Position numbers and translations under genes: made by a program. Shown here piece after piece: positions 1-32,000 of a DNA stretch of 32,000 nucleotides; the stretch's first letter is position 1; each line of letters begins with the position of its first letter. Source of the stretch: Cyclobacteriaceae bacterium (lineage in GTDB: Bacteria; Bacteroidota; Bacteroidia; Cytophagales; Cyclobacteriaceae); NCBI GenBank assembly GCA_016787755.1, contig JAEUUA010000009.1, positions 21,263 to 53,262 on the forward strand, read 5' to 3'. The notes under the pieces are model-generated. The model searched no databases, was not told where the DNA came from, and worked only from the letters and a program-made list of their open reading frames with translations.

Positions 1-1
1 T

Positions 2-733
2 TCTGAAGAAACAGGAATGAAGTTAGAAGATGCTAAACTTGAATATTTAGGTCGTGCTGAAAAAATCACAATCGACAAGGATAATACAACCGTTGTAAAT
101 GGTGCTGGTAAAAAATCTGAAATCCAGGGTCGTGTAAACCAAATCAAATCTCAGATTGAATCTACTACTTCCGATTACGATAAAGAAAAATTACAAGAGC
201 GCTTGGCTAAGCTTTCGGGTGGTGTTGCTATCCTTTACATAGGGGCTGCTACTGAAGTGGAAATGAAAGAGAAGAAAGACCGTGTTGATGATGCCTTGCA
301 TGCTACCCGTGCTGCTGTTCAGGAAGGAATTATCGCAGGGGGTGGTGTGGCTTACATCCGCGCTATTGATGCCCTTAAAGATTTACCAACTGATAACGAA
401 GATCAAACTACGGGTGTAAACATAGTGCGTCTGGCGCTTGAATCTCCTTTAAGAACGATCGCTGAAAATGCAGGTCAGGAAGGTTCAGTAATCGTGAATA
501 AAGTACGCGATGGCAAAAAAGATTTCGGATACAATGCACGCGATAATAAGTTCGAAGATTTCTTTGCCGCGGGTATTATCGATCCCACTAAGGTGGCTCG
601 TTTAGCCCTTGAAAATGCAGCCTCTATCGCTGGGTTGTTATTAACAACCGAAGCAGTTGTTTCTGACATTGCTGAAGAGAAAGAGATGCCAGCCATGCCA
701 CATGGTGGCGGTGGAATGGGCGGAATGATGTAA
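2..733 (+). CDS. groL: Chaperonin GroEL, C-terminal ~243 aa (5' end cut by window edge)
   Basis: The reading frame is open from position 2 ([19 protein letters not shown]...). It carries conserved GroEL equatorial-domain sequence (AAVEEGIxxGGG-like [12 protein letters not shown], DPTKVxRxALxNAAS) and the typical GGM tail [12 protein letters not shown]. Confidence 0.95.
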
Positions 734-754
734 TCTTCAAGATTCCAATAAAAA

Positions 755-788
755 AAGGCTTTGCATCATATGCAAAGCCTTTTTTCTT
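755..788 (+). terminator. Rho-independent terminator downstream of groEL
   Basis: A perfect 10-bp stem AGGCTTTGCA (756-765) / TGCAAAGCCT (771-780) with loop TCATA is followed by TTTTT. It lies 22 nt after the groEL stop. Confidence 0.8.
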
Positions 789-817
789 TATCTTTAAGTC
801 AGTCTTAATTGTTCATT

Positions 818-1189
818 ATGGTAATTCATAAAACCTTCAGCGACTTTATTTTGTATTTGTTTGTGCACATGGCGTATGCCGATGGTGACCTGCACCCTGC
901 AGAAGAAAAAGCTATTCTCGAAAAAATGAACAGGCATTTCCCTATTGAAGGGGATCATAAAATAAAATTTGACCAGGAAGTTGTCACCTATCAAAAAATT
1001 GAACCTTCAAAGCATCACAGCATCATCAAAGAGTCTTTCAAGCATTTTGATCACATTAAGTTTTCGCAACGCTATCGGATCTATGCCGATATGTACGACA
1101 TAATCCAGGCTGATGGTAAGGTTGAAGCATCTGAAACGAAAGCCATTAATGAGTTGAAGCAAATCATTGACATGATTGTTGATAAGTAA
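818..1189 (+). CDS. TerB-like (tellurite-resistance TerB / DjlA N-terminal-like) small protein
   Basis: There are two ADG-x-(L/V)-x-x-x-E motifs (YADGDLHPAEEKAIL, QADGKVEASETKAINEL) typical of the TerB fold. The ATG at 818 is preferred over the TTG at 809 in the ORF track. Confidence 0.6.
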   Translation: MVIHKTFSDFILYLFVHMAYADGDLHPAEEKAILEKMNRHFPIEGDHKIKFDQEVVTYQKIEPSKHHSIIKESFKHFDHIKFSQRYRIYADMYDIIQADGKVEASETKAINELKQIIDMIVDK

Positions 1190-1258
1190 GTCAGTTGCAG
1201 CTATCTCAAAGTAAAGTGTAGGCAGTAATCGGTAATCAGTTCAATCAAATATCTAGCA

Positions 1259-3313
1259 TCACCCTTCATTTTCTTTCTTAATACCAATTCTGTAAAGCAT
1301 AACGCCCATAGCAGTAAAGAAAGCTACCCCTAACAAATTATACCCAATTGCTCCAAACGCAGTAGTCAAGCCATGCTCGGCACTGATAGATTTAAGTCCT
1401 TCAAAAACATTATCATTTACCGAAAGTAAGGCTACAACCACTCCGGCCAAGGCTCCACCGGCAATCAAACCTGTGGCAAACAAACTGCCCCTACCCAATT
1501 CTTCATCTTGTTTTGCTTCTCCTTTCTTTTCAGCCCGCCAATCAATTACACCCTTAATAGCTCCACCAATAAAAATGGGCAATGTAGTTGCCAGCGGTAA
1601 GTAAAGACCAATCGCAAAAGCCAATGCTTTAATTCCACAAAGCTCAATCATAACCGCGATAAAGACACCCACCATCACAAACTGCCAATCAAGGTTATAC
1701 GATAAAATACCTCTTGCCAGGGTAGCCATTAATGTGGCCTGGGGTGCGGGGTATCGTTCACTACCGATCGCATGCGTAATCCCTTGTGCCATCATATCTG
1801 CGGTAGGCGTGTCTAATACTTTAACAACAATACCTATTGCTACTGATGACACGATTGCTCCAATAAACAATGCGAGTTGTTGATATTTAGGTGTTGCCCC
1901 AACAATATATCCTGATTTTAAATCTTGTGATGTGGCACCCGCATTGGCCGCAGCAATACAAATCATTCCGCCTACTACAAGCGCGAGAGGTTCATACAGT
2001 TTCCCACTCCATCCAACGGCCGTAAAAATTAAACACGTTCCCATAAGTGTTGCAATCGTCATTCCGGAAATTGGGCTATTGCTCGAACCAACCAGACCAA
2101 CAATCCGGCTGGCAACAGTGACAAAGAAAAATCCGAAAATGATAATAAGAATTCCAATCAATACCTTTTGGAGAAAGCCATCACCAGGAATACCCGGTAA
2201 CACGGTCATCAAGGTAACGAGAACAATACTGCCAATAATCACAACCTTGAATGAAAGATCGCGATCAGTCCTTGTTACAGTAACTTCACTTTTCTCTTTG
2301 AGGGATGCAATGCTATCCCGAAAGGAACTAACAATGGTGGGCATTGTCTTCATCAATGTAATAAATCCACCAGCCGCAACCGCCCCAGCACCAATCTGAC
2401 GGATGTAGGCAAAGTACAATGCAGATGCGGGATTCGCGAAAGTCTTCAAAGCAGGATTCCAACCACCTTTACCACCGGCCACATTACTATCTGCCAGATA
2501 ACCAATTTTCACTAACTGTATTGCCACCAGGGTGGGATCAACAAGGGTGGATAACAATGGAATAATAGCCCACCAGGCTAATACAGATCCTGCTACCAAT
2601 ACACCACCAATCTTTGGTCCGATGATATACCCTACCCCCATATATTCAGGGGTGATTTCGCCATTGATCGTGGCGGAAGGCCAAAACTTATTTACCTGAC
2701 TGGTGACAAACGCGGGAGCCTCTGATATCACATGAAAAACTTTTTGAAGGATTGCATAGAGCATTGCTATTCCCATTCCTATAAAAGCTGTTTGAGCAAA
2801 CACGCCTCCCTTTTCACCGGCCTGCAACACCGAACCGCAGGCCGTTCCTTCCGGATACGGTAATGTATCGTGTTCTTTTACAATCAATGATCTCCGTAAC
2901 GGAATCATCATGAGCGTACCTAACATCCCACCAAAGGCAGCGAGGATAAGTATCGTTAAATAGTTAAAGTATCCTTCGCCTACACTCACACCGTTTTCTC
3001 CGGGTGAGAGAAACAAAAAACCCGGTAAGGTAAACACAACACCTGCTGCTATCGATTCACCTGCAGAACCAGCTGTTTGAATAATGTTGTTTTCGAGAAT
3101 GGTGGTCTTCAAAAATTTTCTACCAAGAGTAATGGCAATTACTGCAATGGGTATTGATGCTGAAACGGTTAGTCCTGCTTTTAGCGCGAGATAAACGGTA
3201 GAGCATCCGAACAACACCCCAAACAAAGCACCGAACACAACAGATTTTACTGTGAATTCAGCAATGTTTTCCTCCGCAGCGATGTAGGGTTTGAACTTTT
3301 TCAGTGTTTCCAT
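1259..3313 (-). CDS. OPT-family oligopeptide transporter
   Basis: 684-aa polytopic membrane protein. The N-terminal region (EFTVKSVVFGALFGVLFGCSTVYLALKAGLTVSASIP, GESIAAGVVFTLPG) matches the bacterial OPT superfamily. Confidence 0.85.
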   Translation of the reverse strand: METLKKFKPYIAAEENIAEFTVKSVVFGALFGVLFGCSTVYLALKAGLTVSASIPIAVIAITLGRKFLKTTILENNIIQTAGSAGESIAAGVVFTLPGFLFLSPGENGVSVGEGYFNYLTILILAAFGGMLGTLMMIPLRRSLIVKEHDTLPYPEGTACGSVLQAGEKGGVFAQTAFIGMGIAMLYAILQKVFHVISEAPAFVTSQVNKFWPSATINGEITPEYMGVGYIIGPKIGGVLVAGSVLAWWAIIPLLSTLVDPTLVAIQLVKIGYLADSNVAGGKGGWNPALKTFANPASALYFAYIRQIGAGAVAAGGFITLMKTMPTIVSSFRDSIASLKEKSEVTVTRTDRDLSFKVVIIGSIVLVTLMTVLPGIPGDGFLQKVLIGILIIIFGFFFVTVASRIVGLVGSSNSPISGMTIATLMGTCLIFTAVGWSGKLYEPLALVVGGMICIAAANAGATSQDLKSGYIVGATPKYQQLALFIGAIVSSVAIGIVVKVLDTPTADMMAQGITHAIGSERYPAPQATLMATLARGILSYNLDWQFVMVGVFIAVMIELCGIKALAFAIGLYLPLATTLPIFIGGAIKGVIDWRAEKKGEAKQDEELGRGSLFATGLIAGGALAGVVVALLSVNDNVFEGLKSISAEHGLTTAFGAIGYNLLGVAFFTAMGVMLYRIGIKKENEG

Positions 3314-3344
3314 GCAATGAAGTTTTAGTTTTCAGACTTAAATT

Positions 3345-4844
3345 TTAGTGAATGTCGCCCATTAATTTTTTAAGGGGTTTATTGAATAGCCAGATAATTA
3401 TTCCAGAAACAATCATCACGCTAACAACACCTTGAAAAAGATCAACCAAAAGTTGAGGGTTGGTTGTAATTGAAGTCTCATCAAATTCACCAGAGAATAG
3501 ACCAGCCACAAGATTACCGAGGGCAAGAGACATAAACCAAACGCCCATCATCTGACCAACCAGTCTTTTGGGTGAGAGTTTTGACACTGCACTCAACCCA
3601 ATTGGGTAAAGACATATTTCGCCAAACGTGTGAAAGATATAAGTGAAAATAAGCCACGTAGGGAGGGCTTTGCTACCGGAAACAATAATCATTGAGCCAC
3701 CCATCATTACCGCATAGCCAAGCCCCATGAAGATAAGACCCAACGAAAGTTTTTTAGGCGTAGAAGGATTTAGATTGCGTTTCGATAGCCAAACCCAAAG
3801 CCATGCAAACAAGGGTACAAAGATGACGACCGAAGCCGCAGGCACAACTTGAAACCAGCCTGCGGGAAACTCGAAAGATCCTATAAAACGGTCTGTATAG
3901 CGATCAGCAAAGATGGTGAGCGAAGATCCTTGTTGCTCGTAACCAAAGTAAAACATGGCTGAGGCTAAGAAAAATATCGCAATCGCTTTTATTTTATTCT
4001 TTTCGCTTTTGTCAAGCTTTTCGAAAAGCAAAATGTATCCAAAATAGAGCACTACACTTCCCCCGATGGCATACACAGAAGCGGTCGCAATTGTAACCGG
4101 ATTGATAGTAATTACTCTGGTTAATAAAAGCGCTATAAATGAAATGAGTAGCACAGCAAAAATCAATAATCCAACTATAAAATTCTTTTCTCTTTTACTC
4201 TGAAGAATGGGGTCAGCTAATTTATTGGGTTCGAGCCCGGCAAGTCCAAGATTTTTTTCAGTTAACTTGTATTGAATAACCCCCAGCAACATTCCAATGC
4301 CTGCAGCCGCAAATCCATAATGCCAGTTGATAGTCTCTCCCAAATAACTTGTAATGATGGGTGCCAGGGTGGCACCAATGTTAATTCCAAGATAAAAAAT
4401 AGAGAATCCTGAATCTCGTCTGGCTTGCTCGCTAGAAGAGTATAATTCACCCACAAGGCTGCTTATATTGGGTTTCAGCAGGCCAGTACCCATCACAATA
4501 AGTAGCAAACCAATAAAAAATGTTTCTGTAAAAGGAAACGCAAGACAAAAATGACCTGCCGTAATTAAACACCCTCCATAAAATACCGATTTACGCAATC
4601 CAAAAAATTTATCAGCTAGCCAACCTCCCGGTAATGCCAGCAAATAAACAAACATGGTGTAGAGGCCATAGATTGCACCACCCGTTTTTACATCAATGCC
4701 CATCCCTCCTTCTTCAACCGAAGCCAGCATAAACAACAATAACAATGCCCGCATGCCGTAGTAGCTGAAACGCTCCCACATTTCAGTGAAGAAAAGAGTA
4801 GCAAGCCCGCGTGGGTGACCAAAGAATGTTTTACTTGAACTCAT
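3345..4844 (-). CDS. POT/PTR2-family proton-dependent di/tripeptide transporter (DtpT-like)
   Basis: PTR2 signature at the N-terminus (FGHPRGLATLFFTEMWERFSYYGMRALLLLFM). 499-aa MFS-type topology. Confidence 0.9.
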   Translation of the reverse strand: MSSSKTFFGHPRGLATLFFTEMWERFSYYGMRALLLLFMLASVEEGGMGIDVKTGGAIYGLYTMFVYLLALPGGWLADKFFGLRKSVFYGGCLITAGHFCLAFPFTETFFIGLLLIVMGTGLLKPNISSLVGELYSSSEQARRDSGFSIFYLGINIGATLAPIITSYLGETINWHYGFAAAGIGMLLGVIQYKLTEKNLGLAGLEPNKLADPILQSKREKNFIVGLLIFAVLLISFIALLLTRVITINPVTIATASVYAIGGSVVLYFGYILLFEKLDKSEKNKIKAIAIFFLASAMFYFGYEQQGSSLTIFADRYTDRFIGSFEFPAGWFQVVPAASVVIFVPLFAWLWVWLSKRNLNPSTPKKLSLGLIFMGLGYAVMMGGSMIIVSGSKALPTWLIFTYIFHTFGEICLYPIGLSAVSKLSPKRLVGQMMGVWFMSLALGNLVAGLFSGEFDETSITTNPQLLVDLFQGVVSVMIVSGIIIWLFNKPLKKLMGDIH

Positions 4845-4932
4845 AGTCGGATTCTATGCCGACCAAAGTATGAGTATTAATTCACTTAACCAACTGGGTT
4901 TTGATGGAGAAATAATTGAGTTTCACTACGCC

Positions 4933-7359
4933 TTATTCTGATCGCAACGACTCAACCGGATTTGCCAAGGCAGATTTTATCGTTTTGAAACTCATGGTAA
5001 AGAAAGCAATAAGCAATGTTGTTACCCCTGCTAAAGCAAACACCCACCCTTGGATTTCTATCTTATAAGCAAAATCCTGAAGCCATTGATCCATCATGTA
5101 ATACCCGAGTGGAAAGGCAATCACGAATGAAATTGCTACAAGAATAATTAAATCCTTTGACAGCAAGGTTACAATCTCGGTAACATTGGCCCCCAGCACT
5201 TTTCGAACGCCAATTTCTTTTATACGCTGCTCGGCAGTGAACGTTACAAGTCCGAATAATCCGAGGCAAGCAACAAAAATGGTGAGCATTCCAAATATCT
5301 TTAAGATACTGCCCATCTTCTGTTCCCTTACATAGGTCTCATTATAAAGTTCATCTAACAAACCATAAGAGAAGGGCTCTTCCACTTGAAACGATTTCCA
5401 TTTGTTTTCAATACTCGCTATAAGACCAGCCATATCTTTAGTTTTACCTTTAACGATAAGGCCACCATACGGATTGTTAAGCATGATTAACGGGGCAATG
5501 GTTTCGTGGAGTGATTTAAAATGAAAATCTTTTACAACACCAATTATGGTAAGTGTTTTTTTTCTGTCATTACCTGCGTTTGCGGTTAACGTTTGACCAA
5601 GTGGATTGTCCTCTAATCCAAAAATCTTAATAGCTGTTTCATTTACGATCACATTCAGCGAATCACTTCCAAGCTTATGTGAAAAATTCCTTCCCGCCAC
5701 TAACTCCATTCCCATAGTAGGGATGTATTGGGCATCAACCTGATAAAAAATTGTTCTTCGTACCTCTTCATGTCGCTGACCCGGATAAACTCCAGTTATG
5801 TTATTATCGGTTGGCCCTGCAGGCACAAATGCAGACATGGTAACGCTCTGCACGCGTGGATCCGTTAAGATTTGATTCTTAAATGCATTCTCATTAGTCC
5901 CTAGTAATCTGGAATCTCTGAGCACAAGTAATTGATCCCTGTCATACCCAAGCTCTTTATTTTGAATGTAGGACATCTGCTGATTAACAACAATAATCGC
6001 CAGAATAAGGGAAGCAGAGATTACAAATTGAAATACAACCAAGCCACTGCGTATGCCTTTGCTCCTGCCACCGCTTACAACCTTATTCTTTAAAGCAGAA
6101 ATAGGTTTAATAGAAGAAAGAAAAAATGCAGGATAACTTCCGGCCAACAATGTGATTACGATGGCAAGAATTAGCAAAGAAATTAGCACGTTGGAATTTA
6201 ATAAAAAGGCAGCCTCCAACCCTTTACCAGACAGTTGATTGAAAAAAGGTAGCGCTATTATAACCAGCACCACTGCTAACACCATGGATACTGCTGTAGA
6301 AATAAATGATTCCGTTAGAAACTGTTGAACCAGTTGATTCTTCCTCGAACCCAATACTTTCTTTACACCCACTTCTTTATTGCGTTTGGTGGCTCCGGCT
6401 GTAGAAAGGTTCATGAAATTTATACAGGCAATCAGCAGCATGAACAACGCTACGGCTCCAAAAATGTAAACTGATTTCAAATCACCCCCGGCTTCCAATT
6501 CACTCTGACTCGCAAAGTCAGAATGCAGATGAATGTCTGTTAAGGGCTGAATAAAAATTCCAATCTCGTTTCCATTCGCTTTGAATTTCTCAAAACTCAT
6601 TCCCATTTGTTCTACCTGCGGCCCCATGTATTTTTTTATGATGGCCGGCAACTTGTTCTCAAATTCCTTTTGATCGGTGCCTTCAGCAAGTACCAGGTAA
6701 TTAAAATAATTTGACTCCATCCAATTATTCTCTTTTGCATGAGCTAATCCTTCCATGGATGCAAAAAGATCAAAATGAAAATGAGAGTTTGCAGGAACTT
6801 TTTCTATTACTCCCGTTACTTTATATTGTTCTTTGGCATCCGTAAATTCCAACATCTTATTGATGGGATCTTCCTCCCCAAAGTATTTGTGTGCCTGCTC
6901 TTTGGTGATTATGATAGTATTTGGCTCTGTCAATGCTGTTGAAGGATTTCCTTGAATTAAGGGAAGCGTGAACACCTCAAAAAAGTTTGGATCGACAAAC
7001 GCAACTTTGCTATTCTTAAATGCGGTGTTTTTATAGGATATTTTTGGGGAGCCCATGCTGCGTAAGCGGGTTGCTTGCAGTACCTCAGGAAATTCTGCTT
7101 CAAGCGTGGCTGCAACAGGGGCTGCTGTAACAGCTTCTTTAATTACCTCACCGTTTACTTTGCCTTTCAACACTACGCGCACCATTTGATCCGCCTTTTC
7201 ATTGAAGCGATCAAAACTAAGTTCATCTACAACAAACAGCATAATGATCAGGCAAGTCGCTATCCCTATGGCAAGTCCGGCTATATTAATGGCAAACAGT
7301 CCCTGGCTCTTTAATAAATTACGCCAGGCAACTTTGAGGTAACTTTTATACATAATCAA
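4933..7359 (-). CDS. ABC transporter permease, FtsX/MacB-like with two permease modules
   Basis: 808 aa. The N-terminus YLKVAWRNLLKSQGLFAINIAGLAIG is typical of Bacteroidota FtsX-family permeases. There are large periplasmic domains and two 4-TM FtsX-like blocks. No ATPase gene is adjacent. Confidence 0.85.
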   Translation of the reverse strand: MIMYKSYLKVAWRNLLKSQGLFAINIAGLAIGIATCLIIMLFVVDELSFDRFNEKADQMVRVVLKGKVNGEVIKEAVTAAPVAATLEAEFPEVLQATRLRSMGSPKISYKNTAFKNSKVAFVDPNFFEVFTLPLIQGNPSTALTEPNTIIITKEQAHKYFGEEDPINKMLEFTDAKEQYKVTGVIEKVPANSHFHFDLFASMEGLAHAKENNWMESNYFNYLVLAEGTDQKEFENKLPAIIKKYMGPQVEQMGMSFEKFKANGNEIGIFIQPLTDIHLHSDFASQSELEAGGDLKSVYIFGAVALFMLLIACINFMNLSTAGATKRNKEVGVKKVLGSRKNQLVQQFLTESFISTAVSMVLAVVLVIIALPFFNQLSGKGLEAAFLLNSNVLISLLILAIVITLLAGSYPAFFLSSIKPISALKNKVVSGGRSKGIRSGLVVFQFVISASLILAIIVVNQQMSYIQNKELGYDRDQLLVLRDSRLLGTNENAFKNQILTDPRVQSVTMSAFVPAGPTDNNITGVYPGQRHEEVRRTIFYQVDAQYIPTMGMELVAGRNFSHKLGSDSLNVIVNETAIKIFGLEDNPLGQTLTANAGNDRKKTLTIIGVVKDFHFKSLHETIAPLIMLNNPYGGLIVKGKTKDMAGLIASIENKWKSFQVEEPFSYGLLDELYNETYVREQKMGSILKIFGMLTIFVACLGLFGLVTFTAEQRIKEIGVRKVLGANVTEIVTLLSKDLIILVAISFVIAFPLGYYMMDQWLQDFAYKIEIQGWVFALAGVTTLLIAFFTMSFKTIKSALANPVESLRSE

Positions 7360-7560
7360 AGTTTACGGTTGCCCACTCATTGTAATAACTATGCCACTTA
7401 AATAAACCTTTAATTCTGTCTTAAATACATGTATCTATGTATAAGGATGTACACAAGCGAACAGGTGTGATCGAAATAGATCAAGAATGAATTTGAAAAA
7501 TAGCAACCATCAACCAGCCGTTGGTTGTAAAGAACTTGTTAAGGAATGAATGTGTAAAAG

Positions 7561-8082
7561 TTATCTTCCAAAATCATCCTGAAGTCTTACAATATCATTT
7601 TCATCTGACGGATTTTGGGCATCCGTATGTTGCCAGATTTCTGCCACCATTCCCCACCCATCACGCCCTACCAATCGATGACGCTGACCTTGTGCCAAAC
7701 GAACGATCTCTCCTGGTTTCATTTGCTGAACATCGCCTTGATCATCCGTTTTGCTAATGACAACACCCGAAGTACCCGCTACCAGTTTCCAGATTTCTGC
7801 GCGCCTGTGATGGTATTGCCACGATAGTCGCTTGTGGGGCTCAACCACTAATATTTTAGGACTAAGCTTATTGCTGATCTTGAGTGATTTAAAATCCACT
7901 TCACCAAAAAACTTCTTAGCAAACTTCTCTGCCTGATTTTCATCTAAAACAAAAAAACCGCCCCAGGGACGAGTAAAGTCTTTTGCCGCGATTGTGAAAC
8001 CTTCCTCCGCTAAATACTTGCTAATTGATTCGAATACAGATTCTCTGTTTCCTTTCAGCGACACCGATGTTATTTCATTCAT
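7561..8082 (-). CDS. Cupin-domain protein (mannose-6-phosphate isomerase type II C-terminal cupin-like)
   Basis: The core LSWQYHHRRAEIWKLVAGTSGV...PGEIVRLAQGQRHRL resembles the type II PMI cupin motif (SxQxHxxRxExW...G..HR). Confidence 0.65.
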   Translation of the reverse strand: MNEITSVSLKGNRESVFESISKYLAEEGFTIAAKDFTRPWGGFFVLDENQAEKFAKKFFGEVDFKSLKISNKLSPKILVVEPHKRLSWQYHHRRAEIWKLVAGTSGVVISKTDDQGDVQQMKPGEIVRLAQGQRHRLVGRDGWGMVAEIWQHTDAQNPSDENDIVRLQDDFGR

Positions 8083-8316
8083 GGTGGAAATTTAGATATA
8101 ACCATCCATACTAAAAACATCTTATTCTTTTTAAACCACAAAGGCACAAAGTCACCAAGTTGAACGAAGTAGAAAGTATGGTGAGGTGTTTTAACACCTT
8201 GCTTTTGCTTAAACCAAGTACTACATCAACTTATAAGATTTAATAAAGTTCCGAAGCACTTTTTATAAACGGATTGCGATTGCCTCTTAATTGATTTACT
8301 TTTCGCTTTCCATTTT

Positions 8317-9804
8317 ATGAATCAACACGAACCTTCAGGAAAACTTACTCGCCAAATGGGATTGGTGGGCCTGGCCGCCACCGGTATTTGTTCTATGATC
8401 GGTGCCTCCATCTACGTGGTTCCGTTTATGATTCAACGAAACGTGCCCGGTATTGGACCGTATGTACTACCCGCATTTTTATTTGCTGCCATTCCCGCTA
8501 CGTTGGCCGCGTTTGCTTACATCATTTTGGCTTCGGCTATGCCGCGCGCTGGCGGAAGTTATATTTATGCAAGTCGTGCCTTAAATCCATACCTCGGGTT
8601 TATCGCCAGCTTCTCACAATGGTTTGGATTATCAATTGCCATTGGTGTCGTGTCGTATGTAATCGTACCCTTTCTTCGCGATGTAGCAACAACCCTGCAT
8701 TGGAATGATCTTGCAACCTGGCTCAATGAAGGATTTATTCGGGTTTCCTTATCCCTGTTAATTCTTTGGACGTTTGTCATCATTAATATCCGGGGTATAA
8801 AACTCTATGAGCGCACCGTTGTTCCCTTAATGTTTCTAATGTTTGGCCTGGGGGCGATTGTGATTGTTGCCGGGTTAATTTTTAATCAACAGGATTTCGC
8901 GGAAGCAGTTTTAATTCGGGATAAGAAGGTTATTCCTGAAACGATGGCCATTTTCAATTGGAAAACTTTTCTGGCAGGTTCAGCCTTATTGTTCTCAAGC
9001 TTTATTGGGTTCGATTCGATTGCGCAAGCGGGTGGCGAAGCCAAAGATCCTGCCCGATCCCTTCCTCGTGCCATCGGGATTGCCATTTTGGTAGTCAGTT
9101 CATTTTATATTCTTTTCACGCTTGCCGTTTATCACACAGTGCCCTGGAGTTTTGTAGCACAAGAATCGTTGATAAAAGATATTACAGCCCCCGGGTTGTT
9201 AAGCTATGTGCTTCCTTCGGGGTGGGCTGTTCCAATTGTATTGGGGGCAGCTATTGCGCTAACAAATGATTTGCCCGCCATGATCTTGTCCGTTTCACGA
9301 CTCATGTTTTCGTGGGCAGAGGATGGGATTTTCCCAAAACAAATTTCACTAATACACCCAACACTTCACACACCACATATTGCGATTCTGCTTAGCGGGC
9401 TAATGGCCAGTATAGGAATTTTAGGAAGTCACTTCGCTGGTGATTTCTTTTTGGGTATCGATATCATGGTAACTTCCATGCTGGTGAATTTTTTGTTGAT
9501 GTGTATCTCGGTACTCGTCCTTCCAAAAACAAATCCAGCCATCGCCAAAGAAATAAAAGTCTTCAAATCGAATGCGCTACAAAAAACACTAGCAATCACC
9601 GGATCACTCTGGCTTTTTGGATTTTTGATCATTCACATCACTAAAGATCTTTCCGCTTCAGCCGATGCCTGGTATTTTCACTCTACTCCTGTTTGGTTGC
9701 TGGTAATGGCAACCGCTTCCGCAATTTTCTATTATTATTGGACTCGATTAAAAAAATCAGGCGTAAATACTAAAAAGCTTTTCTCAACCTTACCAGCAGA
9801 ATAA
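8317..9804 (+). CDS. APC-family amino acid permease
   Basis: 495 aa with about 12 predicted TM segments. The N-terminal GLVGLAATGICSMIGASIYVVP and MPRAGGSYIYASRAL motifs are typical of APC transporters. Confidence 0.85.
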   Translation: MNQHEPSGKLTRQMGLVGLAATGICSMIGASIYVVPFMIQRNVPGIGPYVLPAFLFAAIPATLAAFAYIILASAMPRAGGSYIYASRALNPYLGFIASFSQWFGLSIAIGVVSYVIVPFLRDVATTLHWNDLATWLNEGFIRVSLSLLILWTFVIINIRGIKLYERTVVPLMFLMFGLGAIVIVAGLIFNQQDFAEAVLIRDKKVIPETMAIFNWKTFLAGSALLFSSFIGFDSIAQAGGEAKDPARSLPRAIGIAILVVSSFYILFTLAVYHTVPWSFVAQESLIKDITAPGLLSYVLPSGWAVPIVLGAAIALTNDLPAMILSVSRLMFSWAEDGIFPKQISLIHPTLHTPHIAILLSGLMASIGILGSHFAGDFFLGIDIMVTSMLVNFLLMCISVLVLPKTNPAIAKEIKVFKSNALQKTLAITGSLWLFGFLIIHITKDLSASADAWYFHSTPVWLLVMATASAIFYYYWTRLKKSGVNTKKLFSTLPAE

Positions 9805-9810
9805 TTAGAT

Positions 9811-11268
9811 ATGAATTCTGAACAAAACTTAGAACTAGCCCCCGGGTTAACGATTTCGCGCGTGCTTATAGGCTTATGGCAAATAGCCGACCTGGAACGC
9901 GATGGAAAAAAGATCAATTGGGAAGAAGCAGCACTCGCCATGAAACAATATTACGATGCAGGCCTATCCACGTTCGACATGGCTGATCATTACGGTTCAG
10001 CCGAAGACATAGCCGGGATTTTTCGCACAAAGTATGCGAATGGTAAGTCACACTTGTTTACCAAATGGGTTCCCACACCGGGACCCGTAAAAAAAGAAAG
10101 CGTTCGCGAGGCGGTTCAAAAATCGTTAACACGAATGCAATCCGAGCAAATCGATCTTATGCAATTTCATGCATGGAATTATGCAGACCCAACCTGGTTA
10201 GATTGTTTGTATTGGTTACAAGAATTAAAAGAAGAAGGACTAATAAATCATTTGGGACTGACAAATTTTGATACGGCACATTTGCGCATTGTCTTAACAA
10301 GTGGAATTAAAGTCGTTTCCAATCAAGTCTGCTATTCATTGATTGACCAACGAGCATCTCATGCTATGACGGAACTATGTCTCCAGCATAACATTAAGCT
10401 ATTAGCCTTTGGAACTATAGCAGGTGGCTTTCTTACAGATAAGTGGCTGAACAAACCTGAACCACAACAAGATCAATCACTCACATGGTCGCAAATGAAG
10501 TACAAACGCTTTATTGATGCTGCCGGAGGGTGGAATAAACTTCAAAATCTTCTAGCGGCTTTAAATCAGGTTGCTAAAAAACATACCACATCAATAGCAA
10601 ACATCGCCAGTCGCTATATGGTAGAGCAATCCGCTGTGGGCGGAGTAATTATAGGCGCCCGGCTTGGAATGAGTGAACACATTCAGGAAAATGTAAAACT
10701 GTTTTCATTTTCATTAGATACAGAAAGTAAAAAGAATATCAGGCAAGCCCTTGATTCTTTAAATACCATTCCGGGGGATTGTGGAGATGAATACCGCAAA
10801 CCCCCTTACTTAACCGCATCAGGCGATCTGAGCCATCATGTAGATACAATTCCACCTCCGTATCCTTCTTATGCTGGCAGTGATGGAAGAATAAAAGCAC
10901 TTAGCGGAACTGTGTGGGAAGACATTGCCGGGTTTAGTCGAGCAATAAAAAAAGGCAATCGCATTCTTGTGTCGGGCACAACGGCCACGCATGGCAAGAA
11001 CGCCATTGGCGGCAATGATCCGGCTGCACAAACCCATTTTGTAATTGATAAAATTGAAGGTGCCATCCAATCTCTAGGTGGTACGTTAAATGATGTTGTC
11101 CGCACCAGAATTTTTATTCGTAACATGAACGATTGGGAGGCGATTGCACTAGCCCATGGTGAACGATTTAAAACTATTCAGCCGGCAAACACCCTGGTAA
11201 AAGCCGAATTAATTGGCGATCAATACCTGATCGAAATGGAAGCGGAAGCAATTCTTGGTAATGGATAA
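9811..11268 (+). CDS. Aldo/keto reductase fused to a C-terminal RidA/YjgF-like domain
   Basis: Residues ~1-330 look like an AKR (FDMADHYGSAE, DLMQFHAWNY, GLTNFD, LLAFGTIAGGFLTDKW). Residues ~360-485 look like YjgF/RidA (ILVSGTTA...THFVIDKIEGAIQSLGGTLNDVVRTRIFIRNMNDWEAI...PANTLVKAELIGDQYLIEMEAEA). Confidence 0.8.
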   Translation: MNSEQNLELAPGLTISRVLIGLWQIADLERDGKKINWEEAALAMKQYYDAGLSTFDMADHYGSAEDIAGIFRTKYANGKSHLFTKWVPTPGPVKKESVREAVQKSLTRMQSEQIDLMQFHAWNYADPTWLDCLYWLQELKEEGLINHLGLTNFDTAHLRIVLTSGIKVVSNQVCYSLIDQRASHAMTELCLQHNIKLLAFGTIAGGFLTDKWLNKPEPQQDQSLTWSQMKYKRFIDAAGGWNKLQNLLAALNQVAKKHTTSIANIASRYMVEQSAVGGVIIGARLGMSEHIQENVKLFSFSLDTESKKNIRQALDSLNTIPGDCGDEYRKPPYLTASGDLSHHVDTIPPPYPSYAGSDGRIKALSGTVWEDIAGFSRAIKKGNRILVSGTTATHGKNAIGGNDPAAQTHFVIDKIEGAIQSLGGTLNDVVRTRIFIRNMNDWEAIALAHGERFKTIQPANTLVKAELIGDQYLIEMEAEAILGNG

Positions 11269-11270
11269 AC

Positions 11271-11816
11271 CTACTTTATTGGCTTTGGAGGAAAATTCTT
11301 TAAGACCATCTTTATTCCCTTCCGAATATTCTTTTCCGATAAATCTGGATTATGTTCCATGTATCCTATCGCATGAGATTGCCAAACCATTCTACTTTCT
11401 GCGTTATCAGCCATGCCAATAATAATCGAACCCTTCAAATAGTTTATTATTTCACGGTCAGCCTCCATCGGTTTGTAATAAACAGGTGAATCTTCCGACC
11501 GATGGTAAATGATAGCCTGTTCATCATTTACTGTTATGGTAAAACCTACTAACAAATCCGGATTGTCAGTATTTTGTGTCAGCCCTTTTTGTTCAAGCTC
11601 CTGGATAATGGAAACCTTTAAATTTTCTCTCAATAAACTATCGTTGAGGTAGGCCGGACCATCAAATTTGAATTCACACCCGCTCATCCAGCAGAATGTT
11701 TTATACTTGCTAAAATCAACCTGATGATCATAGGTTTCTTTCACCTGAATTGAACAACCAGACCCTATCCAAACTAAAAAAATACCTACGAGCGAACTTC
11801 TTATGATGTGTTGCAT
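11271..11816 (-). CDS. DUF4136-like lipoprotein
   Basis: Signal peptide with a lipobox (WIGSGCS). The YKTFCW and GSIIIGMADNAESRMVWQS blocks resemble DUF4136. Its stop lies 2 nt from the stop of the convergent AKR-RidA gene. Confidence 0.7.
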   Translation of the reverse strand: MQHIIRSSLVGIFLVWIGSGCSIQVKETYDHQVDFSKYKTFCWMSGCEFKFDGPAYLNDSLLRENLKVSIIQELEQKGLTQNTDNPDLLVGFTITVNDEQAIIYHRSEDSPVYYKPMEADREIINYLKGSIIIGMADNAESRMVWQSHAIGYMEHNPDLSEKNIRKGIKMVLKNFPPKPIK

Positions 11817-11999
11817 TTCCTACTAGATTGTTTAATGAAACATTGTCCTTGGTAAGATATTCAGCAATGGCATCAATATGAATGACAAATGTCAATTCGA
11901 AACGTGACAATTATCGCATGTAGGTTGAAAGGCAATTCGAACCTATTGCCTTATACTACAGATACAATCTACTTGCCTGTCTTGTTTCCAGAACCTATT

Positions 12000-13661
12000 T
12001 TACTTAGCCCAATTGACTCTGGCAGACGGATAGAAATCAATACCCCGAGTTCTCATAAACGGAGCATGGTTTCCTAAACGCACTTTGTATTCCTCCCAGG
12101 TTCTTCCCTCAGCTGGCGACCAGGCAATTTCTGCTATCCCCGGCATACGTGGAAATAACAGATATTCAATATCATCCATGGTTGAGATCGTCTCACTCCA
12201 AAGCGGTGTCTCAACTCCTAAAATTTGTTCGCGGCTTATGCCTTCTACCTGTGTAGCCGGATCCCAATTATACGCATCATCTACTTCGATGTACGCTGCC
12301 CAGTGCAATCCTAACTTTGACGTTGAGTCGTATTGCATATCGATGTACACACGCTTTGAGGGTGACATAATAATTTGTGCCCCCTTATCTGCTGCCATCT
12401 GTGCATAGGTTGGCTTATCCCAATGTTGGGCTATTGCATTTCCATCAATGTTGGCTTGCGCAATTTCTTCCCAGCCAATCATTTTCTTTCCATTGGCTTT
12501 TACAATCTCAGTAAACCGGTTGATGAATTTAATATAATCTTCCTTCTTGGTGGCATGTGCTTCATCGCCACCAATGTGAACATAAGGTCCGGGTGTTATC
12601 TCAGAAAGTTCACGAATCACATCATTCACAAATTTGAAGGTCTCAGGTTTATCGAAATAGAGTGTGCTCCATCCCACCTCTATTCCGGTATATAATTGTG
12701 TAGGCTTGTTTTTGCCACCTAATACTTCGGTTGTTTTTGTTGGACTATTATAGCCACCCTCTATTGGGAACTTGATTCCACCATTTAACTCTCCATATGA
12801 AGCTAATGCAGAATTGATATGGCCGGGTAAATCAATCTCAGGAACAATGGTGATATACTTACTCGCTGCATATGCAACAATGTCTTTATATTGTTCTTGT
12901 GTATAGTATCCACCGGTGCCACCTCCTACTTGAGTTTTACCTCCGTGCAACGCTAAGTTAGGCCACGATTTAATTTCGATTCGCCAGCCCTGGTCATCAC
13001 TTAAGTGCAAGTGTAGAATATTCATTTTATAATAACTGATCAAATCAATGTAGCGCTTCACATCTTCTACGCTGAAGAAATGGCGAGCGACATCTAACAT
13101 CGATCCCCGCCAGGCATAGGTGGGATAATCAATAATAGTTCCGGTAGGAATTCCGTAACTATCATTTTGTGATTTGGCCTTAACGTTTGGAATAAGTTGA
13201 ATAATGGTTTGGACTCCCATATAAAGTCCAGCCGGCTCATTTGCCTTAACCGTAATCATCTCTTCTGTGATTTCAAGTTCATAGCCTTCGGCTCCTACTT
13301 TTGCATCAGCATTCCCTAACACCAAGTAAATATTACCGTTCCCCGGTGCCTCTGATGTCGGTTCGGTAACCAAACTGAGACTTGTCATCTTATTAAATTC
13401 TGTAGAAAGGTAATTTCCAATACCCATAAGTTCGGGACTACCTACAAAAATCTTTGCATTAGAAGTTAGTGAAAAACGTTTGCCGCTTGCAACAACCGAA
13501 ACCGGTTTTGGAATAATACTTTGGATTGCCAGATCTGTTGGTAATTCAGCTTGCTTGCAGGATTGAAGGATTAATAGTGATAGTAGAACAAAAAGAATGC
13601 TTTTACCAAAACTGACGAATTGATGTTTATTATTTTTCAGGTAGGAGTGCAAAATACTCAT
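12000..13661 (-). CDS. Beta-N-acetylhexosaminidase, glycoside hydrolase family 20 (lipoprotein)
   Basis: GH20 catalytic motifs are present (RGSMLDVARHF, HLHLSDDQGWRIEIKSWP, HIGGDE). The N-terminal signal has the lipobox LILQSC. Confidence 0.9.
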   Translation of the reverse strand: MSILHSYLKNNKHQFVSFGKSILFVLLSLLILQSCKQAELPTDLAIQSIIPKPVSVVASGKRFSLTSNAKIFVGSPELMGIGNYLSTEFNKMTSLSLVTEPTSEAPGNGNIYLVLGNADAKVGAEGYELEITEEMITVKANEPAGLYMGVQTIIQLIPNVKAKSQNDSYGIPTGTIIDYPTYAWRGSMLDVARHFFSVEDVKRYIDLISYYKMNILHLHLSDDQGWRIEIKSWPNLALHGGKTQVGGGTGGYYTQEQYKDIVAYAASKYITIVPEIDLPGHINSALASYGELNGGIKFPIEGGYNSPTKTTEVLGGKNKPTQLYTGIEVGWSTLYFDKPETFKFVNDVIRELSEITPGPYVHIGGDEAHATKKEDYIKFINRFTEIVKANGKKMIGWEEIAQANIDGNAIAQHWDKPTYAQMAADKGAQIIMSPSKRVYIDMQYDSTSKLGLHWAAYIEVDDAYNWDPATQVEGISREQILGVETPLWSETISTMDDIEYLLFPRMPGIAEIAWSPAEGRTWEEYKVRLGNHAPFMRTRGIDFYPSARVNWAK

Positions 13662-14040
13662 TTACAAAAGGTTTATAGTTTTTAACAATATTATCAGTAT
13701 GGAAATTAATAAGCAACCCTTTTGGGATTTGCAAAAGCTTCATATAAGATAAAACTTGTGCATGATGAACTGGTAGCATACATTCAATCGCCTTAAGTTC
13801 ACAAATAACCAGGCCTTCCACCATAACATCCAGTCTCAAATCGATATCCAAGCCTCTGTTTTTATAGGTAACTGGAATTTTAACCTGACGTACAAAGTTA
13901 AGTTGCTTTGATTTAATTTCTTCACAGAAGCATTCTTCATAAATACTTTCCAAAAGACCAGGACCCAATTGCTTGTGAACTTCTATGGCGCAGCCAATGA
14001 GGTCATAAGCCAAGTCGTTGATATATTTTTGAGTTATCAT
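13630..14040 (-). CDS. GxxExxY protein (PD-(D/E)XK-like family often found in 23S rRNA intervening sequences)
   Basis: 136 aa with the diagnostic GPGLLESIYEECF (GxxExxY) motif and family-typical length. Its 3' end overlaps the GH20 start by 32 nt. Confidence 0.85.
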   Translation of the reverse strand: MITQKYINDLAYDLIGCAIEVHKQLGPGLLESIYEECFCEEIKSKQLNFVRQVKIPVTYKNRGLDIDLRLDVMVEGLVICELKAIECMLPVHHAQVLSYMKLLQIPKGLLINFHTDNIVKNYKPFVNEYFALLPEK

Positions 14041-14074
14041 GATTTTTCTTTAACCGCTGTGGCACCAAAGTTTT

Positions 14075-14157
14075 CCACCACCGAGGCACTCAGGCACAAA
14101 GAGCAAAATACAATTTTCCCTACAATAGTCTTTCTCAGTGCCTACGTGCCTGAGTGG
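14075..14157. repeat. Imperfect inverted repeat with AGGCAC iterations, immediately upstream of the GxxExxY gene
   Basis: The left arm CCACCACCGAGGCACTCAGGCACAAAGAG (14075-14103) is roughly complementary to the right arm CTTTCTCAGTGCCTACGTGCCTGAGTGG (14130-14157). Confidence 0.5.
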
Positions 14158-14180
14158 TAAAATAATAATTGCTTTCTAAA

Positions 14181-14933
14181 CTATTTCCTCAACTCCACCA
14201 GCCAGTCCCACGGATACGGATCCTTAAGCCATTTTGGTGGCAAAGCAATTTCTGTTTCCCAGTCATACTCCAACTTATCTATCGCTGTGACTGTAAAGCC
14301 TGCCTCTCTAAACATTACTTTGATCTCAGATTCGGAGTAATGTTTAGTAGGAACTCCATCAATATGAATGATGCCCTGAATTAAATCCCGTTTGTTCGCT
14401 TTAAAATAATCAAACTCATTTTTTGGAATATCCTGAGGCTTGGTACCTTCCTTCTCGTATACATCCATCATTCGCCAAGCAGCAAATAAGGCTGAGTCGA
14501 GCGATGGCAATACAATTACGGCTATTCCACCAGGTTTCAAGGATCGATATACGTTATCAATCATTTGACAATTTTTCTTGCGAACGGGAAACATGATCAC
14601 GTTACAACAAAAAGCAAAATCAACTTTAGGTAAAACGAGTTTCTTCTTCGTTAAATCTGCTTGCTTAAGTGTTACATTAGTAAACCCACGTTGCTCAGCT
14701 TGCTTCAATAGTCCTTTTGAAATATCAAAAGCAATAACCTGTTTAAAGAGCGGAGCTATAAATGGAAAAGACTTACCATTTCCACACCCAAAGTCAATAG
14801 CTGTTTTGCTTAGACTTCCGTGCTTCTTAAAATACGTTGAGAGTTTCCTAAACTTATCATTTTGGAACACATCAAATATTTCATCGTTATAGCTGGGGGC
14901 AATTTTATTCCAATGCTCTTTTTCGTTCATCAT
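14181..14933 (-). CDS. Class I SAM-dependent methyltransferase
   Basis: Motif I AIDFGCGNG, and a post-I acidic residue in AFDIS. The start overlaps the stop of the upstream NMO gene (ATGA), which suggests co-translation. Confidence 0.8.
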   Translation of the reverse strand: MMNEKEHWNKIAPSYNDEIFDVFQNDKFRKLSTYFKKHGSLSKTAIDFGCGNGKSFPFIAPLFKQVIAFDISKGLLKQAEQRGFTNVTLKQADLTKKKLVLPKVDFAFCCNVIMFPVRKKNCQMIDNVYRSLKPGGIAVIVLPSLDSALFAAWRMMDVYEKEGTKPQDIPKNEFDYFKANKRDLIQGIIHIDGVPTKHYSESEIKVMFREAGFTVTAIDKLEYDWETEIALPPKWLKDPYPWDWLVELRK

Positions 14934-15886
14934 GCCGCATCATATTCTTTAGTCAATGTCTTTATAATTTCAGCCATTGGGCGGATGCTATGAACATGCT
15001 CAATAGCCGGTCCAGCGCACCATACTGTTTTATAAGTCGCTCCAAAGGCTGCATTCTCCACCTGTTTCATTCCGCGGTATGCGATAATCATCTTGGCATA
15101 CTTCTTCAACTTTTTATTGTTATTGAGGATACGCTCCAACCAATTCGCCTTGGTACCCAGTTGTTGAACATACGGTGTGTTAATCACGGTAAGTGCAGAG
15201 CCCGACAACTTAGTAGTCATCACAATATCTTTCTCCCCATAATCAATCATGGCTTGCTTATACTCGGGCGAAATATCTGCTTCTTCGCAAGCGATAAAAA
15301 TCGTGCCTACTGAGGCACCGGCAGCCCCCCAATTCATTACTTCTTTTAAATCTTTTCCGTGAGCAATGCCCCCGGCAGAGATTACCGGGATGGTACAATT
15401 CTCTTTTAAGAGTGTTACCAATTCTTTGGGCGATAGTTTTCCGGCATGACCACCCGCCCGATTATTCACTGCGATCACGGCATCAGCCCCCTGACTTTCT
15501 ACTTTTTTTGCATAGGCTAAGTCAACCACATCGCAAAAGACTTTAATCCCAAGTGGTTTACACTTTTCGATCACTTCAAAGGGATTTCCTAAGGAAGTAA
15601 TAATGAATCCAACTTTCAATTCAAGAAGTGTTTCCAGTTGTCCTTTATATTTAGGATTCGATTTATTTACAATCAGGTTGACACCAAATGGTTTATCCGT
15701 AGCCGATTTAATTTCGGCAATGGCTGCCCTAAGCTCCGCATCCGTGCGATAATTTAAAGCGGGAAAAGCAGCGGTTACTCCGTTGGCCAGGGCAGCTTTA
15801 ATCATTTTTGTGTTGGAGATCAAAAACATTGGCGCAACAATTATAGGATAATCGATGCCGAGCAATTTATCTAAGGGTATCCTCAT
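14930..15886 (-). CDS. Nitronate monooxygenase family / FabK-like FMN-dependent oxidoreductase
   Basis: YPIIVAPMFLISN, GADAVIAVNNRAGGHAG and ISAGGIAHGKD are typical of the NMO (2-nitropropane dioxygenase-like) TIM-barrel family. Confidence 0.8.
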   Translation of the reverse strand: MRIPLDKLLGIDYPIIVAPMFLISNTKMIKAALANGVTAAFPALNYRTDAELRAAIAEIKSATDKPFGVNLIVNKSNPKYKGQLETLLELKVGFIITSLGNPFEVIEKCKPLGIKVFCDVVDLAYAKKVESQGADAVIAVNNRAGGHAGKLSPKELVTLLKENCTIPVISAGGIAHGKDLKEVMNWGAAGASVGTIFIACEEADISPEYKQAMIDYGEKDIVMTTKLSGSALTVINTPYVQQLGTKANWLERILNNNKKLKKYAKMIIAYRGMKQVENAAFGATYKTVWCAGPAIEHVHSIRPMAEIIKTLTKEYDAA

Positions 15887-16049
15887 GGAGTTTCTAAATT
15901 TCAGGAAGATTGAAAAAATTGAGTTAAGATAAAAGAAGATTTAAGTTTACTTACGAGCGTTCATTGTTTGAAGGATTTAACTTAAAAAGTTGTGCGCTTA
16001 TTATCGGCAAAGTACTTTCGCACCTATACCATTAATCCAATCTGTTGCC

Positions 16050-17126
16050 ATGCAGAATTATTCCATTCAAGCTATAGTGGTAGCTACAGGTAGTTATATC
16101 CCGAAAGTAAAAATCAATAACTCCAATTTCCTCAATCATACCTTTTTTGAGAAGGATGGCTTGCCCATTAATAAAGACATTAAGACTATTGTTGAAAAGT
16201 TTAAATCCATAACGGGGATTGAAGACAGGTGTTATGCTTTGCCGGAACAGAAAGCTTCAGACCTTGGTTACCTGGCCGCTTTACAAGCATTCGAAAGTTC
16301 AGGTATTGATAAAGAAACTATTGATTATTTAATAGTAGCACACAACTTTGGTGACGTAGCGTATGATAGCAACCGTGTTGATATGGTGCCTACATTAGCT
16401 TCGCGGATAAAATATTTATTGCAAATAAAAAATCCGGATTGTGTTGCCTATGATCTTCCGTTTGGTTGTCCGGGTTGGTTGGAAGGAGTCATACAGGCAA
16501 ACTATTTCATCAAATCGGGAGACGCAACGCGATGCCTGGTGATAGGTGCTGAAACATTATCGCGCATCATTGATCCGCACGATCGAGACTCGATGATTTA
16601 TGCGGATGGAGCCGGAGCAGTAATTTTAGAAGGAAGAAACGGGCCACAAGGAATTCTAGCTCATAAAACTCAAACGTATGCCAGCGAGCATGCTCATTTA
16701 CTAAACATGGATTTCAGCTATGACACTCAGCACGACAACAGGGATCTTTATATAAAAATGAATGGCCGTAAGTTGTACGAGTTTGCCCTAACCTATGTTC
16801 CTCACGTGGTTAAGCTGGCACTCGACAAAGCCAACACGCATATTTCAGAGATCAGCAAAATACTGATCCATCAGGCCAACGAAAAAATGGACGAAGCCAT
16901 TGTACACCGGCTTTTTAAATTATATAACCTGGAATTTACCAACCCACAGATTATGCCCATGAGCATTTCATGGTTAGGAAACAGCTCGGTGGCCACCATC
17001 CCTACCCTGCTTGACCTTATGTTGAAAAAGAAAATGAAAGATCAGGAGATCCATCCGGGAGAGAAAATTGTTTTTGCTTCGGTCGGTGCCGGGATGAATA
17101 TCAATGCCGTTGTTTATCAGTTTTAA
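16050..17126 (+). CDS. 3-oxoacyl-ACP synthase III (KAS III, FabH-like)
   Basis: Cys-His-Asn catalytic context is present (DLPFGCPGW, LIHQANEKM, GNSSVATIP). The ATG at 16050 (MQNYSIQAIVVATGSYIPK) is preferred over the upstream TTG at 15990. Confidence 0.85.
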   Translation: MQNYSIQAIVVATGSYIPKVKINNSNFLNHTFFEKDGLPINKDIKTIVEKFKSITGIEDRCYALPEQKASDLGYLAALQAFESSGIDKETIDYLIVAHNFGDVAYDSNRVDMVPTLASRIKYLLQIKNPDCVAYDLPFGCPGWLEGVIQANYFIKSGDATRCLVIGAETLSRIIDPHDRDSMIYADGAGAVILEGRNGPQGILAHKTQTYASEHAHLLNMDFSYDTQHDNRDLYIKMNGRKLYEFALTYVPHVVKLALDKANTHISEISKILIHQANEKMDEAIVHRLFKLYNLEFTNPQIMPMSISWLGNSSVATIPTLLDLMLKKKMKDQEIHPGEKIVFASVGAGMNINAVVYQF

Positions 17127-17333
17127 TTGACTGAACCTCGAGGGCTGGTTCGAACCAATTAATCCCTAAATACCTCCGCTTTTAGCCGCCTACTGAAACT
17201 TTAAGTTGAAGAACGAGTTATAGCATAAACTCGATATTTCGAAATCTTAGCGATTATTAGAATAAAATGAAATGATTTTGGCAGGTAATATGTTTACTCT
17301 ACAACAAATTTTATAAAAAGGGAATTGCATCAA

Positions 17334-18173
17334 ATGAATAAAGAATTTCTTACACTATTGTACAAGTCGCAGCAAGAGTGCCCCGACTGCCCATCGCCAG
17401 AAGTAGTGGCTAATTTTTTCGTGGATTTGTTAGGAAGCCTCTTCCCGGATCATTCAAAACACTCATTTCAATCTCTTGACGAATTTGAAGCACACTTCGA
17501 AAGTCTTAAAATGCGACTCGAGCATCTGCTTCTGAAAACACCTGGTAATAAAATAAATGAGGCGCGGAAAATGGTAGATGATTTTTTTGAAGATTTGCCC
17601 ACGCTGCATACGAAACTGAATCAGGATATCTCCGCCATCTATGAAGAAGATCCGGCTGCCAAAAGTCACCGTGAAGTAGTGAGAACCTATCCCGGCTTTT
17701 ATGCGATAGCTGCCTATCGGATAGCCCATGGATTGCACACGTTAGGAATACATGGGTTGCCCCGGACAATTACTGAACATGCCCATAGTAAAACTGGCAT
17801 TGATATTCATCCGGGTGCAAAAATTGGCAATCACTTTTGCATTGACCATGGCACAGGCGTGGTGATTGGAGAAACAACAATTATTGGAAACCATGTTAAG
17901 TTATACCAGGGTGTTACCCTGGGTGCCTTGAGCATTAATAAAGCCGATGCCCATATCAAACGACATCCCACCATTGAAGATCAGGTAATTATTTATGCAG
18001 GAGCAACAATTCTGGGGGGCAGCACCCTTGTAGGACATAATAGCGTGATTGGTGGAAATGTGTGGCTAACCCAAAGTGTGCCCCCGTATTCAAAAATCTA
18101 CTATCAGGCAAAAACAGTGAGTGAAATACCGGCAGAAGGTGATTTCCTTATCTCAAAAAATGAAGTACAATGA
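17334..18173 (+). CDS. cysE: Serine O-acetyltransferase
   Basis: SATase N-terminal helical region followed by left-handed beta-helix hexapeptide repeats (GIDIHPGAKIGNHFCIDHGTGVVIGETTIIGNHVKLYQGVTLG). It overlaps the next gene by ATGA. Confidence 0.85.
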   Translation: MNKEFLTLLYKSQQECPDCPSPEVVANFFVDLLGSLFPDHSKHSFQSLDEFEAHFESLKMRLEHLLLKTPGNKINEARKMVDDFFEDLPTLHTKLNQDISAIYEEDPAAKSHREVVRTYPGFYAIAAYRIAHGLHTLGIHGLPRTITEHAHSKTGIDIHPGAKIGNHFCIDHGTGVVIGETTIIGNHVKLYQGVTLGALSINKADAHIKRHPTIEDQVIIYAGATILGGSTLVGHNSVIGGNVWLTQSVPPYSKIYYQAKTVSEIPAEGDFLISKNEVQ

Positions 18174-19048
18174 AACTGATTGAAACCATCGGCAACACCC
18201 CGATCGTAAAACTCGAAAAAATCCCGCTTCATAAGTCCGTCACGATCTATGCAAAATTAGAAGGCAATAATCCCGGTGGAAGTGTCAAAGACCGGGCAGC
18301 CTATGGCATGATTAAAGGGGCACTTGATCGCGGTGAAATTAAACCCGGTGACAAACTGATTGAAGCAACCAGTGGCAATACGGGCATTGCCCTGGCCATG
18401 ATTGCGCGTATTATGGGTTTGGAAATGACGCTCATCATGCCCGACAATTCAACCCGTGAACGTGTATTAGCCATGGAGGCTTACGGTGCCACTGTAATCT
18501 TGACCCCGGCAGAACGAACCATTGAATATTCCAGAGAACTGGCTGAAAAAATGGCTAGCGAAGAACATTATTTTATCCTGAACCAATTTAGTAACCCCGA
18601 TAATTACGGAATGCATTTTCAAACCACGGGTCCTGAAATCTGGAATGATACCGAAAAGAAAGTGACCCATTTCGTTTCCGCGATGGGAACTACAGGTACG
18701 ATTATGGGTGTATCGCGCTACCTAAAACAAAAGAACCCCGCAATTCAAATTGTAGGAACCCAACCCACTGAAAAATCTTCCATCCCAGGCATCCGTAGAT
18801 GGTCACCGGAATTTCTTCCGAAAATATTTGAACCTCATCGGGTGGATCGGGTTATCGATGTTAGTGAACAGGACGCTACTGATTTAACTAGACGACTTGC
18901 CAAAGAGGAAGGTATTTTGGCAGGTATGAGCAGTGGAGGTGCACTTTATGCAGCCTTGAAAATTGCCAGCGAACTTGATTCTGGCCTTATTGTTTTTATC
19001 GCCTGCGACCGTGGTGACCGATACTTAAGTTCAGATTTGTTTGCTTGA
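18170..19048 (+). CDS. cysM: Cysteine synthase B-type O-acetylserine sulfhydrylase
   Basis: Collinear similarity to E. coli CysM as I recall it (IGNTPxVKL, LEGNNPGGSVKDRAA, ATSGNTGIALAM, MPDN, SSIPGIRRW, CDRGDRYLS). 292 aa. Confidence 0.9.
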   Translation: MKLIETIGNTPIVKLEKIPLHKSVTIYAKLEGNNPGGSVKDRAAYGMIKGALDRGEIKPGDKLIEATSGNTGIALAMIARIMGLEMTLIMPDNSTRERVLAMEAYGATVILTPAERTIEYSRELAEKMASEEHYFILNQFSNPDNYGMHFQTTGPEIWNDTEKKVTHFVSAMGTTGTIMGVSRYLKQKNPAIQIVGTQPTEKSSIPGIRRWSPEFLPKIFEPHRVDRVIDVSEQDATDLTRRLAKEEGILAGMSSGGALYAALKIASELDSGLIVFIACDRGDRYLSSDLFA

Positions 19049-19062
19049 TTTATTTACTCCTC

Positions 19063-19626
19063 TCAAATAGCAAGAAAAATTAAAAATACCAACACGCTAA
19101 AAATAAACCCAAACATAAATACCTGATACGCATAGGCCAGCAAGTTGTATTTGCGTTTCAATATTTTGCCTTGATTGTGCAAATCAATGGTCATGTGTTC
19201 ATATAAATCTTCATCCGAGTCAAGCAAGGTTTTCATTTTCTCCAGATAATCCTGTTGGCTGTGAAGTGATATCACGCCAAAAAAAAGTAAACTTGATTTT
19301 TGCATTTCACCGCCTTCAGCTTTCGCCTGAATTAATTTAGGGCGTGCCGCCTGAATGGCAAAAATTACAGAGACCAGGCAGGAGAGAATGATCATTACGA
19401 TGGGAACCATCACACTGGCTTCATAGGTATCGATTTTACCGGCCACCGCACCGTACCCCGTAATGGCAATGATGGAAGAGATAATCATGGTGTTGATGCT
19501 GATAATGATGTTGGCCTTATTATCAGCCATTTGAATCAGGTTGCTTTGGTTTTGATAGGCAGAGCGAAACAAGGTTTCTCGTCCTCTGCCCGGTTTCTTC
19601 TTTTTCTTAGGTGGCTTTACTTCCAT
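19063..19626 (-). CDS. DUF5706 / PycTM-like (Pycsar-effector-family) two-TM membrane protein
   Basis: Lys-rich N-terminus, then MADNKANIIISINTMIISSII (the ADxKA motif), two TM helices and a C-terminal KRKYNLLAYAY + TM. This arrangement recalls the Pfam PycTM/DUF5706 family. The CDS call is strong. The family assignment is from memory. Confidence 0.55.
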   Translation of the reverse strand: MEVKPPKKKKKPGRGRETLFRSAYQNQSNLIQMADNKANIIISINTMIISSIIAITGYGAVAGKIDTYEASVMVPIVMIILSCLVSVIFAIQAARPKLIQAKAEGGEMQKSSLLFFGVISLHSQQDYLEKMKTLLDSDEDLYEHMTIDLHNQGKILKRKYNLLAYAYQVFMFGFIFSVLVFLIFLAI

Positions 19627-19665
19627 AAAACTAAAAGTAGTTTATTTTATTTAGATTCTTCTCAA
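19610..19665. repeat. Direct repeat copy A (covers the start codon and 5' leader of the PycTM-like gene)
   Basis: GGTGGCTTTACTTCCATAAAACTAAAAGTA... recurs 227 nt away at 19837. Confidence 0.85.
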
Positions 19666-19785
19666 GTTAATAAACTATCCATGTCGCTGGTCTGGTTACG
19701 AGCACAATCCCCGTCAACAACTTATACTCATCGCACAGAGTTCTCGAAAAGAGTAACTCTGCAAAGAAAAAAATCTATATTATGA

Positions 19786-19809
19786 GTTGCGGGTCAGGCG
19801 ACCCGCAAC
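19786..19809. repeat. Perfect 10-bp-stem palindrome GTTGCGGGTC-AGGC-GACCCGCAAC
   Basis: Read directly from the sequence. Related copies are at 21702-21720 and 30165-30189. Confidence 0.8.
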
Positions 19810-19836
19810 AACTATTTTTGACCAACAACAACTTGG

Positions 19837-19888
19837 GGTGGCTTTACTTCCATAAAACTAAAAGTAACTTATTTTTAGATTCTCTTAA
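19837..19888. repeat. Direct repeat copy B (orphan duplicate of the PycTM-like gene 5' end)
   Basis: The first 30 nt are identical to copy A, and the remainder matches with small indels. On the minus strand it retains ATG GAA GTA AAG CCA CC and then reaches a stop after 13 codons. Confidence 0.85.
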
Positions 19889-20010
19889 AATAGGCCATCG
19901 GAAATGCTTTTTGAAAACGTGCAACTCCTTGCGCACTGCTACTCCTTGTGTGGAAAAAGATTCACATGCATAGGCAGAATCATCTTGTATAACTTCAATT
20001 AAGGTTGGTA

Positions 20011-20018
20011 TAATTTTG
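20011..20018 (+). promoter_or_regulatory. Candidate Bacteroidota -7 promoter box (TAnnTTTG)
   Basis: TAATTTTG lies 33 nt upstream of the ATG at 20051. This is a motif match only. Confidence 0.3.
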
Positions 20019-20050
20019 ATTCGTATCAGTAAAAATTACCAACTAAAATT

Positions 20051-20614
20051 ATGAAACTCACACATATCCTAAAAGCCATCGCTCTGACTGTTATTTTAGC
20101 TTCCTGCCAACCCAGTGCTCAAGAAGATGATAGCTCGGAAATTGCCAAAGAACACAATGATCTGGTTATTACGGACAGAGACAATGTGAAAGATGCAGAC
20201 TTTATAGTTGATGCAGTGGCTGCAAATCTTTCCGAAATTAATCTTGCGAAGTTGGCTTTGACCAAGTCGACCGACAGCGAAGTGAAGAAAATTGCGGGTA
20301 TGTTGGAAGAAGATCACACTAAGGTATTAAGCAGTTTGAAAGGATACGCTGCAACAAAAGGCTACAGTACGCCCACAACGGAGACACCTGCTGCAACAGA
20401 AGTCAGAAATAACCTCGCTGAAAAAGATGGGAAAGATTTCAATAAAAAGTGGTGTGAAAAGATGCAAGACAATCATAATAGAAGTATCCGTTCATTTGAA
20501 TCAAGAATGAACAAAACAGAAGATGTAGCCTTAAAAGATTTGCTAGCGCGAACACTCCCTGATTTGAAAAATCATTTAGCCATGCTAAAGAAGCATGAAG
20601 ACAGCTCTAAATAA
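20051..20614 (+). CDS. DUF4142-domain lipoprotein
   Basis: Lipoprotein signal (ILASC). DADFIVDAVAANLSEINLAKLALTKSTDSEVKKIAGMLEEDHTK is typical of DUF4142 (ferritin-like). Confidence 0.75.
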   Translation: MKLTHILKAIALTVILASCQPSAQEDDSSEIAKEHNDLVITDRDNVKDADFIVDAVAANLSEINLAKLALTKSTDSEVKKIAGMLEEDHTKVLSSLKGYAATKGYSTPTTETPAATEVRNNLAEKDGKDFNKKWCEKMQDNHNRSIRSFESRMNKTEDVALKDLLARTLPDLKNHLAMLKKHEDSSK

Positions 20615-20676
20615 ATTATTAATGACGGTCAACAAATCATTGGTGACCCGTATTGATCACACTTAAAATAAAAATC

Positions 20677-21042
20677 ATGGACACCCTTGAAAACGACTCA
20701 ACGCAAAACATGAAGACACTTTCTGAATGCATAAATGATGCTGTTAAGAAAGGATATACTGAAAACTTTGAGATTTCAGGAAAGAAAATGATCACCGAAG
20801 ATAAAAAATCTTCGTTCACTCCTGAGAATACAGTTATTTCAGACTTTTTCAGGTTTGAAGGAAATTCCGATCCCCAAGACAATGCCGTTCTCTATCTTAT
20901 TGACACTAACGATGGAAAAAAAGGAATTCTCATTGATGCCTATGGCACCTATGCTGATGCAGATATTTCCAGTTTCATAGTCGAAGTGGAAGAAATCCAA
21001 AAGAAAACTCCTGTGGTGAGAAATCAAGGTTTAGTTTTTTAA
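20677..21042 (+). CDS. Conserved small protein of unknown function
   Basis: The blocks FRFEGNSDPQDNAVLYLIDTNDGKKGILIDAYGTYAD and FIVEVEEIQKK match a ~110-120-aa Bacteroidota family that I recall being mislabelled 'phosphoribosylpyrophosphate synthetase'. The ATG at 20677 is preferred to the TTG at 20653. Confidence 0.65.
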   Translation: MDTLENDSTQNMKTLSECINDAVKKGYTENFEISGKKMITEDKKSSFTPENTVISDFFRFEGNSDPQDNAVLYLIDTNDGKKGILIDAYGTYADADISSFIVEVEEIQKKTPVVRNQGLVF

Positions 21043-21487
21043 AAGACCAAAGACAGGCCTACTTCCAAACGGTGTCTCCTGCCTCGGTGACTCTTCGCAT
21101 TCCTGACTTATTTCTCTTTATCGTTTTACTTACTAAACTTATTATATAATTCACGCTTCATTTTATTCAGGGCTGTCTTTCACGTTACGCGGAGTCCCTC
21201 CTCGCGCTCATTCCATTACTCCTGGAGACTCCTCTAGGAAAGAGAAAACTCCTGTGGTGAGAAATCAAGGTTAGTTTTTTAAAAGACCAAAGACAGGCCT
21301 ACTTCCAAACGGTGTCTCCTGCCTCGGTGACTCTTCGCATTCCTGACTTATTTCTTTTTATCGCTTTACTTACTAAACTTATTTTATAATTCACTCTTCA
21401 TTTTATTCCGGGCTGTCTTTCACGTTACGCGGAGTCCCTCCTCACGCTCATTCCATTACTCCTGGAGACTCCGCTAGGAAAGAGAAA
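21003..21487 (+). repeat. Two-copy tandem duplication, period 241/240 bp
   Basis: Copy 1 is 21003-21243 and copy 2 is 21244-21487. By hand alignment they differ by 7 substitutions and one 1-nt indel. Copy 1 includes the last 13 codons and the stop of the preceding CDS. Confidence 0.9.
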
Positions 21488-21932
21488 GGGGTGAATCTCT
21501 CAAGATAATAGTTATCAAAGTTGAGTGCCATTATGTAACCTACTCACTTTACCAATAGGCAAGATTCATCACTGTTACTTTGCTTTGTACTTTTTTGCCG
21601 CCCGCATGCTCACGCACCCCGCCCTTCGTTCAAGCCATCGCTCTCATAATTCCAAACTAAGATTATATTATAAATCTATCCTAATTCTTGCGCCTTCGTT
21701 CTTGTTGGTCGCCTGACCACCATTTTCACACAATCTCTAAATATTCTGGCCATTTGAGATTGATCTATTGAGGCTGTCAAAGGTGCGGGCAAGGCGTCTT
21801 GACACCTAAGATTTATCAATACTCTTACGCCAGCTCACAGTTCGTCAAGCATTTGTTACAGGTGGTCAAAGATTCAAAAACGTGTCGAGTGTTTGTGCGT
21901 ATTTAACATCAAAAATAATTAAACACAAAACT

Positions 21933-22385
21933 ATGAAAACACTTAAAGTATTATCCGGAATTGCTTTGGTTGCCATGCTGGCTTCATTCGCACCCATTGG
22001 TGGCGATGGATTTACACTGCGCGTAAACAACAAATTGGTAATTGAACATTACTTTACCTCCAAAGCGGTAACACCTCACGTTTCGTTAGGTGTTTTTTCA
22101 AGCAAGGATGCTGTTTCAATATCCTATAGCGAATGTGGTACAGTTGGAAAAAACCGAAAGCTGGCATTGAAAGACCAGGCCGGCAATGTATTGAAAGAAT
22201 GGAAGTTCTCAGACACCGATGGTTTGAACTCTGGAATGGTCATTCCAGGAAGCGAGATTATGGCATTCAAAAAGACAGATCGTAAAACTTTTACTATTAC
22301 CTACACTTCCCAGGTAGTTTCTACGGGTCGGTTGCTAGCCGAACTTGTGTTAGAGAATGAAGCGCAAGTTACCAGCAAGAAATAA
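21933..22385 (+). CDS. Secreted hypothetical protein (~150 aa)
   Basis: The ATG at 21933 gives MKTLKVLSGIALVAMLASFA, a signal peptide, with a beta-rich remainder. I recognise no family. Confidence 0.6.
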   Translation: MKTLKVLSGIALVAMLASFAPIGGDGFTLRVNNKLVIEHYFTSKAVTPHVSLGVFSSKDAVSISYSECGTVGKNRKLALKDQAGNVLKEWKFSDTDGLNSGMVIPGSEIMAFKKTDRKTFTITYTSQVVSTGRLLAELVLENEAQVTSKK

Positions 22386-22400
22386 TAGTAAACCGGTTAG

Positions 22401-22432
22401 GTCGTCTGACCACTTGAAGTGGTCTTGACGAC
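22401..22432. repeat. 32-nt nested palindrome GTCGTCTGACCACTTGAAGTGGTCTTGACGAC (copy 1)
   Basis: Identical to 26901-26932. It lies 15 nt after the stop of the 21933..22385 CDS and could be a terminator or REP-like element. Confidence 0.85.
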
Positions 22433-22642
22433 TTGCCGGACTTGCTAGTCTGTCAATACCTTACTGCCAAACATTAAGTAAGAAGCTAATTCTTTTTTTC
22501 CACCCCCTGACCCCCGCCTGCGGGGGATAGTTTTAGACTATGGATGAATAGAAGTTATGGCGATTACCTTCTACACTTCTTCTGTCGAGTATCGTCTCCG
22601 CTTTCGGGATGATGCATGACACTTGACGACTTGCTGGTTTTG

Positions 22643-23623
22643 CTATTTGGCTGCTTTAAATTTTACGACTGAATTTGAAAGCGGGGTTACCGTTTTTAGG
22701 TACGCATAAATTGCTTCAAGATCTTCGGACTTCATTTGTCCGTACATTGTCCAGGGCATTATCGTATTGAATTCACCAACTGCAACTGGCTCGACAACAT
22801 ACGTAGAATCGGCATACGCTTTAAACCGCTGAACAAATAATTCTTTGGTCCAGGAGCCAATTCCGGTTTCTTTATCTGGAGTGATATTAGCTGATGTTAC
22901 TACCGATCCATCCGGAAACTGAAACTCGCGGCCCCCGCCAAACCTGACTTCAGGAATAATTCGTCCTTTGTCTACTTGCGTATGACACTCCACACATCCG
23001 GCTGCATTGGTAAGATAAGCACCATAGGCCAGCAGATCCGTTTTTGGCGGCAGTGTGCCATTTGCTGCTTTCTGTGGAATCGTATTAAGGATGAAGTTCA
23101 TGGGAAAGTCAGGCCTGGAATCGGGTACTGCATTTTCCCTGGCCGGAATAGAACGTACGTATGAAATAATACTGTAGATATCTTCTTTGTCCATACGGCC
23201 ATAGTATGGATAGGGCATCAGTGGAAACATGGCGCGGCCTTCTTTTGTAACTCCGGTTGTAATCACCCGAAATAATTCACCATCTGTGTAGCGCTGAATT
23301 CCTGCAGGCGTAATATTCCTGGCATAAAACACTCCGGGCAAACCCATACTTTGATCGAACACATCACCCCCCATACCCAACGTACCTTCCGTTAAGGGTC
23401 CTGAAAACTTTGACCAATCACGTTTTGAATGACAGTCCATACACACTGTAACCGTATGGGCAAGGTAACGGCCACGTTCTATCCGTTCTGTAGTGTAATC
23501 AATCTTAAGGTCTTCGGGTTCGCCCACATTGGGGAGCGCGAGTTTTACATAACTGAGCACCCCCGCTAATACCAGCAGGACAAATGCAAGCAGATATCCG
23601 ACATACTTCAGGATAGTTTTCAT
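22643..23623 (-). CDS. Membrane-anchored di-haem c-type cytochrome
   Basis: Two CxxCH motifs (CMDCH, CVECH) and an N-terminal TM anchor, MKTILKYVGYLLAFVLLVLAGVL. Confidence 0.85.
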   Translation of the reverse strand: MKTILKYVGYLLAFVLLVLAGVLSYVKLALPNVGEPEDLKIDYTTERIERGRYLAHTVTVCMDCHSKRDWSKFSGPLTEGTLGMGGDVFDQSMGLPGVFYARNITPAGIQRYTDGELFRVITTGVTKEGRAMFPLMPYPYYGRMDKEDIYSIISYVRSIPARENAVPDSRPDFPMNFILNTIPQKAANGTLPPKTDLLAYGAYLTNAAGCVECHTQVDKGRIIPEVRFGGGREFQFPDGSVVTSANITPDKETGIGSWTKELFVQRFKAYADSTYVVEPVAVGEFNTIMPWTMYGQMKSEDLEAIYAYLKTVTPLSNSVVKFKAAK

Positions 23624-23711
23624 AATGAGGGTTTAAGTTTTTGAGATGACTAAGATAGTAAAAAGCGAAATTATTTGCTAAAGGAAGTATTCCGTAGTGC
23701 ATAACTCACTG

Positions 23712-24305
23712 CCCCTGCCCGTGTTGGTGTTCTTTACCAACACGTTTCTTATAACCTCCAATAAGAAAGCCGTTCTGTTTGGGGGATCCTTCTCCGCCAG
23801 CTGGCGGATAAGGATTGGACCAAAGTTGGGGGGTTCTTCCCTACTCTTTGGTGCGTGACTCACGAAACACTTTTATTAAATCACTAACCGTAGATTCCAA
23901 GTCGCGCTAAAAATTGAAACGCAATCCTGAGCGGCCAGCTTGTCATTCGTATAGGATGCTTGCATGAAGACATAGCCTAATAGTTGACCGAAGTATACTA
24001 GAGCGAAGGATCCCCAATAAGAAAGCCGTTACCTGTTTGGGGGATCCTTCTCCGCCAGCTGGCGGATCAGGATTGGACTAAGGTTGGGGGGTTCTTCCCC
24101 GTGGGTATACAAAAAATTGGAACGCAATCCTGAGCGGCCAGCTTGTGCCATCGTATATCATGCTTGCATGAAGACATAACCTAATAGTTGACCGAAGTAT
24201 ACTAGAGTGAAGGATCCCCAATAGGAAAGCCGTTGCCTGTTTGGGGATCCTTCTCCGCCAGCTGGCGATCAGGATTGGAATAAGGTTAGGGAACTTCTGC
24301 AATCG
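23712..24305 (+). repeat. Mosaic repeat array R1 (module a, then two b modules with d linkers)
   Basis: The a head CTGCCCGTGTTGGTG is at 23715. The b heads ATTG(A/G)AACGCAATCCTGAGCGGCCAGC are at 23913 and 24116. The sequence is near-identical to modules at 25.66-26.9 kb. Confidence 0.9.
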
Positions 24306-24444
24306 ATTATACTTCCGTGGTTCGGGTTATCAACAACCACTACCATTAAAATGATAATTTAACTACTGAGATGTTATAATAGAAGGCATGGATTCCTATG
24401 GGGCATCATCCTTCGCTTTGATTGTTTCATAAATAATCCAATAC

Positions 24445-25104
24445 CTAATTATAATTTCCCTGATCTGGTGTATAATGACTTTTATAAAAAAGGGTTGGCT
24501 CCATCAGAAAATATTGGTTGTTATATTTTTTTAAAAACTTACCAGCACTCACACTGAAAATTCCGCTCGACCAGGTGGCATCACACACATACGATTTTCC
24601 GTTAAGTTGAATAACATTCCATGAATGATTGACAGTGCCCAGAACGCTCCGATCAATACCAGTAGGTTTTGCATACCCATTCACAACCACGCACGTAAGC
24701 CCGGCATGAAATGCTAATTCCCGCACCAGGTAGGCGTAGCCGGTACAAATAGTTTTTCGCTCCTGAAGGAGCGTTTCAAAAACCATCTTGTTGAAGGTTT
24801 TATTCCAATAGGTGAGCTCTTCTCCTTTCAGGGTGGATCTATTCTTTTTATTAAGGATAAGTAGTTCATAGTCAGCCTCAATATTGCTGCACACCCATTT
24901 ATAGATCGCACGAAATTTTTCCTGATCCGTTGGCAGCGAGCTTGTTAATTTGTCGGATAAGGTTTTTATATCTATTAACGAGTGTGCAGCATAGCGATCT
25001 GCTATACTGTCTGCATCATGGAAATTCGTAGTCCTAAAATCACTGACTTGACCACGGACTGAGAAACAGTAAAAGACAAACAATATAAACCAGAAACGCT
25101 TCAT
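24445..25104 (-). CDS. Secreted transglutaminase-like (papain-fold) protein
   Basis: Signal peptide, with a Cys-His-Asp context typical of the transglutaminase-like core (CTGYAYLVRELAFHAG, VNHSWNVIQL, YVCDATWS). Confidence 0.8.
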   Translation of the reverse strand: MKRFWFILFVFYCFSVRGQVSDFRTTNFHDADSIADRYAAHSLIDIKTLSDKLTSSLPTDQEKFRAIYKWVCSNIEADYELLILNKKNRSTLKGEELTYWNKTFNKMVFETLLQERKTICTGYAYLVRELAFHAGLTCVVVNGYAKPTGIDRSVLGTVNHSWNVIQLNGKSYVCDATWSSGIFSVSAGKFLKKYNNQYFLMEPTLFYKSHYTPDQGNYN

Positions 25105-25120
25105 GGTACAAATTCACTCT

Positions 25121-25570
25121 CTAATTGTCAACCTTACCTTTGCGTACTTTTTTAAGTGGAACAGCCACTGTGGTGTTCTTGTTGCCTTCAACCAGTATTT
25201 CGTCAACCATTTGAATGGGATCAACTTCCATCGTAATCTCAATAAAGGCCACTGGCTGTTCAGGCACTGTGTATTCAATTGTTTTTAGTCCTAAAAAACT
25301 AAAGACTAGTACATCCCCACTTTTCACAGGACGTGGAAACGTAAACTCACCCTGGGCATCCGAAAAGGTACCTATTGATGAAAGGCTTTTCAGGTAGATG
25401 TTAGCTCCCGATACCGGCTGAAGATCATCAAAGTATTTTACTGTCCCGCGAATACCCTGGGTAGTTTGTGCGAATACATTGGCACTTAGGAAGGCCACGA
25501 ACAAAATTGCGAGAGCAGTTTTTACTGCATGTTGGCCAACAGGACTGTTGTTTTCATGTATTGTTTTCAT
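25121..25570 (-). CDS. Secreted stand-alone carboxypeptidase-regulatory-like (CarboxypepD_reg) domain protein
   Basis: Signal peptide ending in NVFAQ, then IRGTVKYFDDLQPVSGANIYLKSLSSIGTFSDAQGEFTF...GDVLVFSFLGLKT, as in the N-terminal extension of SusC-type receptors. It ends 16 nt upstream of the transglutaminase-like gene. Confidence 0.7.
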   Translation of the reverse strand: MKTIHENNSPVGQHAVKTALAILFVAFLSANVFAQTTQGIRGTVKYFDDLQPVSGANIYLKSLSSIGTFSDAQGEFTFPRPVKSGDVLVFSFLGLKTIEYTVPEQPVAFIEITMEVDPIQMVDEILVEGNKNTTVAVPLKKVRKGKVDN

Positions 25571-25654
25571 AAGAATAGTTGGTTAAGTTTCTTGTGTGAT
25601 GCAGGTGCTGGAAGAATTCCATAACTCATCGATAATTCTTTTAAAAGTATTTCA

Positions 25655-26900
25655 AGCCTCTGCCCGTGTTGGTGTGGCCCTGCCTATGTTGGTGTTCTTC
25701 ACCAACACGTTTCTTATAACCTCCAATAAGAAAGCCGTTCTGTTGGGGGGATTCTTCCCCGTGGGTATACAAAAAATTGAAACGCAATCCTGAGCGGCCA
25801 GCTTGTGCCATTCGTATAGGATGCTTGCATGAAGACATAACCCAATAGTTGACCGAAGTATACTAGAGCGAAGGATCTCCAATAAGAAAGCAGTCTTCTG
25901 TTTGGGGGGATCCTTCTCCGCCAGCTGGCGGATCAGGATTGGAGCAAGGTTAGGGAGATCCTTCGCTTCGTGGTTTCCTTCCAAAGAGAACAACTCTTCT
26001 ATAGATTCAACTGCTGACGAAACCCATTCATGGTTCGCACTGGATTGGACCAAGGTTGGGGGATTCTTCCCCCGTGGGTATACCCTGCCCGTGTTGGTGT
26101 TCTTCACCAACACGTTTCTTATAACCTCCAATAAGAAAGCCGTTCTGTTGGGGGGATTCTTCCCCGTGGGTATTCAATAAATTGGAACGCAATCCTGAGC
26201 GGCCAGCTTGTGCCATCGTATAGGATGCTTGCATGAAGACATAACCTAATAGTTGACCGAAGTATACTAGAGCGAAGGATCCCCAATAAGAAAGCAGTCT
26301 TCTGTTTGGGGGGATCCTTCTCCGCCAGCTGGCGGATCAGGATTGGAGCAAGGTTAGGGAGATCCTTCGCTTCGTGGTTTCCTTCCGAAGAGAACAATGC
26401 TTCTATAGATTCAACTGCTAACGAAACCCATTCATGGGTTCGCTCAGGATTGGACTAAGGTTGGGGGGGTTCTGCGATCGGTGACCCCTGCCCGTGTTGG
26501 TGTTCTTCACCAAAACGTTTCTTATAACCTCCAATAAGAAAGCCGTTCTGTTGGGGGGATTTTCCCCGTGGGTATACAAAAAATTGAAACGCAATCCTGA
26601 GCGGCCAGCTTGTGCCATTCGTATAGGATGCTTGCATGAAGACATAACCCAATAGTTGACCGAAGTATACTAGAGCGAAGGATCCCCTAATAAGAAAGCA
26701 GTCTTCTGTTTGGGGGGATCCTTCTCCGCCAGCTGGCGGATCAGGATTGGAGCAAGGTTAGGGAGATCCTTCGCTTCGTGGTTTCCTTCCGAAGAGAACA
26801 ACTCTTTTATAGATTCAACTGCTAATGAAACCCATTCATGGGTTCGCTCAGGATTGGACTAAGGTTGGGAGCTTCTGCGATCGGTGACAACGAAGGCAAA
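25655..26900 (+). repeat. Mosaic repeat array R2: three tandem composite units (a-b-c-d)
   Basis: Unit heads CTGCCCGTGTTGGTG are at 25660, 26085 and 26488, with spacing 425 and 403. The b heads are at 25776, 26181 and 26583. The c modules are at 25955-26050, 26359-26455 and 26763-26859. Confidence 0.95.
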
Positions 26901-26932
26901 AGTCGTCTGACCACTTGAAGTGGTCTTGACGA
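26901..26932. repeat. 32-nt nested palindrome GTCGTCTGACCACTTGAAGTGGTCTTGACGAC (copy 2)
   Basis: Identical to 22401-22432. It lies 14 nt beyond the stop of the minus-strand CDS 26947..27651. Confidence 0.85.
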
Positions 26933-26946
26933 CTAGCCAGGATTAC

Positions 26947-27651
26947 TTACTCCAACGGCAAAAATCCAAAGGGGATGACAGATGCTTTTTGCATGGTGGC
27001 ACGTGTGCTTGGTGGGGATATGATCGGTTGCGTTTGTAGCGAAGCCTGATACGCTGCTACCAATTGATCGCGCGCTTCATCATTAAACGTTACTACCACC
27101 TGCTGATGGCCCAACGCTTTTAGCAAACTCTCAAGATATTCTTTCCCCTCGGCTTCGGCCTGAATTAAAATGCGATTCGATTCGGCTAACTGACGAGCCG
27201 TGTCCATGCGCGAAGCAATCGTTTTGCCGAGGTAGTCACTCACGGTAGGATATAAATCTTTGCCCACATGAACTTGCACGGATCTCGTTTCACGAATCAC
27301 CATACGGTTGGTATGATACACCGGTTCGTTTAACTCAGCCCGAGGCAAGATTACGGTGCGCAGCGAATCGTTTTGCCAAACTAACTCAACGTCTTTTAAA
27401 TTTAAGAAGGCTGTAATGGTAACGGGCACTTGCACCATCGCGCGGATGGCTTTTGCCGGGTTGTTGTTCTTATGGATAAAAAACAAATCGGTGTACGTAT
27501 GTTTCACCAAATGCAATTCGCGGATGGAAAGTATTTGCTCCAACGTAAGTTGCTGGGGCGATTGGGACGGAGTAATGCGGCCGTAAAAGAATCCGCCTAT
27601 GAACGCGGCTACAATCAGGCCAATAGAAAGGATGGGAATGATCTTTTTCAT
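26947..27651 (-). CDS. DUF4230-like membrane-anchored protein
   Basis: N-terminal TM (IPILSIGLIVAAFIGGFFYG). The pattern ELHLVKHTYTDLFF...VQVPVTITAFLNLKDVEL...RTVILPRAELNEPV resembles DUF4230. The family call is from memory. Confidence 0.55.
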   Translation of the reverse strand: MKKIIPILSIGLIVAAFIGGFFYGRITPSQSPQQLTLEQILSIRELHLVKHTYTDLFFIHKNNNPAKAIRAMVQVPVTITAFLNLKDVELVWQNDSLRTVILPRAELNEPVYHTNRMVIRETRSVQVHVGKDLYPTVSDYLGKTIASRMDTARQLAESNRILIQAEAEGKEYLESLLKALGHQQVVVTFNDEARDQLVAAYQASLQTQPIISPPSTRATMQKASVIPFGFLPLE

Positions 27652-27839
27652 GTGTTAATAATTTTTGTGGCCACATGGAATTCGCATATTGAGATTTACC
27701 CTTTGGATCAAATTCTTTGATTAACAGCCCCTTGGGTAGCTTGGCTTATGCTCATTTCATGATGCATGCTATTAAGAAGGTTACTTAATTAAGTAAACCT
27801 CTGCACGCATCGCTACGCGCAGAGGCTAATAGAATAGAC

Positions 27840-28565
27840 TCATCGCACGTTGGGTTTGGTGAAACGAATCTGATAGGTGGCCCGTGTGGCTTCGCTGTTA
27901 TGGCCAAACGTTGCCCGTACTTGCTGGCGCACAGCACGCGCAATGGCAATCAAACTGTTCTCGTTTGTGTAGAGCAATTCATTGCGATCTCTGCGGGCTT
28001 TGCCCCAGGCCACCACGGCATTCAACACGGCTGCATTGATTGCACGCAACTCGCTCAGTGTAGTTTGTAAACTAGGTACTTGCAAGTCGGTGATGCCCGG
28101 TTGATAGCGGGGCTCGGCTGCCAAAGTTTGAATCAACTTCTGGAAGTGATACACCACGCTGCTGTAGTCGGAGCCATAGGTGCGCTTGCGCGTTACCTCA
28201 ACGGCAACTTCGTTGGCTGTTGATGCCACCGGTGCGCGATCTTTTAACACTTGCCCGCGAATCTTGCGCACCGCCACATACGCATCGGCCAGGGTTTGGG
28301 GCAACACCTGTGACGACCGCAGTTCAAACACAATACGCGAAACGAGTTTCTTCAAATTGATGTAGGCCACCTCGCGTTTGTTGGTGGCATTCTCTAACTC
28401 AGTTTTAGCTGTACTTACTTGCCGCACTGCCTCCCGACTGTTGGCCAATAACTCAGTTAAACTTTCCATGCGGAGATTGGGCTTACCGGGATTGTATGAT
28501 CCTCCGTATCCGGTGCAGATGCCTACGAGCTTCCCGAAGGCTTCTACATTTTTTAAGTTGGACAT
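27840..28565 (-). CDS. Hypothetical protein, predicted all-alpha, no recognisable family
   Basis: 241-aa ORF with clean coding-like composition and no competing ORF. G+C is noticeably higher than in neighbouring genes. Confidence 0.7.
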   Translation of the reverse strand: MSNLKNVEAFGKLVGICTGYGGSYNPGKPNLRMESLTELLANSREAVRQVSTAKTELENATNKREVAYINLKKLVSRIVFELRSSQVLPQTLADAYVAVRKIRGQVLKDRAPVASTANEVAVEVTRKRTYGSDYSSVVYHFQKLIQTLAAEPRYQPGITDLQVPSLQTTLSELRAINAAVLNAVVAWGKARRDRNELLYTNENSLIAIARAVRQQVRATFGHNSEATRATYQIRFTKPNVR

Positions 28566-28599
28566 AAAATAAATTGTTATGTTATACTTACATGCAACG

Positions 28600-28608
28600 C
28601 AAAGTGTA
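28600..28608 (-). promoter_or_regulatory. Candidate Bacteroidota -7 promoter box for the 27840..28565 gene
   Basis: The minus strand reads TACACTTTG (TAnnTTTG with one extra leading base), about 35 nt upstream of the ATG at 28565. This is a motif match only. Confidence 0.25.
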
Positions 28609-28725
28609 CTTATCTATGTTGCGCTTTAGTATCACTATTTTAAAAACTATTTAGTTGATGATAAGGACAACTACCTTGACGGTGTTGCGTTCTTAAGCGG
28701 CTGCTTAATAAACAGCACTGATCGT

Positions 28726-29025
28726 ATTGATACACTGCGCTACTACACGTGACGTACTGGATTTGCACATAGGTACACTACTCCCCTACAATGATACACT
28801 AGAATTATATATAGGTACACTGCTTCACTACATGTGGCACACAAGAATTATGCATAGGTACACTGCTCTACTACTCCTGACACTCAAGAATTATACATAG
28901 GTACACGGCTCTACTACACCCGCCATACAAGAAATATATATAGGTACACGGCTTCACTACACCCAACACACAAGAATTACACATAGGTGCACTGCCACAC
29001 TACACCTGGCGCACCGCTGCTTTTC
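28726..29025 (+). repeat. Seven-unit tandem repeat, period 42-43 bp
   Basis: Units start at 28726, 28769, 28811, 28854, 28897, 28940 and 28983. The conserved core is ATAGGTACAC(T/G)GCT(C/T)(C/T)ACTAC, followed by a more variable ~10 nt and then CAAGAATTAT. Confidence 0.9.
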
Positions 29026-29029
29026 TGGT

Positions 29030-29335
29030 GGTGCGTGACTCACGTGAGGACACAGACCAAGAAGAAAGGGAATACAATAAATTGAAACGCAATCCTGATC
29101 CGCCAGTTGGCGGAGAAGGATCCCCAATAAGAAAGCGAGATCCTTCGCTCCGTGGTATCCTTTCGAAGAAAAAACTCTTCTTTAGATTCAACTACTAACG
29201 AAACCCATTCATGATTCACTCAGGATTGGAATAAGATTAGGGAGATCCTTCGCTCAATGGTTTCCGAAGAGAACAACTCTTCTATAGATTCAACTGCTAA
29301 CGAAACCCATTCATGGTTCGCTCAGGATTGGACCA
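29030..29335 (+). repeat. Mosaic repeat array R3 (GGTGCGTGACTCACG motif, truncated b, two tandem c modules)
   Basis: The b head is at 29081, fused directly to an inverted copy of the b tail (CAATCCTGATCCGCCAGTTGGCGGAGAAGGATCCCC). The c modules are at 29137-29230 and 29242-29333. Confidence 0.9.
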
Positions 29336-29581
29336 CCGAACTAAGGCAAAACCACCTTTATTAAAAACGTTTTTGCAAACCATCATTGCCCATGGTTGGT
29401 GTTTTCACCAACCAATACACATAGCGGATCGGTGATAACACCGACCTAAGGCAAAAATTCTTTTCGAGTTTATCTTGCTTGCCCGGAATGACAGGTAATT
29501 ATTGACGCAACACTACATACCGAAGCTGTCATCGCGGGCGAGGCACGAGACCCGCTATCTCATATTATTTTCGTAGGGAAT

Positions 29582-29836
29582 AAAAAAATTGAAACGCAAT
29601 CCTGAGCGGCCAGCTTGTGCCATTCGTAATGATGCTTGCATGAAGATGTAACCTAGTCTAGTTGATCGAATTGTATTCTAGCGAAGGATCCCCTAAAGCA
29701 GAAGGTCGTTCTGTTGGGAGAATTCTCATTGAATGCTTGCATGAAGACACAACCTAATCGTTGACCGAAGCATACTGTAGCGAAGGATCCCCTGAATCAG
29801 AAGGCTGTTATCTGTTGGGGAGATCCTTCGCTCTCA
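29582..29836 (+). repeat. Mosaic repeat array R4 (divergent b module with internal duplication)
   Basis: The b head is at 29588. The ATGCTTGCATGAAGA...CGAAGGATCCCCT...CTGTTGGG block is present twice. Confidence 0.85.
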
Positions 29837-30235
29837 GTCAGTATTTTACTTTACGCACTAACTTCATCGGCAATCAATCTGCATCCAGCTTTCTTTCTTC
29901 GTTCTTTTTGTCTTAACCACAAAAAGAACCAAAAAAGTCAAGGCCGAAAAATGCTTCCCCCCTCATGCTAACACGCCACCCCGCTTTTCGGCCGGGCCAA
30001 CGCTCTTACGTTTTCAAACTTCAATTATGTAAATTATTTAGTTAGGAATTGTTGGGTCTGTTATCTCTTGCTGACTGCGAACGAATAGTAATAAATTATA
30101 ACATGTTATAATCCAAAGCACTCAACCTATCCCCCGCTGGCGGGGGTTGGGGGGTGCCTACGTTATTGTTGGGTCGCCTGACCAACAATCTAAATTCTTC
30201 AAACCTCGATTCGTATCTGCACAAAGCAAATTCAA

Positions 30236-30358
30236 TAAGTTGAAACACAATCCTGAGCGGCCAGCTTGTACCATTTGTATGATGCTTGAATGAAGACACA
30301 ACCTAATCGTTGGCCGAAGTATACCAGAGCGAAGGATCCCCGATAAGAAAGCCGTTAA
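30236..30358 (+). repeat. Mosaic repeat R5 (divergent, truncated b module)
   Basis: GTTGAAACACAATCCTGAGCGGCCAGCTTGTACCATTTGTATGATGCTTGAATGAAGACACAACC...CGAAGGATCCCCGATAAGAAAGCCGTT. Confidence 0.85.
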
Positions 30359-30665
30359 CACCCGCAGGCAAAAAGAAGAACGTCTATTTTTCTGGTGGCC
30401 TGCTCACTTTTATAACCATTCCCATTTTTTCGAACAACCGTTGTTGGTTGCGGCTGCGCGCAGGACGTTTGGTATCTGGTTCCTTTTGTTCCTCCTTTTT
30501 GCTTGCCGGATTTTCGTTTTCTGTTTTCATAGCATTATTTTTTAGTAACCCAATGGACGAGTTATTCACTCATTTTGATTTTGGGGCATTGAATATACTA
30601 CAAAATTTAACATGTTGGCAGAGGGCAAAAAGCGGTGCGGTGATAACACCGACCGGAGGCAAAAA

Positions 30666-31400
30666 TTACCCCATCCATTTCATAATCAACGAAAATAGAA
30701 CGGACAGCATAGGTATAATCATAAAGTAGCTCAGTCGCTTTGTTTTTGAATCCACATTTTTACTCTTCCTCAGAATCAACATTGAGTACGTCATAAATAC
30801 TAAAAAAGTAATTCCACTAAAGCTTGAGATGTAAAGATTTTCCGAGTAAAATGAGGTAAACATAAGTACCACCCCTACTAGTGCAATTGGAAGTTGAAAG
30901 GTTTGCCATAATGAAGTAGAAGTTTTTATAGTTAAGGATTTAATGCCACTTAATAATGTCTCAAGCTCCTCTTTGCGCTCAATCGCTGGTGAAACCCCGA
31001 TTGCATTCATCTTGCTATCACCAAGTATCGTCAAGGCTCCATTTTTACTTTTGATTATTTCCTGAACGTCTTTTATTAAAATTGTAATAGTGGGGGTATG
31101 CAGCATCTCTCTGCTAATGCTGTCTTCGCTAATAATTAGTTTATAGCTGGCCAGCATAGCCTTTTGCTTCTTTAGTGCATTCAAAAGTGAAAAGGTCAAA
31201 ACTCCTATCATCAAAATGATCGTAAATAATGTGCTCGTGCCCGTAATTGAACTGTTACCCGCATCCCCATTAAAAAAGAAAGGAACAATAAAGACAACGA
31301 GTATAACGATTATAAAGAGATACAGCATTCTTTTAATGATATTCATTTTTAATGCTTTAAACCCCTCCGGGTTAACTTTAAACTCTTGTGTACTAATCAT
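30666..31400 (-). CDS. Hypothetical integral membrane protein (2 TM, a soluble ~90-aa domain, then 2-3 TM)
   Basis: 244-aa ORF with clear hydrophobic segments. It is very AT-rich (a sampled line gives ~27% G+C). I recognise no family. Confidence 0.65.
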   Translation of the reverse strand: MISTQEFKVNPEGFKALKMNIIKRMLYLFIIVILVVFIVPFFFNGDAGNSSITGTSTLFTIILMIGVLTFSLLNALKKQKAMLASYKLIISEDSISREMLHTPTITILIKDVQEIIKSKNGALTILGDSKMNAIGVSPAIERKEELETLLSGIKSLTIKTSTSLWQTFQLPIALVGVVLMFTSFYSENLYISSFSGITFLVFMTYSMLILRKSKNVDSKTKRLSYFMIIPMLSVLFSLIMKWMG

Positions 31401-31630
31401 AAGTGAGAAGAAAATATTGCTTAAGATTCACCTATTTGGTTTTACTTTTCTAACATAAAGTACAACTACTACCACAATAATTATAGGAGCGAGAAATAAA
31501 AGGAGTTGTGTTATCATATAAATTTTATAGGGTTAGACCGGCTGTAAATCAAATTTCTAATATTTTTTTGTGTTTTCTACCAACTCATATACTCCCAGTT
31601 CTTGTATTCCTGTTCAATTATATAAAGTCT

Positions 31631-31985
31631 TCTGCGTTCGGTGATAACACCGACCGCAGGCAGAAGGGAGATCCTTCGCTCTATGGTTTCCGAAGAGAAC
31701 AACTCTTCTATAGATTCAACTGCTGACGAAACCCATTCATGGTTCGCTCTGGATTGGACCAAGGTTGGGGGATTCTTCCCCCGTGGGTATACAAAAAATT
31801 GGAACGCAATCCTGAGCGGCCAGCTTGTGCCATTCGTATAGGATGCTTGCATGAAGACATAACCTAATAGTTGACCGAAGTATACTAGAGCGAAGGATCC
31901 CCTAATAAGAAATCCGTTATCGGTTGGGGAGATCCTTCGCTCTTTACTCTGCTTAAGAAGAGAACTTCGCTGTGTAGATTTTATT
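31631..31985 (+). repeat. Mosaic repeat array R6 (CGGTGATAACACCGACC motif, c, d, b, degenerate c); may continue past the window end
   Basis: The c module is at 31668-31759 and the b head at 31798. The sequence is near-identical to the R2 modules. Confidence 0.9.
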
Positions 31986-32000
31986 TTTTAACCAGACCCA

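Follow-up and report, generated by a model that had tools for sequence, protein, structure and literature searches.

The REP units of E. coli, 20-40 nt long and present in hundreds per genome, are associated with a RAYT gene. Integron attC sites usually measure 57-141 nt. Neisserial intergenic mosaic elements (NIMEs) consist of RS modules flanked by dRS3 inverted repeats and are present in hundreds per genome; the 20-bp dRS3 (ATTCCCN8GGGAAT) is also a phage integration target, and such arrays were stated to be unseen outside Neisseria (PMC1797815). BOX elements of Streptococcus pneumoniae follow the plan boxA-(boxB)n-boxC and occur as more than 100 dispersed copies per genome, and terminal inverted repeats, target-site duplications and a candidate parent IS have been reported for them (PMC3049150).

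We analysed a 32,000-nt stretch of DNA from a Cyclobacteriaceae bacterium (GCA_016787755.1 JAEUUA010000009.1:21263-53262; hereafter, the window), in which repeated b and c modules occupy long intergenic gaps. With a probability of roughly 0.55, we consider them a lineage-restricted, modular, hairpin-forming intergenic mosaic repeat of the BOX/NIME kind, grown by local duplication and recombination and possibly transcribed. An earlier sequence-only reading had placed nine b heads and six c modules on the plus strand, and both sets were recovered at the same positions (Table 1), the b heads as matches to ATTGRAACRCAATCCTGA where 0.01 would be expected by chance, and the c modules by a profile search of both strands, which detected no minus-strand copy of b or c in the window. 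Two short motifs of the family, AGCGAAGGATCYCC (24 occurrences) and CGCTCAGGATTGGA (19 occurrences), are found exclusively within 23782-31941 (about 0.2 expected by chance); within the window, the family is restricted to 8 kb. The gap sizes of 821, 1376, 2100 and >580 nt given by that reading are correct, as are the short spacers (<250 nt) of the first 19 kb. Its statement that every intergenic gap is filled needs correction, as no copy lies in the gaps at 27652-27839 (188 nt) and 25105-25120 (16 nt). Where it had counted eight CDSs between 22643 and 31400, we find six credible ones on the minus strand, taking 80 aa as the minimum length; the ORFs 25652-26131 and 26119-26397 lie inside the repeats. 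Similarly, b heads and c modules do all face the same way, but the 36-nt quasi-palindrome p (GGGGATCCTTCTCCGCCAGCTGGCGGATCAGGATTG) has one inverted occurrence, at 29090-29125, and the 'b head' at 29081 is therefore a truncated chimera. The view that these sequences constitute one structured, strand-asymmetric repeat family and not random palindromic junk is upheld.

Table 1. Features of the repeat arrays, with positions counted from the first nucleotide of the window.
Feature	Position	Strand	Basis or remark
b heads	23913, 24116, 25776, 26181, 26583, 29081, 29588, 30239, 31798	+	match to ATTGRAACRCAATCCTGA; 30239 with one mismatch
c modules	25955, 26359, 26763, 29137, 29242, 31668	+	profile search
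Gap 1 leader modules	23712..23912	+	sequence
Module a: hairpin CGTGTTGGTG-TTCTT-TACCAACACG and T tract	23720-23744	+	terminator-like call
Quasi-palindrome p, one copy	23782-23817	+	gap 1 leader; small GGGGGGTTCTTCCC hairpin 3' of p
Module d: degenerate hairpin and TTTTATT	~23848-23912	+	directly 5' of first b head; aligns with L060 and L070 copies
Two short-form units in tandem, 204-nt period	23913..24291	+	b-core, 14-bp hairpin, palindrome TCCGCCAGCTGGCGGA closing onto TCAGGATTGGA
Three tandem 404-nt units, each of module a, short-form b and c	25678..26888	+	TRF: 3.0 copies, 94% matches
b in 404-nt units	25767-25900, 26172-26304, 26574-26708	+	profile search
c in 404-nt units	25955-26084, 26359-26488, 26763-26894	+	profile search
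Representative module-a hairpin and T tract, CGTGTTGGTGTTCTTCACCAACACG TTTCTTAT	26090..26114	+	terminator-like call
Sister module-a hairpins	23720-23744, 25687-25707, 26497-26513	+ (element strand)	terminator-like call
Chimeric copy	29081..29335	+	18-nt b head fused to inverted p (29090-29125); inverted-repeat pairs I2-I6
Two tandem c modules of chimeric copy	29137-29244, 29242-29335	+	c matches, profile search
Divergent-subfamily b unit, then partial second b-core with full hairpin	29588..29834	+	b 29581-29712; second 29722-29834
Module e, alternative conserved non-coding 3' module after b hairpin	29840..30160	+	blastn against L095; L060_7232 flank
b unit truncated in hairpin loop	30239..30359	+	positional orthologue of L060 3588-3719
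c, then full b-core with hairpin, then start of c2-type 3' module	31668..31985	+	reaches window edge
c of last block / b-core and hairpin of last block	31668-31794 / 31798-31945	+	c2-type module start includes TAGATTTTATTTTTT

The b and c modules each form one half of a unit of about 235 nt, in which the order is b-core, 14-bp hairpin, c. Nine copies, from eight loci, have c immediately after b, and the full units (n=8) measure 231-259 nt, with six of them at 233-237 nt. The unit runs from a leader (TACAATAAATTGAAAC) through the 5' arm (CAATCCTGAGCG), a b-core (about 85 nt, including unpaired blocks that are conserved), the hairpin (AGCGAAGGATCCCC / GGGGATCCTTCGCT) and a c segment of about 95 nt, of which there are two sequence types, to the 3' arm (CGCTCAGGATTG). 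In the consensus fold the two arms form a 12-bp stem that closes the unit, with the 14-bp hairpin inside; they are invariant or nearly so in the eight full units and constitute terminal inverted repeats. Conservation runs about 18 nt upstream past the 5' arm, and the leader occupying this stretch is kept in all lineages. Two long unpaired blocks, GCTTGCATGAAGACA and GACCGAAGTATAC, and the hairpin-loop motif AGAAAGCCGTT are conserved across genomes. The unit ends are ...AAATTGAAACGCAATCCTGAGCG and CGCTCAGGATTGGACCAAGG, and at the module borders lie two short, related motifs in inverted arrangement, each of about 12 nt, GGATCCTTCGCT and CAATCCTGAGCG, both containing ATCCTnnGC.

The build is of an A-(B)n-C-like modular type, with b-c, b-c-c, b-p and b-e forms all present. 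The c module may be iterated (L045, L060 and window 29137/29242) or replaced, either by a 16-nt palindrome, as in the short form of the window, L081, L020 and L070, or by module e, a form found in the window and L060; further variants carry nested insertions of the small hairpins a, d and p or are truncated. Module e lies 3' of b in L060 and twice in L095, and blastn aligns window 29905-30154 with L095 8406-8161 at 84% and window 30044-30159 with L095 9255-9140 at 93%.

Copies within the window are not independent, as seen from its tandem arrays (3.0 x 404 nt and 1.9 x 204 nt), the c-c tandem at 29137/29242 and a window-specific cluster of six b copies from gaps 1, 2 and 4. Members of this cluster are 91-98% identical, as against 86-91% for orthologous b copies, and their sequences suggest partial concerted evolution of the copies from three gaps. 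The b unit at 29588 groups instead with L070_803/248 at about 80% identity. Relatives also carry tandem arrays: L020 has three copies of a period of about 270 nt, and L060 has 2.3 copies of one of 198 nt. The sequence-only reading had named a single segmental duplication, with copies that are not independent events, as one outcome that would undo its finding; much of the array is indeed tandem or local duplication, but it is not a single segmental duplication, since the intervening genes are unduplicated.

The family was seen in about ten Cytophagales MAGs or metagenome contigs (soil Cytophagales). Among 185,579 species genomes, about 12 of 80 matches are real, the other 68 or so agreeing with the 69 or so estimated by chance; four loci with the family came from the metagenome collection, and no copy was found in viral contigs, phages or plasmids. 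Few of these loci are independent, because most represent the same accessory/defence island as the window, in orthologous or related versions. Four of them (L070, L060, L020 and L095) have flanking genes in common with the window at 80-96% amino-acid identity and carry arrays at syntenic positions, while copy number and intervening genes differ and the internal architecture is divergent; one relative has two copies only. The genes between arrays in orthologous loci are variously zeta-toxin-like, DUF559, START, or transglutaminase with CarbopepD_reg, and the defence genes of the island include AbiGi, Mrr, type I R-M, CBASS and a PycTM-like gene. Between cyt c and b the window has modules a and p, and L070 has neither, with boundaries that are not clean. 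Between genomes, b-core identity is 86-92%, about equal to or above that of coding DNA, and flanking non-repeat intergenic DNA gives no alignment. Judged from these alignments, b-core conservation exceeds the need of a passive repeat and points to a function that the mosaic-repeat reading leaves unspecified.

Co-orientation within a locus holds in the window and in L020, L039, L045, L060, L070, L081 and L095. The strict bias relative to transcription that had been claimed for the window does not carry over to other lineages, where flanking genes lie on the opposite strand in 12 cases and on the same strand in 9. The arrays of L020 run in the same direction as their genes, whereas the genes of the window are opposite to the element, and in L100 a c-like module shares the strand of a conserved 241-aa-family gene. 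Such a bias is unsupported also because most carrier loci are orthologous or related versions of one island and not independent. If placements were random and independent, the same orientation over four or five gene-separated gaps would arise with a probability of about 1/16 to 1/32, a somewhat unlikely outcome that counts against the mosaic-repeat reading. On that reading, the uniform orientation probably reflects descent and direct-repeat recombination; the direction in which adjacent genes run would impose no rule on it.

Folding predictions favour the element strand for the inner hairpin in 16 of 19 distinct copies and for the whole unit in 12 of 13, with lower z-scores of the unit in 6 of 8. 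The hairpins that combine a 10-bp stem with a T tract, which belong to module a in the window and to module d in L060, all lie on this strand; on the opposite strand, the sole strong terminator-like hairpin is the gene terminator at 30651-30633, outside the arrays. The better folding and the confinement of strong array terminator-like hairpins to the element strand are two hints of element-strand transcription, and the element may give rise to an independent or antisense RNA. Co-transcription with the genes, the RNA option of the earlier reading, is disfavoured, as the favoured folding strand and the terminator-like hairpins are opposite to them. Both stems are essentially invariant and therefore show no covariation (compensatory changes in 2 of 37 pairs of the consensus fold and 0 of 10 in the hairpin alignment); such stems neither support nor reject the predicted structure, which is not proven to be selected. 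Rfam 15 gave no match in the window at the gathering score, the sole match at E<=1 in 23600-32000 being AsdA (E=0.33, by chance), and at E<=5 nothing at b or c positions in seven related loci. Upstream of b there is no convincing match to a Bacteroidetes-type promoter (TAnnTTTG), and the leader does not fit a -7 box.

Considering these observations together, the mosaic-repeat reading would have the family occupy a single variable island of accessory or defence genes, within a small Cytophagales clade. Tandem duplication, unequal crossing-over and gene conversion, acting on direct copies, would lengthen and shorten the arrays. The arrays would be inherited at syntenic positions, and the gene cassettes separating them would come and go. 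A structured RNA is probably made from the unit's own strand (plus in the window), since this strand folds better and alone carries strong hairpin-plus-T-tract modules in the arrays. As in BOX elements, the repeats are composite and modular, complementary 5' and 3' modules close the structure, and the middle module is absent or tandemly iterated; the members of both families vary in size from tens to hundreds of nucleotides, are predicted to give stable stem-loops once transcribed, group with small repeats of other kinds and contain nested insertions. However, the Cytophagales family is low-copy, confined to one island of a Bacteroidota host, without demonstrable target-site duplication or known parent IS, and has no sequence similarity to BOX. 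Neither a target-site duplication nor an empty site was found, the solitary copies in L083 and L084 being without flanking direct repeats, and mobility of the family is therefore not demonstrated. With NIMEs it has in common arrays of different 50-150 nt modules, short inverted-repeat bounds, adjoining genes that vary between strains in content or sequence, and a proposed role as recombination substrate; the bounds, however, are the motifs of about 12 nt given above and not dRS3, the copy number is low, and the b-core is large and strongly conserved.

Much of this evidence can be read in another way, namely that the b-c unit is a true gene, kept in several copies, for a new small structured RNA about 235 nt long. 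Each copy would be read from its own strand, divergently from or antisense to the accessory genes, and insulated by terminator hairpins of its own, with the repeat-like behaviour being secondary. The tightly kept unit length, the unpaired blocks and loop motif conserved across genomes, the b-core identity at or above that of coding DNA amid unalignable flanks, the leader kept in all lineages, and the folding advantage and strong array terminator-like hairpins of the element strand argue for such a gene. It is nevertheless the less probable reading, a tentative one, for which the absence of an Rfam match even at permissive thresholds, the lack of covariation and a leader unlike the Bacteroidetes -7 box are difficulties; module d, the strongest terminator-like hairpin, lies just upstream of b and not downstream of c, and many copies are truncated, chimeric or provided with alternative 3' modules, as functional RNA genes usually are not. 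With similar reserve, one may speculate that the unit constitutes an undescribed structured RNA class of about 235 nt in a soil Cytophagales clade, or a NIME-like device for defence-cassette exchange outside Neisseria. If the RNA class were real, its multi-copy arrays inside the defence or accessory island would be transcribed antisense to, or divergently from, the cassettes and might regulate or partner the island genes.

Two further readings both appear improbable. In an integron-like cassette system, a site-specific recombinase would insert and excise genes between direct sites, which would explain co-orientation and variable content and agrees with the differing genes between syntenically placed arrays, the two inverted bounding motifs and the defence genes of the island. 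The elements resemble attC sites in being directly repeated, hairpin-forming, strand-asymmetric and placed between small co-directional accessory genes variable between relatives; however, the unit is longer, R''/R' core sites (RYYYAAC/GTTRRRY) are absent from its ends in either orientation by inspection, and gaps in the window hold 2-4 units, where a cassette would have a single one. The window encodes no integrase, and among the families listed and genes called in about 130 kb of related loci, all short of the island borders, there is likewise none. Moreover, L095 has extra genes between DUF4230 and CarbopepD_reg without flanking b or c, module breakpoints are scattered (hairpin loop, b-core, inside a motif) with no single crossover point, and genes in other genomes have no consistent orientation relative to the element. 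The other reading, offered at the outset for the window, takes the repeats as ends or non-autonomous derivatives of single-strand transposons (IS200/IS605 PATE or REP/RAYT-like), with orientation set by the replication fork, so that all copies of one replichore would face alike. Co-orientation of copies within a locus and on one contig would suit it, strand-asymmetric folding could be that of single-stranded DNA, and GC skew of the element strand is negative in the window and all syntenic loci, but near zero or positive in non-syntenic ones. Mobilisation of this kind is unsupported, as the unit ends pair mutually like terminal inverted repeats and do not each form a left-end or right-end hairpin, and no Y1 transposase, TnpB, RAYT or integrase is present among the 25 listed of 51 matched Pfam families (58 flanking ORFs) or among genes called in L095 and L100. 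Copies are few and clustered in one island, as against the high-copy dispersed distribution expected of PATE/REPIN (about 12 real loci in the species genomes, 4 metagenomic). The mosaic, intergenic palindromic clusters of ordered relative orientation do recall BIME/REP-RAYT systems, but a unit of about 235 nt with a conserved interior differs from REPs in size and copy number, and no RAYT link was seen for b/c. Separate REP-like GTAG-headed hairpins (e.g. TGTAGCCCCGGG...CCCGGGGCTA) lie beside b in L084, L028 and L064, where a RAYT-type system may exist.

The b-c element, in which b and c are the two halves of one hairpin repeat, is read here as a modular intergenic mosaic repeat, a known class, that was amplified in place within a variable island. 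Most descriptions of modular mosaic repeats (BOX, NIME and BIME, for example) come from a small number of well-studied pathogens. In soil Cytophagales the b-c family is a clean case, linked to a single variable island with defence-type genes.

The sequence-only reading had counted nine b heads, the conserved starts of b, and six c modules in the window. Both counts hold: the pattern ATTGRAACRCAATCCTGA gives nine matches at exactly the positions claimed, all on the plus strand (chance expectation 0.01), and a profile built from c recovers the six copies, also all plus. No minus-strand b or c copy was found in the window by either profile. The building motifs AGCGAAGGATCYCC and CGCTCAGGATTGGA occur 24 and 19 times, against about 0.2 expected, and are confined to the array region. 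The sizes of the gaps and the shortness of the spacers in the first 19 kb had been described correctly. On careful counting, however, the eight claimed minus-strand coding sequences reduce to six credible genes of at least 80 aa, two ORFs lying inside repeats, and not every gap is filled, as one of 188 nt has no copy. The b and c copies do all face one way, but the 36-nt quasi-palindromic module p is inverted once, and therefore the "head" at 29081 is a chimera. A large part of the array consists of tandem copies (3.0 x 404 nt, 1.9 x 204 nt, plus a c-c pair).

That b and c are not separate elements is seen in other genomes, where c begins a few nucleotides after b in 9 copies at 8 loci. Eight full units measure 231-259 nt, six of them 233-237 nt. 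From 5' to 3', the unit consists of a conserved leader (about TACAATAAATTGAAAC), a 5' arm CAATCCTGAGCG, a b-core of ~85 nt whose blocks GCTTGCATGAAGACA and GACCGAAGTATAC are strongly conserved and for the most part unpaired, a 14-bp hairpin (AGCGAAGGATCCCC / GGGGATCCTTCGCT) in which the loop motif AGAAAGCCGTT is kept, a c segment of ~95 nt occurring in two sequence types, and a 3' arm CGCTCAGGATTG that pairs with the first arm. Variants are frequent: b-c-c forms occur, a short form (five of the window's nine copies) has the palindrome TCCGCCAGCTGGCGGA instead of c, another form carries a different conserved 3' module, e, and truncated copies break in the hairpin loop or within the b-core; small hairpin modules a, d and p are interleaved among the units.

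A scan of 185,579 species genomes (596 Gb) with the 18-mer b-head pattern, too short for specificity, returned 80 loci. About 12 match the b profile (10 with E<=1e-3), all from Cytophagales MAGs assigned to Ohtaekwangia, "Cyclobacteriaceae" or unclassified Cytophagales, and the remaining ~68 agree with the ~69 matches that an 18-mer is estimated to give by chance in a collection of that size. The family thus has few copies and a restricted range. With a stricter pattern, four metagenome loci were found. Phage or plasmid origin was rejected, as BLAST found no match to the repeat family in either record set. Pattern matches in viral contigs are at chance level, except for one unrelated simple hairpin (CATCCTGAGCGAAGCGAAGGATCCCC...GGGGGGATCCTTCGCCGGCGCTCAGGATG, in contig L094), which joins versions of both b-c stem motifs back to back and may be a sign of a broader hairpin-repeat superfamily that gave rise to the b-c unit through insertions. 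No published mention of the motif strings or of Ohtaekwangia repeats was found in a literature search.

Four related loci (L070, L060, L020 and L095) have neighbouring genes in common with the window: a cytochrome c (88.6 % amino-acid identity), a PycTM-like protein (96 %, in L020 and L070), DUF4230 (83-96 %), a conserved 241-aa protein (80-84 %) and a CarbopepD_reg and transglutaminase-like pair. L095 also has other island genes in common with two more loci, L084 and L045. The intergenic positions of the arrays, and their strand relative to the conserved genes, are the same; what differs is array architecture and the intervening genes. Zeta-toxin-like and glycine-zipper genes replace the window's transglutaminase-like and CarbopepD_reg genes in L070, the intervening genes of L020 are DUF559 and START, and L095 carries a 6-kb insert (FG-GAP, methyltransferase, DUF559) at the position of the window's 3 x 404 array, with AbiGi, Mrr, PLD and type I R-M genes on the other side. 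CBASS and caspase-like genes are present in other loci. Since L095 has two b copies only and none in its other gaps, the filling of every gap is a feature of the window lineage. L100, a relative at 55 % identity, has the 241-aa-family gene by itself, once more between non-coding stretches of 1-2 kb; a divergent c-like module in these stretches shares the gene's strand.

The 241-aa protein has no Pfam, NCBIfam or PADLOC match, and its 53 homologues, down to 36 % identity, are all unnamed. Tandem repeats accompany the gene (see table); the period of the window repeat is not a multiple of three, and the 190-aa-type ORF is not preserved there. The PycTM-like gene has no adjacent cyclase gene, its neighbours being cysE- and cysM-like genes and a DUF4142 gene.

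Coordinates of repeats, gaps and neighbouring features in the window and related loci
Feature	Locus	Position	Strand	Remark
Gap 1	window	23624-24444
Gap 2	window	25571-26946
Gap 3	window	28566-30665
Gap 4	window	31401 to end
Gap without copy	window	27652-27839		188 nt
Extent of building motifs	window	23782-31941
Inverted module p	window	29090-29125
Variant with module e	window	29840-30160
241-aa protein gene	window	27840-28565	-
43-nt tandem repeat	window	28731-29008		6.5 copies, 77 % matches; upstream of 241-aa gene
190-aa ORF	L060 (L095, same position)	3730-4069 (L060)	opposite	internal 22/44/87-nt repeats
~130-nt tandem repeats	L100	~9250-9750		with CTTCTTA microsatellite
PycTM-like gene	window	19063-19626	-	Pycsar effector, 2TM
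39-nt repeat pair	window	19610-19875		227 nt apart
240-nt tandem duplication	window	21002-21487		96 % matches; in 1.27-kb gap 20615-21881
46-nt hairpin GTCGTCTGACCACTTGAAGTGGTCTTGACGAC	window	22401-22446, 26902-26947
CGGTGATAACACCG hairpin	window	29418-29459, 30626-30667, 31627-31668		also in L039, L070
Small basic ORF	window	30384-30569	-	61 aa from GTG or 49 aa from internal ATG
tRNA gene	L045	3114-3186	+	2 kb from b array
Flavo-1 match	L045	6687-6773	- (element strand)	between array and hsdM
Hairpin with both stem motifs	L094	713-764		viral contig
GTAG-headed hairpins TGTAGCCCCGGG..CCCGGGGCTA	L084	~4700-4780		REP-like
GTAG-headed hairpins	L028	~1850-1960		REP-like
GTAG-headed hairpins	L064	~3400-3480		REP-like

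Within every locus all copies share one strand. The element lies opposite both neighbours in the window lineage, in L084, L039 and L045 and at one L095 site, and on the same strand as both in L020; the flanks are mixed or partly known in L083, L028, L064, L081 and at the other L095 site. Outside the window lineage, 12 neighbours are on the opposite strand and 9 on the same strand, and there is no orientation rule relative to flanking genes. One cluster of the b-core distance tree (91-98 % identity) contains six copies of the window, located in gaps 1, 2 and 4; their positional orthologues are 86-91 % identical. The copy at 30249 groups with its L060 orthologue, and that at 29598 falls in a third subfamily. 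This grouping leaves about five independent placements in the window; the chance that all five would be co-oriented is about 1 in 16 to 1 in 32, and part of the co-orientation is explained by copying between direct repeats. Whole-locus GC skew, which on the element strand is negative in the window and in all syntenic loci and near zero or positive in non-syntenic ones, points clearly neither to nor away from a replication-strand effect. The uniform orientation is thus a real observation, but the rule drawn from it is local and largely inherited; uniformity at a single locus is not a genome-wide rule until tandem growth and orthology are discounted.

Single-strand transposition of the IS200/IS605 or RAYT type, proposed earlier for the strand bias, finds no support: the family is low-copy and clustered, the unit ends pair with each other, and neither a Y1 transposase nor TnpB is among the families listed for flanking ORFs in the related loci. 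An integron-like cassette system would agree with the variable gene content, however it fails on the absence of attC core sites, on which attC identity was rejected, on a number of sites per gap that does not fit, on scattered breakpoints and on the extra genes of L095, which are not flanked by the repeat. A CRISPR-like reading of the ATTGAAAC head was also rejected, as the sequence upstream does not resemble a repeat and spacers are absent. For the mosaic repeat, the closest known behaviours are those of pneumococcal BOX elements (PMC3049150), with their modular A-(B)n-C build, and of neisserial NIME arrays (PMC1797815), which are syntenic but variable and lie beside variable genes; the likeness is in behaviour only, with no sequence relationship and a far lower copy number here.

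Whether such a repeat acts as RNA or as DNA bears on its meaning. Between genomes the b-core is as conserved as coding DNA, whereas ordinary intergenic sequence nearby is not alignable, so something constrains it. That the core is a functional structured RNA, with transcription from its own strand, is a less likely reading, though one with an appreciable chance; if transcribed, a ~235-nt product is predicted to start near GCAATCC and to end after GGATTGGAC or at the hairpins of modules a and d. Folding favours the element strand: the inner hairpin is more stable on it in 16 of 19 distinct copies, whole units by 4-13 kcal/mol in 12 of 13 with near-balanced base composition, and whole-unit z-scores are lower in 6 of 8. 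Hairpins with a 10-bp stem and a T tract are all on this strand: module a supplies four copies in the window, and module d supplies three strong ones in L060, of which one lies immediately upstream of the b head at 6328. The single strong terminator-like hairpin on the opposite strand is a gene terminator outside the arrays. These three asymmetries, in hairpin stability, unit stability and T-tract hairpins, favour the element strand as the one that probably matters. Three points speak against a simple RNA gene: the conserved leader is no match for the TAnnTTTG box of Bacteroidetes, the strongest hairpin is upstream of b and not downstream of c, and truncated or chimeric copies are many. Both stems are essentially invariant in the unit and inner-hairpin alignments (for the latter, in the pairs aligned by MAFFT outside the variable extension), and covariation is therefore uninformative. 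Sigma-70-type promoters show no excess over shuffled sequence. If the unit is transcribed, it would be a new multi-copy structured RNA in a phylum where few small RNAs have been characterised; if its action is on the DNA level, it would offer a tractable case of repeat arrays marking a gene-turnover hotspot.

Several other identities were rejected. A known RNA family found no Rfam match in the window or seven relatives at gathering and permissive thresholds, and the window holds no tRNA or tmRNA. Peptide coding or a type I toxin-antitoxin tandem was dismissed on inspection, as the unit holds only 3-5-codon ORFs. The idea that the b head, read in reverse complement, is a minus-strand promoter of the divergent gene was also rejected: the arrangement is present in about half of the loci only, and the motif match is poor. 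Near the L045 array, a tRNA gene and a sub-threshold Flavo-1 RNA match (37.6 bits vs gathering 42, E=2e-4) were observed. The 2.1-kb "non-coding" gap of the window contains a small basic ORF.

Other repeats in the window, outside the b-c family, include a tandem duplication and a 39-nt repeat pair. The second copy of the 46-nt hairpin acts as minus-strand terminator of the DUF4230 gene, and one copy of the CGGTGATAACACCG hairpin (30633-30651) reads as an intrinsic terminator of the minus-strand gene 30666-31400. In L084, L028 and L064, the GTAG-headed hairpins, separate from b, and CCCGCCAGCTGGCGGG palindromes lie next to b, an indication that several small repeat families are present in these genomes and cluster together.

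Follow-up and report, generated by a model that had tools for sequence, protein, structure and literature searches.

A tandem array beside a conserved gene pair

The window, that is, the whole 32,000-nt stretch of DNA analysed here, contains a DUF4230 gene (positions 26947 to 27651, − strand) that is the conserved anchor of the locus and is 83 to 95% identical in close relatives. This gene is always paired with a fast-evolving gene for a 241-amino-acid (aa) all-helical protein (27840 to 28565, − strand), upstream of which lies a tandem array of 6.5 copies of a 43-bp repeat (28731 to 29008, strand undefined). Every lineage had a counterpart of this array at the same position, with a 42- to 44-bp period, and the array turns over in step with the protein. 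The gene pair, whose helical protein ranges from 238 to 241 aa, borders a defence/toxin-antitoxin island. Searches of Pfam, NCBIfam and PADLOC gave no informative matches for the 241-aa or the DUF4230 protein; the latter exhibited only the DUF4230 domain and a sub-threshold SpoIIIAH-like match. An AlphaFold model of the 241-aa protein (pLDDT of 82.9) was an all-helical bundle, for which Foldseek found no match in PDB or BFVD at an E value of ≤1e-3. No transposase or integrase was detected in the window, and no tRNA or tmRNA relics were found. Downstream of the DUF4230 gene, a palindromic hairpin, GTCGTCTGACCACTTGAAGTGGTCTTGACGAC (26902 to 26933, strand undefined), separates the stop codon from the repeat array considered below. 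A second window copy of this hairpin is present at 22401 to 22432, and it also follows the DUF4230 stop codon in two related loci (L004 and L018). Several other large intergenic tandem repeats are present in these genomes.

The original prediction of three tandem units of ∼400 bp was confirmed by Tandem Repeats Finder (TRF), which assigned a period of 404 bp to positions 25678 to 26888 (3.0 copies, 94% matches, 1% indels, score of 2174), and by direct alignment of the units (alignment A5). Unit 1 (25678 to 26082, + strand; TRF, A5 and a blastn map) consists of an a-head hairpin, an a-tail, a short-form copy of the element termed E below (b(i)), a 5′-truncated E (c) and a linker of the a-tail type; its 3′ arm, GCACTGGATTGG, is mutated. 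Unit 2 (26083 to 26485, + strand; blastn map and A5) was used as the reference unit. Unit 3 (26486 to 26888, + strand; TRF and A5) carries a terminal linker, CTTCTGCGATCGGTGACAACGAAGGCAAAA, running up to 26900, and is followed by a 12-nt tail in A5. The units were 94 to 97% alike, in agreement with the recent amplification that had been proposed. A recurring unit head had also been described correctly, except that the copy at 25660 is an extra partial a-head, CTGCCCGTGTTGGTGTGG (25660 to 25677, + strand), preceding unit 1, whose true head is the variant CTGCCTATGTTGGTG at 25681.

All of the hairpins named in that prediction were present in the array. Along the + strand of unit 2, the a-head hairpin, GTGTTGGTG-TTCTT-CACCAACAC, occupies 26090 to 26114 (25685 to 25709 and 26493 to 26517 in the outer units) and is followed by the TTTCTTAT/ATAAGAAA hairpin at 26115 to 26138 (25710 to 25733 and 26518 to 26541), a degenerate hairpin arm (26151 to 26162), the E 5′ arm (26190 to 26201) and the invariant ATGCTTGCATGAAGA (26225 to 26239). 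The central hairpin, GAAGGATCCCC/GGGGATCCTTC, lies at 26272 to 26320 (25868 to 25916 and 26675 to 26724), with the short-form 3′ end at 26321 to 26346. A second hairpin 3′ arm, the head of c (26357 to 26368), precedes the two c hairpins, GAAGAG/CTCTTC at 26387 to 26403 (25983 to 25999 and 26791 to 26807) and CGAAACCCAT/ATGGGTTCG at 26421 to 26442 (26017 to 26037 and 26825 to 26846), and the E 3′ arm at 26441 to 26452.

The block had been described as noncoding, and this description stood: its open reading frames (ORFs) lie on both strands and track the repeat, and frame-shifting indels distinguish the units in A5. The 159-aa ORF of the array had no Pfam match. Repeat-borne ORFs matched only two ORFs of the source metagenome-assembled genome (MAG), both in a set of 5.8 billion clustered proteins and when 1.84 billion representatives were scanned exhaustively with HMMER. 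A coding remnant was ruled out by the frame-shifting indels between units together with stop codons in distant copies. An insertion sequence or coding mobile element was rejected, as had been foreseen, because the array ORFs have neither a Pfam match nor homologues beyond the source MAG and the window lacks a transposase or integrase. A CRISPR array, also discounted at the outset, was ruled out by the 404-bp period, the whole unit being repeated with no unique spacers.

Anatomy and distribution of element E

The description of each unit as four modules was accurate but incomplete. Comparison of the sequences identifies modules b and c as rearranged pieces, two halves, of one older noncoding element of ∼212 to 224 nt, termed E. 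This element is bounded by inverted terminal arms of 12 nt, CAATCC[T/A]GAGCG and CGCTC[A/T]GGATTG, and its interior consists of two replaceable domains of ∼70 nt around a near-invariant central hairpin of 13 to 14 bp (GCGAAGGATCCCC...GGGGAGATCCTTCGC). Module d and the a-tail end of module a are degenerate copies of the E hairpin arm. The a-head is a separate REP-like hairpin of a different sequence family and is more widely scattered than E. Each 404-bp unit is, hence, not a free-standing four-module entity but a rearranged E derivative, comprising a short-form and a 5′-truncated E, joined to an a-head; relative to canonical E, the window unit carries an insertion of ∼49 nt at the 3′ arm of the hairpin. 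In about 20 b-type copies, the interior kept a constant orientation relative to the leader and trailer, and the unpaired 15-mer ATGCTTGCATGAAGA was almost invariant among such copies. The lengths and order of the parts were retained even at the loci where the interior could not be aligned (L007, L009 and L019).

E or fragments of E occupy six intergenic gaps of the window between 23.7 and 32 kb, all on the + strand, while no E modules were found at positions 1 to 23700. A second E-derived cluster (23713 to 24304, + strand) occupies the intergenic space that separates the cytochrome c gene from the transglutaminase gene and contains an a-head, a short-form 3′ end, a module designated e and two short-form E copies (23907 to 24080 and 24110 to 24282; TRF period of 204). 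Beyond the gene pair, a copy of the E 5′ arm is fused to a CCGCCAGTTGGCGG palindrome and the hairpin, after which come two c units (3′ halves) in tandem (29068 to 29335, + strand). A 5′ half of E with an internal duplication (29575 to 29835, + strand) is joined, directly past the central hairpin, to module g (29835 to 30035), which is unrelated to E, and another 5′ half is truncated within the loop of the central hairpin (30226 to 30360, + strand). The last gap (31647 to 32000, + strand) holds a c unit (31665 to 31759), an a-tail and a nearly full-length E starting at 31804, which has a c2-type 3′ domain as in locus L021 and is incomplete because the window ends within it.

E recurred in at least six related lineages, represented by Cyclobacteriaceae/Ohtaekwangia-like MAGs, with canonical copies of 212 to 224 nt at loci L001, L004, L012, L007, L009, L019 and L021/L023. 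All nhmmer matches to E within ∼225 kb of nonredundant sequence were no more than ∼6 kb from the pair of genes for the 238- to 241-aa and DUF4230 proteins, and a genome-wide search of 185,579 species genomes for exact 26-mers detected matches in two MAGs, again in this neighbourhood only; the restriction to a single neighbourhood is defined by loci fetched through that neighbourhood's own gene and by one exact-match scan. A BLAST search with the 404-bp unit gave no match in plasmids and phages. Two-block patterns of E gave no matches in viral contigs and none in metagenome contigs, the latter being a weak negative since a pattern-matching JGI contig (L004) was also missed. E was not described in the literature recovered by full-text searches on DUF4230 and on intergenic mosaic repeats of Bacteroidetes. 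E is a previously undescribed family of palindromic noncoding repeats, found in the DNA sampled solely around one variable island of a few soil Bacteroidota.

Conservation and folding of E

The arms and hairpin of E were ∼95 to 100% conserved. As a neutral yardstick for the same lineages, the adjacent DUF4230 gene was only 49 to 56% identical at fourfold-degenerate sites. The underlying element is not confined to one locus, its conservation extending to relatives in which neutral sites have reached saturation. This block-wise conservation bears on the proposal that junk DNA with no sequence-specific role has been amplified locally and neutrally, its apparent conservation stemming from recent horizontal exchange of the island. 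A family that is extremely rare in public data, with many fragmentary copies and in genomes with other intergenic tandem repeats, would suit such an origin, but block-wise conservation across saturated lineages is unlike the outcome of a uniform recent transfer, and the retention of part lengths and order around unalignable interiors also speaks against it; we consider a neutral origin very improbable.

The original prediction had also offered a functional RNA as an option. In alignment A3, 96% of helix cells were paired and 17 of 25 pairs never varied. The covariation score of A3 was 0.068, compared with 0.055 for shuffled alignments, and was reached by 59 of 500 shuffles; for the two conserved helices, 59 to 67 of 500 shuffles did as well. 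The sole variable pair was UA in four copies, AU in three and mismatched in three. No significant covariation was detected by RNAalifold and pair counting in alignments A2, A3 and A6, and the b domain had no compensated pairs in 19 copies, and its consensus energy was −6.5 kcal/mol. When six lineages were folded independently, they exhibited no common inner architecture. A census of wobble asymmetry with fuzzy arm patterns was too noisy to be used, as short arms matched random sequence. As had been anticipated, no Rfam family was recognized: Rfam 15 gave no matches at the gathering score in the window and six related loci and none at an E value of ≤10 in 23600 to 27000, and only noise was seen at ≤1 in 28500 to 32000. 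The Bacteroidota promoter motif TAnnTTTG neither preceded E nor occurred inside it, and a sigma-70 scan found no more matches than in shuffled sequence. The conserved helices of E are maintained in sequence and not through covariation, and an RNA fold of E was not supported.

These results weigh on the alternative that E is a gene for a small structured or antisense RNA, in which case the array would contain three of these genes in tandem, transcribed from the + strand and antisense to local genes, each copy being terminated by the a-head hairpin of the next unit. The co-orientation of all window copies on the + strand would be expected of such genes, as would the terminator-like score of the a-head hairpin followed by TTTCTTAT on that strand. 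The units also fold below shuffled controls (z of −3.7 to −4.3), although both strands fold about equally, as palindromic DNA would. One-sided changes in the terminal helix leaned towards G.U on this strand (5 G.U versus 3 A.C), and the near-invariance of the unpaired 15-mer ATGCTTGCATGAAGA points the same way; covariation, however, did not exceed controls and was nil in the b domain, and inner domains have been swapped wholesale between lineages, with different folds. In both L009 and L021, a gene on the same strand directly precedes E, which would be cotranscribed with it, whereas in L019 E is turned the other way with respect to the gene pair. With TAnnTTTG absent ahead of every copy, many copies reduced to truncated halves and no Rfam match, we regard an RNA gene as rather unlikely. 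A role as a sequence-specific RNA, for which covariation is not required, may nevertheless apply to E.

Since the arms of both inverted repeats are strictly conserved without covariation, ∼55 nt of E are likely to be read as sequence, most likely, we infer, by a putative DNA-binding or DNA-cleaving protein. By eye, the whole b domain was ∼85% alike between distant hosts, compared with an identity of 63% for their DUF4230 proteins; such likeness of the b domain could stem from horizontal spread rather than from constraint.

Sequence-conserved arms would equally be expected of transposase-binding sites. E could, accordingly, be viewed as a nonautonomous transposable element, MITE or PATE/REPIN-like, moved in trans by a transposase that is encoded elsewhere and whose recognition sites would be the central hairpin and the terminal inverted repeats of 12 bp. 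The repeats are perfect or nearly so, the length is held at 212 to 224 nt, and subfamilies with common ends and unrelated interiors depart from the host phylogeny; terminal inverted repeats, a length of 100 to 400 bp, an intergenic location and subfamilies sharing their ends are likewise features of Correia/ERIC-type MITEs (reviewed in PMC3184786). Unlike MITEs, E lacks a scattered distribution, a partner insertion sequence and target-site duplications, none being present in the flanks of 10 full-length copies. Copies were confined to one neighbourhood, the scattered a-head being of a different sequence family, and tandem duplication rather than insertion gave rise to the recent window copies and is how the locus has grown. 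Recombinase, transposase, Y1_Tnp (Y1/HUH) and RAYT genes were absent from the window and from every 20-kb locus (∼225 kb). Mobility in trans is, on this evidence, improbable.

Junctions, cassettes and proposed recombination

The junctions of the mosaic copies clustered at the base of the central hairpin on its 3′ side, with half-elements starting or stopping at GATCCTTC(GCTCT) in the window and in L001, L004 and L012. Gene cassettes lie between E copies: the transglutaminase and CarbopepD_reg genes of the window are placed between two E arrays and are absent from L004, a 95%-identical relative, whilst the genes flanked by E copies are a zeta-toxin pair at locus L012 and a ParE pair at locus L021. 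A point inside E divides loci L023 and L021, which represent two strains that are almost identical: the identity is 99.9% to one side of this point and 93 to 95% to the other. An extra 1.9 kb in L023, containing an EamA gene, is bracketed by direct repeats of ∼250 nt that end exactly at the 3′ arm of the hairpin and run 125 nt past E. This indel requires no special property of E, because 250 nt of homology permits ordinary RecA recombination.

Breakpoints that agree to within a few nucleotides at the hairpin base and E halves that bracket strain-variable cassettes raise the alternative of a site-specific recombination site, attC-like and served by an unrecognised recombinase, with the array consisting of "empty" sites. 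As in attC/CALIN arrays, co-oriented, locus-restricted imperfect palindromes with conserved outer arms and a variable interior separate small cassettes, toxin-antitoxin pairs (ParE and zeta) among them, and the cassettes turn over between strains. In contrast to attC sites, E is longer (212 to 224 versus 57 to 141 nt), conserves its central hairpin and has neither an associated integrase nor the R″/R′ cores (RYYYAAC/GTTRRRY); one site per cassette is not the rule, many gaps holding several E pieces and other repeats. A classical integron attC was, indeed, rejected, as the gene-sense arms GTCCAATCC...GGATTGCG lack GTTRRRY cores and are part of an element of 212 to 224 nt. Tyrosine and serine recombinases were absent from every locus, the L021/L023 repeats exceed E by 125 nt, which fits homologous recombination, and the constant neighbours, a DUF4230 protein and a helical protein with no fold match, do not resemble recombinases. 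We view an attC-like site as quite unlikely. A more specific version, likewise a long shot, is that E could be the site of an integron-like cassette-exchange system that has no homology to integrons, with the 241-aa and DUF4230 proteins as its machinery or control and the hairpin base as the crossover point. An inverton was also rejected; inverted repeats ∼200 bp apart are present, but the TAnnTTTG promoter and a nearby invertase are lacking, and the interior kept one orientation in the about 20 b-type copies compared.

The reading that we favour, to which we would give an even chance, is that the block is a palindromic mosaic repeat of the BIME/NIME type that acts at the level of DNA and drives local recombination. 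E copies and half-copies would build up between the genes of one variable island beside the gene pair. Long identical stretches, with the central hairpin as a preferred point of breakage or template switching, would allow these copies to recombine, yielding mosaic half-elements and the deletion or insertion of cassettes of one or two genes between copies. Unequal crossing-over between co-oriented copies would produce tandem arrays, of which the 3 × 404-bp array may be the most recent product. Recombination as the mechanism amplifying E is what we infer from these patterns.

Mosaics of this kind have precedents. The NIMEs of Neisseria consist of RS units bounded by dRS3 inverted repeats and number hundreds genome-wide. 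Like E, they are modules of ∼50 to 150 bp bordered by short conserved inverted repeats and shuffled between genes, and both are recombination substrates tied to variable regions. There is no sequence similarity, however, and E differs in having a full form of ∼215 nt with a central invariant hairpin, in occupying one neighbourhood and in having no linked integrating phage or IS110-type enzyme. The boxA-boxB(n)-boxC repeats of Streptococcus pneumoniae, known as BOX elements, occur in about 100 or more dispersed copies, each of them short. They share with E an intergenic location, a modular organization with a variable number of internal modules and a strong predicted secondary structure; here, in contrast, composite units of 404 bp are amplified in tandem and the family is limited to one island. 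A third precedent, the REP/BIME repeats of enterobacteria and pseudomonads, comprises extragenic palindromes in composite mosaics, for which roles in termination, mRNA stability or protein binding have been proposed (PMC2817692, PMC3733652). Palindromes in composite mosaics and sequence-conserved hairpins are common to both systems. REPs, however, are 20 to 40 bp long, exceed 100 copies per genome, alternate in orientation and are associated with a RAYT gene, whereas E is ∼215 nt long and is present as a few co-oriented copies at one locus with no RAYT nearby; E also lacks the GTAG/CGTC tags described in PMC3733652. The block had not been recognized as any known REP or BIME type, which is correct with respect to homology but overlooks its resemblance to the intergenic mosaic palindromic repeats BIME, NIME and BOX.

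In annotation, E accounts for a group of spurious "hypothetical proteins" predicted from these MAGs, and it is likely to cause breaks in their assemblies. If our reading is right, E is a compact example of a palindromic repeat family that keeps one neighbourhood fluid, the same few conserved nucleotides marking both tandem expansion and the turnover of cassettes (toxin-antitoxin pairs, a transporter and small secreted proteins) beside a defence island. Block-wise conservation without covariation hints, furthermore, at a putative sequence-specific DNA-binding or nicking factor in these poorly studied soil Bacteroidota.

Structure of the tandem array and of element E

Tandem Repeats Finder detected 3.0 copies of a 404-bp period at 25678-26888 of the window (94% matches, 1% indels, score 2174). 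Direct alignment placed the units at 25678-26082, 26083-26485 and 26486-26888, with an extra partial head (25660-25677) before unit 1 and a short tail after unit 3 extending to 26900. All of the hairpins listed in the original prediction were found at their positions, and its description of the array as non-coding held: ORFs of 40 to 160 aa on both strands track the repeat, frame-shifting indels distinguish the units in the alignment and the longest ORF has no Pfam domain. Across 5.8 billion clustered proteins, and across 1.84 billion representatives searched exhaustively with HMMER, the only matches to the repeat-borne ORFs were two 'hypothetical proteins' (JNM78_06085 and JNM78_06110) encoded on a single 77-kb contig of a Cyclobacteriaceae MAG, evidently the source of the window.

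At its 5′ end module b reads CAATCCTGAGCG, which exactly complements CGCTCAGGATTG at the 3′ end of module c. Within the window the 9-mer core of these arms is confined to the b and c arms; it was missing from the three comparison loci without b and c that were checked (L018, L007 and L009). In related genomes b is continuous with c, forming a palindromic element of 212 to 224 nt, termed E, which consists of a 5′ arm, a ∼75-nt domain, a central hairpin ((A)GCGAAGGATCCCC, a loop of 9 to 25 nt and GGGGAGATCCTTCGC), a ∼70-nt domain and a 3′ arm. Aligned with canonical E, the window unit is a derivative: ∼49 extra nucleotides, comprising a duplicated arm, a 'short form' 3′ end (TCCGCCAGCTGGCGGATCAGGATTGG) and linker, are inserted at the central hairpin's 3′ arm. 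Each 404-bp unit comprises an a-head hairpin, a degenerate hairpin arm, a short-form E and a 5′-truncated E. The a-head hairpin (GTTGGTG-N5-CACCAAC) is a family separate from E; it is also present in L007, 9 to 10 kb from the locus, and scores terminator-like on the + strand.

Searches with blastn and nhmmer located array modules in six intergenic gaps of the window, at 23713-24304, 25655-26900 (the array), 29068-29335, 29575-29835, 30226-30360 and 31647-32000, and none in 1-23700. Every copy lies on the + strand, while the surrounding genes are nearly all on the − strand. The observation stands, and it is not merely a curiosity of this locus. The remainder of the window is ordinary chromosome, encoding a GroEL C-terminus, peptide transporters, GH20, cysteine synthase and an orphan PycTM-like gene; no transposase, integrase, RAYT or tRNA was found in the window. 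The PycTM gene (Pycsar effector-like, 2TM) is in conserved synteny (window 19063-19626, − strand; L004 17320-17883; L012 15496-16056); no cyclase gene is visible beside it within the window, and it may be an orphan or remnant defence effector.

Several other repeats were observed in these genomes. Long-period intergenic tandem repeats occur at window 21002-21487 (240 bp × 2, 96% identity, overlapping the 3′ end of ORF 20653-21042), at L004 15903-17167 (255 bp × 5, 95% identity, beside the PycTM gene, with an L012 relative 69 to 71% identical) and at L007 7647-8542 (452 bp × 2, containing the L007 E copies). The palindrome GTCGTCTGACCACTTGAAGTGGTCTTGACGAC directly follows the stop codons of ORF 21882-22385 and DUF4230 (window 22401-22432 and 26902-26933; L004 ∼10715-10750; L018 ∼1605-1640); it has + orientation at both window sites, where the adjoining genes are on opposite strands, and could represent either a bidirectional terminator or a further repeat family. 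A module CCACCCCC-T(T/G/A)ACCCCCGCC(W)GCGGGGGATAG, with an internal G+C-rich 6-bp hairpin and a terminator-like score, is present in all lineages, often beside E copies (window 22497-22530 and, inverted, 30120-30150; L004 ∼10830-10860; L007 10770-10800 and 11000-11030; L012 11040 and 11590; the E 5′ flank in L021/L023). Hairpins of a third small family, CGGTGATAACACCG(ACC), are embedded in a 42-nt repeat (D18) at window 29430-29450, 30638-30655 and 31639-31655 and partly overlap array linker d (CGATCGGTGAC). The module TTCCGTGGTTCGTGAC.CACGAA.CACTTTT.TTAAATCACTAA...GGTCGCGC (L004 11174-11638 and 12278-12412; window 23850-23906) is tandem in L004 (198 bp × 2.3) and directly 5′ of E in several copies; its partner on the gene-sense strand has a motif, TACTTTTG, matching the Bacteroidota −7 box. 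Module g, ∼190 nt and non-coding, is conserved between lineages, even as far as the distant L019 (82% identity), at window 29835-30035, L004 11671-11920, L001 6824-7073, L018 1780-1910 and L019 7008-7143. RNAalifold found 7 pairs with compensatory changes in it (e.g., GGCCGAAAA/TTTTCGGCC versus GGCAAAAGG/CCCTTTTGCC), and its loops in L001 and L004 hold other palindromic inserts; it has no Rfam match and is possibly a small structured RNA.

Distribution and conservation of E

An exact 26-mer from module b was scanned against 185,579 species, one genome each. Only two MAGs matched, an uncultured Cytophagales and an Ohtaekwangia sp., at three stretches in total, all of them syntenic with the window neighbourhood. 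Further orthologous loci were retrieved via DUF4230 homologues 95, 87, 84, 83, 80, 66 and 63% identical to that of the window, so that, the 26-mer scan excepted, sampling went through the anchor gene. Every locus spanning both flanks has the same anchor, a gene for a 238- to 241-aa helical protein (window 27840-28565, − strand) followed by DUF4230 (window 26947-27651, − strand). Upstream is a variable, defence-rich region (Shedu SduA_C, GmrSD, type I R-M, McrBC-like, UvrD/WYL and ParE) and downstream a variable gap. An nhmmer profile detected full or partial E copies in all lineages except L018, a short contig; all matches were within ∼6 kb of the anchor, with none elsewhere in ∼225 kb of non-redundant sequence, and E was antisense to the anchor genes in all lineages except L019. 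No match to E was obtained in viral, plasmid and phage collections or in a metagenome collection, the latter being a weak negative as the same scan missed a pattern-matching JGI contig (L004). Locus restriction is thus well supported for the b subfamily in the two genomes and only suggested for the others, whose loci were fetched via the anchor gene.

The partner of the 241-aa protein is always DUF4230. AlphaFold models the 241-aa protein with confidence (pLDDT 82.9) as an all-helical bundle in which residues 107-131 form a disordered loop. Near the N terminus it has a conserved motif, GxCTGYGGxYxPGxPNL, and four of its residues (R64, R100, R194 and Y199) do not vary. Searches of Pfam, NCBIfam and PADLOC gave no match, nor did Foldseek at an E value of ≤1e-3. 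The protein is fast-evolving (36% identity between the window and L009, as against 83% for DUF4230). In every lineage a tandem array of 42- to 44-bp period (6.5 to 8.7 copies, often with a 21- to 22-bp half period) lies 150 to 250 bp upstream of the gene, at window 28731-29008, L012 8572-8947, L009 8631-8948, L007 8595-8976, L019 8667-8960 and L021 8668-9042, the sequences being unrelated across lineages. Protein and array look like a co-evolving pair, the array being iteron- or centromere-like.

In an alignment of ten E copies from six lineages, the arms and central hairpin hardly varied (17 of 25 pairs were constant, and 96% of cells paired), and the inner domains could not be aligned across subfamilies. 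Fourfold-degenerate sites of DUF4230 are only 0.49 to 0.56 identical between the window/L004 lineage and L007/L009, which is near saturation; the conserved ∼55 nt of E are therefore under selection or repeatedly homogenised, with the interiors free to change. The E subfamilies are discordant with the host tree: the distant L021 shares a b domain ∼85% identical to that of the window (estimated from the sequences), and the closer L007 and L009 have other interiors. That the array is neutral junk spread through island transfer is a reading to which we attach little probability.

Evidence for RNA or DNA function

On both strands, individual units are more stably folded than shuffled controls by a wide margin (z = −3.0 to −4.3), as would be expected of any palindrome-rich DNA. 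The two-helix covariation score was equalled by 59 of 500 shuffles. A seemingly compensatory pair, T-A in the window clade and A-T in L007/L009, was mismatched in L001 and L019 (UA 4, AU 3, other 3), and one-sided changes (5 G·U on the E strand versus 3 A·C) were uninformative. RNAalifold found no compensated pairs among 19 b-type copies, distant ones included (consensus energy, −6.5 kcal/mol), independent folds from six lineages had nothing in common beyond the two helices, and no Bacteroidota −7 box (TAnnTTTG) was present ahead of E copies. The functional RNA raised as one option in the original prediction is, therefore, unsupported, there being no excess covariation, no shared inner folds and no −7 box; that the array is a tandem battery of sRNA genes is considered unlikely. 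Both arms of E are kept as sequence and not as complementarity, a pattern expected of sequence-specific recognition.

Rearrangement at E copies and relation to known elements

Half-elements of E are common and their ends coincide. The 5′ halves pass through the central hairpin and switch sequence directly after GATCCTTC(GCTCT), continuing into a c domain, a c2 domain, the short-form palindrome, the unrelated module g (window 29835; L004 11915) or other sequence. The 3′ halves, or c units, start at the same hairpin arm, GGGAGATCCTTCGCT (25953, 26357, 26761, 29135, 29240 and 31666). The consequence is visible at strain level in L023 and L021, whose identity drops within E from 99.9% on one side to 93 to 95% on the other, the divergence beginning exactly past ...GGGGATC of the 3′ arm of the hairpin. 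L023 has an additional ∼1.9 kb with an EamA gene, lying between direct repeats, each of which combines a ∼125-nt flank with the b domain and central hairpin. In the window, two E arrays surround transglutaminase-like and CarbopepD_reg genes (24445-25570); L004, a 95%-identical relative, lacks both genes and has c′-c-b...b and other repeats in the corresponding gap. E copies also enclose a zeta-toxin pair in L012 and a ParE pair in L021. These comparisons show E copies to be sites of rearrangement in the island neighbourhood; the crossover may be ordinary homologous recombination, with the long repeats as substrates, or template switching provoked by the hairpin, or else a site-specific reaction.

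The explanation we favour, to which we give about an even chance of being correct, is that the array is the latest product of unequal crossover (or slippage) among the palindromic mosaic repeats of an island-specific, BIME/NIME-like family. A putative protein would read the conserved arms and hairpin of E, and the copies would promote gain and loss of cassettes. In its working, E comes closest to the NIMEs of Neisseria and the BIMEs of enterobacteria, in which palindromic modules form mosaic arrays that serve as recombination substrates. Integron attC sites resemble E in co-orientation, single-locus restriction and association with small cassettes, but E has neither attC cores nor an integrase, and its being an attC-like site of an unrecognised cassette system is rather improbable. 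Mobilisation of E in trans as a MITE is somewhat less doubtful but still unlikely, E being without target duplications. None of the loci compared yielded a recombinase or transposase, and this is the main gap both of the favoured crossover explanation and of the two mobile-element alternatives.

NIMEs, BIMEs and attC sites have no sequence similarity to E, which also differs from REPs in size, copy number and RAYT; E is not a member of the NIME, BIME/REP, MITE or attC classes. Full-text searches of the literature found no description of it. Element E is a new family of a familiar class and does not make up a class of its own; the finding would be of far greater interest should E turn out to be where a dedicated cassette-exchange system acts.
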